Positions 1 to 64,000 of a stretch of 64,000 bases of DNA are shown one piece after another. Both the position numbers and the translations under genes were made by a program. Below the pieces are notes generated by a model. That model searched no databases. It had not been told where the DNA came from and saw nothing but the letters and a program-made list of their open reading frames with translations. Position 1 is the stretch's first letter, and every line of letters begins with the position of its first letter. Origin of the DNA: a virus; IMG/VR virus record IMGVR_UViG_3300024520_000060, positions 5,997 through 69,996 of that record; one strand, given 5' to 3'.

Positions 1-843
1 GTCGGTGCTGTCCACGTTGATCGTGAGGTCCCCAGCCGTCACAGCGACACTCACCTCGGTGGCCTCGTGCCACATAGGCACACCCCAGTTGCGGCTCTGC
101 CAGTCGAACATCAGGGACTCGAACCGGCTGTTGTCGAAGGTGCCGTTGTCCATTCGGACATCCCACTCGAAGAATTGACGAGGGTTCTTCCGAGCGGCGA
201 TCCGCTGCTCGCTACCGTCCTCGTGTTCAATGATGTCGGTCAGGAACTGCAGCTTCTCAAGGTAGGGAATCTCCGGCCTGATCGGGAAGAGTACGATCCG
301 GTTCAGGACGATCGGCACCAGGATGGTGACAGCCCCAGAGTCGAACTCGAAGTCCAGAGTGCTGTCCACCGACGGGCTACCAGTGGCGCTGACCTCCAGA
401 GTCATGGCGTACCCTGCCAAGGGGTACATCGGTGCCGGCAGCCCGGGGTTTCCAGACAGAGTGGTGCCATCTCCAGCGTTGTTCGTGAAGCCGGTCCAGC
501 TGCCCTCAGTTTTCCGGAAGCCGGAGAACACATCCATGGCAATAGACTGATCGCTTAGGATGTTGCCAAGGTCAAACGAGCGGGGGATGACATGATAGTT
601 CTCGAAGAAGTCCGGAAACGCCTCGTCCTGGTGGAGGCCCACGAACACAGCGTTCAGCACATGATTGGTCTTCCCAGGACCAGCCACAAGGTTGTGCATC
701 TCCTGCTGCATCGACGGCAACCCGTCAGCAGGAAACGGAAAGAGCGTGGGCAGCGATCTCAGATACGCATCGGCGGCAGCCCCGTTGTCGGTAACTGCCG
801 CCGTGATGAGTGTGGTCTGAGAGAGCCCCGCGAAGACGGTCAT
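1..843 (-). CDS. virion structural (tail tip region) protein, runs off the window edge
   Basis: Not in the ORF track. Hand translation from ATG 843 (overlapping the upstream stop) gives MTVFAGLSQ...FFENYHVIPRSFDLGNILSDQS...LEKLQFLTDIIEHEDGSEQRIAARKNPR. Resembles tail proteins found downstream of the tape measure in YuA/D3112-like siphoviruses. Confidence 0.7.
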   Translation of the reverse strand, partial: MTVFAGLSQTTLITAAVTDNGAAADAYLRSLPTLFPFPADGLPSMQQEMHNLVAGPGKTNHVLNAVFVGLHQDEAFPDFFENYHVIPRSFDLGNILSDQSIAMDVFSGFRKTEGSWTGFTNNAGDGTTLSGNPGLPAPMYPLAGYAMTLEVSATGSPSVDSTLDFEFDSGAVTILVPIVLNRIVLFPIRPEIPYLEKLQFLTDIIEHEDGSEQRIAARKNPRQFFEWDVRMDNGTFDNSRFESLMFDWQSRNWGVPMWHEATEVSVAVTAGDLTINVDSTD

Positions 844-1865
844 CAGGCAGTGACCTTCTTGTAGGCGATGCCCTGGTAGTAGGTCCGCCCGATGACGTCG
901 TCCTCAGTACGCCTCACCTGAGGGAAGAAGAGCCACACATCCGAACCGACCGTGACCTCCTGGCCAGCGGTGAAGTTGAAGATGTCCACACCACGGATGT
1001 CCGGGATGTCACCGAGGAAGTAAGCATAGTCGTTCGTGAAGTCCCTCAGGAAGATAGCCCACGGGTACATCGGGATGTGTCCCGTCGCATTGTCCGAACG
1101 GAAGTCTCCGAGCCCAAAGGCCACAGGGCCTGCTCGGAACCCGCCGAACGTGAGTCGTTTGTGCTCGCCCGCCGTGTCAACGAAGTTGGCACTCTCGTCG
1201 GCAGTGATACCCCCAGCGTGCATCAGCCACTTCTCGGCCGCGAGTTGGTTGGGCAGTCCTTCCGCATGGATGGTAGCCGCCCTGCGCGAGGGGGTCCCCA
1301 CAACAGCCTGCATCCCATCAAACGGAGGGTATGCCTGGGTATCCACACCCGACGATGCGCTGTTCTCATCGGCGAAGTGCCCATAGCAGTACTCGCCTCC
1401 GGTCCAGTCATTGAACTTGTTCATCTCGCCCCATCCGAAGTGGCGGAATGTCTCGCTGGCGATCTCCACCACGATGTGGACGTAGGCAGGGCTCGCGTCC
1501 TGCTCGAAGATGTAGTAGGACGGGAAGGGACCATCGCCGATGTCGTTCACGCACCGCTCGTCATCAAGCTGCGCGTCCGTGCCAAAGGCAGCGTTGTACC
1601 CATTCCCGCTGTCGTCGGTATGCGCGCCGGGGAACACCGCACCGGCATTGGCGAGTGCCTGGTGGATGGACAGGTTGTTGGGAGCGTTCGCCACCCACTT
1701 CAGGCCAACGTGCATGGAGTTCTTGTTCCACTGCGCGAATCCCTCAGCAGCGGTGGTAGTACCATCATCGAAGTCGTCTTGTGTCCACCCGTGGGCAGCC
1801 ATGAAGACGTCGATCTTGGAGAGGAGGTCGCCGAGGTCGGTGGCGGAGCCGGTTTGATAGGCCAT
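843..1865 (-). CDS. virion structural (tail) protein
   Basis: 340 aa; MAYQTGSATDLGDLL N-terminus typical of YuA-like tail structural proteins; lies in the tail module. Confidence 0.7.
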   Translation of the reverse strand: MAYQTGSATDLGDLLSKIDVFMAAHGWTQDDFDDGTTTAAEGFAQWNKNSMHVGLKWVANAPNNLSIHQALANAGAVFPGAHTDDSGNGYNAAFGTDAQLDDERCVNDIGDGPFPSYYIFEQDASPAYVHIVVEIASETFRHFGWGEMNKFNDWTGGEYCYGHFADENSASSGVDTQAYPPFDGMQAVVGTPSRRAATIHAEGLPNQLAAEKWLMHAGGITADESANFVDTAGEHKRLTFGGFRAGPVAFGLGDFRSDNATGHIPMYPWAIFLRDFTNDYAYFLGDIPDIRGVDIFNFTAGQEVTVGSDVWLFFPQVRRTEDDVIGRTYYQGIAYKKVTA

Positions 1866-1869
1866 GAGA

Positions 1870-3555
1870 TCAGTCCTCGTCCAGAGCGAAGTAGCTCCAG
1901 TCCTGGATACGGTTGCCGTTATGGAAGATGGTGTAGCGTTTGGTGGTCAACTCGAAGCGATCCTCGCTCACGATTGCGTTGCCTCCGGTGTGGAACCAGA
2001 AGACTCCGTCGATCTCACCATAGATGTTGTAGAAGTCCGGGAAGAGGTTTACACCAGAGTTCTCGTATCGGATGACCATCGGAGGGACGAGCCAATAGTA
2101 GTCGTCCCCCGTCCCCGGGGTGGGCTTGAGCAGCAGGTTCTGGGTGCCAGGCACCCCACTGACAGGAATGATTGAATGACCACCAGTTGAACTCCAGTCC
2201 ACATCCGAAGTGAGCGACACCTTCTGGTCCGCTCCCGACAGTGCGCCACGGTTCGTGAACGGGTAGATGCAGAACTCGTGTTCAATGATACGAGTAGAGG
2301 CCGAGTCTGAGGTAGCTGCAGCGAAGCTCAGCCAAGTGGCCGCAGGTAGCCGCAGGTAGCCCGGTCCGATGGGGTCACCAGAGACCGAGGAGATGACCTC
2401 CACGATTCCACCAGTCAGCTCGGAGGTCTCGTCCCACAACCTGTTCTGGTCACTGGTATGGCCAGAGATCCAAAGCGGGTAGGGGTACTCGGTATCCGTG
2501 GCCGTCTGGTTCAGGAAGCCCACGTACATGCTGGAGTACTGGGTCGTGGCACCCGACTCAACCTTGCAGACCATGATGATGCGTCGACCTGTCCAGGAGA
2601 TCCACCAACCAATATTGGGATCAGCATCGTCATCCTTCAGAACCACGTACGACCCAATGTTCCCGTTGGTCGGGAGAGCTCCGGTGCTATCGTTGATCTG
2701 GTTCGAAGGTGCCGTACCAGCGTTCATACCAATCTGCTGGTGGATGGGCAGTGTGGCACTGTATGCCGTGGCACCGTAGAGAGCCCAGTTGAACGCTGTG
2801 TCGAATCCCGAGGCCTGACTGAAGGGGCGGATGACGACATGGATCTCGTCAAGGCCAGCGAGACCTTCGCCCTCGAGCATGCAGACCTGCTCTTCGTTGG
2901 CAGCGAACGTTCCATCTGCCCACGTGACGGTCAGCTCACAGGCATCGTCTCCGGAACCGTCGTTGGTGGTGGCCACATCGTTGGACGGCACCTCTTCGTA
3001 GTTGCCTGCCACAAGGAGAGTGACCGTCGCCACACCCGTACCCGCTCCGCCGGTGAGCGTCGCCACAGTGAACGTCGCGTCCGCACCTGCGAACCCCTGG
3101 ACACCCGGTAGCACGTTGGTCGCTGTGAGGATGTCACCGACGTTGTAGCCGTTCCCAGCGGTTCCCACCACGGCGCTGGCCGCCTGTTGCGTACGACGAT
3201 TCTGGGACCACACAGCAGCGCTCATGGTCAGTACGAAGGTGGCGTTGATGCCCGAGCCGGTGGTGCCGCTCTGGGCATTGGTCGTGACGTCCGTGGGGTC
3301 GACCGTGTAGGCCCCGCTTCGGTAGACTCGGATGCCGTCGATGACCCCAGCGGCAACAGACGTCACCTCCAGTTGCGCCAAGATGGAGGACGTTGAACCC
3401 GTGGCGTCGATCTCGATGATGTCGCCGATGGCATGACCTGTGCCACCCACAGCGACAGCGACCGAGGCGAGGTGGCGCGAGTTGACCACGACCTCGAGCA
3501 ACTTGTCGAGCATGTCGACATGGTCGGTGATTCCGGTTCCGCTATTGAAGGGCAT
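1870..3555 (-). CDS. virion structural (tail) protein with Gly/Thr-rich beta inserts
   Basis: 561 aa, immediately after the tape measure; GNGYNVGD-type repeats. Confidence 0.7.
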   Translation of the reverse strand: MPFNSGTGITDHVDMLDKLLEVVVNSRHLASVAVAVGGTGHAIGDIIEIDATGSTSSILAQLEVTSVAAGVIDGIRVYRSGAYTVDPTDVTTNAQSGTTGSGINATFVLTMSAAVWSQNRRTQQAASAVVGTAGNGYNVGDILTATNVLPGVQGFAGADATFTVATLTGGAGTGVATVTLLVAGNYEEVPSNDVATTNDGSGDDACELTVTWADGTFAANEEQVCMLEGEGLAGLDEIHVVIRPFSQASGFDTAFNWALYGATAYSATLPIHQQIGMNAGTAPSNQINDSTGALPTNGNIGSYVVLKDDDADPNIGWWISWTGRRIIMVCKVESGATTQYSSMYVGFLNQTATDTEYPYPLWISGHTSDQNRLWDETSELTGGIVEVISSVSGDPIGPGYLRLPAATWLSFAAATSDSASTRIIEHEFCIYPFTNRGALSGADQKVSLTSDVDWSSTGGHSIIPVSGVPGTQNLLLKPTPGTGDDYYWLVPPMVIRYENSGVNLFPDFYNIYGEIDGVFWFHTGGNAIVSEDRFELTTKRYTIFHNGNRIQDWSYFALDED

Positions 3556-6251
3556 CAGGCTAGGTTGTTCTTGACTGTGGAGCGGTTCTTCTGGATGACG
3601 TTCATGATCATCTGTTCGCCCTCGGGACTGTTGATTGCGGACACGACCTCGGAGGGGTCGGTGACGTTGACGACTGAGACGTTGACCGGGGGAGCCTGGA
3701 CCACCTGGGGAGTACCTCCACCTGCGGCAGCTGTGGCAGCAGCCGTGGCGATACTACCTGCGCCCGGAGGCACAAAGAGTTCAGGCCCACGCTCACCAAC
3801 GATGGTGGGCTCACCTGGGCGGACCGGACCACCCTCGGCTTTGGCGGCGAAGAGCCCAGCGATGCCGGCAGCCCCGCCTCCACCCGCAGCGCCACCCGTG
3901 AAACTGTTGATCAGAGCCAGGATAGCCTGGCGTGCGAGCAGTCTCGTGATGTCTGCCAGGATGCCGTTGACCAGGCCCGCGAAGTCAGCCTCGCCGGTGG
4001 TCGCGAAGCTCACCAGAGCGTCCTCAGCGGACCCGAAGGCGTTCGTCATGGCTCCCTCCATGGCACCTGCCACATCGGTGATGCCGGCGAGGCCGTTCTC
4101 GAGGCCAGCGCGGAATCCACCCTGGAGCGATTCGGCCATGGAACCCACAGCACCTGTGGCCCCTCCCGTCTTTTCAGTGAGCGCAGCCTGAAGTTCCACA
4201 GCCTTGGCCGTCTCTTCATTGGCCAGCCGCTGTGCTTCCGCCTGTCGCTCCAGAGCCTCTCGCTCGGCAGCGAGTGCATCAGCGGCAACGAAGGTCTCGA
4301 GAATGAAGTCGGTGACACCAGAGAAAGCGATACCGTCTTCGAACCCCTTGGTCATGTTGGCGGCCATCTCTTGGCCGGCACCTTCGAACGGGTTCGCGAT
4401 TTCCTCGATCGTACGAGTCAGTTCCCCTTCGGAGACTTCCGACTTGAACTTCTTCATGAAGTTGTCTCCGATCCCGTCGAACTGACCGTTCAGCACCTCT
4501 TGGGCCTGTGCTGCCGTCGACGCCGCTGCGTCAGCCTGACCCTGGAGAAGCTGCGTCAAGGCAACGTCCATCTCCCCGAAGAAGATGACAAGACTCAGAC
4601 CTAGCTGCTTGGCCGAGAAGGCGACAGCACTGAAGAGAGCAGTCGAGACATCGATGGTCTTCTCGATGAAGTTGTTGATGCCCTGAAGAACGACGAAGAT
4701 GCCACTCCCGATAGCCCTCGGAAGCCCAAGGAAGAGTTCGGTCAGAGAGTTGCCCAGTCCGAAGAAGATGCCGATGGCGACATCGGAGAAGGTGGCGATG
4801 GCCAGCAGCACGTTCTGGAGGTTCAGCTCAAAGCCATCGAAGGCACCGCCGAACACCGCATTGATCTCATCCCCAATCCCCTGGACGAGGGGCACGAAAC
4901 TGTCCATGATCACGGCGATCTGGTCGAACGCTGCCTGAGCAACATCCGCGAGGGTGGTCGTGCTCTCGTTGGTCAGGGTGATCTCTTCACGGAACGCGAT
5001 GAGCAATCCGGTGATCAATGTGACCGCGACGGCCAGGGCGTAGAGTGGGTTGGCCGCAGCCGCGAGCGCCAGAGCCTTGAGGGAGAGAGTCAGGTTCTTG
5101 ACCTGCTGAACCACGATCACGAACGTGATGCCCTGGACGACGTTGATGAATCCGGTCAGGTCGTCAGACACAGCACGGAGGCCTGCCGCCAGAGTTTCGA
5201 AGGCATTCCGAATCGCACCCGTGGCGCCGGAGTCACCGAGTCGGATGACCAGGGTCTGGAAGGCTGACCGGACCCGGCGGAGAGCGCCGAGCAGGTTGTC
5301 GTCCATGATGTCCGCCATGCGCTCACCGGCACCTGCCGCACCGTCGAGTTTCTCACGCAGCTCCGTGATGCTGGGCACAGCGTTGACCATGACCTCGAAG
5401 GCCGGACCACCCCTCTGGCCGAACAGCTCGAGAGCGTCACCAACATCCACACCCGATTGCTTCAGCAAGCCGAGCGTAGTGATCAGGCCACTCACCGAGA
5501 CCCCCACGTCCCGGTAGTCGAGCCCCAGGTCCCTGAAGATCTTCTGAGACTTGATGGAGGGAGCCTCGAGCTCGCCGAGCACCTTCCGGAGTCCAGTACC
5601 ACCGAGGCTGGCTTGGAGACCAGCGTCAGACAGGGCACCGATAGCAGCAGTGGTCTCCTCAAGGGAGAGACCGAGACCGGCAGCGACAGGAGCAACGAAC
5701 TTCAGGGCGTCACCCAACTGGGAGACGTTGGTGTTCGCGCTGTTGGCAGCCACGGCCATGACGTCCAGGACGCGTCCCATCTCTGAGACCGGCAGCCGGA
5801 AACCCTTCAGGACGTTCGAGGAGATGTCGGCAGCACGGGCCAGCTCCAGGCTGCCCGCGACTGCGAGGTCCAGGGTGGGCCCAATGGCCTCCAGCACCTC
5901 CACAGCGTCGAAGCCAGCCCGGGCCAGGAAGGTCATGCCGTCCGCAGCCTCTGTGGCAGAGAACCGAGTATCTCGCCCGAGGAGGATGGCCTGCTCGCGC
6001 AAATCTTCGAACTCGTCGCCGAGCGCCCCCGTGATGGCGGCGACCTGAGACATGGACTGACCGAAGTTGGCCAGGGTCTTGATGCCCACGATCAGGAAGG
6101 CCCCGGTAGCAATAGGTGCCAGGGCGCGAACCAGAGCCGCACCGAGGAGTCCTGCCTTGGCCGTCGTCCGAGTCAGCGCCGCATCAACCTTCCTCGCGCC
6201 GGCAACTGCCGGAACGGGGTTGATTACAACATTGATTCTGAAGTCGACCAT
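3555..6251 (-). CDS. tail tape measure protein (TP901-family core)
   Basis: 898 aa, Ala/Gly/Leu-rich; TRFSATEAADGMTFLARAG and ALKFVAPVAAGLG motifs; C-terminal AEGGPV...VGERGPELFVP. Confidence 0.95.
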   Translation of the reverse strand: MVDFRINVVINPVPAVAGARKVDAALTRTTAKAGLLGAALVRALAPIATGAFLIVGIKTLANFGQSMSQVAAITGALGDEFEDLREQAILLGRDTRFSATEAADGMTFLARAGFDAVEVLEAIGPTLDLAVAGSLELARAADISSNVLKGFRLPVSEMGRVLDVMAVAANSANTNVSQLGDALKFVAPVAAGLGLSLEETTAAIGALSDAGLQASLGGTGLRKVLGELEAPSIKSQKIFRDLGLDYRDVGVSVSGLITTLGLLKQSGVDVGDALELFGQRGGPAFEVMVNAVPSITELREKLDGAAGAGERMADIMDDNLLGALRRVRSAFQTLVIRLGDSGATGAIRNAFETLAAGLRAVSDDLTGFINVVQGITFVIVVQQVKNLTLSLKALALAAAANPLYALAVAVTLITGLLIAFREEITLTNESTTTLADVAQAAFDQIAVIMDSFVPLVQGIGDEINAVFGGAFDGFELNLQNVLLAIATFSDVAIGIFFGLGNSLTELFLGLPRAIGSGIFVVLQGINNFIEKTIDVSTALFSAVAFSAKQLGLSLVIFFGEMDVALTQLLQGQADAAASTAAQAQEVLNGQFDGIGDNFMKKFKSEVSEGELTRTIEEIANPFEGAGQEMAANMTKGFEDGIAFSGVTDFILETFVAADALAAEREALERQAEAQRLANEETAKAVELQAALTEKTGGATGAVGSMAESLQGGFRAGLENGLAGITDVAGAMEGAMTNAFGSAEDALVSFATTGEADFAGLVNGILADITRLLARQAILALINSFTGGAAGGGGAAGIAGLFAAKAEGGPVRPGEPTIVGERGPELFVPPGAGSIATAAATAAAGGGTPQVVQAPPVNVSVVNVTDPSEVVSAINSPEGEQMIMNVIQKNRSTVKNNLA

Positions 6252-6254
6252 GAG

Positions 6255-6623
6255 TTACCTTTTCAATCTAGCTGCCGGAGAGGGCTTGTTCTGAGCAGCT
6301 TGCTTGTCCTGCTCACCCTTGGCCCACGTGTTGTAGGCACCTTCCAACGTCCAGATGATTGTTCTGAAGGTGACGAGCATAGCGGAATTCAGTCCGGAAC
6401 GCTCGCCAAAATCCAGGATCTCCGAGTGGGGAATACAGACACCGCCCCTGCGCTCCGTGATGAGACAGTAGAAAGCGGTGATGTAGAAGTCCTCAAAGGG
6501 CTCGAGCTCGGGTTCATCGACGTACCAGTCAGGTAGCGGCTTCTCCCTTGCTAGAGCTGCGTCAACAAGGAACCCGTCCCGCTGGTATCGCAGCTCCCAG
6601 AGGAGCCGCTCTGTTACTTTCCC
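6255..6623 (-). CDS. tail assembly chaperone C-terminal extension (gpGT-like, made by -1 frameshift)
   Basis: Open -1 frame GKVTERLLWELRY...ARLKR* starts at the slippery site and ends 4 nt before the tape measure start. Confidence 0.8.
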   Translation of the reverse strand, partial: GKVTERLLWELRYQRDGFLVDAALAREKPLPDWYVDEPELEPFEDFYITAFYCLITERRGGVCIPHSEILDFGERSGLNSAMLVTFRTIIWTLEGAYNTWAKGEQDKQAAQNKPSPAARLKR

Positions 6624-7060
6624 GAGAGCTCCTCGAGTTCGTCGGGATCCATCTCCAGGCGGAAGTTGGCGATGTCCAGGCAGAACATCCGGAGCTCGTC
6701 GAACATGTCGCCGGGGATGGCCTCCAGGAACTGCTTGCACACTTCCTTGTTGAACTTGACGGCCTTGCCCTTGGCGTCGACCACGTTGGTCCAGCCAGTG
6801 ACGATGAAGGACACGAAGAGCTCGATGTCGGCGGTCCTGGCCTCGGCCAGGGTGGTAGCCGTGGGGGCGACAGCCCTGCGACCCTTGGCCTTGCGTTGGG
6901 CCTGCTTGTTCTTCGTGAGAACCGCATTGAAGAACGGTTTGTTCTCCTGCGTAGCCGGACGAACGGAGAGGGTGGGCTCGCCATTGATTCCGAAGAACAC
7001 GAACTCGGCCGTGGCGTCTTCGGTGATCTGGAGAGCGGAGAGGTTGCTGAAGTCAGTCAT
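6614..7060 (-). CDS. tail assembly chaperone (gpG-like)
   Basis: 148 aa, follows the tail tube gene, ends ELSGK* at the slippery site. Confidence 0.85.
   Translation of the reverse strand: MTDFSNLSALQITEDATAEFVFFGINGEPTLSVRPATQENKPFFNAVLTKNKQAQRKAKGRRAVAPTATTLAEARTADIELFVSFIVTGWTNVVDAKGKAVKFNKEVCKQFLEAIPGDMFDELRMFCLDIANFRLEMDPDELEELSGK
6617..6623 (-). other. programmed -1 frameshift slippery sequence G GGA AAG
   Basis: Minus strand reads TCG GGA AAG TAA; same heptamer as the lambda G/T site, in the canonical position between tail tube and tape measure. Confidence 0.85.
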
Positions 7061-7123
7061 GTCGAATTGGGGGTAGAGGTAGAGAGACTAGGGTGGCCGG
7101 CAAGTCCGACCACCCCGTGTAGA

Positions 7124-8632
7124 TCAGGCCCAGTGGGGGAACTCGGTGAAGCCGATGCTGGTGTCCAGCGTGGCATCAGCGAAGGTGTTCCCCGTGACGG
7201 CGATCTTGATGGACTCGTTGACCGGGAAGCTCTTCGCGCCACCACCGAGGGTGAGGGACGGGAGATCCAGGGAGATAGCCCCATCGTCGTTCGACAGAAG
7301 GAAGTCGAACGTGACAGTCGTGTTGTCCGTGATGGCCGTGGCGAGGTCCGCATCGGTGAAGATGAGTTCCGCTTCCAGGCTGACCGCCAGGTTGCCCGTG
7401 TTCATGAAGACAGCGCCCAGGGTGCCAAGGCACTTCTCCGGCGAGACTTCGTTGGCGATCGTGAGCGTCAGCGACTTGAAGCACGTGGCGAGGTCAGCCT
7501 CGGCCGTGGTCCAAAGGTTCAGACGAGCGAAGGCAGCTGCCGTGTTGAATGCTGCCTTCTGGACTGCCACTACCCGGTTGGACGCGTTGCCCTTGCGAGT
7601 GACGGTGATCTCGTCGGAGTTCGTCCCGATGAAGTTGAAGGCCATGGTGGCCTTGTCCTGACCGGGCATGTTGATGGCCACCTCGTTGCAGAGGTTGCCA
7701 ATGGCGTACTCGTACTCGTCAGTGCCCACCGAGTCCAGGTCGGCGTAGGCCAGTTCGAACTGGAACGAGCGCTCGAGGAAGAGACTATCCGAGACCGCGA
7801 CGTTCTTCACGAAGGGCCCGTAGAGCAAGTCGACCGCAGTGGCCGTCTCGTTGCCGCCACCGTCAAGCGTACCCGTGCCGACGTTCTCGACCTTGTCGAG
7901 GACGATGCCGCTGGTGCCGTCGATGCTGACGATTCGACCAGTGATGACACCGTTACCGAACTCGTTGCCACCTGCGATACCAACCTTGATCTGTTGGCCA
8001 GCCGAGAGACCCAACGTGGATTCGTCCACCAGGGCCGTGGTCAGCGTGTTGGTGGCATCCGTCCAGACCAGGTCCGTGAACCGGAAGCCACAGACATCGA
8101 TCCGAGCGCCGGTCGTGGTGGCCGGGGTCTCAGCAACCACACCGGGCGTGCTGGCCAGGGGCGTGGAGGTCACTGAGGAGGCCGCATCCACTTCGAAGAG
8201 ACCGTTGTTCGCAGCCGTGCTGAAGCCTCGCGACTTGACGAGCGAACCCTGAAGGATCGCCGTGCCGATGGTCGTGTGGGTGAACTCGTTGGTAGCCGCT
8301 GCCAGGGTCTCGTAGTCCGACCCTGCCTGTGCGGAGTTGATGATCGCCGCGCTCTGACGAGTCGCGAAGATGAACCCTTCCATGAACTGCATGGCGTGGT
8401 GCTTGGTGAGGTCGCCCTCCCACTCCACACTTGAGTCCTTGTCCGTGACCGAGCCCTTCTGGGCCTGACGGGTGTTGGAGATGGGGTTCCGGGGAACCGT
8501 AGTGATCTCGGGACCATAGGTCCCGACGGAGTTGGGCTCGAGATCCACCCACAGGGGAGTGGCCGGGAGCGTGCCGATGCTCGCCTCGATGGCGACAGCC
8601 ATCCCGAGGTTGTTGGTGAGTGAACGTGCCAT
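7124..8632 (-). CDS. major tail tube protein
   Basis: 502 aa; N-terminal LEPNSVGTYGPEITTVPRNPISNTRQAQKGSVTD resembles YuA-like tube proteins; synteny. Confidence 0.85.
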   Translation of the reverse strand: MARSLTNNLGMAVAIEASIGTLPATPLWVDLEPNSVGTYGPEITTVPRNPISNTRQAQKGSVTDKDSSVEWEGDLTKHHAMQFMEGFIFATRQSAAIINSAQAGSDYETLAAATNEFTHTTIGTAILQGSLVKSRGFSTAANNGLFEVDAASSVTSTPLASTPGVVAETPATTTGARIDVCGFRFTDLVWTDATNTLTTALVDESTLGLSAGQQIKVGIAGGNEFGNGVITGRIVSIDGTSGIVLDKVENVGTGTLDGGGNETATAVDLLYGPFVKNVAVSDSLFLERSFQFELAYADLDSVGTDEYEYAIGNLCNEVAINMPGQDKATMAFNFIGTNSDEITVTRKGNASNRVVAVQKAAFNTAAAFARLNLWTTAEADLATCFKSLTLTIANEVSPEKCLGTLGAVFMNTGNLAVSLEAELIFTDADLATAITDNTTVTFDFLLSNDDGAISLDLPSLTLGGGAKSFPVNESIKIAVTGNTFADATLDTSIGFTEFPHWA

Positions 8633-8641
8633 GGGTTTTTC

Positions 8642-9064
8642 CTACTTGGTCTCTTGATAGTCGAAGGGAGCGTCCACGATGAGCTGCATCCACTCACCAT
8701 CCTGACCGCTTTCCCGAATGTCTGCGCTGATGAAGTACACCCCGTCGAATAGGGTGCCCTCGAAGATATCACGAGACTCGTCAGCAAGCAAGTCTAGAAC
8801 TCGGGTTCCTTGGTCAACTTGGTCGTAGATCTGGATGAGGACCCGACCACGTCTGAGGAACTTGCGCTTTGCACTCGCGATGGGACCCAGAGAGTCCTGC
8901 TCGCCTTGCTCGTGTACGACCGTCAACCGAGCCCAAGGGGCATTGGTGGGCGGTGTGAATGCCTCGTTTGCGAAGGCGTAGTTGCTGCCAATGCCTGAGG
9001 GGACGTTGTCAACCCAGCGTTGGTAGATGGCCTCGCGAGCCTCGTTGATGGTGACGCTCGTCAT
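8642..9064 (-). CDS. tail terminator-like protein
   Basis: 140 aa; NEAFTPP..PWARL..GRVLIQIY pattern; directly upstream of the tail tube. Confidence 0.75.
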   Translation of the reverse strand: MTSVTINEAREAIYQRWVDNVPSGIGSNYAFANEAFTPPTNAPWARLTVVHEQGEQDSLGPIASAKRKFLRRGRVLIQIYDQVDQGTRVLDLLADESRDIFEGTLFDGVYFISADIRESGQDGEWMQLIVDAPFDYQETK

Positions 9065-9465
9065 GCGGCGTTCATCGCAACAGCAGCGGTGATCGCTGCC
9101 TGCACGAAACCCTTGGGAGCCTGACTGGAGTGTCCGTCATTCAGACGAGTGATGTACGGCACGTTGTTCGTGATGTAGACCGGGCCGATGAGCAGCTTGT
9201 AGTTCAGGAGGGAACCGAGCCCGCTCTGGGTGGCCGCTTCCGCAGACAGGACAGATATCTTGGAGCCCACCGGCTCGGAGGCAGGTTCTCCGCCCAGGGA
9301 GGGGACCCAGTTGGCACGTGCCCACCCCGTATCCACCGGCGTGCCGCCCTCACTCCCCGCCTTGCGGAGATTGGCGACTACGTCAAAGGCCATCTTCCTG
9401 ATGAGACCTTCAGTGAAGATCTCCAGAGACTTGATGACGACGGCGAGTTGGGGCGTGGCTGCCAT
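9061..9465 (-). CDS. neck/tail completion protein (HK97 gp10-like)
   Basis: TPVDTGWARANW and YITNNVPYITRLNDGHSSQAPKGFV motifs. Confidence 0.85.
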   Translation of the reverse strand: MAATPQLAVVIKSLEIFTEGLIRKMAFDVVANLRKAGSEGGTPVDTGWARANWVPSLGGEPASEPVGSKISVLSAEAATQSGLGSLLNYKLLIGPVYITNNVPYITRLNDGHSSQAPKGFVQAAITAAVAMNAA

Positions 9466-9824
9466 CAGGCCGGGATGTTCTGCTTGCCGCGAATGCGGGT
9501 AGTGATCCCGTTGCGTGTGACGTCGTAGTAGCCACCACCAACGTGGACAGTGCTCTGGAGCGACCCGCTACTCAGGTCCGGGGCCAAGTCCTCACCTGCT
9601 CCTGCTGAGGGAGCCTCGAGCTCTGCCTGATCATCGATCTGCAGGAAGCCACCTTCCCACCAGATGCGGAGACGGTGAACGCCGAAATGGTCCTTCATTT
9701 CCTGAGGAACGCGGTCGCCGGGTTCGGCAACATCCACACCCCATCCACGGATGACCATCCTCTTGCGAAAGACGAGGTCTGCGTCAGGGTCGAAGCGTTG
9801 TTTCCAGTGTCGAAGAGTTGCCAT
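9465..9824 (-). CDS. hypothetical protein downstream of capsid
   Basis: Likely start MATLRHWKQRF at 9824; stop overlaps the next start. Confidence 0.6.
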   Translation of the reverse strand: MATLRHWKQRFDPDADLVFRKRMVIRGWGVDVAEPGDRVPQEMKDHFGVHRLRIWWEGGFLQIDDQAELEAPSAGAGEDLAPDLSSGSLQSTVHVGGGYYDVTRNGITTRIRGKQNIPA

Positions 9825-9904
9825 GGTGTACTGTGTTGGGTGGGGGTAGGGGCAGAGGGTGGGCCAAGCTCCGGACCGTTTCAAGTCCGGAGCTCGGCGT
9901 CGAA

Positions 9905-10894
9905 TCAGTTGACCACGGTCAGGAAGAAGTAGCCGAGGTCGGCACTCACCTGGTTCTGGTCGAAGGCCATCTCGATCTCGAGACGGTCGGCCTTCAGGTG
10001 CTCCATGCGCATGCGGGAGATCCGCGTGCCGAGAGCACCACCACCGAGCAGACCGCTCCACGTGAACGTGTAGCCAGCCGAGGGGACCATGAGTCCCGGC
10101 GACGGCGCAGCGAACAGGAGCAGCGCGTTCTTCCCACCGATGTAGGAGTGGACGTTCGTGAGCCCCTCCGACGCGGTGTTCTGGATCGCGTCCATGACGA
10201 GGATCTCGCTGAGCTCGAAGAGAGCAGCGAGGGCGTCACGCATGACGATGGCGGGACCGGAGGTCTGGCCCCGGTCAAGACGACCGACGATGTCGGGGTG
10301 GTCCAGAAGCTGATCGTAGACCTCGCGGCCAAGGATCATCTTGTTGGGACGGAAACCCGTCGACTCGTGCACCGTGCGGATGCCGGTACGGACGTCTTCG
10401 ATCGGAGTCGAAGCAGCCTCGTCCCAGCGTTGCACCTGAGAAGCACCCGGAGCGCCGGAGACGCCCGTGACTTCCGAAGTCCACGCGCCGGTGACGAAGT
10501 GAGTGGAGGTCCACTCCACTTCCTTGCGGAGCAGACCCTGAAGGGTCAGGAGCTCCGTGGCCTCGCGGTCGAGGCTGATGGGGCTGTCGGCGTTGGCACG
10601 GACTTGGTCCGCGACGTCCCGGTGCAGGGCCCACACATCAGCGGCGTAGGACGCCGTGCTGATGCTGTAGTTGGCACCAGCGGACTCGGCACCCGGGGCA
10701 CGCTTCTCCATCTCGGCGCGGTTGAAGTACCCGCGATCGTAGGTGAAGTAGGTATCCGACTGCTTCGCCACTGCGATGCGAGGGAACGCCCGATCGGCGA
10801 TGAATGCATCCTGACTCTGGATGTAGGCCAGAGAGATGCTGGAAAGCGGACCGTTGACATGAACGTCAGACCGCGACGGTTGAGAGAAAGGCAT
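9905..10894 (-). CDS. major capsid protein
   Basis: 329 aa; PLSSISLAY..FIADRAFP..V N-terminus, PNKMILGREVYDQLLDHPDI, GYFF C-terminus; follows scaffold and decoration genes. Confidence 0.9.
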   Translation of the reverse strand: MPFSQPSRSDVHVNGPLSSISLAYIQSQDAFIADRAFPRIAVAKQSDTYFTYDRGYFNRAEMEKRAPGAESAGANYSISTASYAADVWALHRDVADQVRANADSPISLDREATELLTLQGLLRKEVEWTSTHFVTGAWTSEVTGVSGAPGASQVQRWDEAASTPIEDVRTGIRTVHESTGFRPNKMILGREVYDQLLDHPDIVGRLDRGQTSGPAIVMRDALAALFELSEILVMDAIQNTASEGLTNVHSYIGGKNALLLFAAPSPGLMVPSAGYTFTWSGLLGGGALGTRISRMRMEHLKADRLEIEMAFDQNQVSADLGYFFLTVVN

Positions 10895-10926
10895 TGTTGA
10901 TGCTCCTTGTTGTTGCGATCAGAAGA

Positions 10927-11304
10927 TCAGGTGACTTGGTCGAGGTCGACCGTGAAGAGGACAGAGATGATCTGACCGTCGACACCGGCTTCCATGGCCT
11001 TGCCAACCCAGCTGGCACCCGTGGCACCAGCGTAGTCCTGCACTTTGCCGTCGGTCATCGCTTCGAGCTTCCCGCCTGCGGTGACAACGCCACCACATTC
11101 GAGTTTCACGACCGCACCATTGGGCAGAGCCAGGGGGAATGCGCCACCAACGGTGGCTTGCGTTTCGGCAGCGACACCGTCAGGTGCCCCGTCGGCAACG
11201 GTGTGGTCGTACTGACCGTCCGCTGCAAGAGTGACGAGACGGTAGACCACGACTGCGGTTCCGGCTTCGCCCGAGATGAGCTTGACTGCTTGAGAGGTTG
11301 CCAT
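10927..11304 (-). CDS. capsid decoration/cement protein (DUF2190-like)
   Basis: 125 aa, Gly/Ala/Val-rich; GKAMEAGVDGQIISV; directly upstream of the capsid gene. Confidence 0.75.
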   Translation of the reverse strand: MATSQAVKLISGEAGTAVVVYRLVTLAADGQYDHTVADGAPDGVAAETQATVGGAFPLALPNGAVVKLECGGVVTAGGKLEAMTDGKVQDYAGATGASWVGKAMEAGVDGQIISVLFTVDLDQVT

Positions 11305-11321
11305 GATTGGAACTCCTGGGC

Positions 11322-12530
11322 TCAGAAGCCGAGCGACTTGCTGTAAGCCACTTCGCCTTCAGGGGTTTTCAGAGCCTTGGCCATGGCCTGCTCCGGGGAA
11401 AGGGTGGGATCCTGGGTGAGGATCGCTTTCGCGAGGACCTCCAGCTCGTTGCCTTCACCGCTCGGAACCTCGGAGGTCCCTTTGCGCACGAACGCCTCGG
11501 CCATCGCAGCTTCCTGCTTGGTCAGCGCCTCAAGAGCCGGACTTTGGTCCGCCTCCGGGAGCGCGTCGATCCCCTTGAGGATCAGAGCCGCAGCGACGGT
11601 GCCGCCCACGATGTGGGAGAAACCTTCCGCACGCTTGGAGAGGTCGGCCGCTTTCGCGATCTCCTCACCCTTCACGCGCAGGTCACGCTCGGCATCGGCA
11701 CGCTTGGCGAGGGAGACCATGCGTTGGTCGTCGCTTTTGCGGTACTCGGTGCCTTCGGCATCGGTGTAGACCACCGCGTTCGCCTCAGCCGCTTTCGCGA
11801 CCTCGGCGTTGCGGAGATCGGTGGGAAGAGCGAGGAAGTCATCCTGGCCCACGGAGTCGAGAGCGGAGAAGATCGACCGCTGGGCATCGTTCAGCTCAGC
11901 GACTTTCTCTGCGCGCTCGGCACGCTTGGTCAGCTCATCGAGCTGCTTGGCGACCGCCTCGTCGACAGTCTGATCGTTCTCTTTGGACATGTGTGTACCT
12001 TGTTGAACGGTGCCGACAGAATCGGCGGTGGAGTCACCCGAGTTGGATTTGGAGGCTTCGGTGGGGTCGGGCACCCCGGCTTTGGCCTTTTCTAGGCTGA
12101 TCGCAACGTCCAGAGAACGGTGGTCCAGCAGTGTGTTGTGAGTGTGACCGTTGGCCTCACCGATGGTGAAGTTGCCGGTGTCCGGATCTCGAACCCAGGG
12201 GTGCGAGTGGTGCATCCCGTCGCTGTCCATGATGAAGGAAGTCTCCCCCACCATGGTGCGGGCCCCGGGGCCTGACTCGTCGACGAGGGTATGCGTGTGT
12301 CCGTTGGTCGCTGTGGTGAGGATGGCTCGCTTGCCGAAGGGATTCTTGCTTTTGCCTTTGCCCTTCTTGCCGTCCTCCTCCTCCTCCTCCTCCTCGCCCT
12401 TCTTGCCGTCTGCCCTCTTCATGATCGACATCACGCAGTCAGGTTGGGCCGGACGATCCACGGCGCTGATCTCGTCCAGGGTCATGGACTCGAACACGCT
12501 CTTCACGATGTTGCCGTCTGCGTCAATCAT
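11322..12530 (-). CDS. scaffold protein with N-terminal LDEISAVDRPA motif and His-rich segment
   Basis: 402 aa; coiled-coil C-terminal half; NGHTH / MHHSH / NGHTH repeats; lies between protease and decoration genes. Confidence 0.7.
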   Translation of the reverse strand: MIDADGNIVKSVFESMTLDEISAVDRPAQPDCVMSIMKRADGKKGEEEEEEEDGKKGKGKSKNPFGKRAILTTATNGHTHTLVDESGPGARTMVGETSFIMDSDGMHHSHPWVRDPDTGNFTIGEANGHTHNTLLDHRSLDVAISLEKAKAGVPDPTEASKSNSGDSTADSVGTVQQGTHMSKENDQTVDEAVAKQLDELTKRAERAEKVAELNDAQRSIFSALDSVGQDDFLALPTDLRNAEVAKAAEANAVVYTDAEGTEYRKSDDQRMVSLAKRADAERDLRVKGEEIAKAADLSKRAEGFSHIVGGTVAAALILKGIDALPEADQSPALEALTKQEAAMAEAFVRKGTSEVPSGEGNELEVLAKAILTQDPTLSPEQAMAKALKTPEGEVAYSKSLGF

Positions 12531-12922
12531 GCGAGGGGTACGTTGGTGGCGTTGCCGCCGATGGAGAAGCCTGTGTACTCGCCGTCAGCGAACTTCTTCA
12601 GGACTTCCGGGGAGTCAGGCTTCATTGCGATCAGGAGCCCGGTATGCTTGGTCACAATGCCCAGGGAGTCGGCGATGTCGCCGGTCAGGGGGAACATGAA
12701 GGTGATGTCGCCGATCTGATCACCCGTGTGCATCTCTTTCGCCACCCGCGAGTTCTTCGCGAAGTCGAACGAACCCTTGAGCATTACGGGTTCGGGGATG
12801 TGGTCGCCCTGGAGGTCGAAGTAGGGCTCGCCGTCAGCCTTGCAGACGATGGCGAAGCCAAAGACGAGACCTAGGGAGTCATCAACCTTGAGGATGGAGG
12901 AGGTCTGGAGGTGAGATGTCAT
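12527..12922 (-). CDS. XkdF-like prohead serine protease
   Basis: LVFGFA..DLQGD..EMH..GEYTGFSIGG motifs. Confidence 0.85.
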   Translation of the reverse strand: MTSHLQTSSILKVDDSLGLVFGFAIVCKADGEPYFDLQGDHIPEPVMLKGSFDFAKNSRVAKEMHTGDQIGDITFMFPLTGDIADSLGIVTKHTGLLIAMKPDSPEVLKKFADGEYTGFSIGGNATNVPLA

Positions 12923-12984
12923 AGTGTGACGAGTCCGATAGTAAGGCGAGTGACGAGCCGAGCGAAAGGGAAATCCTCAGATTC

Positions 12985-13968
12985 CTAAAGGAACTCCACA
13001 GAAAGTCCAGGCACAGGCGCCAGTTCCTTGATCCGAGTCCCCACCGCGCAACGACATTGGATGTCTTCTTCCGCGACACCGAATCCACCTGGAATCAGGG
13101 TTGTATTACCTTTTCCTGAGGTAAATCGTTCGCCGAATTGTACGACCTGGCCGTGCATGGAACTGTGCGTACCACGGACCCGCTCGTCAAGGGCAGTGTT
13201 CCACTCGGTGGAGAGGCCAGCAGGATCGAGGCCAGCCGCGATGGCTTGCTCGTACATGGCTAGGTTGCCCGCGTGAACGCTACCAAGCGCCTCCGTGCGG
13301 GCGATGGTCGTGGCACGGAAGTCGATGAATCGCTCCCGGTAGCGGTCGACCATGCGGTCGATCTGAGTGCGGGTCAGGGGCTTGTTCTGCTCGATGGCCC
13401 GTCGGACCGTGGAGTCGAATCGTTTGTCGCGGAGAGCTCGATCGAAGATGGCCTTGTCACCTTCGCTGAGCAATCGCTTGTAGTTGTTCACCGCCTTCAC
13501 CTGATGCTCGGTGAGGCCGATGGAGTCCTTGAAGTTCCGAGCCTGCTGTGCAGGGTTGGCCCCGGTCCGGATACCTTCAAGGATCGCTTCGCGTGTCGCC
13601 CGGGCCTGGGCCTGGGTGAACTCTCGGACCAGCCGCAGCTGGTTTTCTCGCGCCAGTTGCATGGCGAAGGGGTTCGTCTGGTCGAAGTGGACCACGAGGA
13701 ACTCGAGGTTCTTGTTGAGGAACTCAGCAGTGTCCTTGGCGGCAGCCACGAACGCTTCGGTGTATAGCCCACCCAAACCTGGCGCACGGCGCAGGGTCTC
13801 TGTGAGGGCTTCCTCGAATCTGCCTCGCTCGAGCAGGTCTGCAATGTGAGCGAGGTCGATGTCAGACTTGATGTCCCTGACCAGCAGAGAGAACCCCGAA
13901 GCAAACTGGGGTGCTTGCGCAGCCACCAGTGCCTGGAGCCTCTCTGCTGGATCGAGGATGTCAGCCAA
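12985..13968 (-). CDS. minor head morphogenesis protein (Mu gpF / SPP1 gp7-like)
   Basis: RATTIARTE, W...LDERVRGTH, IQCRC motifs. Confidence 0.9.
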   Translation of the reverse strand: MADILDPAERLQALVAAQAPQFASGFSLLVRDIKSDIDLAHIADLLERGRFEEALTETLRRAPGLGGLYTEAFVAAAKDTAEFLNKNLEFLVVHFDQTNPFAMQLARENQLRLVREFTQAQARATREAILEGIRTGANPAQQARNFKDSIGLTEHQVKAVNNYKRLLSEGDKAIFDRALRDKRFDSTVRRAIEQNKPLTRTQIDRMVDRYRERFIDFRATTIARTEALGSVHAGNLAMYEQAIAAGLDPAGLSTEWNTALDERVRGTHSSMHGQVVQFGERFTSGKGNTTLIPGGFGVAEEDIQCRCAVGTRIKELAPVPGLSVEFL

Positions 13969-13969
13969 C

Positions 13970-14545
13970 TCAGCTGTTCTCGTTGCCGAGGTCGATGAAG
14001 GTGATGTCCACGGTGCCCGTCAGGCTGACCGTGTCGTCGACCGTGACCGGAGTCGGGAGGCCGATGTTCCAGTAGACGCCGCAGGTGGCCGAGTCGGGCA
14101 GGACGGAGGCCGGGGTGGCCGTCGCCTGAGCGTGCGAGTCATAGAGCGCAGCGGGCGTCAGGTCCGAGGCGTCTTCGTCCTGCTTCTCGATGATGTTGAT
14201 CATCGTGGTGGCGAGCGTCTGAGCCGAGGCCGGTTCCGAACCGAGGCCAACGTCCATGTCCGTGCCGATCACGATGCCGGTGGACAGGTTGCCCTTGGTC
14301 ATCTCGACGTTGGTCTCGCAACCGAGAATCATGATGTTGCGATCCTGGAAGTCGAGCAGCTGTGCGCTGCCGTAGTCCAGGGCTGCCGTGATGGAGACCA
14401 CGACGTCGGTGAGGGTGACACGAACACGCTGAACGGCATGGAACTGCCGATCGACGGCAGTGCCGGAGTCGCCAGCGCCGGGAGCGGCACTGTTCGCGTC
14501 TTCGAGATGGGGAATCAGCGTAGGCTGATGGAGATGAGTTGTCAT
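13970..14545 (-). CDS. hypothetical virion protein
   Basis: 191 aa, beta-rich, tightly packed in the head module. Confidence 0.6.
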   Translation of the reverse strand: MTTHLHQPTLIPHLEDANSAAPGAGDSGTAVDRQFHAVQRVRVTLTDVVVSITAALDYGSAQLLDFQDRNIMILGCETNVEMTKGNLSTGIVIGTDMDVGLGSEPASAQTLATTMINIIEKQDEDASDLTPAALYDSHAQATATPASVLPDSATCGVYWNIGLPTPVTVDDTVSLTGTVDITFIDLGNENS

Positions 14546-14597
14546 TGGAAGTTTCCGTGTGGTACCAGAAAGGGGTTCTCAGAGTGCGACTCTGAGG

Positions 14598-14975
14598 CTA
14601 CTCGCTTCGCGAGATGCAGTTGTAGACGGCCTGAGCCGGGTCTACGAGGACCTGGATCACGTTGTAGGTTGTACCCAGAATCGTGATCCGGTCCCCCGGG
14701 GTGGGCACAGTGCTTCCCCCGTTGATCGTGTCTCCGAGAAGGGCAATCAGAGTGTCTGCCTCCTCGGTGAGAGTTGCGTCGACTCGGTTGCGGTCGAGGA
14801 TGTCGATGAATCCCTTGCACGCGTGGGACGCGGTGGTCGGGTTGGTTCCGCCGGTCAGCTGCCCACCAGTGCGAGATCCACCCGTGACCTTGATCAGCGT
14901 GGCATCGTTGACACCAGGACCGATATTGTCCTTGATGAGCTTGGAGATGTCGACTCCGAAGAGGGGGTTGCCCAT
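14598..14975 (-). CDS. head-tail joining (stopper) protein
   Basis: 125 aa; PTPGDRITI..YNVIQV..DPAQAVY; follows the adaptor. Confidence 0.7.
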   Translation of the reverse strand: MGNPLFGVDISKLIKDNIGPGVNDATLIKVTGGSRTGGQLTGGTNPTTASHACKGFIDILDRNRVDATLTEEADTLIALLGDTINGGSTVPTPGDRITILGTTYNVIQVLVDPAQAVYNCISRSE

Positions 14976-15586
14976 TAGGCCAGTCCGCCGTTCAAGCCGA
15001 AGTCATCCTCGTCGAATGCGGAGTCGCAGTCTGTACCCCTGGAGACAGGAGTGGCGAAGCCAGAGCTGGTCCCAGCTTCTGTGTAGCACTTGGTGTAGTC
15101 GTGGGCCACCTGAGGCAGGCGAACATCGCTGGCCGTACCCTCCGTGCCTACGAAGAACAGAACCGAGGCCGAGCCTGCGCCAACCCTCTTGATGTTGGAG
15201 CCCTCGCCCGGGGAGGTGGAGGATGCGGCGTCCACCAGGATCATGCCGGCGAGCCACGCCTGAGCGTAGAACATGTCGTCCGGAGTGGTGCCGTCAGCGA
15301 CTGCCGTGCCACAGTCCTCGGCGTTGTCCCGGGGCCATGCGCGAGGCTGACCCGCCACCGTCTCGTCACCCGTGAAGATGAGAGCGCGGTCGATCCAGTC
15401 TGCAGCCTGCACGAGCGCACGCTTCTCGTCGTCCGCAGCCGCAGTCACGGCAGCGTCCCATGCAGTCTTCTCCGCACCGAGCCTGCCGTTCCAGAAGGTC
15501 GTGGTCTCAGCAACCGCGTTGGTGGCGGTGAGGGCGTAGACGGAGAAGGTGTCCGCTCCGATGGTGATTGTGTCGATGACTGCCAT
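14975..15586 (-). CDS. head-tail adaptor (DnaT-like annotation family)
   Basis: KRALVQAADWID..F.G....QPRAWPR motif. Confidence 0.8.
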   Translation of the reverse strand: MAVIDTITIGADTFSVYALTATNAVAETTTFWNGRLGAEKTAWDAAVTAAADDEKRALVQAADWIDRALIFTGDETVAGQPRAWPRDNAEDCGTAVADGTTPDDMFYAQAWLAGMILVDAASSTSPGEGSNIKRVGAGSASVLFFVGTEGTASDVRLPQVAHDYTKCYTEAGTSSGFATPVSRGTDCDSAFDEDDFGLNGGLA

Positions 15587-15590
15587 GGCA

Positions 15591-15827
15591 TTACGGCTGG
15601 TTCAGGAGGAACTGGAGATCAGCTCGGAGTTGGGCGAGGGTAGCCGGAGGGATGACGTAAGCGATAGCGACTTCTTGCAATTTGCTGAGACGAGCATCTA
15701 GAACAAGCAGTTCGGCCTTGGTGCTGGCTGGGACGTTGGGGGAGATGGCAGAACCAAGATCACGAGTGATCTTGGCGAGCTCTTCAGTGACGACGTAGAG
15801 CATGTGGGCTTCGTCGTACTGAACCAT
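15591..15827 (-). CDS. hypothetical protein
   Basis: Likely start MVQYDEAH at 15827, overlapping the upstream stop. Confidence 0.55.
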   Translation of the reverse strand: MVQYDEAHMLYVVTEELAKITRDLGSAISPNVPASTKAELLVLDARLSKLQEVAIAYVIPPATLAQLRADLQFLLNQP

Positions 15828-16696
15828 CAGGTTTCTCTCCGTCGCATGTAGACAGTCGCGACGCCGTCCACAATGGTAGTTGGACTCAGCACCCCGTCGA
15901 TATCTCCCCAGTTGACGGACAGGAAGCCATTTGCTGCGAAGTTGTCGTTGAGGTCGAAATCGGACGCCCCATCGGCAGGGCTGGTGACGACCACGCCGGT
16001 CAGTCGCGTGCTGTTTCGCCACACCACAAAGTCCCCACTCGGCGTTACGCTTCCGTCGTGTTGGGCGACCATGCCTACAATGGTGACGGCATGGACCGGA
16101 GAGTGACCGGAGCCTCCACCGTTTGCGAGTACGTTGCCTCCGTATCGTAGATACGATTCAGCGGTCACGTTGCCGTTGCGGCCAAACTGGTAGATTTCCA
16201 ACTCGCCGAGCCACTTGGCGCGGTCGGAGTCGTAGTGGAAGGCCCAGTTGAGGTCGGTACGGTACCAAGGCTTGCCGTGGTAGAGCGCGGACGGGAACGA
16301 GTCGCCAGAGTTGGTAGCCTCCACCAACTTGACGAATCCGTCCGAGGTATACATGCGCCACACACCGTCACGCTCAACCCAGTGGAGGGCCTCGCCGATT
16401 TCAAGCGTGCCCTTCCAGAGCTGACGATCAGTGGAGCCATCGTAGGCCATGATCGTGATGAGGTTCGAGACGGAGGCGTGCGTGTTGGTCACGACAATGT
16501 GCCGGATCTGAGCTTCGACGCCCGACGCTGGTTGGTACAGCGTGGTCGTAGTCGCGGTCGAGATCGTGCCCTGACTGAGAGGAGCTACGATGTCGGACGG
16601 CCCCGTCGCGTGCGTCGTGCCAAACACTCCGTATTCGATCGTGCCGGCGGAGCCGGTGACAACTCTGGGATAGACTGTATTGGATGCTGAGTACAT
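15827..16696 (-). CDS. hypothetical virion protein
   Basis: Likely start MYSASNTV at 16696 (TGATG coupling); beta-rich. Confidence 0.6.
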   Translation of the reverse strand: MYSASNTVYPRVVTGSAGTIEYGVFGTTHATGPSDIVAPLSQGTISTATTTTLYQPASGVEAQIRHIVVTNTHASVSNLITIMAYDGSTDRQLWKGTLEIGEALHWVERDGVWRMYTSDGFVKLVEATNSGDSFPSALYHGKPWYRTDLNWAFHYDSDRAKWLGELEIYQFGRNGNVTAESYLRYGGNVLANGGGSGHSPVHAVTIVGMVAQHDGSVTPSGDFVVWRNSTRLTGVVVTSPADGASDFDLNDNFAANGFLSVNWGDIDGVLSPTTIVDGVATVYMRRRET

Positions 16697-17121
16697 CAGA
16701 AAATGTAGTTCAGTTTTCGGTTCTCGGGAGCAGCAGCACCGGCAGCACCTGTGGCTCCGATGATGTTCGTGGAGAGGGCCCAAGCTGAAGAGACGACCTG
16801 GTACACATCCCCGTTGGTCTCATTGAGGTACATGTCCCCTTCTTCATCGCCGCCGATGAGGGAAGGAGCTCCGGCAGCTGTGCGCCAGTCGTTTCCATCG
16901 ACCCCGGGGTCTCCCTGTGCGCCAGTGGCGCCCGTGATGTTGGAGACGAAGGCCCATACGCTGGACTGCACCTGGTAGATGTCGTCCGCCGTGGTGTCGA
17001 GGTACATGTCCCCTTCTTCGTCACCTCCAATGAGGGAGGGGGCTCCTGCGCCCACGCGCCAGTCGTTTCCGCCTCCGCTGCCTCCGCTGACGTTCTCGCC
17101 GTATGCTCTCGGGAGTGTCAT
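16696..17121 (-). CDS. fibre-like protein with an internal duplication and short Gly-X-Y stretches
   Basis: Two copies of NDWR..GAPSLIGGDEEGDMYL....D.YQV.SS.WA...NI.GATGA.G. Confidence 0.7.
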   Translation of the reverse strand: MTLPRAYGENVSGGSGGGNDWRVGAGAPSLIGGDEEGDMYLDTTADDIYQVQSSVWAFVSNITGATGAQGDPGVDGNDWRTAAGAPSLIGGDEEGDMYLNETNGDVYQVVSSAWALSTNIIGATGAAGAAAPENRKLNYIF

Positions 17122-17495
17122 GACAGGAAGGACTGAACGTCCACCCTCCAGGTCGTGACCCCGGCAGAGAGTGCCGAAGTCACTGCGACATTGATACGAC
17201 GGATGGGACCGGCGAAGTCGACTTGTGTTAGCGCAGCAGCATCCTGAACGCTGCCTGTAGGAGCCTCGAGGTGCGGGTTCACATCACTGGCCAGCGTGAC
17301 GGTGAACTCTCCGGTCTCCGTAGCGGCATCGATGGGATCGCCACTGACGTCGAACATCTTGATTCCCAGGAAGCTGTGAGGCAGCAGGGTCTCCGCGAGT
17401 TCCATGTCCACCGAGTCCGTAGGCCCAGCGTCTGCAGACCTGACAGTCTGGATGACACCTTGGGCTCGCTGGGTATGGGTGGAGACGACGGCCAT
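17118..17495 (-). CDS. hypothetical virion protein
   Basis: 125 aa, packed operon; similar size and pattern to 17499-17876. Confidence 0.6.
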   Translation of the reverse strand: MAVVSTHTQRAQGVIQTVRSADAGPTDSVDMELAETLLPHSFLGIKMFDVSGDPIDAATETGEFTVTLASDVNPHLEAPTGSVQDAAALTQVDFAGPIRRINVAVTSALSAGVTTWRVDVQSFLS

Positions 17496-17498
17496 TCG

Positions 17499-17876
17499 TT
17501 ACTTGTAGAAGGTGACGATGAGCTGCCAGGTGATGGTGAGTGACTCAGAGGCGAGCACACCTCGGATAGCCTCGACCGGACGGTTCTGCGTCTTGGAGAC
17601 GGGAGCTGTCAGGTCGATCGAGGAGCTGTAGGGTTCGAAGGCAAGCGTCTTCGAGCTGTCCCCTCCCGGACCCATGGAGGTGACAGTACATGTGCCGGCG
17701 ACGTCGACAATCTCATCGCCACCAACATTGAACATCCGAATCTGGACGAAGGTCTGGCGGAACGACCCACCGAGGTTCGTGAGGAGGATGTCGTCAGCCG
17801 CGAGGGCCTTGTCGGAGGTGAAGGTGACTTTGTCTGTACCTTCCTGACGATTGAGTACTGTGCTGTTGTCTGCCAT
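17499..17876 (-). CDS. hypothetical virion protein
   Basis: 125 aa, directly after the portal. Confidence 0.6.
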   Translation of the reverse strand: MADNSTVLNRQEGTDKVTFTSDKALAADDILLTNLGGSFRQTFVQIRMFNVGGDEIVDVAGTCTVTSMGPGGDSSKTLAFEPYSSSIDLTAPVSKTQNRPVEAIRGVLASESLTITWQLIVTFYK

Positions 17877-17878
17877 GA

Positions 17879-19342
17879 CTACTTGCTATCTGAGGGCTTC
17901 TCGCCCTCCTTGGGTTTCGGTTCCGCCCCGGGCTGGGTGGGCATGCCGGGGATGTTGGTCCCGCCGAGGGCGAGGTCCGGGTCGAGGAGAACCGGCTCGG
18001 ATTGCTCCGACAGGCCGATCAGCTCCCTGATTTCGTTGATGGCGGGATCGTCCGGAGCCAGCGGCGCACCGGCACGGGCCAGAGTCTCCAGAGCGTCGAC
18101 GACCTGCTGGATCTCACGGTACTGGACCTTCTCGATGACGAAGGTGGGCCTGAGCTTGTCGTCCCACCCGTTCAGAGTCCAGATCGGAGTAAGGAGGTCC
18201 TTCTCCATCGTTTCCCGCACAGACTGAAGGCACGAGTCGATGATGAGGCCCAAGGACTGAGACTTGTCCTTCGCCAGTGCGAAGCTGCCGGTGGAGTCCC
18301 CACCCAGCAACATCTGCTCAACGCCGAGAACCCGCGCCATCTCACGGTTGATCCGTTCGATTGCTGCAGCGACTTCCTTCTGCCCCTGGGGTTCCCCCTG
18401 AAGAATTTCGACGTCCCACTGACGGACAGACGAAGGCGCGTTGCGCTCGTCGGCTGTCGAGTACGTTGCACTGTCCAGGATCATCCCGAGCTCGGGATTC
18501 CGGTTGTGCGATTCGATGAAGTCCAGCATGGGCTGCTGAAGGGCTGTCGCCTGAGCCCGCGTGAGGGCTCCCTGAGTGACCATTTCCTCCATCTGCGTGA
18601 AGGGGCCCCGGGCCACGGGCATACCGCGAAGGTCCGTCTCGAACCCCCACGACTCCAGAAGTTCGAACCTCTCCAGCTTCACCGCGAGCTTGATGAGGTG
18701 CCGGAACAGGCCGAGGCCCTCCGGACTGTCATTCAGAGTGTCGTCTACCGTGTAGACAATCTTCTCTCGGGGGAGGTAGACCTCAGCCCCTGTCTGCGGA
18801 TTCCGTTGAACCACGCCCATCACCCTACCCGTAGTGTCGATGTCCCACTTCTCAATCGTCTTCTGCGATCGAGGCTCGATGTCGAGAAGGCCGAACGCTC
18901 CGTCCTCTTCTCGGATCTTCGCTGTCCACTCCTGGATGCTGAACCCCCAGAAGCAGTACATCGCCGAGCGACGCACGATCCGGTGCCAGGGAGTGAGCAT
19001 GTCATGCATCATCTCCGTGACGAGTTCCGCCTTCTCCTCGGCTTCCGAGCTGTCGTCCGCCGGTTCGGCGTGCCAACCCGCCTTGCTCACCATGTTGATG
19101 AAGAACCGAACACCAGCCGCCACAATGGCGGTGTTCGCCAACATCTCGGAATACGAGGTGAATCGCTCCTGGCCCTGAAGCCGAGAGTCTTTCTCGTTGT
19201 TGACCACCTGCCCGGCGTACACGGCGACACCCGGAGCCCCGACTGTGTCGGTAGGCTGAGGGGTACTGTGTCCTGCGGCGATGTTCGGATCCAGCGGTGC
19301 TGCCTTGCGGATCCGGTTGTTTCGTCTGCTGCGTTTGCTCAT
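17879..19342 (-). CDS. portal protein (DUF935 / Mu gp29-like)
   Basis: 487 aa after TerL; WGFSIQE, SPEGLGLFR, GSFALAKDK motifs. Confidence 0.9.
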   Translation of the reverse strand: MSKRSRRNNRIRKAAPLDPNIAAGHSTPQPTDTVGAPGVAVYAGQVVNNEKDSRLQGQERFTSYSEMLANTAIVAAGVRFFINMVSKAGWHAEPADDSSEAEEKAELVTEMMHDMLTPWHRIVRRSAMYCFWGFSIQEWTAKIREEDGAFGLLDIEPRSQKTIEKWDIDTTGRVMGVVQRNPQTGAEVYLPREKIVYTVDDTLNDSPEGLGLFRHLIKLAVKLERFELLESWGFETDLRGMPVARGPFTQMEEMVTQGALTRAQATALQQPMLDFIESHNRNPELGMILDSATYSTADERNAPSSVRQWDVEILQGEPQGQKEVAAAIERINREMARVLGVEQMLLGGDSTGSFALAKDKSQSLGLIIDSCLQSVRETMEKDLLTPIWTLNGWDDKLRPTFVIEKVQYREIQQVVDALETLARAGAPLAPDDPAINEIRELIGLSEQSEPVLLDPDLALGGTNIPGMPTQPGAEPKPKEGEKPSDSK

Positions 19343-19480
19343 GTGGTGACTCAGCTGGCCGTTGTGCTGGTGGGTTGCCCGCGTTGGGGCGAATGTTCAG
19401 TGCTTGAGGCCGCTTTGTCTCTGACAATCCCGATCATAACCTGACGAGGTCCAAGATGTATAGGAGAAAACGAGAAACTC

Positions 19481-21082
19481 CTACTGGTACCTGATCATGC
19501 GTCCTGGGGTGGTCGCCAGTCGTGGGCCGTTGTTCATGATGAGCTGATGGTAGGCCCGGGAGAGCGCATCGATCTGGTCCATATAGGTACCGTTCGGGAA
19601 CAGCATGGCCTCTGCCAGGAACGCATCGTTCCACTCGCCTCGGACAAGGTAGACGTTTCCGACCTCGACCTGGGCAGCAATGGGAATTGCTCGATTTTCC
19701 TTGCTTCCCGACTCAGGAGTGAACCTGACGTTGTACCCATGAAGCAGAATCGCGAGCGCACGGATTTGGGCCTTGCCTGCCTGTCCCGGGTCCTGCGGAA
19801 TCGAGATGGCGACATTGTGCCCATCCCGAGTGGCCGCTCCGAGAATGTTCTTCTCGACGTCTGCGGGGCCCAGCCGGTACCTGTCGACGTCCGCAATGAC
19901 GATTGACCCGTCCTTCATCTTCCCGAGCTTCACACTCGCGGTCCATGCCGCCTTGTTGCTGTCTGTCGCGGCGAGGTCATACCCCCTAGTCCATTGGGTG
20001 ACCCCCTCCGGAACCTTGTCGAGCATGTTGAAGTCCGCTCGCTTGAACATACCCCCGCCCCGAGGAACGGGACGCTGGTTCAGCTGGGCATCCTCAGCGT
20101 AGCTGCCACCCTCAGATCTGAACATGATCTTCAGGTCATCGACCGCTGTCTTGTCGAACCGTTCCGGCCACGCCAGCTCACCGTCTTCCGTACGAGGATC
20201 TTGGGGGTACATGAGGATACCGTCCTCATCCGGAACGTAGTAGGGCAGGGGCTCCCCCTCCTCCTTGACGCGTCGCATAGGAGCTGGCTCGCCGAAGGAG
20301 CTCGGGACGGTAGTCCAGCTCTTGTGTGTCGGGTCCCCGTCCATCGGAATCACGAGGTGGGTCCAGTCCTGGTGTTGGGCCAGGTTGTTGATCACGAGCC
20401 CCGAGATGTCTTGTTCATGCAGCCTCTGCATGATGATCACGTAGACAGGACGCTTCTGGTTCACGAATCGTGTGGGCGTCGTCTCCGTGAACCAAAACCT
20501 CGCCGTAGCACGTTCAGCTTCGGATTCTGCCAGACCCACAGAGTGAGGATCATCAATGATGAACCTATGACCCCGACGACCAGTGAGGCCTGAACCCACA
20601 GATGCTGCGAAACGCCACCCCCTACCCGAGTTCGAGTATTCCTGCTTCCCGTCATGGTCCGCCTTGAAGATAATTGGCCAATGAGACTGGTACCATTCCG
20701 ACTTGATGAGGTCACGGCAGTACATCAGATCTCGGGTAGCCAGGCCCTTCTCGTAGCTCGCGGAAATATACTTGAAGTGGTCGTTTCCACCAGGACCCCA
20801 CTCCCAGGCAGGCCAGAAGACGTTGACCAGCATGGACTTGCAGAATCCAGGGGGAACGTTGATGAGGAGACGATCAATCTCTCCCCTGCTGACTGCCTCT
20901 AGGTGGGCCGCCATGGTCTCGATCGCCCACCCCGACACGAAGGGTTCCCCTGGGTGAAGACAGGGCCACGCAGCCTTCACAAACTCGAGCAGGGACCCCT
21001 GACAGCGGATCCTCTCCAGCTGGTGAAGAGCCTGCTTGGGGTTCTTCATCGCCTCGCCGAGAATGTCGTCGTGGTCTGTCAT
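19481..21082 (-). CDS. terL: terminase large subunit
   Basis: INVPPGFCKS Walker A, LTGRRGHRFIIDDPH Walker B, IMQRLHEQD, nuclease DLA..QDPGQAGK..FPNG..DQIDA. Confidence 0.97.
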   Translation of the reverse strand: MTDHDDILGEAMKNPKQALHQLERIRCQGSLLEFVKAAWPCLHPGEPFVSGWAIETMAAHLEAVSRGEIDRLLINVPPGFCKSMLVNVFWPAWEWGPGGNDHFKYISASYEKGLATRDLMYCRDLIKSEWYQSHWPIIFKADHDGKQEYSNSGRGWRFAASVGSGLTGRRGHRFIIDDPHSVGLAESEAERATARFWFTETTPTRFVNQKRPVYVIIMQRLHEQDISGLVINNLAQHQDWTHLVIPMDGDPTHKSWTTVPSSFGEPAPMRRVKEEGEPLPYYVPDEDGILMYPQDPRTEDGELAWPERFDKTAVDDLKIMFRSEGGSYAEDAQLNQRPVPRGGGMFKRADFNMLDKVPEGVTQWTRGYDLAATDSNKAAWTASVKLGKMKDGSIVIADVDRYRLGPADVEKNILGAATRDGHNVAISIPQDPGQAGKAQIRALAILLHGYNVRFTPESGSKENRAIPIAAQVEVGNVYLVRGEWNDAFLAEAMLFPNGTYMDQIDALSRAYHQLIMNNGPRLATTPGRMIRYQ

Positions 21083-21094
21083 AGCGCTCGTTTT

Positions 21095-21253
21095 CTATTC
21101 GGGCTTGTCATCAGCGGGTGTGCGTTTCCGACCCGCAGGGTCGGACTCCCACGCGTCGATCGCGCAATCGGAGCAGCAGTACTCGATGCCCCTGTATATG
21201 GGAGCATGTCCCTTGATGGGTTTTCCGCAGGGGCATACCCTACTCGGCCGCAT
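21095..21253 (-). CDS. small Cys-rich (zinc-binding) protein, 52 aa
   Basis: Hand translation MRPSRVCPCGKPIKGHAPIYRGIEYCCSDCAIDAW...KPE*; fills the TerS-TerL gap. Confidence 0.55.
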   Translation of the reverse strand: MRPSRVCPCGKPIKGHAPIYRGIEYCCSDCAIDAWESDPAGRKRTPADDKPE

Positions 21254-21728
21254 CTTTGGCTGCTTCATTCTCCAGAATCTGCCGAAGCAGTTCCTGGGAC
21301 TCCGGAGTCAGCGATCCCAGACCGAGATCAGCTTGGTGGACGACGCCCGTGACTTCGACCTTCGAAGAGCCCAGGGCATCGCGAATGCGCTTCGACTTCA
21401 CCTTTCCGTAGATCTCGAGCAGCTTGTCCGAGTACCGGGTGACGGATCCGAAAGCAGTCGTCTCCGCCCAGCCTTCGAGACCACGACGGTGCATCTCCTT
21501 GAGGATGGCCTCGTCAGCCAGCATCAGGGCCTCTTCCCAGCGCTCGCGGAACTCGGGGTTCTTCTTGCGCTCTTGGTAGAAGGTCTTCGTCCCACCAGCA
21601 GGAGCGTGGGCTGAGGCATGCTTGCACGCGAGCCCCACTAGGCCGAAGGTGGTCAGGTGTTCGATGAACAGATCCATACGGGCCTGGGTCATGCCTCTCT
21701 TGGGCACATTCTTCATTGCGTCACTCAT
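21240..21728 (-). CDS. terS: terminase small subunit
   Basis: 162 aa upstream of TerL; FYQERKKNPEFRERWEEA..E..RRG..YSDKLL pattern. Confidence 0.8.
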   Translation of the reverse strand: MSDAMKNVPKRGMTQARMDLFIEHLTTFGLVGLACKHASAHAPAGGTKTFYQERKKNPEFRERWEEALMLADEAILKEMHRRGLEGWAETTAFGSVTRYSDKLLEIYGKVKSKRIRDALGSSKVEVTGVVHQADLGLGSLTPESQELLRQILENEAAKDAAE

Positions 21729-21736
21729 AGGGGTCG

Positions 21737-21765
21737 AACCTACGCTCGGCGAGTAGGAAACGCAA
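21737..21765 (-). promoter_or_regulatory. putative sigma70-type promoter for terS
   Basis: TTGCGT-N17-TAGGTT, 8 nt before the ATG; no Shine-Dalgarno. Confidence 0.5.
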
Positions 21766-22277
21766 GAACAATGTTGGAAATCTGATCCCGGAGGGGTCAG
21801 GATTACATCGGAACTCGCGTATGGCTCCGTGAGTCGGCATTTGTTATCCTCCCCTTGAGGGCCCTAAGAGTGAAATAGAGACCGGGCAGAGCGAGATGAG
21901 GGACGAGTGCCCAAGGGAGCCACTCCTGGGGACCTATTTCTTATTACTACTCCTACCCTTTGAAAATATTAGACATTCTCCATATACACATACATGTATG
22001 TCATGTGTAGACGATCTGTTTGGAGGAGCGGGCAGAGGGATTTCTCTGCTTGGTGCCTGTATGTGGGCTTTCCCTCTTTTGGAATGAGGGAACGCAGGGT
22101 CTGACATGGGCACAGGGTCTGAGAGCAGCAGCCGTGGTCTAGCCTCTTGCGGTTCTTGGCCCCGGCTTGATGGTGGTGGACTCCAGTCTTGCTGGTCTTA
22201 TTCTCGGTTGGAAATTACTGCTCGAGGTAGAGAGGCGAAGATCGTCCGACGCAGGACCGGATTCCTAGCAATCTCCT

Positions 22278-22365
22278 GTTAGGGTTCCGTTAGGGTTCTG
22301 TTAGTGGTCCGTTTCAGACCCAATACGGACCATTGTCGTCCGTTACGTCACCAATACGGACCATT
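22278..22365. repeat. short tandem repeats (GTTAGGGTTCY x2.5; CCAATACGGACCATT x2)
   Basis: Read directly at 22278-22304, 22320-22334 and 22351-22365. Confidence 0.8.
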
Positions 22366-22409
22366 CTGGTGGTCCCATCTGTTAGGTGTACTCTCCCTAG
22401 TGGTGGTGT

Positions 22410-22516
22410 CCAGGCTACCCCCTACCTGTAGTGGTACCCTATATAGCGCCCCCTTCCAGGTACCCCCTACCTGTAGTGGTACCCCATATAGGGCCCCCTT
22501 CCAGGCTACCCCCTAC
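22410..22516. repeat. ~45-bp tandem repeat, about 2.3 copies
   Basis: CCAGG(C)TACCCCCTACCTGTAGTGGTACCC.ATATAG.GCCCCCTT starting at 22410, 22456 and 22501 (partial). Confidence 0.9.
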
Positions 22517-22567
22517 ATAGGGTATGATCCGCCTTGGTGCCTAGAATCGGCTTTAGCCTAAATCGGA

Positions 22568-22748
22568 AAAATAAATCCGGAATAGCCTAAAGGCCGGATT
22601 CCTGAAAATAAATCCGGAATAGGCTAAAGTACGGGCGGCGAAAATAAATCCGGAATCGTCTAAAGTAGGGCCCCGGCCCCGGCCCCGAAAATAAATCCGG
22701 AATCGTCTAAAGGCGGAATTCTGAAAATAAATCCGGAATCGTCTAAAG
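22568..22748. repeat. five iteron-like direct repeats AAAATAAATCCGGAAT(A/C)GNCTAAAG
   Basis: Copies start at 22568, 22605, 22641, 22688 and 22724 (spacing 37, 36, 47, 36) with short variable GC-rich linkers. Confidence 0.95.
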
Positions 22749-23148
22749 ATTCTTCGCGCCTGAAGCGGTCTTCGCTTAGGTCGTCTAGGGCCGGGGTACC
22801 CGTCCGTATTGGCCCCCTAACGGACCATGACCCCCGCCCTAGGCCCCCAAAACGACCATAGCCGTACGCAGGACCAGGATCGTCGCTAGGCCCCGTAGGC
22901 CCTACGGCCCCGGATCCGGATCCAAAGTCCGTACGCGATCCCCTAGGCCCACCCTTGGGCTACCCCCGCCCTAGGCCCCGTAGGCCCGGCCCCGCCGCCC
23001 CCTACCTTATATAGGCCCCCCGCGATTAGGCTACCCCCGCCCCTAAACTTGCGGCCCTAAACCCCTACCCCGCAAGGGGTTACGCCCGCCCGCTAAACTT
23101 CCGGTAGGTAAAGTAGCCCCGCCCTGGATCCGGGGGTAAAGTACCCCC

Positions 23149-23406
23149 ATGAAGAAATCAACCCCCGGCCTACGCAAGTCCACCGAATCCGACCGCATGG
23201 GCCTACCCGGCCTGCCCGTAGGGGCCTGGATCCTGGAAACCCTGGAAATCCTGGTAATCGTGGACGACTTTACGGTCCGCGCCACGACCAACCCGGTCCA
23301 CGACCCCCGTAGCTACGCCCGTACCTACCCTACCCGGGCCGCCGCCCGCCGCGTAGCCCGTAGCCTAGGGGCCTTCCCCCAGGCCGCCCCTTTCCTGGCC
23401 GCCTAA
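23149..23406 (+). CDS. hypothetical early protein (module 1)
   Basis: ATGAAGAAATCA start behind a promoter module; its TAA is the left arm of the next dyad. Confidence 0.75.
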   Translation: MKKSTPGLRKSTESDRMGLPGLPVGAWILETLEILVIVDDFTVRATTNPVHDPRSYARTYPTRAAARRVARSLGAFPQAAPFLAA

Positions 23407-23493
23407 GTCCAGCCCTACCAGGGGGTTACGGCCCCCGGGTAAACTTCCGTCAAAGAAAGTAGCCCGCCCCCGATTTGGGGGGTATACCTACCC

Positions 23494-23610
23494 ATGAAGA
23501 ATCTAATCCGCGCCTGCCCGTCCTACCTACTTTTCCTGGTGCCCTTTACGGCTACCGTAGCCTACGGGGCGTACCGCGCCCTAGCCCTACTGGAATCGGT
23601 CCAGGGCTAG
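23494..23610 (+). CDS. 38-aa hydrophobic peptide (module 2)
   Basis: MKNLIRACPSYLLFLVPFTATVAYGAYRALALLESVQG*; below the ORF-track cutoff; module upstream, hairpin downstream. Confidence 0.7.
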   Translation: MKNLIRACPSYLLFLVPFTATVAYGAYRALALLESVQG

Positions 23611-23611
23611 A

Positions 23612-23648
23612 ATCCAAAATCCGCCCCCGGTAGGGGGCGCGTTTGGAT
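23612..23648 (+). terminator. hairpin after module-2 ORF
   Basis: ATCCAAA..CGCCCCC-GGTA-GGGGGCG..TTTGGAT; weak U-tract. Confidence 0.4.
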
Positions 23649-24127
23649 CTGTGCCCGGCCCCCGGGGTAGGGCCCCCGTGGCCCCGCTACATTATAAAGG
23701 AATCATAAAGATCCGCCCGTACCCCGACCCCTGGACCCCCTGACCAACCGACCATCAGACGTCCAGACAGACCCACACAGTCGTCCTGGTCCGATCCAGG
23801 CCCTAGGGCCCGTCCGCGATCCAACGTCCACCTGGTCCTACACAGCGATCGCTACGCAGGACCAGACGGCGTCCGGATCGGAAAGGGGCCGTACCGTCCG
23901 CCTTGGATCCAAAGCGACTGAGCGATCCCCTGCAGCGTCTGATGGGGCCCGACCCCTGGACCCCTAGACGGACCATACCCAATATAAAGGCCCGGTAAAG
24001 GCCCCTACGCGGGCGTATTTAGCGGCAGCGGCAGCCATAAGCACCGGCAGAGCCTGGACTTACGACCGCCCCGAAAAGAAAACGAAACCAAAGTAGCCCC
24101 GGCCCCGGCCCCGGGGTATAGTACGGC

Positions 24128-24415
24128 ATGAAGAAAACGATAACGACAGACGCCCGCCTACGCCCCTTTACCCAGGCCGACTGGGACGCCTACTCCGGAT
24201 GCGACGCAAAGGTCCCGCTGATGTACCAGGCGGACGATTTCGCGGTCATCGTGGACGGCACCTGCGTGCTTTTCCAGCTTTTGAACAAAAATTGCGATTT
24301 CTGGACAGGATACTACGCCGACCTGCGTGACGCCCAGGCGGTCGGGGAAATCCTGGCCGCTAACCCCGAGGCCGGGCGGGCCCTGGTCATCCTGGACGGG
24401 ATTCGGGGCTGCTAA
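24128..24415 (+). CDS. hypothetical early protein (module 3)
   Basis: 95 aa; shares a domain with 25241-25753. Confidence 0.8.
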   Translation: MKKTITTDARLRPFTQADWDAYSGCDAKVPLMYQADDFAVIVDGTCVLFQLLNKNCDFWTGYYADLRDAQAVGEILAANPEAGRALVILDGIRGC

Positions 24416-24788
24416 ACCCCTACCCTACAACGAGTTACGCACCCCCGGAAAAGAAACCGGAAGTAAAGTAGCCCAGGGGCCCCGTTCGGGGTACCCTACC
24501 CTGGGCCCCCTAAATCCGGGCACCCTCGTGTCCAGAAATAAATCCGACGGATCCGACCCCCTGTGGTCGCCCCGGACGGTACCCGCCTACGCCCCATCAG
24601 ACCGCGCCACAGGCCCTACCGCTCGTTTAGGCCCCGTACCCCGCCCTACCCTTACCCCGCGATCCAACGTCCACCTGGTCCTGCCTATAGAGCCGCGCCG
24701 TAACTCCCTACCCCGCAACGACTTACAGCCCCGGAAAAGAAAACGAAACCAAAGTAGCCCCGGGTCGGAAACCGGGGTACACTGGGGC

Positions 24789-24995
24789 ATGAAGAACAAA
24801 GACCACCAGGCCGCCGGGGCCCGCGCTGCCGTGCGCTCCGCCGCCGCTGAACTCGCCCGCTACCACCTCCAGGCCGCCGACACGACGGGCAGCGCGGAGT
24901 ACCATGAGCACTCCGTGATCGTCGCTGAGATCGCCCTGGACGACCTCGAGGACGCCATCGCGACCCTGAAGGCCACCCTGACGGATCGCCGCTGA
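24789..24995 (+). CDS. hypothetical helical early protein (module 5)
   Basis: Likely start MKNKDHQ at 24789, set by the module (the track extends it to 24327). Confidence 0.75.
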   Translation: MKNKDHQAAGARAAVRSAAAELARYHLQAADTTGSAEYHEHSVIVAEIALDDLEDAIATLKATLTDRR

Positions 24996-25240
24996 AGTCC
25001 ACCTGGTCCTGCTCAGCGAGTCTGGGGAGACCCATCGTGGAGAGACCGTAACGGACCCCTAACAGGGCCCTAACACCCCCACAGGGGTGATGGCGCCCAC
25101 GTACCCCACAGGGGCTCATATTCGCCGGCAGCGGCAGAGATCCACGGGCAGCCCCAGATCCAGCGGCAGCGGCAGCGGCAGCCCGAAAAGAAAACCGAAA
25201 CAAAGTAGCCCCGACCACGAACACGAGGTAAGTTGAAGCC

Positions 25241-25753
25241 ATGAAGAACCAACGACTGAACGAAGACGCCATGATGGCGCAAGTCAACGTCCACCAGGCG
25301 CTGAAGCAGGCCACAGAGGCCCACCAGGCACTGATGTTTGAGGGTACCGACGCCGGGGCCAGGGAGTACGCCCGGGCCTCCTTCGGGACCGCTGCAGCCG
25401 AGGTGCTGGGGCTCCTGCAGACGATGAACGATCAGGTCCGGACCCTGGGCCTACCACCCACCGAGCTCCGCACGTTCGGCAAGTGCGACTGGATGGCGTT
25501 CATGGGGTGCGACTCCGCCCAGCCCCTGATCGCCGAGAACGCCGACTACACCATGATCGTGGACGGCGACTACGTGTCCTTCATGACCTTCCTAGGTGAC
25601 GAGCCGGGCCCCGCCTGGGGTGGGACGTTCCGGACCCCTGAGATCGCTGTGGCAGCCGCTGAGGCGATCATCGCCAACCCTAGCCGGGAGAAGGTCACGG
25701 GGCTCCTGGTCTGGGAGAACTGGACCATGCCCGACCACGGTAACTCCTTCTAG
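25241..25753 (+). CDS. hypothetical early protein (module 6), two-domain
   Basis: 170 aa; helical N-half plus LRTFGKCDWMAFMGCD..PL...MIVDG domain. Confidence 0.8.
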   Translation: MKNQRLNEDAMMAQVNVHQALKQATEAHQALMFEGTDAGAREYARASFGTAAAEVLGLLQTMNDQVRTLGLPPTELRTFGKCDWMAFMGCDSAQPLIAENADYTMIVDGDYVSFMTFLGDEPGPAWGGTFRTPEIAVAAAEAIIANPSREKVTGLLVWENWTMPDHGNSF

Positions 25754-25831
25754 GCACTGGACTTACGACCGCCCCGAAAAGAAAACGATCAAAGAGTAGC
25801 CCCGCCCGGAAACGAGGGGTATACTGTAGCC

Positions 25832-25996
25832 ATGAAGAAATCAATCGAAGCAGCGGAGAAGGCCCTGAACGAAGCCCAGGATGAGCTGGAACGCCTGATC
25901 GCCTGGGGCATCACGAGCGGGTCTGCCTACGACAAGGCCGATCGGGCCTACGACCTCGCGAGTGCCTACCTCTGCGCCGTCTCGGGGTGCGTCTGA
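25832..25996 (+). CDS. 54-aa early protein (module 7)
   Basis: MKKSIEAAEKALNEAQDELERLIAWG...SGCV*; not in track; TGATG-coupled to the next gene. Confidence 0.75.
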   Translation: MKKSIEAAEKALNEAQDELERLIAWGITSGSAYDKADRAYDLASAYLCAVSGCV

Positions 25997-26361
25997 TGGG
26001 TGCTCACGAGTTCATGACCGTCGGGTACGGCAAGACCAAGAGCGAGGCCTACCGAGGTGCCTGCTGGGAAGCCCAAGCCGAGAACGGTCACCAGGACGGC
26101 TACAGCGGGGACATCCAGACGACCAGCGGGTCGTGGGCCATCCACCCTGACACGGTCAAGGGACTCCGCAGGGCGACGCGACTGCGGATCCTGGAGCTGG
26201 TCGCCTTCGGCCTGAAGCCGAGCAAGGGCGAGCTCTACGGACGATCCCTGGAGGCCTACAACGAGGTGAAGGGGTGGGCTGAGGCCGAGAAGTGGGGTCG
26301 CTGCTACGCGGTCCAGCTCCGTCACCGCGAGTGGGCCTTCGCCGGTATCGCCGCAAGCTGA
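25996..26361 (+). CDS. hypothetical protein
   Basis: MGAHEF...AQAENGHQDGYSGDI; translationally coupled. Confidence 0.75.
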   Translation: MGAHEFMTVGYGKTKSEAYRGACWEAQAENGHQDGYSGDIQTTSGSWAIHPDTVKGLRRATRLRILELVAFGLKPSKGELYGRSLEAYNEVKGWAEAEKWGRCYAVQLRHREWAFAGIAAS

Positions 26362-26443
26362 GTCACCTCAGCGACTTACGCAAACCCGAAAAGAAAACGA
26401 GGTCAAAGTAGCCCCGGGTCCGATCCCGGGGTACACTGTACCC

Positions 26444-26830
26444 ATGAAGAAACAAACCGCAGGCAACAACGACTACCTGAAAAGAGCCCGGGCCACCTGG
26501 AACGACCCGATCTACAAGGAGGTCCTGAGGATCTACAACGAGCGGGGCCACGACGCAGCCCAGCGATACACCCAGGCGTACACACGCATCCCGGTGTTCC
26601 TCCTGGACCCGACCCCGGCCGAGCGGGACATCCGGATGTACGGCTGCCCCCGGGAGACCCTGGACGCCGACGCGGAGTCGGCCCGAGCGGGCGTCCGCAG
26701 CCTCGTCCTGAGCCTTTTGAGCGATGCTCAGGAGCTGATCAGCCTGAGCGGGCCCGACTACGCCGAGGACGCCCGTCACCTGATCAACCGAGCCAAGTAC
26801 ATCACGCACACCTATCTCACTGGTGCGTAG
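26444..26830 (+). CDS. hypothetical early protein (module 8)
   Basis: 128 aa, MKKQ start behind module. Confidence 0.8.
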   Translation: MKKQTAGNNDYLKRARATWNDPIYKEVLRIYNERGHDAAQRYTQAYTRIPVFLLDPTPAERDIRMYGCPRETLDADAESARAGVRSLVLSLLSDAQELISLSGPDYAEDARHLINRAKYITHTYLTGA

Positions 26831-26902
26831 GGACTTACGACGCCCCGAAAAGAAAAGCCAACCAAAGTAGCCCCGGGTCAGATCCCGGGGTACACTGTAC
26901 CC

Positions 26903-27298
26903 ATGAAGAAAACAACGATCGACCGTGCGCTGATGAGCGCTCTCCGCCCCGAAATCACCGACGCCCTTGCCGCCCTGGGCACCAAGTACGGGATCCAGAT
27001 CTCAGTTGGCAACGGTCGCTACACGGCCGACCACGCTCAGTTCAAGATCCAGATGGACGCCATCGGTGAAGGAGGTACAGCGATCCGCAAGGAGGCCAAG
27101 GACTTCACCCGACAGGCGAACACGTCCTGGAGCGAGCTCCAGCCTGAATGGCTCGGCGCGACGTTCCAGAGTCGGGGTCAGACGTTCACGGTGGTCGGGT
27201 ACCGTACCCGGGCCCCGAAGAACAACATCCTCTGCGCCAGCCAGGGCAAGGAATACGTCTTCACGACCCCGGCCCTGGTCCGCCTGATGAGTGCGTAA
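26903..27298 (+). CDS. hypothetical early protein (module 9)
   Basis: 131 aa; LGATF...FTVVGY.TRAPKN pattern seen in small phage proteins. Confidence 0.8.
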   Translation: MKKTTIDRALMSALRPEITDALAALGTKYGIQISVGNGRYTADHAQFKIQMDAIGEGGTAIRKEAKDFTRQANTSWSELQPEWLGATFQSRGQTFTVVGYRTRAPKNNILCASQGKEYVFTTPALVRLMSA

Positions 27299-27384
27299 AT
27301 CCCGCCACCGCAACGACTTACGCAACCACCAAAAGAAAACGAGGTCAAAGTAGCCCCGGGCTCCGGCCCGGGGTACCTTGAGGC

Positions 27385-27645
27385 ATGAAGAAATCAATCA
27401 AGATGCTGACGCACTTCGCTCCTCCGCCCTTCTACTCGACCCAGGGAGGCGACTACTGGATCGCCTTCAACCTGGACCGCTGCGCGAACTGCGGAGCCAC
27501 CACTCAGGCCCCGAACGCGATCAACTTCCACGAGTCCCGGGCCACGCTGGAGGGCCTGGGCTCCACGTTCCTCCCGGTCCTCCCGCCGGAAGCTAGTTGG
27601 GCGGACAACGACGCCGAAGAAGAGTGCGACGCCTGTCCCCAGTAG
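27385..27645 (+). CDS. Cys-containing early protein (module 10)
   Basis: CANC...CDAC, possible zinc ribbon. Confidence 0.75.
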   Translation: MKKSIKMLTHFAPPPFYSTQGGDYWIAFNLDRCANCGATTQAPNAINFHESRATLEGLGSTFLPVLPPEASWADNDAEEECDACPQ

Positions 27646-27705
27646 CCACCAAAAGAAAACGAGGAAAGAGTAGCCCCGGGCTCCGGCCCGGGGTATCTTG
27701 AAGGC

Positions 27706-27921
27706 ATGAAGAAATCAATGACAGCCGACGACATCCGCTACTCCGACATGGTTGCTGACTACTGGCGCGAGCGCGAAGAGGTCATCCAGAGTGGGCGCAT
27801 GGCCTTCCCGGAGAACATGCCCAGGTACGAGGCAGCCCACGTGGCCCTGCTGCAGGACTGGGGTCAGGACCGTGTGGACCTCGCCGCGAGCCGCTACGAG
27901 TCCACCACGGAGCAGGGCTGA
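27706..27921 (+). CDS. hypothetical early protein (module 11)
   Basis: 71 aa, MKKS start behind module. Confidence 0.75.
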   Translation: MKKSMTADDIRYSDMVADYWREREEVIQSGRMAFPENMPRYEAAHVALLQDWGQDRVDLAASRYESTTEQG

Positions 27922-28106
27922 TGGAGCCCGAATACCGCTTCTTCCCTGACCACCTGAACCCGATGGAGCCGGTCTCCTACCGGATACCGGGGCCCGAGCC
28001 CAGGGACGACCGGCCCGGTGACGTCTACCTGATCACCTGGGACGAGGAGGGGAACTGGACTGAGTCCGTCGCCCGCTGGGACGGCACGCAAATCGTTACC
28101 CTGTAG
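27921..28106 (+). CDS. hypothetical protein
   Basis: TGATG-coupled to the previous ORF. Confidence 0.65.
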   Translation: MEPEYRFFPDHLNPMEPVSYRIPGPEPRDDRPGDVYLITWDEEGNWTESVARWDGTQIVTL

Positions 28107-28178
28107 GGACTTACGCAAACCCGAAAAGAAAACGAGGTCAAAGTAGCCCCGGCCCTAGTCGTCGGGTATACTGTAGCC

Positions 28179-28427
28179 ATGAAGAACGAAATGACAGCCA
28201 GCGAAGCCAACGAAGTCGCCATGAACCTGGAAGAGATCCGGGACCAGATCAAGGACCTCGCCCAACAGGCGCTGGAGCTGGTCCGGGGGACGCCCGAAGC
28301 CGAGCGCTCCAGGGTCTACTGGTACGGTCACGTGATGTCCGCCATGGACGACCAGGAGTACCCCGGTGGCTCCTACACGCTGGCCGACACCGAGGCCTAC
28401 TTCCGCAACGACGGGGAAGAGGCATGA
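28179..28427 (+). CDS. hypothetical early protein (module 12)
   Basis: 82 aa, acidic, MKNE start. Confidence 0.75.
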   Translation: MKNEMTASEANEVAMNLEEIRDQIKDLAQQALELVRGTPEAERSRVYWYGHVMSAMDDQEYPGGSYTLADTEAYFRNDGEEA

Positions 28428-28822
28428 TGGAGCTACTGACCCCGGAAGGTCAGGCCCATGCCGAGCGGGTCGCAGACCGGGTTCCGCGCCACACCCTCCA
28501 CCGACTGATCGCCCTCCTTCACGATGTGATAGAGGACACAGAGGCGACCCACCTGGACATCGAACGTCTGTATGGGGCAACCGTGGCTGACTCCGTCCGC
28601 GTCCTTACACGAGTCCCTGAGGAGACCTACAGGGAATACATCCTGCGCGTCCTCTACAGCGACGATCCATACGCCCGGGTCATCAAGGTAGCCGACCTAG
28701 AGGACCATCTGGACCAGGCAGCTACCCTGAAGCCGAGCCTGAAGTCCAGGTACATGAACGCTCTAAGTGTCCTGTCTCCAGGGACTTACGCACTTCGCGA
28801 AAAGAAAACGAGGTCAAAGTAG
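28424..28822 (+). CDS. HD-domain phosphohydrolase, RelA/SpoT hydrolase (Mesh1/SAH)-like
   Basis: H...V..., ALLHDVIEDT, V..LTR...Y..Y, IKVADLEDH motifs. Confidence 0.8.
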   Translation: MMELLTPEGQAHAERVADRVPRHTLHRLIALLHDVIEDTEATHLDIERLYGATVADSVRVLTRVPEETYREYILRVLYSDDPYARVIKVADLEDHLDQAATLKPSLKSRYMNALSVLSPGTYALREKKTRSK

Positions 28823-28854
28823 CCCCGGGTCTGAACTCGGGGTAGAGTACACCC

Positions 28855-29328
28855 ATGAAGAAACTCACGAAACAAGAAATGAACGTCCTGATCTCCGCCC
28901 ACGAAGCCACGGAGGACAACGGAGGCGACTTCGGGTTCAAGGACGAGATCATGCTTCCCGGTGACGGTACGGATCAGCTCACGATGATGGGGATCCTCCT
29001 GCGACTGGAGGAGCTGGGCCTGATTGAGAACGAGCGCTGCCGGATCAACGACTCGGGGGCCTGGGTCAACCAGTTCGAGCTGACGGCGGACGGCCTCTAC
29101 CAGCTGAACCCCGAGCCGTCTGAGCAGGACCACCTGGACGCGGCGGCTCGGGAGAGGAAGGCCCCCGAGACGGACGGCCAAACGGCCTCACGGATCGCTC
29201 TGGCTCTTGCCGGGTTCCAGGCTGAGTTGGCCGTCCAGGCGACCAGCAACAAGCCGATGGCCATGGTCCGCGAGATCCTGGCCGTCGCCGAGTCGGCCCT
29301 CCAGGACCGCGCACGCAACGTCGTCTGA
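28855..29328 (+). CDS. winged-helix-like early protein (module 13)
   Basis: KLTKQEMNVL...GILLRLEELGLI...FELTADG pattern. Confidence 0.65.
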   Translation: MKKLTKQEMNVLISAHEATEDNGGDFGFKDEIMLPGDGTDQLTMMGILLRLEELGLIENERCRINDSGAWVNQFELTADGLYQLNPEPSEQDHLDAAARERKAPETDGQTASRIALALAGFQAELAVQATSNKPMAMVREILAVAESALQDRARNVV

Positions 29329-29405
29329 GCACTGGACTTACGACCGCCCGAAAAGAAAACCCGATCAAAGTAGCCTGACCACCAAACACGAGGTACAGTG
29401 AAGCC

Positions 29406-29747
29406 ATGAAGAACAACGTCATCTACAGCGTCCATATCCCGAACACCCCGACCGTCACGACCGAATACGGTAGCCTCCTGACCAAGCAGAACGTCCGGGC
29501 CTTCGATGGCCTGATCAGGGTCGTGGAGGACGGAGACAACTACTTCGGGACCGGGGCAGCCTTCCGCGACTACGTCCTGGAGAACCCTACCTGGGGCTCC
29601 ATGAAGGCCGCAGCGGGTCGCATGATCGCCACGACGGGTGATCAGCACCATCAGTTCCTGGAGGGGGCCCACCTCACCGGGGAGACCGAGCTCCGGAAGA
29701 AGGACGGTCGGGTCATCCGCATCGTCCGGCTCATGATGGGCTCCTGA
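29406..29747 (+). CDS. hypothetical early protein (module 14)
   Basis: 113 aa; TGDQHHQFLEG motif. Confidence 0.75.
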   Translation: MKNNVIYSVHIPNTPTVTTEYGSLLTKQNVRAFDGLIRVVEDGDNYFGTGAAFRDYVLENPTWGSMKAAAGRMIATTGDQHHQFLEGAHLTGETELRKKDGRVIRIVRLMMGS

Positions 29748-29806
29748 CCCTGAAAAGAAAACGAGGAAAAAGTAGCCCCGGGCCCCGGCCCGGGGTACTC
29801 TTACCC

Positions 29807-30064
29807 ATGAAGAACGACAACGAAGCGCGCCCCCTGACCGACGACGAAGCCGAGCTCATCCTGGGCGAGTGGCCGACGGCCCAAGTAGACGAGGCAGTGA
29901 CCTGGGCAGGACCCGAGGTACAGCTGGATCTCCACGACCACAAGGGACCCCTGAGCTGCGCCACCGCCACCCGAGCCGTGGAGGTGGAGGTCGGCCTCCG
30001 GTGCCTTCACATCTTCCTGGACGAGGCCCGTCTGGACCCGATCGTCGCGGTCTACGAAGTCTGA
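29807..30064 (+). CDS. hypothetical early protein (module 15)
   Basis: 85 aa, MKND start. Confidence 0.75.
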   Translation: MKNDNEARPLTDDEAELILGEWPTAQVDEAVTWAGPEVQLDLHDHKGPLSCATATRAVEVEVGLRCLHIFLDEARLDPIVAVYEV

Positions 30065-30387
30065 TGCGGGCCCTCTACCCGGTCCTTGGAGGGGCCCTCG
30101 TGCTCGCCTTGGCGACCCCTGAGCACCCTTCCTTCAGGCCGAGGCACATGGCTCTGCCACAGATCGCTCAGGAGCCTCCGCTCCCGGATTGGGCTACGGG
30201 CCCGTCCTGGCAGGAACGTGAGGCACAGGCCCTGTCAGCGAGCCCCGCTGGGGTGGACATCCCGTGGCCTCGTACCGTCGTGGGGTGGGACGGCCCTGAC
30301 CTGATCCTGGAGGACGCGACCGGGGCCCGATGGCGGGCCACGTTCAGCGACTACCCTCACCAGCCGCAAACTCTTACACCCGAGTGA
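30064..30387 (+). CDS. hypothetical protein with hydrophobic N-terminus
   Basis: Likely start MRALYPVLGGALVLALA at the TGATG overlap. Confidence 0.6.
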   Translation: MRALYPVLGGALVLALATPEHPSFRPRHMALPQIAQEPPLPDWATGPSWQEREAQALSASPAGVDIPWPRTVVGWDGPDLILEDATGARWRATFSDYPHQPQTLTPE

Positions 30388-30456
30388 CTTACGACGCCAC
30401 CAAAAGAAAACGATCAAAGAGTAGCCCCGGGTCAGATCGTGGGGTACACTGTAGCC

Positions 30457-30693
30457 ATGAAGAACGCAATCGAACGCATCCAGGAAGCTCTGGAAGACAT
30501 GATCGAAGAGGCCACCGACGGCCTGAACCACCTGATCGCCTGCCAGGAGCAGGCTGAGGACCAGCTGAAGTCCGACGGCAACGCCGACCCGGACTGGACG
30601 GAGGTGGACGACGTCGCCCACGAGCTCGTGGATCTGGAGCACCAGGTGAGCCGGATCCGCCACTGCCTTGCTACCGTCACACGGGACATCTAA
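30457..30693 (+). CDS. acidic helical early protein (module 16)
   Basis: Start MKNAIER at 30457 set by the module. Confidence 0.75.
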   Translation: MKNAIERIQEALEDMIEEATDGLNHLIACQEQAEDQLKSDGNADPDWTEVDDVAHELVDLEHQVSRIRHCLATVTRDI

Positions 30694-30746
30694 AAGAAAA
30701 CGAGGACAAAGTAGCCCCGGGTCAGATCCCGGGGTACAGTGAAACC

Positions 30747-30959
30747 ATGAAGAACCAAGAAGAGCTTGAGACCATCCCCGTCTACATCCTCTATGTGGAG
30801 ATGAACCAAACCGAGGAGTACGAGGTGACCTTCAAGGTCACGCTCTCAGAGGACGCCCCTGTCACCGACTTCGTTGACGAAGCCTGTGAGATGCTGGACA
30901 CACACATCGCCAAGCACCATCCCACCTGGAGAGACTGGGAGATCCTGGACATCGCCTGA
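30747..30959 (+). CDS. acidic early protein (module 17)
   Basis: 70 aa, MKNQ start; followed by a terminator-like hairpin. Confidence 0.75.
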   Translation: MKNQEELETIPVYILYVEMNQTEEYEVTFKVTLSEDAPVTDFVDEACEMLDTHIAKHHPTWRDWEILDIA

Positions 30960-30969
30960 TCACCAACCT

Positions 30970-31001
30970 GGCCCGGGCCCCTCAGGGGGTCCGGGCCTCT
31001 T
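30970..31001 (+). terminator. intrinsic terminator-like hairpin
   Basis: GGCCCGGGCCCC-TCAG-GGGGTCCGGGCC followed by TCTT. Confidence 0.6.
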
Positions 31002-31168
31002 CGTGTCCGTCGTGTACTCGCTCGCTCACAGCTCGCACCTGGACTTTGGATTCTGGATAGGCCCTAGGGCCCGCGTCCAAACAGGACGTCACCTGGTCCT
31101 GCTCACAGCCCCGAAAAGAAAGCGAGGAAAGAGTAGCCCCGGGTCAGATCGTAGGGTAGAGTGAGGCA

Positions 31169-31453
31169 ATGAAGAAATCAGCCATAGTCAAACAGATCGT
31201 CAAAGAGGCTTGGGAAGGCGAGACCAACTTCCGGCCCTACGACACCCACGACCTGCTCGCTGCTCGGAAGTTCGTCTACAACCGACCTCTGGTTGGAAAG
31301 AGCTTGAAGACGGCACTCCATGCCGAGGACGCTCTCCTCTGTGAGATCCTGGAGATGCGCAACGACATCCATCCCGTCACTCAGCGGCAGCTCATCGAGC
31401 GGCACGAGTACATTCGCCGGCAGCTCCGCGACAAACAGAAACGATCAAAATGA
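31169..31453 (+). CDS. hypothetical early protein (module 18)
   Basis: 94 aa, MKKS start. Confidence 0.75.
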   Translation: MKKSAIVKQIVKEAWEGETNFRPYDTHDLLAARKFVYNRPLVGKSLKTALHAEDALLCEILEMRNDIHPVTQRQLIERHEYIRRQLRDKQKRSK

Positions 31454-31668
31454 ACGTCTACATCGTCAAGGAGCTGATCGCGTGGGAGAGCGAGAGCATC
31501 GTCAGTGCCCATCTAGATCCAGCGGCAGCGGTGAAGGCCATGGCGGAGTACGCCGAGGCATCGGCCGAGCCCATGCTGGAGACGGGCATCCGGCCTGGTG
31601 ATCAGTTCACCCGATGGATGGACACGGTCGAGTGTACCCTCCTCATCCAGACGGTGCCTCTGACCTAG
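31450..31668 (+). CDS. hypothetical protein, last gene of the plus-strand arm
   Basis: ATGA overlap; its TAG shares the CTAG at 31665-31668 with the convergent gene. Confidence 0.7.
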   Translation: MNVYIVKELIAWESESIVSAHLDPAAAVKAMAEYAEASAEPMLETGIRPGDQFTRWMDTVECTLLIQTVPLT

Positions 31669-31910
31669 GCTGGCCCGCTCGGGCCCATCCAGCCATCCTG
31701 GGTCCACTCACCGGCAGCCTCGTCTGACGTATCCATGACCAGGCCTCCGACCTCGGTCGGGTCGAACATCAGCATCGGGATGGAGACGCCCGCCAGCTGG
31801 TACCCACACTCAGCGAAGAGCTGGAGAGCGATCTCTTCAGCAGCTTCCCTGGTGGGTCCAGTGGCGATCACGATCTTCGACCCATACCGGGCTATGAGTC
31901 CGACAACCAT
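31665..31910 (-). CDS. hypothetical protein
   Basis: Coupled to the ssb stop. Confidence 0.6.
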   Translation of the reverse strand: MVVGLIARYGSKIVIATGPTREAAEEIALQLFAECGYQLAGVSIPMLMFDPTEVGGLVMDTSDEAAGEWTQDGWMGPSGPA

Positions 31911-32293
31911 CAGAAAGGGGTGTCGTCGTCGGTAGATCCACCGGCAGCGACAGCCTTCTTCTCGCCGACGAACTCCCAGTCCTGGGCATGGACCACGAGC
32001 TTGCTTCGCTTGTCCCCTGTCGTCTTGTCAGACCAGGTCTCGTACTTCAGGCTGGCACGAGGGAAGAGAGCGGCACTGCCCTTGCCATGGAACTTGGCGA
32101 AGGCCTCGGCACGCTTGCCGAAGAGCTTCACATCGACAAAGCAGGGCTCATCGACCCACTCGTCACCTTGCTTCCGGCGACCATTCACCGCCAGCCCGAT
32201 GGAGGTGTAGGCCACCCCTCCTCCCGAGAACCGCAGGTCGACGTCACGGGTCAGATGACCTCCAAGGACGACGACGTTGACGTTGTTGCTCAC
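31910..32293 (-). CDS. ssb: single-stranded DNA-binding protein
   Basis: NVVVLGGHLTRDVDLRF, FVDVKLFGKRAE, ETW.DK.TG.KRSK, acidic DDDTPF tail. Confidence 0.95.
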   Translation of the reverse strand: MSNNVNVVVLGGHLTRDVDLRFSGGGVAYTSIGLAVNGRRKQGDEWVDEPCFVDVKLFGKRAEAFAKFHGKGSAALFPRASLKYETWSDKTTGDKRSKLVVHAQDWEFVGEKKAVAAGGSTDDDTPF

Positions 32294-32559
32294 AGGGTGG
32301 CCAGGTTGAGGAGGACGCCGGAGATGACGCCCACGAGACGAGAGTCAGCGGCAGAAGCGACCATCGTCGTGCTGACGCCAGCCTTGAGGGCGATGGCGTT
32401 GCGAGTGGCGATGAGGGCCTTGTCGAAGCCAGGCTCATTGGAAGCCAGGCTCAGACGAGCACCCTGCGCGATGGTGTACGCGACGAGTTCGTCGCTGGAG
32501 ATTTTGAGTTCGGCCCCGGTCTCTTCGAGAGTGGAGCGGATGAGGTCTTCGGTGTTCAT
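32290..32559 (-). CDS. hypothetical protein
   Basis: 89 aa, overlapping starts and stops on both sides. Confidence 0.6.
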   Translation of the reverse strand: MNTEDLIRSTLEETGAELKISSDELVAYTIAQGARLSLASNEPGFDKALIATRNAIALKAGVSTTMVASAADSRLVGVISGVLLNLATL

Positions 32560-32993
32560 TGGGCGTAGGGGTTGGAGTAGGAGAGGGAGAGACGACGCTC
32601 AGCGACCCGCTGTTCCGCAGTCGGGAGACCGCGAGCTTGGGCCGAGAGGAAGGGTTTCTGGATCTGAAGCATGGCCTGGTTCATCTGGTTCAGCTGCTCG
32701 GTGAGCAGGAGGAATCCATTCGGGCCGATCGTACCCGCGTCCAGCTGGTTCTGGATACCGTCGGCACCGGCAGCGTTGAGAACGGCCCACGGCACCTGCC
32801 GAAGAAGAGCCTTGGACTCAGCCTCAATGGCTGCGTCCATGTCGCTGACGGCCTGCGTGGGAGGCGTGGTGGCCTCCATCACATCAGACCTGACAGCGGG
32901 CCAGGCGTTGACGATGGCCGGCACGAGGGTGGAGTCCTCCGCTCGGGAGGCGAGGCAGCTGCTGAGGAGTAGGACGAGGAGTAGATGCTTCAT
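32556..32993 (-). CDS. putative lipoprotein
   Basis: MKHLLLVLLLSSC lipobox-like start at 32993. Confidence 0.6.
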   Translation of the reverse strand: MKHLLLVLLLSSCLASRAEDSTLVPAIVNAWPAVRSDVMEATTPPTQAVSDMDAAIEAESKALLRQVPWAVLNAAGADGIQNQLDAGTIGPNGFLLLTEQLNQMNQAMLQIQKPFLSAQARGLPTAEQRVAERRLSLSYSNPYAQ

Positions 32994-33265
32994 GAAGTCT
33001 TGGGTCCGATCTTGGAGATTCCGCGAGAGACAGAGTAGGCAGCGACTGCCCACTGGATGAGTTGAAGGCCCTCGTCCCGAAGAACAGGGTCGTGGGAATA
33101 GGAGCCGAGCGCGACCAGGCCCATGCCGGCAGCGAAGGCGATGGCCGTCAGCTTGAACTCAGAGGTGGTGGTGCCCCGACGAGGAGCAGTGGAGGCAGCA
33201 CGCAGTTGGTCGGCGAGTGCCTGGATGGAGACGAGTTCAGGTTGGGTGGTCATGAGAAGATGCAC
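32990..33265 (-). CDS. holin-like two-TM membrane protein
   Basis: TTSEFKLT-TM1...TM2-YSVSRGISK pattern. Confidence 0.55.
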   Translation of the reverse strand: MHLLMTTQPELVSIQALADQLRAASTAPRRGTTTSEFKLTAIAFAAGMGLVALGSYSHDPVLRDEGLQLIQWAVAAYSVSRGISKIGPKTS

Positions 33266-33334
33266 CAGCAGAGGGCGTAGAAAGGGACAACGTAGAGAAT
33301 GGCATACACCATCCCGACGAAGAAGGAAGAGGGT

Positions 33335-33931
33335 TCAGTAGCGGTGGATTGTGTCATTGAACGAGATCAGTCCTAGCTCTTTGGCGAACAGGGTTCCGCC
33401 ATCGTTGTCAACGTCGAACGTCGGGATGTCCAGCTCAATGTACGACCGGCTATCTGCCGAGAAATCGTACCCTTCCCGGGTGATCCTGACTAGAGAACAA
33501 TTGGCTTTCCCATAGGCAGCCACGAGTGACTCTGCCTCTTCCACGAACCCGCTGTCCGTGATGATGTGTGTCCACCTGGCTCTCATGTGCTGCTCATGCT
33601 TCCTGAGCTTCGCCACAAGGAGTTCTCCGAGGAAACCCTGGCCGTGGGTAGGCTTCATCCAGGATTCGCTCACGGCGATGTACGCGTCTCTGGGGGAGAT
33701 ACCGTGAAACTCCTCCAGGGGGTTGTCCTTGACCTGCTCGAAGTAGTCGTGACCGAGCGGATGCCCACCCTGGTCAAAGAGGAGGTAGAGGGCGTGGGTC
33801 CGCTCCTTCAGGATGGCCGACAGCTTGGCCATGTTGGTCAGACCAAGGTCCTTCCGTTGGGCCAGCACCATCCCGGCGAAGTCCTTCCCCGAGCGGGGAG
33901 GGCCGTTCACGAAGATCAGACGATGGTTCAC
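33335..33931 (-). CDS. P-loop kinase, deoxynucleoside monophosphate kinase-like
   Basis: IFVNGPPRSGKD Walker A, PRDAYIAVSE, IITDSGFVEE. Confidence 0.8.
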   Translation of the reverse strand: MNHRLIFVNGPPRSGKDFAGMVLAQRKDLGLTNMAKLSAILKERTHALYLLFDQGGHPLGHDYFEQVKDNPLEEFHGISPRDAYIAVSESWMKPTHGQGFLGELLVAKLRKHEQHMRARWTHIITDSGFVEEAESLVAAYGKANCSLVRITREGYDFSADSRSYIELDIPTFDVDNDGGTLFAKELGLISFNDTIHRY

Positions 33932-33962
33932 AGCGTGTACCCTCTCTCCTTGCCTTCGGCGT

Positions 33963-34454
33963 TCATCTCAGACCTTGCTTGTACTTGTAGAGGACTTCAG
34001 CTGCGTCGGGCTTCTGCCAGCCTTCAGGCTTCAGAGGCTTGGATCGCGGGCCAGCAGCCACCTTCGCCATGTTCGCACGCTGTACATCACGCCAGAACGG
34101 CATGAGGGGTAGGCCCAGCGCGACGAGAGTACCCACCACAACGTAGATGACGTCGACGGCTTCCGAGGCGATCTTGGCCAGGTTGCGACCCATGATGGCC
34201 TCGCAGAGTTCCTCGCACTCCTCACGGATCAGCTCACACCGGAAGACCAGCATGCCATGGTAGGGAGTGTCATTGGGTGTCGTCGGGGCCGGGTGGCCAA
34301 ACTTCAGATGGAAGTCACTGACGTCCTCGTAGATCCCGTGCTCCAGCCCCTCTGCCGCGTCGGCACACTCGTGGAGGAGCTGGGAGTTTGAGATGCGCTG
34401 CGAACTTCGACTCAGTTCGCGGAGAGTCTTGGATAGCTTCATCGGCTGGGTCAT
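33963..34454 (-). CDS. MazG-like nucleotide pyrophosphohydrolase
   Basis: V.DFH.KFG, LIREECEEL, EAVDVIYV..G, V.RANMAK, KPEGW. Confidence 0.85.
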   Translation of the reverse strand: MTQPMKLSKTLRELSRSSQRISNSQLLHECADAAEGLEHGIYEDVSDFHLKFGHPAPTTPNDTPYHGMLVFRCELIREECEELCEAIMGRNLAKIASEAVDVIYVVVGTLVALGLPLMPFWRDVQRANMAKVAAGPRSKPLKPEGWQKPDAAEVLYKYKQGLR

Positions 34455-34900
34455 AGTTCTGCTTTCGTGCTGGGCACGGTACCGACTCCACCACTGGAGC
34501 CGCCACCTGAGTCTGCGACGACGGTGCCAATCTCATCGCCTTCTTTCTTCTCCGGAGCTTCCTTGAGCTTGCGCCACTTGCCTTTGGCGTTCTTCCCCTG
34601 GAGTTCTCCATGCTTGTTGACCCGGTAGGTGCCGCCCGTGGTGGGGTTGCCTTCGGGGTCCGTTCCGTGGGTTGTACCCTCGCCAGCGCTGGAGACACTG
34701 TTGCCTCCGCCGGGAGTACCTCCTACAGTCAGCGAGGTACCTGCCGAGTCGGAGTAGGTCACTAACGCGGTGTTCGTGGTATGGTGGACGGTGGTTGTGA
34801 CGGTCACGATGCCGTGCGACTTGGTCAGGTACTGGGCACCGTTGCCCACGTTGGCTGAGGCGACGGCGGAGAGGAGAACAAGGGCGATCAGAGTTTTCAT
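34451..34900 (-). CDS. exported protein
   Basis: Signal peptide MKTLIALVLLSAVASA. Confidence 0.65.
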   Translation of the reverse strand: MKTLIALVLLSAVASANVGNGAQYLTKSHGIVTVTTTVHHTTNTALVTYSDSAGTSLTVGGTPGGGNSVSSAGEGTTHGTDPEGNPTTGGTYRVNKHGELQGKNAKGKWRKLKEAPEKKEGDEIGTVVADSGGGSSGGVGTVPSTKAEL

Positions 34901-35574
34901 TGGGTGCTTTCGCAAGGGTTGATGTAGGTATCGGACTTCTCCAGCATACGCCATTCCTCCAGTTCCGCTAGTGCCCCTATCAGGGTGGCCAACCGCTCGG
35001 CTTCGAAGCCGATCTCACCATAGACTAGGTTGGTCGTCTTGGAGGCATCGGTAGCCTGGAACGAGCGATCCGTCACCAGATCGATATCCAGAGCGAGGTC
35101 ATGCTCGTCTAGGTCGTTGGCGTACCGCATCCACCAGCGGTGCTCCGCTCGGGCCCTCTGGACGAGCTCGAACGCTCGCTGGACCTCTGGTCGGAGCCAC
35201 TCGTCAGCGAGTACCAACCCGCTGTCACTCAGACACTCCAGAGGTCTGAAGTGCTTGATGAGGTTCGCCTCGGTGACGGCGAAGTCCTCAGATGCTGCTG
35301 CCCCTTCCCAGTCGTAGCGCAGGTCCCAGGAGAACTCGTCCATGGTGGAGGAGTTGTCGAAGGTGTAGAGCACGTACGACTCCAGGTCGCCCTGACCGTT
35401 CCACTTCGCGAAGGCTGCAGTCCGAGCGGTGTGGAGCTCCACCTTCGTGGTCAGAACTTCCTCCGTCATCCGCCAGCTCGCCTTGGGCGTCGCAGCGTTC
35501 CCACTAGTTGCCGTGTACATCAGAAAAGTGAGTGTGAGCCCAAGGGCGGCGACAAGGAGAATGAGGAACTTCAT
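34897..35574 (-). CDS. exported or membrane-anchored protein
   Basis: MKFLILLVAALGLTLTFLMY start with ATGA overlap. Confidence 0.65.
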   Translation of the reverse strand: MKFLILLVAALGLTLTFLMYTATSGNAATPKASWRMTEEVLTTKVELHTARTAAFAKWNGQGDLESYVLYTFDNSSTMDEFSWDLRYDWEGAAASEDFAVTEANLIKHFRPLECLSDSGLVLADEWLRPEVQRAFELVQRARAEHRWWMRYANDLDEHDLALDIDLVTDRSFQATDASKTTNLVYGEIGFEAERLATLIGALAELEEWRMLEKSDTYINPCESTQ

Positions 35575-36023
35575 CGGTTGTTCTCCATGCTCGGGCGACC
35601 GGGAAGGGGTGACATCCAGAGCGGGGCCTTGATGATGTCCTCGCAACAGGCAGCCTCGGCAACCGCGAAGGCTGCTTGGTTCTTGATCTTGGCCGTGACG
35701 TAGGTGAGTGTGACAGCCTGGGAGAGGGTCACATAGTTGGCGTTCGAGGCTGCGATGCATGCCTCGTCGCCTTCACAGGCAGCGACAGCCTTCTGGTTGA
35801 TGAAGAGGAGAGACTCCATCGACTCTGCGAGTGTCGTCGCAGCTTCGTTGTTGGCCTTCCGCTTGGCCGTGCTCGCGGTGAGCCAGCACTCCCAGTTCAT
35901 GGTCTGACCATCGGCGCAGGGACCCAGGGGTTCCGGGTCGATCTCCCCCTGCTGCGGAGGCTGCTGCGCGCCGAGTACGAGTGCGGTGAAGGAGAGGGCG
36001 AGAAGGGCGATGTTGAGGTTCAT
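35571..36023 (-). CDS. exported Cys-containing helical protein
   Basis: Signal peptide MNLNIALLALSFTALVLGA; six Cys. Confidence 0.65.
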   Translation of the reverse strand: MNLNIALLALSFTALVLGAQQPPQQGEIDPEPLGPCADGQTMNWECWLTASTAKRKANNEAATTLAESMESLLFINQKAVAACEGDEACIAASNANYVTLSQAVTLTYVTAKIKNQAAFAVAEAACCEDIIKAPLWMSPLPGRPSMENNR

Positions 36024-36046
36024 ATGGTGCTTTCAATGTTGAGTGT

Positions 36047-36084
36047 CATGACTTCATACTACCCCGGGAATGCTTCCGGGGCGG
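36047..36084 (-). promoter_or_regulatory. variant promoter module driving a 9-codon leaderless uORF
   Basis: CCGCCC-CGGAAGCATTCCCGGGG-TAGTAT-GAAGTC-ATG; uORF MTLNIESTI* at 36020-36049 overlaps the ATG at 36023. Confidence 0.55.
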
Positions 36085-36343
36085 GTCGAACTTCTTCGCC
36101 ACGGCAAATGGCTGGCTCACAGGCAGTTACAGCGTCCAGAAGCTTCTGAAGGTAGGAGACATCTCGGCGGAGACCCTCCCGAGCATTCCATGCGTTGGCC
36201 TCTGAGATGCCTCCGGTGCCTCGTAGATCGGCGTACCGTTCTTCGGCTGTCTCCAGGTTCGCCATCGCATACTCGTGCATGTTGGCGAGTGGCTTGCGGA
36301 CCTTGATGTAGACCCGCTCCTCTTGGTTCCTGTACTTGGCCAC
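36059..36343 (-). CDS. hypothetical protein
   Basis: Likely GTG start (AKYRNQEERVYIKV) overlapping the upstream TAG. Confidence 0.55.
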   Translation of the reverse strand: MAKYRNQEERVYIKVRKPLANMHEYAMANLETAEERYADLRGTGGISEANAWNAREGLRRDVSYLQKLLDAVTACEPAICRGEEVRPAPEAFPG

Positions 36344-36513
36344 TACGTCGTCTCCCAGAACTTGATCAGACGTTCCATGACCTCGGGCTCCAGGGTCACA
36401 GTCCTCTCCTGGGGCCAGCCTTTGTCTACCAAAAGGATGATGGCGTAGTCTGTCCGGGTGGCGATGACGCCGTCGCCAAGGTTCTCTGTAGGCATACCGT
36501 TTGTGCCGCTCAT
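36343..36513 (-). CDS. 56-aa hypothetical protein
   Basis: MSGTNGMPTENLGDGVIA...VTLEPEVMERLIKFWETT*; ATGA overlap. Confidence 0.6.
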   Translation of the reverse strand: MSGTNGMPTENLGDGVIATRTDYAIILLVDKGWPQERTVTLEPEVMERLIKFWETT

Positions 36514-36659
36514 GATTGACCTCGGCAGGCGTTGCGGTTGGCTTGTTTCTTGCGGTTGGTGAACGAGCGGGCCCGACCCTTGGTGGTGCTGGCCAGGCCG
36601 GCACCGCGTCGTTTGGCTTGCTCGACTCCCATCGGCAACTTCTTCGTGTGATTCTTCAT
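36510..36659 (-). CDS. 49-aa basic early peptide
   Basis: MKNHTKKLPMGVEQAKRRGACLASTTKGRARSFTNRKKQANRNACRGQS*, behind a full module. Confidence 0.7.
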   Translation of the reverse strand: MKNHTKKLPMGVEQAKRRGAGLASTTKGRARSFTNRKKQANRNACRGQS

Positions 36660-36710
36660 GCCTTCAACCTACCCCGACATCTGACCCGGGGCTACTTTGA
36701 TCGGGATTTC
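36654..36710 (-). promoter_or_regulatory. promoter module (57-bp exact repeat of 37461-37517)
   Basis: TAGCCC-N17-TAGGTT-GAAGGC-ATGAAG. Confidence 0.85.
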
Positions 36711-36711
36711 C

Positions 36712-37119
36712 TTACAGCATGCCTTCCAGGTGCTGCTCGGATACACCTGAACGCTTCGGAACCTTGTACTCGAACCCGTGACCATAGTAGCCGTTCTGGG
36801 AGTTGAACAGGTGGAGGTACATCCGAGAGGAACCACCGTCGTTCCTACGCAAGCGGAAGATCGCGACACCACCATACTCAAGATGTTCGGGCTCGGCCTC
36901 TACCACTTTCCAGGTGGTGTCGAACTCCCAGTTCTCCCAGTCCAGCTCCTTGTCTGTGTCCTCATAGGCGTCGAACTCTAGCTTGGGCTCTGGGCTGAGA
37001 AACCAGTCAGCGTGCTCACAGCAGTCGTGTGTACTGTCGTAGCCAACGAACACGTTGTGCTCGTCTACGAAGTTGTGTTTCTCATGGTAGATACCGTTTG
37101 CTGATTCGAAGTATTTCAT
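36712..37119 (-). CDS. hypothetical phage protein
   Basis: HDCCE...NSQNGYYG motif common in small phage proteins. Confidence 0.7.
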   Translation of the reverse strand: MKYFESANGIYHEKHNFVDEHNVFVGYDSTHDCCEHADWFLSPEPKLEFDAYEDTDKELDWENWEFDTTWKVVEAEPEHLEYGGVAIFRLRRNDGGSSRMYLHLFNSQNGYYGHGFEYKVPKRSGVSEQHLEGML

Positions 37120-37466
37120 GATGCGTTGTGTACCGTGTGGGCGTTCCAGCCAGCGACGAAGGAGGTGATACTCGGTTCGCCCACTCCTTTGTAGTCCTTC
37201 ACGAAGTTGAACCAGGCAGTTCGGATGACGGGAGAAGCCTGACGACTACAGACGACCTGTCGCGTGCGGGTCTCGTTGGCGTAGACCGAAGCCTCGTCAC
37301 GATAGTACCCTTCCGTCTTGCTGACCCAGCAGCCAGCCTTGACCAGGCATTCGGCAGCCTGGGCAGCCTCGTGACAATCCAGACGCGCCCCGATGAGCTC
37401 CGCGTCCGACATCCGCTTGGCTTGGGCTTTCTTCGCGACCCAATCGATTTCCGTTGTTTGCTTCAT
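37116..37466 (-). CDS. hypothetical early protein
   Basis: MKQTTE start behind module. Confidence 0.7.
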   Translation of the reverse strand: MKQTTEIDWVAKKAQAKRMSDAELIGARLDCHEAAQAAECLVKAGCWVSKTEGYYRDEASVYANETRTRQVVCSRQASPVIRTAWFNFVKDYKGVGEPSITSFVAGWNAHTVHNAS

Positions 37467-37517
37467 GCCTTCAACCTACCCCGACATCTGACCCGGGGCT
37501 ACTTTGATCGGGATTTC
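37461..37517 (-). promoter_or_regulatory. promoter module (57-bp exact repeat of 36654-36710)
   Basis: Identical sequence; its TAG is also the stop of the GGDEF gene. Confidence 0.85.
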
Positions 37518-37969
37518 TTCTGATTGAACATGGAACGGTCCGCCATTTCCAGCGAGGAGCCCATGCCCACCGATGCGTTGACCCAGCAGTCGTTACTGTA
37601 CCATTTCGAGATCACCTGGAAGATCCTGTGAGCCCCAGCAGAGGTCGAGCACCAGACAACGAACTCGTCGCCTCCCAGCCTACTGACCACGTGATCCGTG
37701 TGCTTCCTCACAGATCGCTGAAGGAACTCTGCAAACTCACGGAGGATACGGTCCCCGTAGAGGTGGCCGTCCGGGTGCGCGTCCTGAGCAGCCTTGAACT
37801 TGTTCAGGTCAGCCACAATGAACCAACCCTCCCGAGCATTGACTTTGCTCTCTAGACCTCGTCGGTTGGACAGGTCGGTCAGGGGGTCTGTTTCAGCGAG
37901 GTGCCGGAACTCGTCGCGCTGACGCTCCAACACATCGATGCGGTTCAGTAGCTGTGCGGTTGTTTCCAT
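37499..37969 (-). CDS. GGDEF-domain protein (diguanylate cyclase-like)
   Basis: TDPLTDLSNRRG, ADLNKFK, GHLYGDRIL, SRLGGDEF; short N-terminal coiled coil. Confidence 0.9.
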   Translation of the reverse strand: METTAQLLNRIDVLERQRDEFRHLAETDPLTDLSNRRGLESKVNAREGWFIVADLNKFKAAQDAHPDGHLYGDRILREFAEFLQRSVRKHTDHVVSRLGGDEFVVWCSTSAGAHRIFQVISKWYSNDCWVNASVGMGSSLEMADRSMFNQKKSRSK

Positions 37970-38003
37970 GCCTCACCCTACCCCCGGATCCGGCCCGGGG
38001 CTA
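37967..38003 (-). promoter_or_regulatory. promoter module for the GGDEF gene
   Basis: TAGCCC-CGGGCCGGATCCGGGGG-TAGGGT-GAGGC-ATG; the TAG is the ClpP stop. Confidence 0.8.
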
Positions 38004-38570
38004 ATCTTTCTCTGACCAAATCTGGTCGATCAGGCCCCACTCCAGAGCCTGTTCGGCACCGAAGTATCGATCGGTGCTCGCCTTGCTGAGTCGCGACCAG
38101 TGCCTGTAGGGCATGTCAGTGTACTTGGCGAGTAGCCTGTCCATCCGCTCACACCGTCGCTTGATTGCCGCCATGGTGCCGTCCACGTTCGCCATCTGAC
38201 CGTCGAGTTCTACGCTCGCTGTGTGCAGCATGAACTCGCAGTTCTCGCTGGCGTACCGCTCGCCGCGACTCCCACAGGCCACGAGGAAGGGAGCTGCCGA
38301 CATGCACATCCCGAGCGCTGTGGTGCGGACCGGCACCCTGATGGTACGGGTCACATCGTGGAGGGCGAACGTCTCGTCGATATCCCCACCGTAGCTGGCG
38401 ATGAAGAGGTCAATCGGTGAGTCACCATCGTCCGCCATGAGGTACATGCCTCGGATGGCCGTCGCGATGGTGTCAGACTCTACGTCACCCTGGAGGAAAA
38501 TCCTCCGACCTCGGACGTCGATGCCGTACTCTAGAGCAGCCTCCAGGTTGACCTTGAACGCGTCGGTCAT
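38001..38570 (-). CDS. clpP: ClpP-family protease
   Basis: RRIFLQGDV, IDLFIASYGG, GMCMSAA (catalytic Ser), FMLH, DRYFGAEQALEWGLID. Confidence 0.9.
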   Translation of the reverse strand: MTDAFKVNLEAALEYGIDVRGRRIFLQGDVESDTIATAIRGMYLMADDGDSPIDLFIASYGGDIDETFALHDVTRTIRVPVRTTALGMCMSAAPFLVACGSRGERYASENCEFMLHTASVELDGQMANVDGTMAAIKRRCERMDRLLAKYTDMPYRHWSRLSKASTDRYFGAEQALEWGLIDQIWSEKD

Positions 38571-38806
38571 TTCGGGAGGTTGAGCCAGGCGTGTTGGTCA
38601 GACCCGGGACAGCGGTCCCGAGCGGTACCCTCCCTGGAGTGGCGGAAGGGCCTGACTGAACGAAAGACGTCGCCGAACTTCGTGGTCTCCCTGGCGCGGA
38701 ACGGACGCCCACACACCCTGCAGAACACGGGCCTTTCGCCGGCAAGGGCCTCTTCGAACTGAATCGTGAGTTCCTTCTGGAGTTTTGCGTACTCGTCGCT
38801 GTTCAT
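38567..38806 (-). CDS. small Cys/His protein
   Basis: CRVC...RH...CPGS. Confidence 0.6.
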   Translation of the reverse strand: MNSDEYAKLQKELTIQFEEALAGERPVFCRVCGRPFRARETTKFGDVFRSVRPFRHSREGTARDRCPGSDQHAWLNLPK

Positions 38807-39087
38807 TTCTTCAGCACCTCGTGTACAGCATCAAGACCGAACGCTTCGATTAGACGATCGATGATCTGCTCCATATTCGCGATTCGCTTGTCCCGAGCCT
38901 CGATCTCGTCGGCCGCAATGTCGGTCAGCTCTTCGCCTTCCGCTCTCAGATGCTGGAGGATGTCGACAGTCTCCCAGCAATCGCGGGAGCAGAACTCGTA
39001 GAGCCAAGGCTTGTCGATGTCGTTGGAAGCCTCTATGGTCAGGGCATCACGGTCACAGTCGGGACCACAGCAGGGGAGGTTGGTCAT
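38803..39087 (-). CDS. small zinc-finger plus coiled-coil protein
   Basis: CCGPDC...FCSRDC. Confidence 0.6.
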   Translation of the reverse strand: MTNLPCCGPDCDRDALTIEASNDIDKPWLYEFCSRDCWETVDILQHLRAEGEELTDIAADEIEARDKRIANMEQIIDRLIEAFGLDAVHEVLKK

Positions 39088-40397
39088 AGTTTGAAGTCCG
39101 GTAGCCAGAGTTGTTGGGGGTCGGGCTCTCCGAGCCCTGGGTTTTCGTACACCTTGCCTTCAATCACACAGATCCCCTCGCTCGTGACGACAGGGTACTG
39201 ATGGACCCGGCCTCCCGGGTGCACGAAGCATACCCCGAAACCTGTCTGCCAGCCTGTATTTCTCTTCTTGAACATGTAGCTCCGACCGGCCCGGGGCACA
39301 CAGCCCATCGGAGTTGACATCCAGGATCGGGCTCCTCCGCGTTCTTCGGTGGCGAAGGCCATCCCGGCCCGGTGAACGTGGCCACTCTGTCCCGAGTAGC
39401 CGTGGTCCCGAAGCTCAGTCAGGGCCGGTGTCTGCCCAAGGGCATGGCCGTGGTAGATCAGGTAGAAGTCATGGAAGAGGGTACCCGGTAGATGGTCCTC
39501 AGTCCCCACAGGTGACGCGATGGTGCCACCTTGGGCCAACTTCACCCCATACTCCGCAACTCCCGCCAGGCGGTCGAAGCGGAGCTCCTCGACGTCGCCC
39601 ACCTTGATGCCCAGCCCACTCAGGGAGCCGGACACTTGGCTGAGGTACATGGCGATGCGGTCCAGACCGTGGTTGCCACTGCCCCAGATGAGCTCTCCGT
39701 CGTAGACCTCCCTGATCTGACGCATCATCTCACGAGCGAAGGCGAACTCCATGCTCATGGGAACTGACCAGCCCGGGATCTTCGGGTGACGACTGATGGC
39801 CGCACCCTCCAGGATGTCTCCGTTCAGGTAGACATAGTCGGGCTCCAGCTCCTGGATGGTACGGAGGAAGCACCACCAGGTGAAGGGGTCCAGGAAGGTG
39901 GCGTGGGTATCTGAGATGCTGACGACACACTCGACGTCGCACAGTCCTCGCTCGTCTGGGTCGTACACGTGGGGATGCATGTACCGTTCCTGGTAACGAC
40001 CACCATGCTCTCGCCTACTCTGTTGGGCCCTTGCTGCCTTGGCCGTCCGGGTTCCAGGCTGGTCAGCCAGGCCCGCTACCTGCTTGGCGTGTTCGAATTG
40101 GCCGAACTCCTGCTCCAGGAAGGAGATGTACCATCGGCCGAATCGCTTGTACCTCTTCCGACTGAGGGTCTTGTCCTTGTAGAAGGGGTTGGTCTGAGGG
40201 TCTGACGCCACCCTGCGCATGTCGGCGAGGAGGTCCTCGGTGGTGGGCGGTTCCTTGATCTTGGAGTTGCGCTCGCGCTCCTCCTCGGCAGCCTCTTCGG
40301 CCTTCCGGAGATGGTACTTCTTGAGTTCAGCCTCGTTCTTCCGAACACTGTCGGGAGCGGAGAGGAATGAACTGAGGTCGTGGGGTTCGTCTGTCAT
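39084..40397 (-). CDS. calcineurin-like metallophosphoesterase
   Basis: ISDTH, LNGDILE, GNH, YHG, GHVHR motifs; likely start MTDEPH at 40397. Confidence 0.88.
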   Translation of the reverse strand: MTDEPHDLSSFLSAPDSVRKNEAELKKYHLRKAEEAAEEERERNSKIKEPPTTEDLLADMRRVASDPQTNPFYKDKTLSRKRYKRFGRWYISFLEQEFGQFEHAKQVAGLADQPGTRTAKAARAQQSRREHGGRYQERYMHPHVYDPDERGLCDVECVVSISDTHATFLDPFTWWCFLRTIQELEPDYVYLNGDILEGAAISRHPKIPGWSVPMSMEFAFAREMMRQIREVYDGELIWGSGNHGLDRIAMYLSQVSGSLSGLGIKVGDVEELRFDRLAGVAEYGVKLAQGGTIASPVGTEDHLPGTLFHDFYLIYHGHALGQTPALTELRDHGYSGQSGHVHRAGMAFATEERGGARSWMSTPMGCVPRAGRSYMFKKRNTGWQTGFGVCFVHPGGRVHQYPVVTSEGICVIEGKVYENPGLGEPDPQQLWLPDFKL

Positions 40398-40648
40398 AGT
40401 TGCGTGAATCCAAGATGCATCCGGAGGTGGATGCGGAGTGTCTTCTCTGAGCCCATGCCCCACTTGGGGCCGAAGTAGCCGGACCAGATTGAATGGATGG
40501 TGTGGTGGATGGTGCCGTCCATCCGCCCTGCTGCGTACTCGGCCACCTCGGCGGCGAGCTTGGGATTCTTGCAGACGGAGCACATCGGGGAAACCCGAGT
40601 GCCAGGGGGAGGAGCCTCACCTTTGAGAAAGTCGCGGAATTCACTCAT
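40394..40648 (-). CDS. small CxxC..HxxxH zinc-binding protein
   Basis: CSVC...LRIHLRMH; start at 40648 set by TAGCCT-N17-TAGACT-N6-ATG. Confidence 0.65.
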   Translation of the reverse strand: MSEFRDFLKGEAPPPGTRVSPMCSVCKNPKLAAEVAEYAAGRMDGTIHHTIHSIWSGYFGPKWGMGSEKTLRIHLRMHLGFTQL

Positions 40649-40683
40649 GACCATAGTCTACCCCGAACAGGGCCGGAAGGCTA
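40646..40683 (-). promoter_or_regulatory. promoter module variant (TAGCCT, no dyad)
   Basis: TAGCCT-TCCGGCCCTGTTCGGGG-TAGACT-ATGGTC-ATG. Confidence 0.75.
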
Positions 40684-40685
40684 GG

Positions 40686-40716
40686 AAAAGAGAGCCCGAC
40701 TGGGAGTCGGACTCTC
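40686..40716 (-). terminator. intrinsic terminator
   Basis: Minus strand GAGAGTCCGACT-CCC-AGTCGGGCTCTC-TTTT. Confidence 0.75.
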
Positions 40717-40759
40717 GCTAGATATTGTCACCTCCTTGTCAGCGGGGTGTGCCCCTACT

Positions 40760-41239
40760 CTACCGGAAGGCTGCAGGATGGGTAGGGGAAACCTTCAATC
40801 GTGCCTCCCGCATGGACTGGATGACGTCCCCGTACCTTGCTGCGGTGTAGACGTCCAGCAGCCGAGCGTACTCCTGACAGAACTCAGGCCCATGGGCAGC
40901 GAGATCCCAGGAGTCAGGACCCAGGTCCCGACGACGTCTCTGGATGGAGTGGGTGAGCTCGTGGAGCACATACCACGTTGTCTGGGTGACACGGTAGGAG
41001 CCCGACAACTTGATGAGGTGGCCCGTTGCGGTGCCCCTTCCTCGGTTGTTCATGACCCGAATCTTCGGGACCGAGCCGAGGTGAGCCCACTCCTGGGCCC
41101 AGACCTCGTTGACCAGCCGTTGGGCCCCAGCCTCTCCGAGCGGGGTGTTCTCTTTGTCGGTGACCAACCATGCCGAACCGAGTTCTGCGAGTTCCCATCC
41201 GTAGAGCTTGGATCTCTGACTGTCTCTTTGTTTCTTCAT
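40760..41239 (-). CDS. HExxH zinc metallopeptidase-like (SprT-like) protein
   Basis: VLHELTH...HGPEF; MKKQ start behind module. Confidence 0.75.
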   Translation of the reverse strand: MKKQRDSQRSKLYGWELAELGSAWLVTDKENTPLGEAGAQRLVNEVWAQEWAHLGSVPKIRVMNNRGRGTATGHLIKLSGSYRVTQTTWYVLHELTHSIQRRRRDLGPDSWDLAAHGPEFCQEYARLLDVYTAARYGDVIQSMREARLKVSPTHPAAFR

Positions 41240-41277
41240 GCCTCAAGATACCCCGAGATCTGAGACGGGGCTACTTT
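41237..41277 (-). promoter_or_regulatory. promoter module
   Basis: AAAG-TAGCCC-CGTCTCAGATCTCGGGG-TATCTT-GAGGC-ATGAAGAAA. Confidence 0.85.
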
Positions 41278-41291
41278 ACTCTCTAGATATG

Positions 41292-41331
41292 AAAAGGCCC
41301 GCACCCCCATGAAGAAATCAGGGTGCGGGCC
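41292..41331 (-). terminator. intrinsic terminator with a 14-nt loop antisense to early gene starts
   Basis: Minus strand GGCCCGCACCC-TGATTTCTTCATGG-GGGTGCGGGCC-TTTT; perfect 11-bp stem, 24 nt after the DUF932 stop. Confidence 0.85.
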
Positions 41332-41355
41332 GAGGCTCCGTCAGGAGAGGTGCCT

Positions 41356-42378
41356 CTAGACACTGGCGAGCGCGACCTTCATGGCCATGGCCTTGTCGCG
41401 GCTGCTCGCTCCGAAGATGTTGTTGCCGACCCGAGCATCAGACTCGTCGATGCCCCCGAAGTTGCCGCGATCGTGGTCGTGGAACTCGGTGACCGCATTG
41501 AGTGCCGCCCATGCGGTGCCCTGGATGCCGCGAATCTTCTGACGCTCGTTGCAGAGGTTGACTTCCCACTGCTCGATGAGGTTAGTACGCTTCAGCGTGA
41601 GACGCTCGAGGATCTCTGCCGAGACTTGGAGCGGTTCCGGGAGGGTACCGTAGGTTGCATCGTAGATGCTCTCGAGGAGCTTGTGAGTTCCCTCAGCGGT
41701 CAGCTTCTTGCCCACCAGGGCAGTGACCTTCTCCTGGAACTTCTCGGCCTGACCGATGGCGAGCCCAAGCACCGTCTGGGCTTGCTTGATCTTGTTCTCG
41801 AAGTTGCCGGTGTGCTGGAACTTGATGCCGCCAGCGTTCTGCTCAGACCACGCCAAGGTGTTCGCGCAGCAGACGCGGATGGCCGTGTCGTAGCAGGCTG
41901 CCGCAGCCGTGCCGCCGTGGCCGTTCTGGACCAGGATGTACTGCTCGAGCACATCGTCGGCCGAGGCCCGGATGATACCGGGCAGCTTGACCAGGACGAA
42001 CACCCGACGGCTGTCGTAGAGCGAGCCAGCCGTCTCAACCGTGACCGCCGCATCCTGACCAGCGAGGGCGTCAGCGAAGGCAGCGACGTCCTTGTTCTGG
42101 AAGGGAGTGTAGCTCTCAGTGACGAGGCCGAGCAGCTGACTGGTGTCGCTGCGGAGGTGTGCCCGGTAGGGGTTCTTCCCGGCGAGCGGGACTTGGGTGC
42201 CGTTCGCCATGGTGGCGGTGAGCGGAGCGAGCTCGGTGTCCCAGTCAAGGCCGATGAAGGGGAATGCCTCCTGAGCGGAGAGACCTTCTTCGATCTCGCT
42301 ACCCAGACCGTGCCATGCACGCTGCCCGTTCTTCCTGACTTCGCCGTACCTGTCCGTTCCCATGATCATGTGAGCCAT
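41356..42378 (-). CDS. DUF932 family protein (LGT_TIGR03299-like)
   Basis: AWHGLG, LDW, Y.PFQN, VETAGSL, NGHGG, IRVCCANTL, GTAWAALNAVTEFHDH; start MAH at 42378 with GGAG SD. Confidence 0.9.
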   Translation of the reverse strand: MAHMIMGTDRYGEVRKNGQRAWHGLGSEIEEGLSAQEAFPFIGLDWDTELAPLTATMANGTQVPLAGKNPYRAHLRSDTSQLLGLVTESYTPFQNKDVAAFADALAGQDAAVTVETAGSLYDSRRVFVLVKLPGIIRASADDVLEQYILVQNGHGGTAAAACYDTAIRVCCANTLAWSEQNAGGIKFQHTGNFENKIKQAQTVLGLAIGQAEKFQEKVTALVGKKLTAEGTHKLLESIYDATYGTLPEPLQVSAEILERLTLKRTNLIEQWEVNLCNERQKIRGIQGTAWAALNAVTEFHDHDRGNFGGIDESDARVGNNIFGASSRDKAMAMKVALASV

Positions 42379-42419
42379 TGTTCTTTTCTCCGTGAAAGGT
42401 GTTTGCTTCAGACGCAAAC

Positions 42420-42452
42420 AGTGTACCCGGCCCTGCCCGAGAAGGCTACTTT
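42420..42452 (-). promoter_or_regulatory. promoter module variant driving a leadered transcript (DUF932)
   Basis: AAAG-TAGCCT-TCTCGGGCAGGGCCGGG-TACACT, then a ~35-nt leader with SD instead of an immediate ATG. Confidence 0.75.
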
Positions 42453-42468
42453 ATCTCAGATCTTTGTC

Positions 42469-43188
42469 TCAGCCACTGAACTGAGCGATCATCAGGTCGG
42501 AGATCATGAACCATGTGCCATCAGTGAGGCCAAACTGCCAGGAATGACCAACATGACTCTGGACAGCATCTGTGATGCTGTCAGGGTCGTGTCCGTAGAG
42601 GCGGGCAATCGTGGAGATGGTGTCCACCTGTTTCGCCGTGAATGTACCCGGCCAACCGCCACGATCATAGGTGCCCAACCCGTGGGGGTCGATGAACCCA
42701 CAATGGTAGCACTTCGCATGGTTCTCCCCGGTGGTGGGGTTGACCACCATGTCATTCATATCGTGCTGGCCACTGAGCCACTTCTGACAGATGGAGGGAA
42801 GCACGGTGTTGAACTCGTCGATCGCGTGGGCGGTCTGCTGGGTAGAGCTCGTCAGCTTGTCCAAGGCAGTAGTGATGACGTCCTCTGCGAGCTTCTTCCC
42901 GAGCCTCTCCATGAGCTCCTTGTCTGGGGCGGGGAAGTGGTGGCCACCCTTCAGGGGTTCCTGCTCGGCGTCGCGCCCATACCCACTGACTTCGGCGGAC
43001 CTCCGACACTCGTCACCATAGGTGGACATCTTCATGTCCCCTACAGTGAACGAGTAGGACTCTTCGGCTTTCAGCTTTCCGTCCTGGGCTAGGAGTACCT
43101 GGCCCATGGCGTCGCGCTCGCTCTCTGCCTGGATAGTCCCGGAGTCGATATGCTTCGACCCGCAGTAGATCTTCCACTTGATCTTCAT
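42469..43188 (-). CDS. hypothetical protein
   Basis: 239 aa, coupled operon. Confidence 0.6.
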   Translation of the reverse strand: MKIKWKIYCGSKHIDSGTIQAESERDAMGQVLLAQDGKLKAEESYSFTVGDMKMSTYGDECRRSAEVSGYGRDAEQEPLKGGHHFPAPDKELMERLGKKLAEDVITTALDKLTSSTQQTAHAIDEFNTVLPSICQKWLSGQHDMNDMVVNPTTGENHAKCYHCGFIDPHGLGTYDRGGWPGTFTAKQVDTISTIARLYGHDPDSITDAVQSHVGHSWQFGLTDGTWFMISDLMIAQFSG

Positions 43189-43613
43189 CAGGTGGTCTCA
43201 GCCCCCGGGAGGAATCGGTGACTGCACTCGGGACACTCGAGGACGCCTGCCGGAGCAGCCGAGTGCTTCTGGATCTCATTGTTGATCACGATCAGCATGT
43301 AGCGGTCCTCCAGTTCCTCACCCTGGCAGATCATGAAATCCCCGCCCTGGAACTCCAGGGTAGCCACCTCTCGGAGGAAGTTCAGTGCCTCCCGCATACC
43401 ATAGGTCTTCTCGGACCCGTTCCACCTGAGCCCATGCAGCTCCTCGGTCAACTCCAGGTCAAAGTGGTTGAACGGGAGCTCCACGCCCGGGACGCCCAAG
43501 GAGGGGTCCAGATCTCGCTTGTCCTTGCCCAGGTACTGGTTCAGGATGCGGACCCTCTCCAGGTTCAGGTTGCGGATGCGGATCGTACCGACGTACTCTG
43601 TGCTGTAGCCCAT
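43188..43613 (-). CDS. hypothetical phage protein
   Basis: MGYSTEYVG..LRWNGSEKTY..QGEELEDRY pattern; C-terminal CPEC. Confidence 0.7.
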   Translation of the reverse strand: MGYSTEYVGTIRIRNLNLERVRILNQYLGKDKRDLDPSLGVPGVELPFNHFDLELTEELHGLRWNGSEKTYGMREALNFLREVATLEFQGGDFMICQGEELEDRYMLIVINNEIQKHSAAPAGVLECPECSHRFLPGAETT

Positions 43614-43789
43614 CAGAATTCCTCTACTTCCTTGACGGTCTCGACGTCGTACAGTTGATAGTCTCGCTCGTGTTCCGAGACGAAGGTGTCCCAGTTGTTC
43701 GGATCGTAGGGGTCGGCCTTGTCGTCCTCGATCTCAATCTCGAGCTCAACTTGGGCGCGGTACTCGGCAATGATGATGTAGCGTTTCAT
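43613..43789 (-). CDS. 58-aa acidic protein
   Basis: MKRYIIIAEYRAQVELEIEIEDD...VEEF*; TGATG coupling. Confidence 0.55.
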   Translation of the reverse strand: MKRYIIIAEYRAQVELEIEIEDDKADPYDPNNWDTFVSEHERDYQLYDVETVKEVEEF

Positions 43790-43858
43790 GAGAGGAGGCT
43801 CGTCATCTTCACGATGTAGGTCACGATGATGGCGCCAAGGACCAACGCCCAGAACAGG

Positions 43859-44194
43859 TCACGCTTCTTCACACTCAAACTCCGTGTAGGGTACTTCACC
43901 TTCAGAGGTGAGGACAATGACTTCGCTCGTGTACCACCAGTCCAGGACTTCCACCTGCTCTCTAGGGTAGTCTTCCGTGGCCCTGAGCCACAGCTTGGTG
44001 CCCACCTCGGGGCCTACCGGATCGGGAAAGAGAGCCGAGTGCATCTCCTTCGTGTGTCTGTCGCAGAGGTCCACCCCCTCCTCGGGCACGATCCATTTCG
44101 TGGACCCAAGGGTGTAGTGGGTGGTTCCCTCGTCTTTGCATCGGGGCCACTGACAGATATACCCGTCAGCCTCCCGCCACCTCGGTTGCTTCAC
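43859..44194 (-). CDS. hypothetical zinc-binding protein
   Basis: CQWPRC...LCDRH. Confidence 0.6.
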   Translation of the reverse strand: MKQPRWREADGYICQWPRCKDEGTTHYTLGSTKWIVPEEGVDLCDRHTKEMHSALFPDPVGPEVGTKLWLRATEDYPREQVEVLDWWYTSEVIVLTSEGEVPYTEFECEEA

Positions 44195-44427
44195 AGGCTC
44201 CGAAGCTCGTCTTCGAGTTCCTCGTCGACTTCGATCAGGTCGCTGATCTTCGAGCGAAGACCGTAGAGATAAACCTCCACATCCATCCCGGTGGGGATGG
44301 CGTAGCTCTTGATGAACCCGAGCTTCTTGAGCTCCATCAGGTCCTCGATCATCGCGTCGATGTCGCAGTGTGCCGTGCGGCCCAGGGGGATGTTGATTCC
44401 ATCATCGTTGTCTGTTTGATTCTTCAT
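44191..44427 (-). CDS. acidic early protein
   Basis: MKNQ start behind TAGCCT-N17-TAGAGT-GAAGCC. Confidence 0.7.
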   Translation of the reverse strand: MKNQTDNDDGINIPLGRTAHCDIDAMIEDLMELKKLGFIKSYAIPTGMDVEVYLYGLRSKISDLIEVDEELEDELRSL

Positions 44428-44463
44428 GGCTTCACTCTACCTCACTCACACGGGAAGGCTACT
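44425..44463 (-). promoter_or_regulatory. promoter module variant
   Basis: GAG-TAGCCT-TCCCGTGTGAGTGAGG-TAGAGT-GAAGCC-ATGAAGAATCA (spacer 16). Confidence 0.75.
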
Positions 44464-44482
44464 CTGTCTGGAATCTTTGTGT

Positions 44483-44638
44483 CTACTCGTCGATGCGGTC
44501 GCCCACTGTGATGTCGCCATCGCCATCGGTGGAGGTGTCGAACTGGGCACCACAGATGCTGCAGGTACAGGTGTCACTGTAGGGGCCGTCGCTGTGTAGA
44601 TCCATGGCGTGACAGATGGGGCATTCTTCGAACATCAT
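44483..44638 (-). CDS. 51-aa zinc-ribbon protein
   Basis: MMFEECPICHAMD...TCTCSICGAQF. Confidence 0.55.
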   Translation of the reverse strand: MMFEECPICHAMDLHSDGPYSDTCTCSICGAQFDTSTDGDGDITVGDRIDE

Positions 44639-44961
44639 CAGATTGAATCCCAGTATTTTTGGGTTGCGGCGTCGGCGATCTCATCTTCCCACTCGGTTTC
44701 GATCTTCTGTATGATGATGGGCGGCAGCTCGCCAGTGTACTTGTGACAGGCTCGGATCATTCTCTCCGTGTTCACTTCCTCGACCTCCAGAGCCTCGATC
44801 ACCTCGTCGATGTCGCCCACCTCCCAGGTGAAGGACTCACACCCACCGGGGTCCGCAGGGTAGCCGGGGTCTCCGTTGGAGTATGTATGTACCCCCGGGT
44901 CTCCTGGGTCAATCTCCGCCTCAATGTTGAGGCCACGGTACTCCAGATCGATGGTATGCAT
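44638..44961 (-). CDS. acidic hypothetical protein
   Basis: YSNGDPGYPADP motif; coupled operon. Confidence 0.65.
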   Translation of the reverse strand: MHTIDLEYRGLNIEAEIDPGDPGVHTYSNGDPGYPADPGGCESFTWEVGDIDEVIEALEVEEVNTERMIRACHKYTGELPPIIIQKIETEWEDEIADAATQKYWDSI

Positions 44962-45209
44962 CAGTTCTCCAGGTGGTTTCGGATCAGTTCTTCCAGGTCC
45001 GGCACGGGCCGTGCCTGCTCTTCACTCAACAATACCCCGGCCCAGCGGGCGAAGCGGCATTCAATTGCGGAACCCGCCATTTGCCTCTCTTCGCGCTCAC
45101 CGTTCGGGAATTCGATGCTCACAGTGATGACCCCTTTGCCGGCAGCTTTGGCCTCGGCTCGGAGTTCCTTCGGGTAGCTCGTGCGCAGTTTCAGCTTCGG
45201 TTCTGCCAT
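44961..45209 (-). CDS. hypothetical protein
   Basis: Coupled to the primase stop. Confidence 0.6.
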   Translation of the reverse strand: MAEPKLKLRTSYPKELRAEAKAAGKGVITVSIEFPNGEREERQMAGSAIECRFARWAGVLLSEEQARPVPDLEELIRNHLEN

Positions 45210-47605
45210 CAGAATGCGTCCTTGTCACTTGGGGGTGCGATGGGTTCCTTCTCCCACTCGGTAGCGCTGCCACTGTATCGGTCATACGCTTCGCGCATCT
45301 CCCTGAGGAAGGGTAGCGCGAACACGTAGGGGCGGGCGGAGTGGGTGGTCTTTTCCTGACCGCTGGAGGGGTGGACGTTCCGGCCCTGGATGTTGTGGAT
45401 GCCGGTGCCGTCAATCTGCTGCTTGGTGTCCCGACCGATGACCTTCTTCAGGAAGGTTGCCATCTCACCGATTCGGATGCGACTGGCTGCCGAGTTGTAG
45501 TCCCAGCACACCATGCCGGTCTGCACCAAGGCACCGTTGGTCAGGATGACGTCATCCAGCACACCCTCCTGGAGGATGGAGACCCACCAGCGCTCCAGGC
45601 TGTTGCCTGACAGGTTCTTCTGCTCACTTAGAGCAAGGGTCTTGGGCCTACTGGCTTCGGCGTGGAAGTCGCCCACATCCCGGGCCATGAGCATGTAGAG
45701 CAGGGCCTCCCGGCCACCGTTGTCCAGCTCGGCATTCACCGCGTCGAAGTACTCGCGATCCTGGACTCGGCTGCTGTTGACGTCAAGCACCACAAACCGA
45801 CGATCACCCTTGGAGATCCTCACCGCCAGCTCTTCGTTCGACGCCATGATGATCCGGAGGTAGCTGGCCCTCTGACCGGCAGCCTTGAACTTGGCGTTGA
45901 TCGCGATCGTTTCCTCCGTCACCAGGGCCTTGACGATGGACTCACCCTTCTTGTCCATGTTCGCCCCCACAGCCTCGTCAGCGAAGAGCGTGACGCAGTG
46001 CTCCAGGTGGCCGTTGAAGCTACCAACCAGGAGGGAGGGGTCTGTGATGGTCATCCCGTGGCTCCCGAAGAGCTCCGTGAAGGGTTTCGCGAACGTACCC
46101 TTGCCCGTGCCTGGTGCTCCCCTGAGAACCAGGGCCGTACCAATCTTCCGGTGAGGCTGCTGCACGGACTTCGCCATCCAATTGAGCAGGTACTCGTAGA
46201 TGGTCGTGTCCCCACTCGCGACCACGTTCAGGATGTGGGCGAGGTAGAGGTCACATGACCCACCCGGCAGCGGCTCAACAGCAAACCCCTCCCACGTGTT
46301 CAGTTCGTCCTCGGCCACGGATACCCCGGGAGGAGCGAACTTGTCACGGGCGTAGGACCGGCGATCCTTGTGCTCCCACCAGTGCTTCCCGAGCGGCACC
46401 TGCCGAGGGTCGCCCTTGTCGTTGACGATAGTCACGAACTGATTGGCGTAGAAGGCAATGAACTCGTTGGGCTTGTGGGCCTCCCCCGTCACAAGGTTGA
46501 CCACCCTCTGGCCCACCCCGTCGTAGGCGAGGACCGCAGCGAACTCGTCATTGATGTCCATGAACCCGGAGCTGATCTTGACCAACTCCCTGGCCCGTTG
46601 GATCTGACGCTTGGCGTAGCCGTCCGTCCTGCCATTGGACCCGTCTATGACAGAGTCGCTGACCGCGAAGTCCGGGTCAGTGATAACCGAGTAGATGACG
46701 TCGTCGGAATAGTCCCCGCGCACCAACTCGCAGCACACGAAGTGCAGCACTGACGAGCGGTCGACGCCACCGCCTTCCTTGGCCCACCGGGTGGGGTCGT
46801 CGGGGTCGCAGCCCTGCACGATGGCCACCTTGGCCAGGTCGCTGGCTGCCTTGAGCTCCACCATGACGTCCTGGATACGCGGCAGGTTGCCGGAGATCAC
46901 GATGGACTTGCCCCTGTCGGCGGTGGCGATGTCAGACTTCGCCGCCACGGAGGGGGCCTTGATGAACCGGGTCAGAGGGTACTCGGCATCAGTGGTGGAG
47001 ATCACCACGGCAGGAGCTATCTTCCTCCCCTTGCTGACCTTGCGCTGGTCAGGGTAGTTGGTGGTGCCCGGCAACCGGGCGATCCGGTCGACGTTGTGGC
47101 AGTGGTCAGCACCGAAGAGGAGTTCAAGCTGGAGGTTGTACAGCTTGGCCTCGTCGTACCTCTTCTCGTTGGCATTGATCGCGAACGGGTCAGTCAGTCG
47201 CCAGAACGCCCAGTACCCGCCACCGCTGTCGGTGATTGCGCTGGGAGCTGGCATGTCCTTGGGGAGCCCTGTGGTGAGGAGACTGAGAATCCTTGCTCGC
47301 TCCTCATCAGGGTCCTCCCCGGCTCGGGGGTCCAGGTCCACATGGAGGAAGGCGAGTTCCTTGATGTCCAGTCGAGTAGCCTTCTTCTCCATGTCCCGGT
47401 TGGGCGGGTTGACGCTGAAGTAGAAGTTGAATTCTCCATTGTCGAGATCTGTAAGCCAGGTGCCAACAAGAGATGCGTCCTTGGGGTAGAAAGTTCGGGA
47501 GTTGGTAGGGAGGCCTGACTTGCGCTCTACAGGGATCGCCGTGAGTAGCCACGGGCCCTGCGGGTACATGTACGTCAGGAATTCAACAGCAGCAGCAGAC
47601 GCCAC
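45209..47605 (-). CDS. primase-helicase (RepB-like primase plus NrS-1-like/DUF5906 SF3 helicase)
   Basis: YFSVN, HVDLD, SGGGYWAFW, RIARLPGTTN; GAPGTGKG Walker A, LFADE, IIMASN, DRRF. Confidence 0.9.
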   Translation of the reverse strand: MASAAAVEFLTYMYPQGPWLLTAIPVERKSGLPTNSRTFYPKDASLVGTWLTDLDNGEFNFYFSVNPPNRDMEKKATRLDIKELAFLHVDLDPRAGEDPDEERARILSLLTTGLPKDMPAPSAITDSGGGYWAFWRLTDPFAINANEKRYDEAKLYNLQLELLFGADHCHNVDRIARLPGTTNYPDQRKVSKGRKIAPAVVISTTDAEYPLTRFIKAPSVAAKSDIATADRGKSIVISGNLPRIQDVMVELKAASDLAKVAIVQGCDPDDPTRWAKEGGGVDRSSVLHFVCCELVRGDYSDDVIYSVITDPDFAVSDSVIDGSNGRTDGYAKRQIQRARELVKISSGFMDINDEFAAVLAYDGVGQRVVNLVTGEAHKPNEFIAFYANQFVTIVNDKGDPRQVPLGKHWWEHKDRRSYARDKFAPPGVSVAEDELNTWEGFAVEPLPGGSCDLYLAHILNVVASGDTTIYEYLLNWMAKSVQQPHRKIGTALVLRGAPGTGKGTFAKPFTELFGSHGMTITDPSLLVGSFNGHLEHCVTLFADEAVGANMDKKGESIVKALVTEETIAINAKFKAAGQRASYLRIIMASNEELAVRISKGDRRFVVLDVNSSRVQDREYFDAVNAELDNGGREALLYMLMARDVGDFHAEASRPKTLALSEQKNLSGNSLERWWVSILQEGVLDDVILTNGALVQTGMVCWDYNSAASRIRIGEMATFLKKVIGRDTKQQIDGTGIHNIQGRNVHPSSGQEKTTHSARPYVFALPFLREMREAYDRYSGSATEWEKEPIAPPSDKDAF

Positions 47606-47608
47606 GGA

Positions 47609-47932
47609 TCAGCCCCAAAACTCGACGAGACGCTTCGGATTGACCCGTCCTCGCTCCATCTGCGTCAACCACCAGCACGAGACTCCGATCTGCTTGGCCA
47701 GTTCGGTTCTCTTGAAACCCCAGCGACGGCGCATTGTGACCGCTGCCTCGTGGGGCTTCAGCTTGCCGATCCTAATACGTGGGCAGCTGCGTGACCGTTT
47801 GCCCGCCTCCAGCATCCGATAGTGCCACTCGGAAAATCCCCAAGCCTCCGCAGCCTGTTCTTGAGTGAGTCCTCGTCTCCGGCGGTCGATGAGGAGACGC
47901 TCCGAGGAGGTCAACTGAGATGATGTAAGCAT
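47609..47932 (-). CDS. tandem XRE-type HTH protein
   Basis: RRRRGLTQEQAAEAWGFS..Y..LEAG and RRRWGFKRTELAKQIGVS...QMERG; likely start MLTSSQ at 47932. Confidence 0.8.
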   Translation of the reverse strand: MLTSSQLTSSERLLIDRRRRGLTQEQAAEAWGFSEWHYRMLEAGKRSRSCPRIRIGKLKPHEAAVTMRRRWGFKRTELAKQIGVSCWWLTQMERGRVNPKRLVEFWG

Positions 47933-48321
47933 GGGACGAGTTCTTTGCGGAGGGTTGCGGCGGAGGTCCAAACAACGATTGAGGCTTCCTTGAGTTCAGC
48001 TTGCGTTGCTTCACCAATAAGTCTAGCGGCCACCCCACCAGAAAGCAACAAGTAGTCCCGTGAAACCTGAAGAAGAACCAGGGCAACTCCGCCCTTTTCC
48101 TCCCTACGAGTCAGCCAGATCCGTTGTTCAATTGTGAGGTCGTGCCCGAGCACGAGCGGTGTCTCCGGCTTTTTGGGCCAGCTGTCATGCTGTTTGAGTT
48201 CAATCCAGCCCCCGGTGTAATTGACATCGGGAGTGCCTCGGCCACAGCCATTTTCAACCCGAACCCCATCAAGTGGCTTGAGTGCTTTCATGACATGACC
48301 GGCGAGTGCTTTCTCACTCAT
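47911..48321 (-). CDS. PD-(D/E)xK nuclease (Holliday junction resolvase / VRR-NUC-like)
   Basis: RVEN..GTPDV...WIELK...EQRIWL. Confidence 0.8.
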   Translation of the reverse strand: MSEKALAGHVMKALKPLDGVRVENGCGRGTPDVNYTGGWIELKQHDSWPKKPETPLVLGHDLTIEQRIWLTRREEKGGVALVLLQVSRDYLLLSGGVAARLIGEATQAELKEASIVVWTSAATLRKELVPCLHHLS

Positions 48322-48836
48322 CGGATGAGCACATCCACACCGGCAGAGTCGAACATCTGACTGGCGGTGTCGTGGGCCACCTTCCACTTTGCACTCGTGG
48401 GGGCGTAGGTCACCACTCGGGCAATCCCCGACTGGATGATGGCCTTGGCGCACTCGTTGCAGGGGTAGAGGGAGGAGTAGAGGGTGGCACCTTCCAGGGA
48501 GGTAGGCACCCCGGTGTTCAGGATGGCGTTCATCTCAGCGTGTACCGTCATGCTGAGCTTGGCGTCCCGCTTCGCCAGGGTGGCCGGGTCATCCGGGAGT
48601 CCCCGTGGGAAGCCATTGTAGCCTACAGAAAGGACCCTACGCTTCGCGTCGACAATGACTGACCCTACCTTGGTGGAGGGGTCCTTGGACCAGGTAGCGA
48701 CGAGCTGAGCGAGCTCGAGGAACCGCCCATCCCAGTCCACAGCTCGGGGTCCGGGGTGGAGTTCGTAGGGGAGGAAGGGGTGGCATGCCCGGAAGTGGTT
48801 TTCCACAGGGCTGCCGCATATCTTGCACACGATCAT
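48318..48836 (-). CDS. dCMP deaminase
   Basis: SKDPSTKVG, GYNGFPRG, HAEMNAI, PCNECAKAIIQSGI; likely start MIVCKIC at 48836. Confidence 0.92.
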   Translation of the reverse strand: MIVCKICGSPVENHFRACHPFLPYELHPGPRAVDWDGRFLELAQLVATWSKDPSTKVGSVIVDAKRRVLSVGYNGFPRGLPDDPATLAKRDAKLSMTVHAEMNAILNTGVPTSLEGATLYSSLYPCNECAKAIIQSGIARVVTYAPTSAKWKVAHDTASQMFDSAGVDVLIR

Positions 48837-49129
48837 ATGTTCACTCGTCTCACACTGATGTCCGGTCGGTCCTTCATGCGGTTGAACACTGTGTCCCTCC
48901 GCTCCTCGGCCTGACTGTAGCTGCGGAACAGTGACCACTGTTCCCCCGGGAGGCCGCATCACGGGGACTCCGGAGTCCCCGGTTGGTAGAATCCAGGCTT
49001 CTGTCGCCAGAAGATCGCGTAGGTCATCGGGATCTGATGCTGGCTCGCCCAGTCCGACAGCTGCTGCATCTGCTTCTTGGCCTTGCGGCTCTTCTTCCTT
49101 TTGCTCATCGTACCATTGCCAGTATTCGC

Positions 49130-51106
49130 TCATCTCTTTGCCCAATCCGGTTCGGCTATGTCGCCCCAATTGGGGCCAGTCTCAATGTCCACCTTGGCCG
49201 GGACACTCATCGGCAACGCTGCTTCCATGATCTCACGGCAGAGCAGTGATTCTTCGGGGCTCCAGATCGTGTGGGTCAACTCGTCATGAACCTGGAGCTG
49301 GAGCCGGATGCCTGCCTCGTCGGCATTCACCATAGCCTCCCGGGTCTGGTCGCCCGAGCTACCCTGGACCGCACGGTTGCCAGCCTTGTGGGCATCCTCG
49401 TACTCCCATCGTCGCTTCTCCGCGTTCCAGATCTTCTTGAACCGGCAGCGCCGACCACCTTTGGTGATGATGTAGCCCCGCTGCTTGGCCTTCTTCTCGG
49501 CAGCCTTCATCAGTAGCTTCACGAACGGGACGCCGGTCCGGAACCTGTCCAGCAGGGCCTGGGCTTCCTCCCCTGCCCCGAGATACTTGATCAGCTCGCC
49601 ATCGTCGTTGGTGAACTCTTTCCATGCCGTCGGGAGGCCCAGGGAACGAGCCAGCTTGCCGGGGCCCATGCCGTAGGACAAACCGAGGAAGATCACCTTG
49701 GCTGCACCTCGCTCCTCCTTGGCTATCTTCCCCTTCAGGTTGGGCCAGTTCGGGTTGATCAGGGTGGCCATCATGTCGTGGTTGTCCGCTGTAGGATCGT
49801 TCCTGTAGCGTTCCGCCATCTCGAAGGCCCGGGGTAGGCGAAGCTGTTCCGCATAGGCTACAGCGCACCGTGGCTCCTGTTGGGAGTAGTCATGGACCGC
49901 CATCTGCCCACCCTCGTCAGCGATGTAGATGGAGCGCCACATAGGGCCGATCTCCGGGTCCCGAGCGGGTTGCTGCTGGAGGTTCGGATCCTTGCATGCC
50001 AGCCGCCCGTACCGTGCGCCGGAGTCATCGCCGTCAGCACTGTCAGACTCTCCGATCATCTGCTTGAAGGTGCAGTGGATGCGGTCGCCAATCGCGTGGG
50101 TCCTGATGGACTTGACGAAGGTGTTCCGCAGCTTGTTGAACTTCTTGGCCACCAGGATCTCCCGGGCAACATCGTTGTCCAGGGTACGGAGCCAGTCATT
50201 CTTGACTGAGTTCTGACCGCTCGGGAACTTGGTGGTGGGTGCAGTCTGGGGGATGGTCAACCCCTGGGCGAGTAGCAGTGGAACCAGGGCTGCAGTCTTC
50301 GTGGTATCTGACAGGTCCAGACCGATGCCAGTCATGTGGGTCAGCTTGGCCAGGGCGGAGGTCTCCCGACCGATGGACCATTCCTCGATCTCGGCGAGCC
50401 GTTCGAAGTCGACGCGGATACCCCGGCGTCGCATCTTCAGCAGGACAGGGAGCAGCCGGGACTCCATGTCCCAGACAGCCTCCAGCCCTTGGTCGTAGAT
50501 CTCACGCTCTTGGCGGCGAAGCAGCTGCATGGGCAATCGGCAGTCCTGCTCCGCATAGGCCCCCACGTGCTCAGGAGGCAGCTCCCACATCCCCTTCTTC
50601 GGGTCTACTCCCCAGGCTGCCGCAGCGGCACGCATGTGGGTCTCGTCCTTGCCCGGGATACCTCTCCGCTCGGCAATAGCGTCCAGACCGTAGCTGTATT
50701 GAAGCTCGTCAAGGAGGGGCTCCGCTACTCCGATGTCCTTGTGCCGTCGGGGCCGGAAGGAGACTCCGTTCTCCTCGCAGTAGTCCAGATCGTACGGAAG
50801 GTTGGCCCCGCAGAGGTCTCCTTTGAACACCTTCGCCTGGTCCCGGATGTAGTTCCACACCTGAACAGGGTCTAGGTTGACACCGTTGGCGTGGCGGATA
50901 GGGAGGTAGGCAGCGGGCCCGTCCTCAATCGCGAAGCCCACACCAATGACGTAGCCGTCACGGCGGACCCCGGGGCCGAGCTTCGTGAGTTGCGGGTCCC
51001 GGGTTTCCAGGTCCACACATACTCTCTTGGCCTCAGCCCAGGAGGGGAGACTTCCAAGCTGGGGAGGGGTCCAGCCTGATCGCGGGGTGAAGGGCGGAAG
51101 GTTCAC
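49130..51106 (-). CDS. polA: family A DNA polymerase with 3'-5' exonuclease
   Basis: DLET exo I, YAEQD exo III, GRL...PNLQQQP, DYSQQEPR (motif A), K...LG.SYGMG (B), QVHDEL (C). Confidence 0.96.
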   Translation of the reverse strand: MNLPPFTPRSGWTPPQLGSLPSWAEAKRVCVDLETRDPQLTKLGPGVRRDGYVIGVGFAIEDGPAAYLPIRHANGVNLDPVQVWNYIRDQAKVFKGDLCGANLPYDLDYCEENGVSFRPRRHKDIGVAEPLLDELQYSYGLDAIAERRGIPGKDETHMRAAAAAWGVDPKKGMWELPPEHVGAYAEQDCRLPMQLLRRQEREIYDQGLEAVWDMESRLLPVLLKMRRRGIRVDFERLAEIEEWSIGRETSALAKLTHMTGIGLDLSDTTKTAALVPLLLAQGLTIPQTAPTTKFPSGQNSVKNDWLRTLDNDVAREILVAKKFNKLRNTFVKSIRTHAIGDRIHCTFKQMIGESDSADGDDSGARYGRLACKDPNLQQQPARDPEIGPMWRSIYIADEGGQMAVHDYSQQEPRCAVAYAEQLRLPRAFEMAERYRNDPTADNHDMMATLINPNWPNLKGKIAKEERGAAKVIFLGLSYGMGPGKLARSLGLPTAWKEFTNDDGELIKYLGAGEEAQALLDRFRTGVPFVKLLMKAAEKKAKQRGYIITKGGRRCRFKKIWNAEKRRWEYEDAHKAGNRAVQGSSGDQTREAMVNADEAGIRLQLQVHDELTHTIWSPEESLLCREIMEAALPMSVPAKVDIETGPNWGDIAEPDWAKR

Positions 51107-51480
51107 TCGGAGGGTTCGTCGTAGCAGGTGCCGAGGAAATTGGTCGAACTACGCTGGGACTCCTGCTGGTGGATCTCGCCCTCCACCAGCAGGAGGTAGC
51201 GGCGCATGTCACCGATGTCGTCGAGGATACCTTCTTCTCGACCATCCAGCACCGCTCGTTTGATGATGTCGTACTTGTCGATGGCGGGGTATCCCTCCGC
51301 GCTCTTGTCCTCCATCACTCGCTCCATCGCCGTCTCCAGGCGATCCCACTTGCGGGCGAGCATCATGAATGCGCCCACCCCACCACGCTTGAGCCAGCTG
51401 CCTCCGTACTCCATGTCCTTCAGGTGAAGGACAGCGACGTCATGGTTGGCGATGTTTTCGATTCGGCCGATGTAACTCAT
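51103..51480 (-). CDS. nucleotide-modification-associated all-alpha (MazG-like) protein
   Basis: K..EYGGSWLKRGGVGAFMMLARKWDRLE...DDIGDMRRYLLLVE, as seen in YuA/M6-type modification clusters. Confidence 0.7.
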   Translation of the reverse strand: MSYIGRIENIANHDVAVLHLKDMEYGGSWLKRGGVGAFMMLARKWDRLETAMERVMEDKSAEGYPAIDKYDIIKRAVLDGREEGILDDIGDMRRYLLLVEGEIHQQESQRSSTNFLGTCYDEPSE

Positions 51481-51998
51481 TTCGGGAGGACGTCAGGCGT
51501 CCGTGTCCATTCGTGGGTGGTGATGAAGTCCTGAACAGGCTTCGGGATGCGGTTGATGTTGGCCTTGAACCAGGCCAGAAGGTTGCCGAGGCAGGTTGCC
51601 ACGTTCTGGTTTCCCATCGCGAGCTGGTCCTTTGCCCAGAGAAGGAGTTCCAGCTTGTCGCAAGCGTCGAGCCACTCCCAGTTTTCAGAACTGAGGATCA
51701 TGTCGTAGCCCAGGTGGGCTAGGCACTGCTTCTCCATCGCTCCGATGCGTTTCGCGAACTCACCGTCAGACCACTTGGTCGGGGCAGGAACGTCACCACA
51801 CCAGCGCTCGCCAAGGTCGTGAGTCATCATGGCCTTGACCAGGTTCATGCTGGGGTCAGGGTGTAGAGTGAACAGCAACATGGTGGCTGCGTACTGGTGG
51901 GCTCCGTTGGAGTAGGACCCGTGGTGGGGCAGGGTATGGGCCCGCTCCACAGCGGCACCCTCCCTGAGTTTCGTTACGAGGTCGACGATGTCGCGCAT
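51477..51998 (-). CDS. HD-domain 5'-deoxynucleotidase-like (YfbR-like)
   Basis: V.R.HT, H.Y, HDLGE...GDVPAP.K, DKLE. Confidence 0.85.
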   Translation of the reverse strand: MRDIVDLVTKLREGAAVERAHTLPHHGSYSNGAHQYAATMLLFTLHPDPSMNLVKAMMTHDLGERWCGDVPAPTKWSDGEFAKRIGAMEKQCLAHLGYDMILSSENWEWLDACDKLELLLWAKDQLAMGNQNVATCLGNLLAWFKANINRIPKPVQDFITTHEWTRTPDVLPK

Positions 51999-52999
51999 TT
52001 GGCTTGTCTCCGAAGCAGCCACTCCTGACATGCGATGGCCCAGTCATGGGAGGCACACTGGCCCACATGCTGGAAGGCGCGGTCGAAGCGGTCAGGGGTC
52101 TTGCTCTTGAAGGCCCCATAGGCCAGATAGAGCGGGACCGCGACTTGGGTGAAGAAGGGGTCAACGTATGTCCCTGCGTCGCGGAGCAGGAAGAACGTGT
52201 CCAGTTCCCGGTCCCAGCGACCCCGAGGGATCGACATGAGCGGGACGATGTTGCCGATGTCACCCGTGGAGTAGGGGCACGTGTACTGCTCGGGAGGCTG
52301 CGGAGCCTTGTCCGCCAGGGTCTCCACGAGCTTCTGGTGCGGCTCGGTGTAGAAGTGCGTGTTGAAGGAGGTCTGATAGTACATCCCCACCTCCCGGCCA
52401 AGGCCGAGGGCGATGTACTCCTGGAGGAAGCTGAAGTGAACAGCATTCGCACCGTAGGCCCCCCAGATCAGGTCGTTGCTCCGGTTGGTGACCATCATCT
52501 GCAGCTTGCCGTCCAGGTCAACCTGGAAGTAGGCTTGCGTGTTGCAGGGGAGGTCTCGGCTCTGGAGGCCGAGGTCGTGGCGCGGATCCCACATCCCTAG
52601 CACTTGGCGGCGACACTCGGGATTCGCATCCAGAGCCTTGATGATGACATCAAGCTGATCGGTGCCGAAGTGCCTACGCCAGCGGTTGCCATAGGCAGCG
52701 TTGAAGGTCTGGCTGTCGTCGCTGTAGTTGTGCATCCCGGAGTTGAAGAAGCTGACGAACTCCACATCGTTGTCGCCGTGGAGCATCCACAGCGACTCGA
52801 ACAGGTGGAAGAACGGGTTGGCGTCCCGCTCGGGATGGAAGATGACCCGCTCCGTCGGCCGCATGTACGCCGTGGTCAGGGGTACGGGAAGCACCTTGAC
52901 CGGGCCGTTTCGGCTGGCGGTCTCCACACCAAAGTTGAGCAGCTGGAAGCAGCCTTCGGGAAGGGCCTGGTGCACGTTTCGGACGACGATTGTTCTCAT
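51974..52999 (-). CDS. thymidylate synthase homologue, probable dUMP hydroxymethyltransferase
   Basis: RDANPFFH..E.LWML.G, AYG.RWR, DLPCN, NRSNDLIWGAYGAN; Asn at the dUMP-specificity position; next to aGPT-Pplase1. Confidence 0.85.
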   Translation of the reverse strand: MRTIVVRNVHQALPEGCFQLLNFGVETASRNGPVKVLPVPLTTAYMRPTERVIFHPERDANPFFHLFESLWMLHGDNDVEFVSFFNSGMHNYSDDSQTFNAAYGNRWRRHFGTDQLDVIIKALDANPECRRQVLGMWDPRHDLGLQSRDLPCNTQAYFQVDLDGKLQMMVTNRSNDLIWGAYGANAVHFSFLQEYIALGLGREVGMYYQTSFNTHFYTEPHQKLVETLADKAPQPPEQYTCPYSTGDIGNIVPLMSIPRGRWDRELDTFFLLRDAGTYVDPFFTQVAVPLYLAYGAFKSKTPDRFDRAFQHVGQCASHDWAIACQEWLLRRQAKCATSSTS

Positions 53000-53865
53000 G
53001 ACGGAAAATACCTTCTCTTCAGACGTTGGCCACCCTGGGCACGACGCCACTTGTCGTACTCGCAGAGGGAGTGCTCGGCTTCGCGCATCTCCCAGGGCCG
53101 GTCAGGGTATGCCCACAGACCGTGCTTGGGTGTGGACAGTTGGACGAGTTGCTGCATGGTGGACATGGAGAGGGCGACGCCCTTGGCTGAACCATACCCC
53201 ACCCTGTCACGGCAGCCGTGATGGAGCCAGGAAGTTCCCCGGGCAGCACCGGGCCCGGGGGAGGCCCAGGTGTTGATGTCCACAGCATTCTCAAGGATGT
53301 GCGTGTGGCGCAGGTCAGTGACGATTTCGTAGGCCAGGAACGGTCCCAGGAGCCATGTCTCGCACACGATCCTGTGAGCCTGCTCAAGGAACTTTGTTTC
53401 CTCTTCGGCCCCGTAGTCGGCCAGGTTCTCCGCAGTCTGCCTGGCTCCTTCGACGAGCTCGAGCACTCCCGTGAGCTTGTCCTTCCCAGCGGGGGTGCGA
53501 ATCATGTAGGCCCCGGTGCATGTTCGGCCTCCTGCGTTCACGTGCGGTCTGAGAGTTTTCTCCGCCCACGCGCTGTCCCACTCCCCGGTCCGCATCATGG
53601 GCAGCAGGAGTTCGCCAACCTCGATACGGTTGAACCAGCGGAAGGCGAGGGTCATGAGGGCCACGGAGCGCTCGTCTCGGAGCGGGTCCCGCACGTTCTC
53701 CCGGAACCAACGAGTGGTCTTGTCGTCCTCCCGGAAGACGTTGCAGAAGCGGAACTCGCTCAGGACAGGGTCTTTGGTCCAGGGGCCCGGGGCTCCGGAC
53801 TCCTTCTTGATGCGGGTGGCTTCGCGCTCGTTGACGAACCCGAAGAACTGTTCAGTCTCGATCAT
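52996..53865 (-). CDS. alpha-glutamyl/putrescinyl thymine pyrophosphorylase clade 1 (amino acid:DNA transferase family)
   Basis: F..ERE..R.KK..G...PWT.DPVL..FRFCNV.REDDKTT, FRWFN, GAYMI, GPFLAYEIVTDL, GPGA.RG, EHSLCEYDKW. Confidence 0.88.
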   Translation of the reverse strand: MIETEQFFGFVNEREATRIKKESGAPGPWTKDPVLSEFRFCNVFREDDKTTRWFRENVRDPLRDERSVALMTLAFRWFNRIEVGELLLPMMRTGEWDSAWAEKTLRPHVNAGGRTCTGAYMIRTPAGKDKLTGVLELVEGARQTAENLADYGAEEETKFLEQAHRIVCETWLLGPFLAYEIVTDLRHTHILENAVDINTWASPGPGAARGTSWLHHGCRDRVGYGSAKGVALSMSTMQQLVQLSTPKHGLWAYPDRPWEMREAEHSLCEYDKWRRAQGGQRLKRRYFPS

Positions 53866-54026
53866 GCGGGGATCCTCTTGACAAGCTGGAGGTAGAAAGG
53901 GCCGATCCGGAAGACGGCAGCATCGTACGTCAGGTCGTCAGTTTCATAGGCGATGCCCACGTACCAACGGCGAAGTCCACATCCTACGATTGCCTGGAAG
54001 TCCTCCGAGTCGTAGAGGACCTTCAT
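53862..54026 (-). CDS. 54-aa hypothetical protein
   Basis: MKVLYDSEDFQAIVG...RIGPFYLQLVKRIPA*; ATGA overlaps at both ends. Confidence 0.55.
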   Translation of the reverse strand: MKVLYDSEDFQAIVGCGLRRWYVGIAYETDDLTYDAAVFRIGPFYLQLVKRIPA

Positions 54027-54415
54027 CGTCCACCCGCGTTCCGGACCTCAGCCACCGTGGGCCGCAGGATGGTGCTGACCTTGGGCCGAATGACGAGGAC
54101 GCTGACATCGGTCATGGCCGGGACAGGTTCCTTGGACTCGATCATGAGAGCGGTATGGAGGCCGGTGAACGAGCGCTGGAGCGGATCGTGACACATCTCC
54201 AGGAGTAGGGCGGGAACGTGACCGAGGGGCCCACCCCACTTGTCCAGCACTTCGGCGAAGGTGATGTCCTGGCCGTTGCGGTCCACGAGCTTGATCTCCT
54301 CGCCGGGTCCACCTTCCGAGGTCTTCACCTCCTTGGCGGTCTCGATACCGGAGACGACGAGCGTGACATTGTTGCCAACCAAGTTGACGGGATTGTTGAT
54401 CGTGAAGGTTCTCAT
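54023..54415 (-). CDS. hypothetical protein
   Basis: Likely start MRTFTINN at 54415. Confidence 0.6.
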   Translation of the reverse strand: MRTFTINNPVNLVGNNVTLVVSGIETAKEVKTSEGGPGEEIKLVDRNGQDITFAEVLDKWGGPLGHVPALLLEMCHDPLQRSFTGLHTALMIESKEPVPAMTDVSVLVIRPKVSTILRPTVAEVRNAGGR

Positions 54416-54816
54416 GTGGTAGCCCAGTCGAAGGTGGGGCGAACTTCGCCCGGGGATATGTTGAGTTGAATCGGACCGCTCTTGGTGGACATACAGCCCT
54501 GGTCTGTCCACCTGCGGATGCAGGAGTAGCCAACGAACAGGTCCACTTGGTTAGGGTAGAGGCCCAACGCTAGAAAGTCTGCCCTAGATTGCACGAGAAA
54601 GCAAGTGGGACATTGGAATTTCCACTGATTGGGATCCTTCCCGAACAGGGCAATCGCTCGGTCCTGCCAATGCGCGAGTGCGGTCACGAGGTGAGACCCA
54701 GCCACATGATGTAGATCAGGTAGAGGACGAGCGAGATGCGGAGCACCTTGATCCCGAACCGCCATCGTTTCCGCACACGGGCGATCCTTTGCTGTTGGGC
54801 CCGCATGTTTTCCCAT
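54412..54816 (-). CDS. VVA0879-like Cys protein
   Basis: LFG.D...WKFQCPTC..VQS..DF...SCI.RW..GC. Confidence 0.6.
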   Translation of the reverse strand: MGKHAGPTAKDRPCAETMAVRDQGAPHLARPLPDLHHVAGSHLVTALAHWQDRAIALFGKDPNQWKFQCPTCFLVQSRADFLALGLYPNQVDLFVGYSCIRRWTDQGCMSTKSGPIQLNISPGEVRPTFDWATT

Positions 54817-54832
54817 CCGTCACCAAACTGCT

Positions 54833-55267
54833 TCACAGCTTTTCTACCCCGACTTGTCCTGAGGACGTAACAGTGATGCGGACATCATGACCGAAGACGG
54901 AGTGCATGACATCGTTAGGGATGGACCTGAAGTCATAGATCGCACAGTCGTAGGTCCGGCGATGATCGGCGGACAGCTGGTCAGGCTTGGCCCAGCCCAT
55001 GCCCAGGGTACCAACCATCTTGGCGGCGAACGCTTCGGTCTGTCGGTGGGCTATGGTGTCTCGCTCGACCATAACCAAGGGCTGGCGGTGTAGGCTGACG
55101 AAGCACCCCCCAATCATCTCCTGAGTCCAGCTGAGTCCCATGATCCCCGAGTGCCGAGCGAACATGGGCTGGAGGACTTCCTGGACAGCAGTCTGCCCAA
55201 CCCGAGCGAGCCGGATCTGGGCCTGGGCCTGGGTGTTCAGGAAGGCAGTGATAGCCGGGTGCATCAT
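54833..55267 (-). CDS. hypothetical protein
   Basis: 144 aa; SWTQ...VFGHDVRITVT. Confidence 0.6.
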   Translation of the reverse strand: MMHPAITAFLNTQAQAQIRLARVGQTAVQEVLQPMFARHSGIMGLSWTQEMIGGCFVSLHRQPLVMVERDTIAHRQTEAFAAKMVGTLGMGWAKPDQLSADHRRTYDCAIYDFRSIPNDVMHSVFGHDVRITVTSSGQVGVEKL

Positions 55268-55497
55268 CTGAGCACGAACTCCCAGCTGGTCGTCATGGTG
55301 TCGCCTTCGCGAATCACGGTCTCGACCAGCTTGTACTTGCTGGCCTCCTCAGACCCTGTCTCCATCAGGAAGGCCCCGGCGAACATCTCGATGTACTGCG
55401 CCCGCTCCTGCTTCAGCTTGTCCAGGTGGGCCCGCATCTCGGGACTCCCGGGAGCCTGGGCCGGGTTGGGCGAAACGTGAAGGTCGTCGGGATTCAT
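55264..55497 (-). CDS. hypothetical protein
   Basis: 77 aa, coupled. Confidence 0.6.
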   Translation of the reverse strand: MNPDDLHVSPNPAQAPGSPEMRAHLDKLKQERAQYIEMFAGAFLMETGSEEASKYKLVETVIREGDTMTTSWEFVLR

Positions 55498-55679
55498 GAC
55501 AGGATCTTCTTGGTACAGTACTCGAGGCCGACAGTGACGGTCGTGATGATCGCCATGGCAAGAGGTGCCCAGAGCGGGGCGGTCACCCAGATCCAGTTCC
55601 AGTTGATCACGCCGGTCAGCTTCAGGACGAGGAAGGTGAGGAACAGGAATGCGTTGAGCTTGTTGTCTGTGTCTTTCAT
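55494..55679 (-). CDS. small membrane protein
   Basis: FLVLKLTGVINWNWIWVTAPLW, a widespread phage TM motif. Confidence 0.75.
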   Translation of the reverse strand: MKDTDNKLNAFLFLTFLVLKLTGVINWNWIWVTAPLWAPLAMAIITTVTVGLEYCTKKILS

Positions 55680-56437
55680 GACTTCACCTGCGAGGAGGCG
55701 AACGCCTTCTTCCAGTAGACCGTGACCTCGGTACGAGTACCGAACTCGCCACCGGCCTTGTTCTCCTTCTGGCGGAGACGGACGAACTCGGGGTGAAGCT
55801 CATGCAGCTTCTTCGCCGCACGCTCGTGGTTCTCGTGGGTCCGGTAGTCCGAGCAGCCACCAGCCATCTGGGTCTGGACCTGCCCTTGGGCCCAACGGGT
55901 GAGGATACCGCTGGGCAGTCCTCGCTCGAGGAGCTGGAGCGCCACATCGAAGTCCTCCATCACCTGGACCCGGGTGAAGTCAACGTCAGCCGGAACCATG
56001 TCCGCGTTGATCCCGAGTGCCCGGATGTACCGCTGGTTCTCGAGGATGTCACCCAACCCCTTGAACCTGTTGAAACCTTCACGAGCAGCGATGCCCACGT
56101 GGGCGTAGTCGTCCAGAGCATCCTCGACGGCCTCAAGGAGGTTGACCATGTCCCGCTCACTGGCGTTGACCAGCTTGCCCTCGTCGTCTTCCCGACGAGT
56201 GTAGAACCAGAGGTCGTCGTCGAGCATCAGGATCTTGCCGCCGACATCGCGAACGCAGTACTCCCGGACACCAGCGATGCCACACACGCCCTCAGGGAGC
56301 ACGTGAAGGTCCGCGTCAGGGTAGGCCGCACGGTAGTCCGCCGCCTGGCTGTAGTCCACAAGGAGTGTGGCGTTCGGGAGGTCACGGAAGATCCGGACTT
56401 TGCCGGCACGACTGAGGGTGGGTACGAGAATCTTCAT
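55676..56437 (-). CDS. GT-A fold glycosyltransferase, TET/JBP-associated (TAGT)-like
   Basis: ILVPT.SRA, GIAGVR, ILMLDDDL (DxD), EDFDVALQLL..G, GGC...R; start MKILVP at 56437. Confidence 0.8.
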   Translation of the reverse strand: MKILVPTLSRAGKVRIFRDLPNATLLVDYSQAADYRAAYPDADLHVLPEGVCGIAGVREYCVRDVGGKILMLDDDLWFYTRREDDEGKLVNASERDMVNLLEAVEDALDDYAHVGIAAREGFNRFKGLGDILENQRYIRALGINADMVPADVDFTRVQVMEDFDVALQLLERGLPSGILTRWAQGQVQTQMAGGCSDYRTHENHERAAKKLHELHPEFVRLRQKENKAGGEFGTRTEVTVYWKKAFASSQVKS

Positions 56438-56444
56438 CAGGGGT

Positions 56445-57638
56445 CTAGCCTTGCGGGTAGGTGTCAGGATTGACAGGTTGGCGATCTTCGACGAATGGCT
56501 TGGCAGCCTGGACGTTCCACGTGTTGGCACTGTGACGCCCAAAGAATGTTACCTCACCGTTGGGGAGGCCGTTGTGTTTCAGCTCGAATCCTGTTCCTGG
56601 TGCGTGGAGGAACATGAACGCTCGGTCGCCGTTCTTGATGTTCAACTTCTCCACAGAGTTGAACGCACACACGGGACGATCACCGTTGGGGAAGATGCCG
56701 ATGTTCTCCTTCCAGATCATGCGGGACACCGCGAAGCCTTCAGTGTTCAGGAACCCCGGGCCTTCCACGATCCATGGCTTGTAGTTCTTGGTCGTCTGGT
56801 GCTGCTTGACGTCCCGGTACACCACAGACAGGCCGGTCGCATACTCGGACTCGCCGTAGTTGCGCGCCATGCGCACGAACCCATTGGGCCAGCCAGCGAC
56901 CGTGTAATTGTAGGCCCCGTCCTGGCCACAGTTGTAGGCCGAGTTGCCTTCGATGATCAAGTTGCCTGTCGCCGCCTGGGGGTTCAGCATGTTCCCGGAC
57001 CACCATCGTGTGACCACCTGGGTATGCGTCCGCTTCCACTTGGCCGCACGATTGTTCAGGATGTATGCGTTCTGCTTCGGGTTGTTGATGTAGATGAAGT
57101 GCTCTTGCCCGCCACCCATTCCGGAGCAGCCATCGAACACGATCTCCTCTGTCTGACCATGGATGCGGTAGCCCCACTTGGTCCTGGCATCGGACAGCAT
57201 CCGGACGTTGTGGAACTCCAGGACACCGAGGTAGTTGTCCATATAGCCCAGGACACCTACCTGGCTGCCTCGTGCATCGATAGTGACATCGGTGAATACG
57301 ACCCGACCAATGCCTCCCCCTTCGCTGGAGATGCCAATCGAGCCGAGGACCGAGTGGTCGTCTGCGCCAGTGATCGCTACATCAAAGGGAGCGGTCCGCA
57401 CGGCCTGGTTCTTGCCAGCACCGTTGCCTACCGAGAGGTCCAGATGCGGCATCCTGCCGTGTACCTGGATGATGTCCCCAGGGTGGCTGCGAATCAGAGC
57501 GAACGCCAGAGGGTTCTTTTGCCCTGTCTGATGTGTCTGTCCCGAAGCATGCTCGATAGCTTGCCCCGGGAAGACGTCCCAGTCGGGTTGGGATTGTTGC
57601 GGCAGAATTGCCAGTAGAAGAATCGCGAAGAAGTCCAT
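56445..57638 (-). CDS. exported beta-helix (pectin-lyase-like) protein
   Basis: Hydrophobic N-terminus; PGDIIQV; EHFIYINN, LIIEGN..YNCG repeats typical of right-handed beta helices. Confidence 0.6.
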   Translation of the reverse strand: MDFFAILLLAILPQQSQPDWDVFPGQAIEHASGQTHQTGQKNPLAFALIRSHPGDIIQVHGRMPHLDLSVGNGAGKNQAVRTAPFDVAITGADDHSVLGSIGISSEGGGIGRVVFTDVTIDARGSQVGVLGYMDNYLGVLEFHNVRMLSDARTKWGYRIHGQTEEIVFDGCSGMGGGQEHFIYINNPKQNAYILNNRAAKWKRTHTQVVTRWWSGNMLNPQAATGNLIIEGNSAYNCGQDGAYNYTVAGWPNGFVRMARNYGESEYATGLSVVYRDVKQHQTTKNYKPWIVEGPGFLNTEGFAVSRMIWKENIGIFPNGDRPVCAFNSVEKLNIKNGDRAFMFLHAPGTGFELKHNGLPNGEVTFFGRHSANTWNVQAAKPFVEDRQPVNPDTYPQG

Positions 57639-57672
57639 GAGGGAGAGTAGCTCGTGGAGAGAGGAAAGGAGT

Positions 57673-57692
57673 TGGGGGCCCGAAGGCCCCCA
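57673..57692 (-). terminator. GC hairpin with UUCG loop
   Basis: Minus strand TGGGGGCC-TTCG-GGCCCCCA just after the 57699 stop; weak U-tract. Confidence 0.5.
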
Positions 57693-57698
57693 GGTGAA

Positions 57699-58244
57699 TC
57701 AGTCGGTGAGGCGGATGACCCCATCGGCGTCGGTGGTGAGCCCGTAGCCCGTCCACCAGTTGAGGATGCGCAGTGTCTTGTGCAGCACGCCCTCCTCATT
57801 GAACCCTACCTCAGTGTTGGCGAGAAGGGCATCGAAAGTGGAACCTTCGTTGAGAAGCAGCGTGATCAGGCGACCCCGACGACTGTTGGGGCGGAAGGTG
57901 CGGATGAGCTCCTTGCGCTCCAGGTTGTAGATGCCGCGCACCTTGGGCTCCCTCGTCTTGGGAGCATTGCTCTCGTTGGGCTGGGAGGCATCCACCCGGC
58001 TCGTCTCGGTGGGCTCCCCGCCATTCAGCATGTTGATCAGCGTGGGCGGTGCCGGGTTCTTCGGATCGCCGGACCGGAAGAGGTCCCCCTCTTCAGCGTA
58101 GCCGGAGGTGGCGAAAGCGAGGATGCGCTTGACGCCCGTCTCGCGGTTGCGGAATCGCTTGACCTGGTCAACGCCGTCGAGGGCGTTGAAGATGGCGACG
58201 AGTTCCGGGCCGGACTTGGTTTCGAGTTCTGATTGCGTGAACAT
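57699..58244 (-). CDS. hypothetical protein, possibly DNA-binding
   Basis: Likely start MFTQSEL at 58244 with AAGGA SD. Confidence 0.65.
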   Translation of the reverse strand: MFTQSELETKSGPELVAIFNALDGVDQVKRFRNRETGVKRILAFATSGYAEEGDLFRSGDPKNPAPPTLINMLNGGEPTETSRVDASQPNESNAPKTREPKVRGIYNLERKELIRTFRPNSRRGRLITLLLNEGSTFDALLANTEVGFNEEGVLHKTLRILNWWTGYGLTTDADGVIRLTD

Positions 58245-58354
58245 GGTTGGCTTCCTTGAGTTCGTGGTTGTGTTTTCCGTTACGCCTTCACCATACTCAA
58301 CCCCCCGAGTCCGAGCGTTGTTTTTCCGGGGATGTTTACAGCAAGCGTCGTAAG

Positions 58355-60058
58355 TCATTCACAGTCGCGACGCCCCGAGGAATCAATCGTGCAGGAAAGG
58401 CCCTCTTCGGCCGAGTCGTCCTTCAGAATGCCCATCCGCTGGCCGCCCGCATTGAAGGTGGTGCACCCCTTTGCTCCGCCCTCCCAGGCTTTCATGTAGA
58501 TGGCCTTGAAGTCTTCCCAGTCCATGCTGGGGCTGACGTTGCAAGTCTTGCTCACCGAACTGTCCACCAGGGCCTGTGCCGTGGTCAGGACGTCAAGGTG
58601 CTCCTGCGCTGAGATCGCTGACGACTCCGTGGGCACGATGCCGAGGTTGGCATAGGCGTAGTCCTCGATCACGTGCTCCTCCGGTCCGTCCCACATCTGA
58701 ACCGTGCGGCGGATGGAGTTGCTGAAGGTCGGCTCGATTCCCGAGCTGATATTGTCGGCGCACAGGCTGATCGTGCCGGTCGGAGCGATGCTGGTCAGGT
58801 GACTGTTGCGCATGCCATGCTGTGAGATCAGGCTGCGTATATCTGCCGGCAGGTCCAGAGTTGACAGGCTCTCCAGATACTTGTCCCGATCGAACAGCGG
58901 AAAGGGGCCCCGCTCCTTGGCGAGCATGGCGCTGGCCCGGTAGGACTCATCCCGGAGGATGGTGAGTACCCTGGTCTCAAACTCCAGGAACTGCTCCCGT
59001 CCGTACCGGAACCCGAGAGCTTCTCCGGCGTTGGCCAGCCCAGTGATGCCCAACCCCATCCTTCGCTTGTTGTGGGCTTCCTGCTCCTGCTCGAAGAGAG
59101 GATAGGTGGCGACGTCCACAACCCTGTCCATGGCACCAACCACAGGAGCGATGTCAGCGGCGAACCCATCCCAGTCGAACTCCCAGGAAGCATACCCCGG
59201 GGCGTCCCGAAGGTACTTGGTCAGGTTGAAGCTGCCCAGGAGGCAAGCACCGTAGGGCGGCAGCGGCTGCTCGCCACAGGGGTTGGTCGCTGCGATGTCC
59301 TCACAGTACCAGAGATTGTTGCGGGTGTTGATCGTGTCGATGAAGATCACACCGGGTTCGGCCCACTCCCAGGTGGAGCGCATGATCTTCTCCCAGAGGG
59401 CCCGGGCATCGATGGTGGAGTAGGTTCGACCATGGAATCGCAGGTCGAACGTATCGCCTACTTTTACAGCCCGCATGAACTCATCCGTGATACCGATTGA
59501 GATGTTGAATCCCGTCAGGTTGTCGTCGTTCTGCTTGCAGTGAACGAACTCCACGATGTCGGGGTGATCTACCCGAAGGACGCCCATCTGAGCACCACGG
59601 CGGTGGCCACTGCTGGCGATGCACTTGCAGAGCGCATCGTAGATCTGCATGAAGGACACGGGGCCGGAAGCCTGGCTGCCGAGCTTCTTGATCTCTGCGC
59701 CCCGTGGTCGTAGGCCGGAGAAGTCGTAGCCGATGCCACCACCCATGCGCATGGTCTGAGCAGCCTCGGTGGCACGAGCCATGATGGAGCCGTGGCCGTC
59801 GATGAAGCTGTCGTGGATCTCGCCACTGACGAAGCAGTTGTAGGGGGTCACTCGTCTCGGGGAGCCCACGGCAGCCTGGATGCGACCTCCGGCCATGAAC
59901 TTCATGGAGCGGATGATGTCCCGGTAGGCCATGAACTGCTCACGGCCATCCGTCAGCGCCCCGGCCTGACGGTTCATCGCCTCGTCAAAGGACTCGCCCT
60001 GCGCACGGTACTTGGTAGCGTGCATGAATTCTGCGAAGGGTGTTTGGGGACCGTTCAT
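58355..60058 (-). CDS. nrdJ: class II (B12-dependent) ribonucleotide reductase
   Basis: GGRIQ, NCFV, GGGIGYDFS.LRP, RRGAQM, TNPCGEQPLPPYGACLLGS, SIAPTGTIS; no beta subunit nearby; C-terminal Cys pair. Confidence 0.9.
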   Translation of the reverse strand: MNGPQTPFAEFMHATKYRAQGESFDEAMNRQAGALTDGREQFMAYRDIIRSMKFMAGGRIQAAVGSPRRVTPYNCFVSGEIHDSFIDGHGSIMARATEAAQTMRMGGGIGYDFSGLRPRGAEIKKLGSQASGPVSFMQIYDALCKCIASSGHRRGAQMGVLRVDHPDIVEFVHCKQNDDNLTGFNISIGITDEFMRAVKVGDTFDLRFHGRTYSTIDARALWEKIMRSTWEWAEPGVIFIDTINTRNNLWYCEDIAATNPCGEQPLPPYGACLLGSFNLTKYLRDAPGYASWEFDWDGFAADIAPVVGAMDRVVDVATYPLFEQEQEAHNKRRMGLGITGLANAGEALGFRYGREQFLEFETRVLTILRDESYRASAMLAKERGPFPLFDRDKYLESLSTLDLPADIRSLISQHGMRNSHLTSIAPTGTISLCADNISSGIEPTFSNSIRRTVQMWDGPEEHVIEDYAYANLGIVPTESSAISAQEHLDVLTTAQALVDSSVSKTCNVSPSMDWEDFKAIYMKAWEGGAKGCTTFNAGGQRMGILKDDSAEEGLSCTIDSSGRRDCE

Positions 60059-61248
60059 CGGATGATTGTCACTTCTTTGGCGGCACGAGTGATGCCGGTG
60101 TAGAGCCAGGATCGGCGTTGGTGGGCAGGGAAACGGTGGGACTCGTCAATGACACAGACCGTGTCGAACTGAGAACCCTGGGACTTGTGGACGGTCATGG
60201 CATAGGCGAACTCGAAGCACTGCGAGTCACGCATGGACCAGTAGGGAATCTCCTCGCCTCGGAAGGGCTGAGGGTGGGCGTCTACGTTGAGGAAGGTGTC
60301 GGGCTCCTCCACGCTCTGGATGGTCATGGAGAGGGAGTCCGTGTTGCTGTCGTAGAATATATCCTTCACCACCCACTGGCTGCCGTTGAGGAGTCCGGTC
60401 TCGCCATCGTTCCTGGTGCAGATGAGTCGGTCGCCATTCACCGGCAGCTGGTCGTCGTATCCCAGATGCTCTCGCATCCGGGTGTTGATCACTCGTCTGG
60501 ACTTGTTCGTGCCCACCAGGATCTGATCGAACTCGGCGAGATCCGCGATGTCCAGTACACCCTTGGCGATGTGGTCCTCTGCGTTCAGACCTCGACCCTC
60601 CCGCACCTGGGTGGCGATGCGGAGTACTCGGCTACCGGCAGCCTGACGATGGATGTTCTCTAGCATGACGTCAGGCTTCTGGTTGGTGAAGTAGCCTCCA
60701 CCTTTGACGGGCGGCAGCTGGGCATCATCGCCCAACACCAGGATGGGGATGCCGAAGGATTCTAGGTCCTCGCCAACTATCTGGTCAACCTGAGATACCT
60801 CGTCAACGATGAGGAGGCTGGCCTGGTCGAGCGGCGAGGATGCGTTCAGGCTGAACATCGGACGCTTGAGGTTCTCCTGCTCAATCGCGATCTCAGCCTG
60901 GAGGGAGTCGAGGATTCGCTGTGAGACGTCCCCGTCAGCTTGCTTGACATACTCCTTCTGGAGATCCCGCAGTCGCTGAGCGCTCTTAGACTTGGGCAGG
61001 TAGATCAGTGAGTGGATTGTGCCCGCCCCCTCGCAGCCCTTGGAGCGTAGGACGTAGGCAGCCTTGCCCGTGTATGCCGCGAATATCACCTTGCCAGCGA
61101 CCATCTTGGCGAACTCTTGGGCGAGCGTGGTCTTGCCCGTGCCCGCGTAGCCGAACACTCGGAACACCGAGGACTCGAGCGGGATGCACGCATCAAACCA
61201 CTTCTTGGCCTTCGCGAGGGCCTTCTCTTGTTCGGGGGTGAGCTTCAT
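60055..61248 (-). CDS. SF1 helicase, RecD/Dda-like
   Basis: GYAGTGKTT, IVDEVS, LGDDAQLPPV, HRQA, YAMTVHKSQGSQF, YTGITRA. Confidence 0.92.
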   Translation of the reverse strand: MKLTPEQEKALAKAKKWFDACIPLESSVFRVFGYAGTGKTTLAQEFAKMVAGKVIFAAYTGKAAYVLRSKGCEGAGTIHSLIYLPKSKSAQRLRDLQKEYVKQADGDVSQRILDSLQAEIAIEQENLKRPMFSLNASSPLDQASLLIVDEVSQVDQIVGEDLESFGIPILVLGDDAQLPPVKGGGYFTNQKPDVMLENIHRQAAGSRVLRIATQVREGRGLNAEDHIAKGVLDIADLAEFDQILVGTNKSRRVINTRMREHLGYDDQLPVNGDRLICTRNDGETGLLNGSQWVVKDIFYDSNTDSLSMTIQSVEEPDTFLNVDAHPQPFRGEEIPYWSMRDSQCFEFAYAMTVHKSQGSQFDTVCVIDESHRFPAHQRRSWLYTGITRAAKEVTIIR

Positions 61249-61426
61249 GTGTAGAAAGGGTTGTGGGCCTTCCATCCACTCGGAGGCTACCGAACCTCAT
61301 GCCGATCCGGAATCAGCTGCTCTAAAGGAGGTCGGGGTGGGTGGCTCCGCCATCAGGTTGCCGGCTACACTGGTGATCAAACCAGCTCCCGGTCCTCGGC
61401 CTTCCCCACCCCTACCAGCTGGTTCT

Positions 61427-62260
61427 CTAGAAGACCTTGTCGGTGTCGACCGGGGCGTCGCCAGCGTTGCTGCCGTGGTTCGGCTTCGCCTCGCCAGAGC
61501 CGACGTTCTCGAGGAACGCCTGGGCACCCTCCAGAATCGGGGCACCCTTCTTCGGGTCGATCAGGCTGGCCACGACGTCACCATCCACAGCGGGATTGAG
61601 CTCGCAGTTGGCGTAGGGCTGCCCAGCTGCGTTCTTCTCCTTGGTCGCCGTCATGCGGATCTGGTGCGCGAAGAGCGGGATCTGCTTCGAACCCTTCATC
61701 GTGCGGAGACGCGTCATGATCGCCTTGTACCTCTTGATCTTGGTCTTCGTGAAGGCCATGACCACCAGGTCGGACACCTCGGTAGCTCCTGCCGACTCGA
61801 GGATGGCAGCGTAGATGTAGAAGGTTTCGACCAGGTCGTTGCCCTCCTCGGACTTCAGGTTGTTGCGCTCGCCCGACTGGACGGCGGCAACCCGGGCCTC
61901 CCTGACGATGTCGCTGTCGAGAGCATGCACGCCCACGAAGCCACCACCGTTGTCACGGGGAACCCACTCGACGAACACGTGCTGGGTGGTGCACGGAACG
62001 AAGACGATCTCCTTGTGGAGTTCGCGGGTCACGGAGTTGATAAACATGCCACTCATGGCACCATCGACGTAGGTGTCCTCGCCCTGCTGGACCTCCGGGC
62101 TGAGAGCCTGGAGCTGGTTCAGGAATGGGACGGAGAAGTCGTCTTCGTCGGTGTTCTCCCATCCGGCGCCAGCGGTGGCCCCGTAGTCATGGGTGACGAG
62201 TGCGCCTCCTTTGGCGCGGACTTCGACAGCGGTCTCGGATTTCGGTTTGGCTTGCGCCAT
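61427..62260 (-). CDS. replication-module protein, possible phage-type SSB
   Basis: G.EN...DD..VPFL..LQALSPEV, FVEW.PR..GGGFVG pattern; aromatic/acidic C-terminus. Confidence 0.55.
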   Translation of the reverse strand: MAQAKPKSETAVEVRAKGGALVTHDYGATAGAGWENTDEDDFSVPFLNQLQALSPEVQQGEDTYVDGAMSGMFINSVTRELHKEIVFVPCTTQHVFVEWVPRDNGGGFVGVHALDSDIVREARVAAVQSGERNNLKSEEGNDLVETFYIYAAILESAGATEVSDLVVMAFTKTKIKRYKAIMTRLRTMKGSKQIPLFAHQIRMTATKEKNAAGQPYANCELNPAVDGDVVASLIDPKKGAPILEGAQAFLENVGSGEAKPNHGSNAGDAPVDTDKVF

Positions 62261-62343
62261 GATGTAGGTTCCCTGTAGGGTAGTGCCACGGGTTGTTTAT
62301 CGTCCCCCGGAGCGATTGGACGCAGGCAGAATGCCCGATTGTT

Positions 62344-62913
62344 CTAGTCGCCGAAGATGGTTGCGGGCTTGCTCTTGATGGAGGCTTTGCGGAACTGGGA
62401 AGCACCGAAGAGGTCCATGGGGACTTCCGCGCCATCTTCCAGCAGATCACCAACGAACTTGCGGAGGGTGGAGGACTCCACCTTCTTCTCGTCCTTGACG
62501 TTGAGACCCTTCGCCTGTAGGGTGGCGATGGTTTCGGCAGCCTTCTCGCCCTCCGCACGGCCAAACGCAATGCTGACGTTGTGCTTGATGAGGTCTCCGT
62601 GGCCGCGCTCGCTCATCCACTTGTAGGCTTCCTCGCGGCGGATCTTCGGGATGCTGGCGCGGATGACATCCTTGGTGACCAACTTGATGCCGGACTTCGT
62701 CTCGAAGCTGGCCATCCCGAGCTCGTCCATGAGTTCGGGGATCTGCTGCTCGGCGATGTCGCGCACACCCTCCTGGGCTTCGCGCACCTTTTCCTGAGCC
62801 TCCAGGAGCTTCAGCTCGGCGAGGAACAGGTCGTTGGCCAGGTCACTCAGTTGGGCAAGTCCGCCCGAGTCAGGGGCCTCGGTGGTGAACTCTTCGTAAG
62901 GGTTTTCGGTCAT
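62344..62913 (-). CDS. conserved replication-module protein
   Basis: Coiled coil, IPELMDELG, AYKW..E.GHGDLIK, V.SSTLRKFV. Confidence 0.7.
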   Translation of the reverse strand: MTENPYEEFTTEAPDSGGLAQLSDLANDLFLAELKLLEAQEKVREAQEGVRDIAEQQIPELMDELGMASFETKSGIKLVTKDVIRASIPKIRREEAYKWMSERGHGDLIKHNVSIAFGRAEGEKAAETIATLQAKGLNVKDEKKVESSTLRKFVGDLLEDGAEVPMDLFGASQFRKASIKSKPATIFGD

Positions 62914-62947
62914 GGCTTCATTGTACGCTTTTCGCGGAGGGGGTAAA
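62914..62947 (-). promoter_or_regulatory. putative leaderless promoter with a different -35
   Basis: TTTACC-N16-TACAAT-GAAGCC-ATG; same GAAGCC spacer as several module copies. Confidence 0.55.
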
Positions 62948-62953
62948 GGGAAT

Positions 62954-64000
62954 TCATGCCCAAGTTGGTAGGTCGTCGCCAGTTACAGCTGCGGCGAGAT
63001 TTCTCTTGTTCCGAAGAGCATCAAGGACGTACTCGTCAATTGTGCCCCTGGCGAGCAGGTCGATGTAGAGCACCGGATCGCCGTCCATCCCCGCTCGGTG
63101 CGCACGGTCTTCGGACTGGACTCGCTCGCGTAGGGAGAACGAGTTGCTGTAGTAGATGACACACTTGGCGGTGTGTAGTGTGAGCCCCTCACCGGCAGCG
63201 CTGGGCTTCGCAACGAAGAACTGCTTGGTCCGATCCTTCTGGAACTGCTGTTTCGCCCGGGCCCTGTCGTGGTCGTTGGTTCGACCGTCGAAGGTGACGC
63301 ACTTGTCGCCCACCAACCCCGCGATGTCGTCGATCTCCTGGCTGTACTTGGCGAAGATGAGGGTGGGTGTATCTCCGAGATCTTCCAGGACCTCCTGTAA
63401 GGACGCAAGGCGCGTCTTGGTTCCCAGGGGTACTAGGTTGTCGTCATCATTGCCAACGAAGCCTGAGGTGATCTGCTGCATCCTCAGCATCCGGGTCAGG
63501 GCCAAGTCCGCTGTGACTACGTCCCCACCTTCCAGGAATGTTCGGTACTGCTTCTCCAGCTCCTTGTACGCCTTGGACTGGGCAGGGTCCAGATCGAAGT
63601 ACCTCTTCTCATATAGCTTTGCCGGCAGGTCCAGAACATCGCACTTCAGTAGGCGAGAGCCCACGGAGTCGACGATGTCCTTCAGCTGGGCGAGGTTCCT
63701 GTAGCGGACCAGCACTTCAAACTGTCGGCCCTGCTGCTGGTTTACTCGGCGTTCCCAGATCCCGAAGTGCTGCTTGAAGCTGGCGAAGGTACGGAGACCG
63801 AGGTTGACCCAGATGTCCGGTCGTACTGCCTTGACGCCAGTGAATACATCGAAGGGCGAGTTGTCCACGGGCGTGCCCGTCAGCACTCGGGCGTACAGAG
63901 CATAGGTGCAGGAGGCCATCACTCGCTTCGTGCGCTTGGCTCCCGGGTTCTTGAACCGGCCCGACTCGTCGAAGACGTAGATGCACTTCCGCTTCTGGAG
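62954..64000 (-). CDS. SNF2-family helicase, 5' end outside the window
   Basis: VFDES, LTGTPVDNSPFD, RMQQITSGF, AAGEGLTL, QSEDRAHRAG, GTIDE. Confidence 0.93.
   Translation of the reverse strand, partial: LQKRKCIYVFDESGRFKNPGAKRTKRVMASCTYALYARVLTGTPVDNSPFDVFTGVKAVRPDIWVNLGLRTFASFKQHFGIWERRVNQQQGRQFEVLVRYRNLAQLKDIVDSVGSRLLKCDVLDLPAKLYEKRYFDLDPAQSKAYKELEKQYRTFLEGGDVVTADLALTRMLRMQQITSGFVGNDDDNLVPLGTKTRLASLQEVLEDLGDTPTLIFAKYSQEIDDIAGLVGDKCVTFDGRTNDHDRARAKQQFQKDRTKQFFVAKPSAAGEGLTLHTAKCVIYYSNSFSLRERVQSEDRAHRAGMDGDPVLYIDLLARGTIDEYVLDALRNKRNLAAAVTGDDLPTWA

Follow-up and report, generated by a model that had tools for sequence, protein, structure and literature searches.

A 3′-end hairpin with an oversized loop complementary to the shared start of leaderless early genes in an uncultured marine phage: a candidate anti-start element

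Closest described systems

In the IS10/Tn10 system, the exposed hairpin loop of the antisense RNA-OUT nucleates pairing with the 5′ end of RNA-IN and blocks translation; RNA-OUT is encoded opposite its single target, to which it is fully complementary over ~35 nt. Here we describe a hairpin behind the DUF932 gene of an uncultured marine phage, the loop of which is complementary to the first codons of about twenty module-led genes. RNA-OUT/RNA-IN may be regarded as the nearest known system in mechanism to the loop pairing proposed for this hairpin, with the differences that the phage element is encoded away from its candidate targets, matches them by its loop only (8 to 14 nt), and would have up to 20 of them. 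Small RNAs derived from enterobacterial 3′ UTRs (of the CpxQ, SroC, and DapZ type) pair with translation start regions through a segment of the terminator end; their seed is usually single-stranded ahead of the terminator, and their targets have ribosome-binding sites. In location these RNAs are otherwise the nearest to the phage element, whereas the seed of the latter would lie in the terminator loop itself and its candidate targets should be leaderless. We know of no case in which a small RNA or a 3′ UTR pairs with leaderless 5′ ends. The phage antisense immunity RNAs c4 (P1/P7), CI (P4), and sar (P22) also use exposed loops to pair with repeated words in their own messages, and are separate processed genes that act on the ribosome sites of one operon. 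When window positions 36000 to 46000 were scanned with the Rfam 15 covariance models at E-values up to 1, two weak matches at chance level were returned and none at the hairpin, C4 being among the models of this full scan. Judged by sequence, the hairpin belongs to no described RNA family. A literature search, restricted to titles and the openings of abstracts, returned no paper on antisense RNA directed against leaderless phage messages. In the part of a 2022 review consulted here, leaderless initiation is described as being inhibited by structure at the start codon, and for sRNAs the effect on this step is entered as ‘Unknown’ (PMC9031893).

The nearest genomic setting appears to be that of the PeSLs (promoter-early stem-loops), which are repeated cassettes of the T4-type phages RB49 and phi1 (Arbiol et al. 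2010, PMC2839356) and which the promoter modules of the present phage resemble. Within the excerpts of that paper used here, the likeness extends to: (i) repeated small cassettes ahead of small genes of unassigned function; (ii) an A/T-rich stretch that often contains the upstream stop codon; (iii) a promoter resembling those of sigma-70 and carrying a stem-loop of G/C runs, which is most often placed between −35 and −10; and (iv) the shuffling of genes by inter-cassette recombination. The two differ in that a PeSL ends in a Shine-Dalgarno site and start codon, whereas the −10 box of the phage modules lies 6 nt from the ATG and leaderless messages are expected. Unlike in the excerpted PeSL descriptions, the conserved word of the phage modules reaches into the coding sequence by 8 to 12 nt, TAGCC stands as the −35-like box, and a loop complementary to the gene starts is present, none being described there for PeSLs (PMC2839356). 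The PeSLs, in addition, are known from T4-type phages, and no T4-likeness is claimed for the present phage.

The hairpin, the start tag, and their match

The DNA analyzed (the window) is a stretch of 64 kb with a GC content of 61%, taken from a 69,996-bp IMG/VR virus record that is complete and derives from an uncultured marine phage; seawater metagenome runs were found to contain the DNA of the window, and no RNA run was among the public runs listed for it. The features in and around the hairpin are as follows.

42388–42448, minus strand: promoter and leader of the DUF932 gene, with TAGCCT (42448–42443), TACACT (42425–42420), a 5′ hairpin, and GGAG (42391–42388)
41356–42378, minus strand: DUF932 gene, encoding 340 aa if read from its ATG at 42378 (PF06067, E-value 8.7e-45)
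41332–41356, minus strand: small upstream hairpin in the DUF932 3′ UTR, GAGGC...GCCUC, overlapping the stop codon by its final letter
41296–41331, minus strand: the hairpin under study, with 5′ arm 41331–41321, loop 41320–41307 (UGAUUUCUUCAUGG), and 3′ arm 41306–41296
41291–41295, minus strand: U-tract, UUUUC, short, with only 4 U
41240–41290, minus strand: promoter module of the next gene, composed of an A-rich stretch, TAGCCC, a spacer inverted repeat, GGGGTATCTT, 6 nt, and the ATG
40760–41239, minus strand: leaderless gene of 159 aa, starting ATGAAGAAACAA, with an HExxH-like HELTH motif detected by eye
40690–40716, minus strand: terminator after the 159-aa gene, with a 12-bp stem, a 3-nt loop, and a U-tract; the comparison case with an ordinary loop

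The DUF932 gene terminates at a stop codon on the minus strand (41356–41358), and the corresponding database entries begin at the ATG at 42369, which yields 337 aa. An earlier note on this DNA had proposed that the gene is driven by the same promoter type as the cassette genes while carrying a leader with a Shine-Dalgarno site; this was upheld, as TAGCCT followed by GGGTACACT, a leader of ~40 nt, and a GGAG ribosome site were all found. The hairpin begins 25 nt past the stop codon and reads GGCCCGCACCC / TGATTTCTTCATGG / GGGTGCGGGCC on the minus strand (41331–41296), followed by TTTTC. Its stem, a perfect 11-bp GC helix (11 to 12 bp, 0 mismatches), encloses the 14-nt loop UGAUUUCUUCAUGG, as originally noted. 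For an 81-nt RNA including the hairpin, the predicted folding energy is −42.2 kcal/mol (z = −4.8), a stability reached by none of 200 shuffled sequences. In the minimum-energy fold, the loop is narrowed by one U-G and two weak A-U pairs, leaving UUCUUC (6 nt) open. The other strong terminators of the window have loops of 3 to 5 nt, and the terminator scan admits loops of up to 8 nt, which is why the hairpin with its 14-nt loop was missed by the scan. On its sequence, the hairpin is best explained as an intrinsic terminator at the 3′ end of the DUF932 message, an early one. The U-tract reported for this terminator does follow the stem, but it comprises only UUUUC (4 U) in the window and is gone in the close relative L095; because the tract is weak, read-through at the hairpin is likely.

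The tail UUUUCAU (41288–41295, minus strand) could likewise pair with AUGAAAA and, if one G-U pair is allowed, with AUGAAGA. RNAcofold joined this tail to every tag at approximately −5 kcal/mol, while pairing of a loop with a 5′ end lies beyond the model of that program. The complementarity of the tail may be due to chance, since similar tails of a T-tract plus CAT occur behind unrelated hairpins. Mimicry of the initiator-tRNA anticodon loop was considered and rejected, as the loop has 14 nt instead of 7 and the GC pairs, inspected by eye, stand in the opposite order. The product of the 159-aa gene had no match in Pfam. Among the minus-strand neighbors at 37499–38570 and 45209–47605 are a stand-alone GGDEF protein, a ClpP protease, and a DUF5906/VapE-like primase-helicase. 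As a separate observation on word usage, TTAA is absent from the whole window (0 versus ~94 expected from base composition), and CTAG (63 versus 227), GCGC (205 versus 546), and TATA/ATAT are low as well. This usage points to avoidance of a restriction-type word or to a tie with the thymidine modification genes mentioned in the earlier note. Avoidance of this kind was rejected for CATG, which occurs 343 times against 227 expected.

Twenty-three promoter modules were recognized in the window, each composed of an A-rich stretch that often contains the stop codon of the preceding gene, TAGCC, the repeat CCCCGGG-N-CCCGGGG in the spacer, and a TAnnnT box. In 20 of the 20 tagged modules the end of the −10 hexamer is 6 nt from the ATG, with no Shine-Dalgarno site between the two; as this is the usual spacing of such a box from the first transcribed base, transcription is expected to begin with the A of the start codon. 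The window holds 23 module-led leaderless starts in total, of which 20 begin ATGAAGAA and 5 begin ATGAAGAAATCA. Recounting behind the modules reproduced the twenty ATGAAGAA starts reported earlier (17 plus-strand starts together with 36659, 41239, and 44427), and the three untagged starts are located at 37466 (ATGAAGCAA), 37969 (ATGGAAACA), and 40648 (ATGAGTGAA). The second codon is AAG at 21 of the 23 starts. Where the tag encodes lysine at codon 3, AAA is used in 10 of 10 cases compared with 13% genome-wide (74/558; 66 long ORFs), and where it encodes serine at codon 4, TCA is used in 5 of 5 cases compared with 8% (85/1031). The start tag is, thus, constrained at the nucleotide level, and this constancy would be the product of either selection or repeated copying of the module plus first codons. 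The leaderless start forms considered for reporters were AUGAAGAAAUCA and AUGAAGAAC. By eye, an 8-bp inverted repeat, CCGGGGGT ... ACCCCCGG, was recognized across the −10 box and first codons of the first cassette (23110–23170), and the sense tag sits in its loop.

The loop UGAUUUCUUCAUGG is the exact complement of CCAUGAAGAAAUCA. Counts of these words in the window bore out the earlier statement that five gene starts pair with the loop at 12 of 12 positions: ATGAAGAAATCA occurs 6 times in 64 kb, where 0.00 are expected and 0 of 100 shuffles reach 6, and its sites are the gene starts at 23149, 25832, 27385, 27706, and 31169 plus the loop itself (41309–41320, plus strand), with no further site in the window. 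The shorter word ATGAAGAA occurs 26 times compared with 1.0 expected, and 20 of these sites are starts behind a promoter module. The complementarity between loop and tag is, thus, no chance event. The candidate targets on the plus strand are as follows.

23080–31180, plus strand: array of 17 promoter-gene cassettes, all starting ATGAAGAA, with 8 to 12 nt complementary to the loop
23149–23160, plus strand: candidate target, tag ATGAAGAAATCA preceded by CC, 14 of 14 letters matched to the loop
25832–25843, plus strand: candidate target, 14 of 14 letters
27385–27396, plus strand: candidate target, 13 of 14 letters
27706–27717, plus strand: candidate target, 13 of 14 letters
31169–31180, plus strand: candidate target, 12 of 14 letters

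The full match at 23149 and 25832 counts the CC ahead of the ATG. Across the 20 tagged starts, contiguous complementarity to the loop ranges from 8 to 14 nt. Of the five 12-nt tags, four are predicted to form a duplex with the loop at −15 kcal/mol and one at −17.3 kcal/mol, and the values for the remaining tags lie between −8 and −11.5 kcal/mol. At tag position +9, G is avoided despite being able to pair with the U of the loop, which indicates that pairing does not explain all of the constraint on the tag.

The modules were further examined in contigs of run X4, which derive from relatives ~90% identical to the window. These contigs run from module to module in many different ways (15 joints listed of 24), with skips, back-joins, and strand changes at 23175, 25181, 26434, 27714, 31142, and other positions (regions 23000–31600 and 36600–41300). 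One variant is without 40756–41287, the cassette beside the hairpin, and aligns with the window again from 41288, where the U-tract lies. These joints match cassette shuffling as known from PeSLs. Window positions 31732–34442 are inverted in L095 (16292–20115; orientation by blastn), which indicates that large rearrangements occur beside the cassette arrays. When IMG/VR was searched with the module pattern AAAGTAGCCCCGGG, 44 single matches and 0 contigs with an array were found; a promoter-plus-tag pattern likewise gave only single matches among the 80 listed of at least 119.

The hairpin in relatives and controls

The loop was compared with those of one close relative (L095) and of L089, L073, L053, L090, and L091, while P0002 to P0005, with DUF932 proteins 74 to 90% identical, were left out. 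L095 has 64 to 83% nucleotide identity to the window, with 68% across the hairpin stretch. Its hairpin is 83% identical to that of the window (30 of 36 columns), compared with 37% in the non-coding flank before it and 56% in the one after. All 12 aligned loop letters were found unchanged, the sole difference being a deletion of 2 nt, while the stem has lost one base pair and gained two G-U pairs and still folds. The complement of the L095 loop, CCATGAAGAACA, matches a module-led gene start of L095 itself, at 7686, over 12 of 12 letters. We estimate the probability of 12 unchanged loop letters at a per-site identity of 60 to 70% to be ~0.002 to 0.014, and, given how improbable this is at neutral identity, the loop word looks constrained in the L095 lineage. 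An in-frame internal deletion has left the DUF932 gene of L095 (10001–10147) with only 48 codons; its promoter, leader, and hairpin are retained, and the U-tract behind the hairpin is gone. The persistence of hairpin and promoter through both changes suggests that the hairpin is kept for more than ending DUF932. The remnant has the form of a short transcription unit of roughly 225 nt that ends in the anti-tag hairpin. Reciprocal specificity between the two genomes was absent, as the L095 loop fits the window gene at 29406 over 12 of 12 letters and the window loop fits an L095 site across 11 nt.

In L089, where DUF932 is 63% identical, two hairpins were detected behind the gene. The second of these has nearly the same stem as the hairpin of the window and carries the letters TTTTCATGGG; however, in its minimum-energy fold UUU is paired with GGG and the open part is only a UCAU tetraloop, so the shared letters probably pair inside the stem. 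A provisional reading of this loop as a 10-nt anti-start was downgraded after the predicted fold. The complement of the L089 loop has four sites of at least 8 nt, all of them gene starts of the CCATGAAA type; such matches are also simply the common start context. The L089 modules (6200–16000) have their upstream half (GACTTACG and an A-rich stretch) in common with those of the window and differ in the promoter half; their leaders are ~35 to 50 nt, CU-rich, and without a clear Shine-Dalgarno site, and the gene starts are varied, with no uniform tag. One copy near 12966 resembles the leaderless type of the window, with a GTG start. The loops of L073, L053, L090, and L091, whose DUF932 proteins are 53 to 62% identical, are unrelated at the same position. 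No repeated modules were found in the whole L073 genome, which, for this reason, neither tests nor supports the anti-start idea. In L090 (1168–1260), a stretch just past the DUF932 stop was seen by eye to be imperfectly complementary to the region where the next gene starts, the two flanking the terminator hairpin; by its sequence, this arrangement may be a cis anti-start. The earlier note had looked to relatives for a loop that is kept while the stem drifts. This pattern was recovered in L095, with its 12 of 12 loop letters, compensated stem changes, and 12 of 12 match to its own start, but not in L073, L053, L090, and L091, nor in L089, where the letters are probably paired; strict co-variation was absent.

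The stem type GGCCCNCACCC...GGGTGNGGGC proved to be generic, with at least 203 instances in at least 120 IMG/VR stretches. The shared stem was consequently dropped as a sign of homology between the window and L089, the likeness being weak evidence of common descent for a stem so widespread. Of the 203 hairpins listed with this stem type, 8 have loops of 14 nt or more, and TTCAT, CATGG, and ATGAA are absent from the loops of all 203. Similarly, no further TTCAT/CATGG loops of this kind were found in 813 hairpins from 33 related loci. A pattern of the loop plus 3′ arm gave 72 matches, 10 of which form some hairpin and 0 of which are homologues. No close relatives were found in the ‘phages’ collection by megablast or blastn, the best DUF932 matches in that collection by tblastn were at most 31% identical, and scans of IMG/VR with single proteins returned no match. 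Alignment of the 159-aa protein recovered the L073 genome and L101, the latter with a homologue of the 159-aa gene within an operon and without the hairpin. Two distant MAG matches from a scan of genome contigs (42 to 44% identity) were left out.

Proposed mechanism and competing readings

Based on these comparisons, we consider it quite possible, if short of an even chance, that the loop is a functional anti-start word. The fuller proposal, which we put forward tentatively, is that this word pairs with the 5′-terminal AUG and first codons of ~20 leaderless early messages from PeSL-like cassettes and tunes the whole regulon. In this proposal, the oversized terminator loop of the DUF932 message would display the anti-start word, and either the complete DUF932 mRNA or a stable piece of its 3′ end, closed by the hairpin, would pair through the loop with the 5′-terminal AUGAAGAA... 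of the cassette messages. Such pairing would hide the 5′ AUG needed by the 70S ribosome, and the cassette genes would be damped together. The effect would be graded, being strongest on the five 12-nt tags (~−15 kcal/mol) and weaker on the others (−8 to −11.5 kcal/mol). We also count in favor of the proposal the X4 variant without the downstream cassette, with its joint at 41288. The sign may also be the opposite, in that pairing at the 5′ end could protect the messages from 5′-end-dependent decay. A weakness of the proposal is that the DUF932 transcript is of the early type as well, so that the regulator would appear at the same time as its targets, in a ratio of roughly 1:20. Geometry sets a limit on the extent of pairing: a full helix of 12 to 14 bp is impossible in a closed 14-nt loop without strain, and the inner pairs leave 6 nt open. 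The one-RNA shut-off proposed in the earlier note is, thus, partly supported at the level of sequence, by the anatomy, the non-chance complementarity, and L095, while the unrelated loops of the distant relatives count against it.

The alternative offered in the earlier note was that the loop is a captured relic, i.e., that a fragment of a module start reached it by module-driven recombination or template switching and has no function, the hairpin being a terminator or insulator. We find this doubtful. The plus strand of the loop region does share 18 nt with module 1, as had been pointed out, but the complementarity to the tag ends precisely at the loop boundaries and the plus strand ahead of the loop word is without a module promoter. 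A capture would be in keeping with the modules as active recombination sites (the X4 skips and back-joins and the variant without the cassette beside the hairpin), with the inversion of the 31.7–34.4 kb segment in L095, and with the tolerance of loops for insertions; nonetheless, the hairpin persists in L095 even though most of DUF932 has been deleted there and the U-tract has disappeared, and such a word is found in 0 of the 203 hairpins listed with the same stem type. The more distant relatives, with ordinary and unrelated loops at the same position, are those expected of a relic, whereas a neutral loop should drift and L095 keeps 12 of 12 letters between flanks of 37 to 56% identity and beside a changed stem. 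Capture is, thus, possible as the origin of the loop and fits poorly with its conservation in L095. The two ideas are mutually compatible, and the loop word probably arose as a captured copy of a module start that was then kept.

It is unlikely, in our assessment, that the loop is functional in some other way, as a binding or cleavage site, through cis pairing with the adjacent gene start in read-through RNA, or as a DNA site. Conservation of the loop in L095 would agree with any of these, and the loop includes a GAUUU stretch, which we take to be reminiscent of RNase E sites; no protein partner can be named, however. Regarding cis pairing, the anti-tag of the window lies ~70 nt from the tag of the next gene, with which it makes up an inverted repeat of 10 nt, and read-through past the weak U-tract is likely, but the match to the adjacent gene is poorer (10 of 14 letters) than that to genes 15 to 18 kb away (14 of 14), the same holds in L095 (7 nt versus 12 nt), and an internal AUG without a ribosome site requires no masking. 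The nucleotide-level constraint on the tag could reflect a function in the promoter or initial transcript, with the word read as DNA, yet a DNA site gives no reason for its exact placement in a hairpin loop. A tiny plus-strand gene starting at the ATG in the loop (41309) can hardly be credited: although the plus strand reads ATGAAGAAATCA... as in the tagged genes, there is no TAnnnT 6 nt upstream and no module ahead, and the frame has 16 codons in the window, ~10 (hand reading) or 111 (computed) in L095, and 393 in L089, where it runs antisense to DUF932; neither lengths nor products agree between the genomes.

If the loop were a relic after all, it would serve as a warning that repeated promoter modules scatter inverted fragments that mimic antisense regulators. 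If instead the anti-start reading is true, it would bear on the open question of how leaderless messages are individually regulated, and the hairpin would become the first example of an RNA that regulates leaderless translation initiation. The reading would further imply that (i) a 12-letter start tag can define a regulon post-transcriptionally; (ii) regulatory seeds can sit in terminator loops; and (iii) mobile promoter cassettes can carry their own regulation while shuffling genes. The rare codons (AAA and UCA) common to positions 3 and 4 of unrelated genes would likewise be explained, by a system as compact as one hairpin and one tag.
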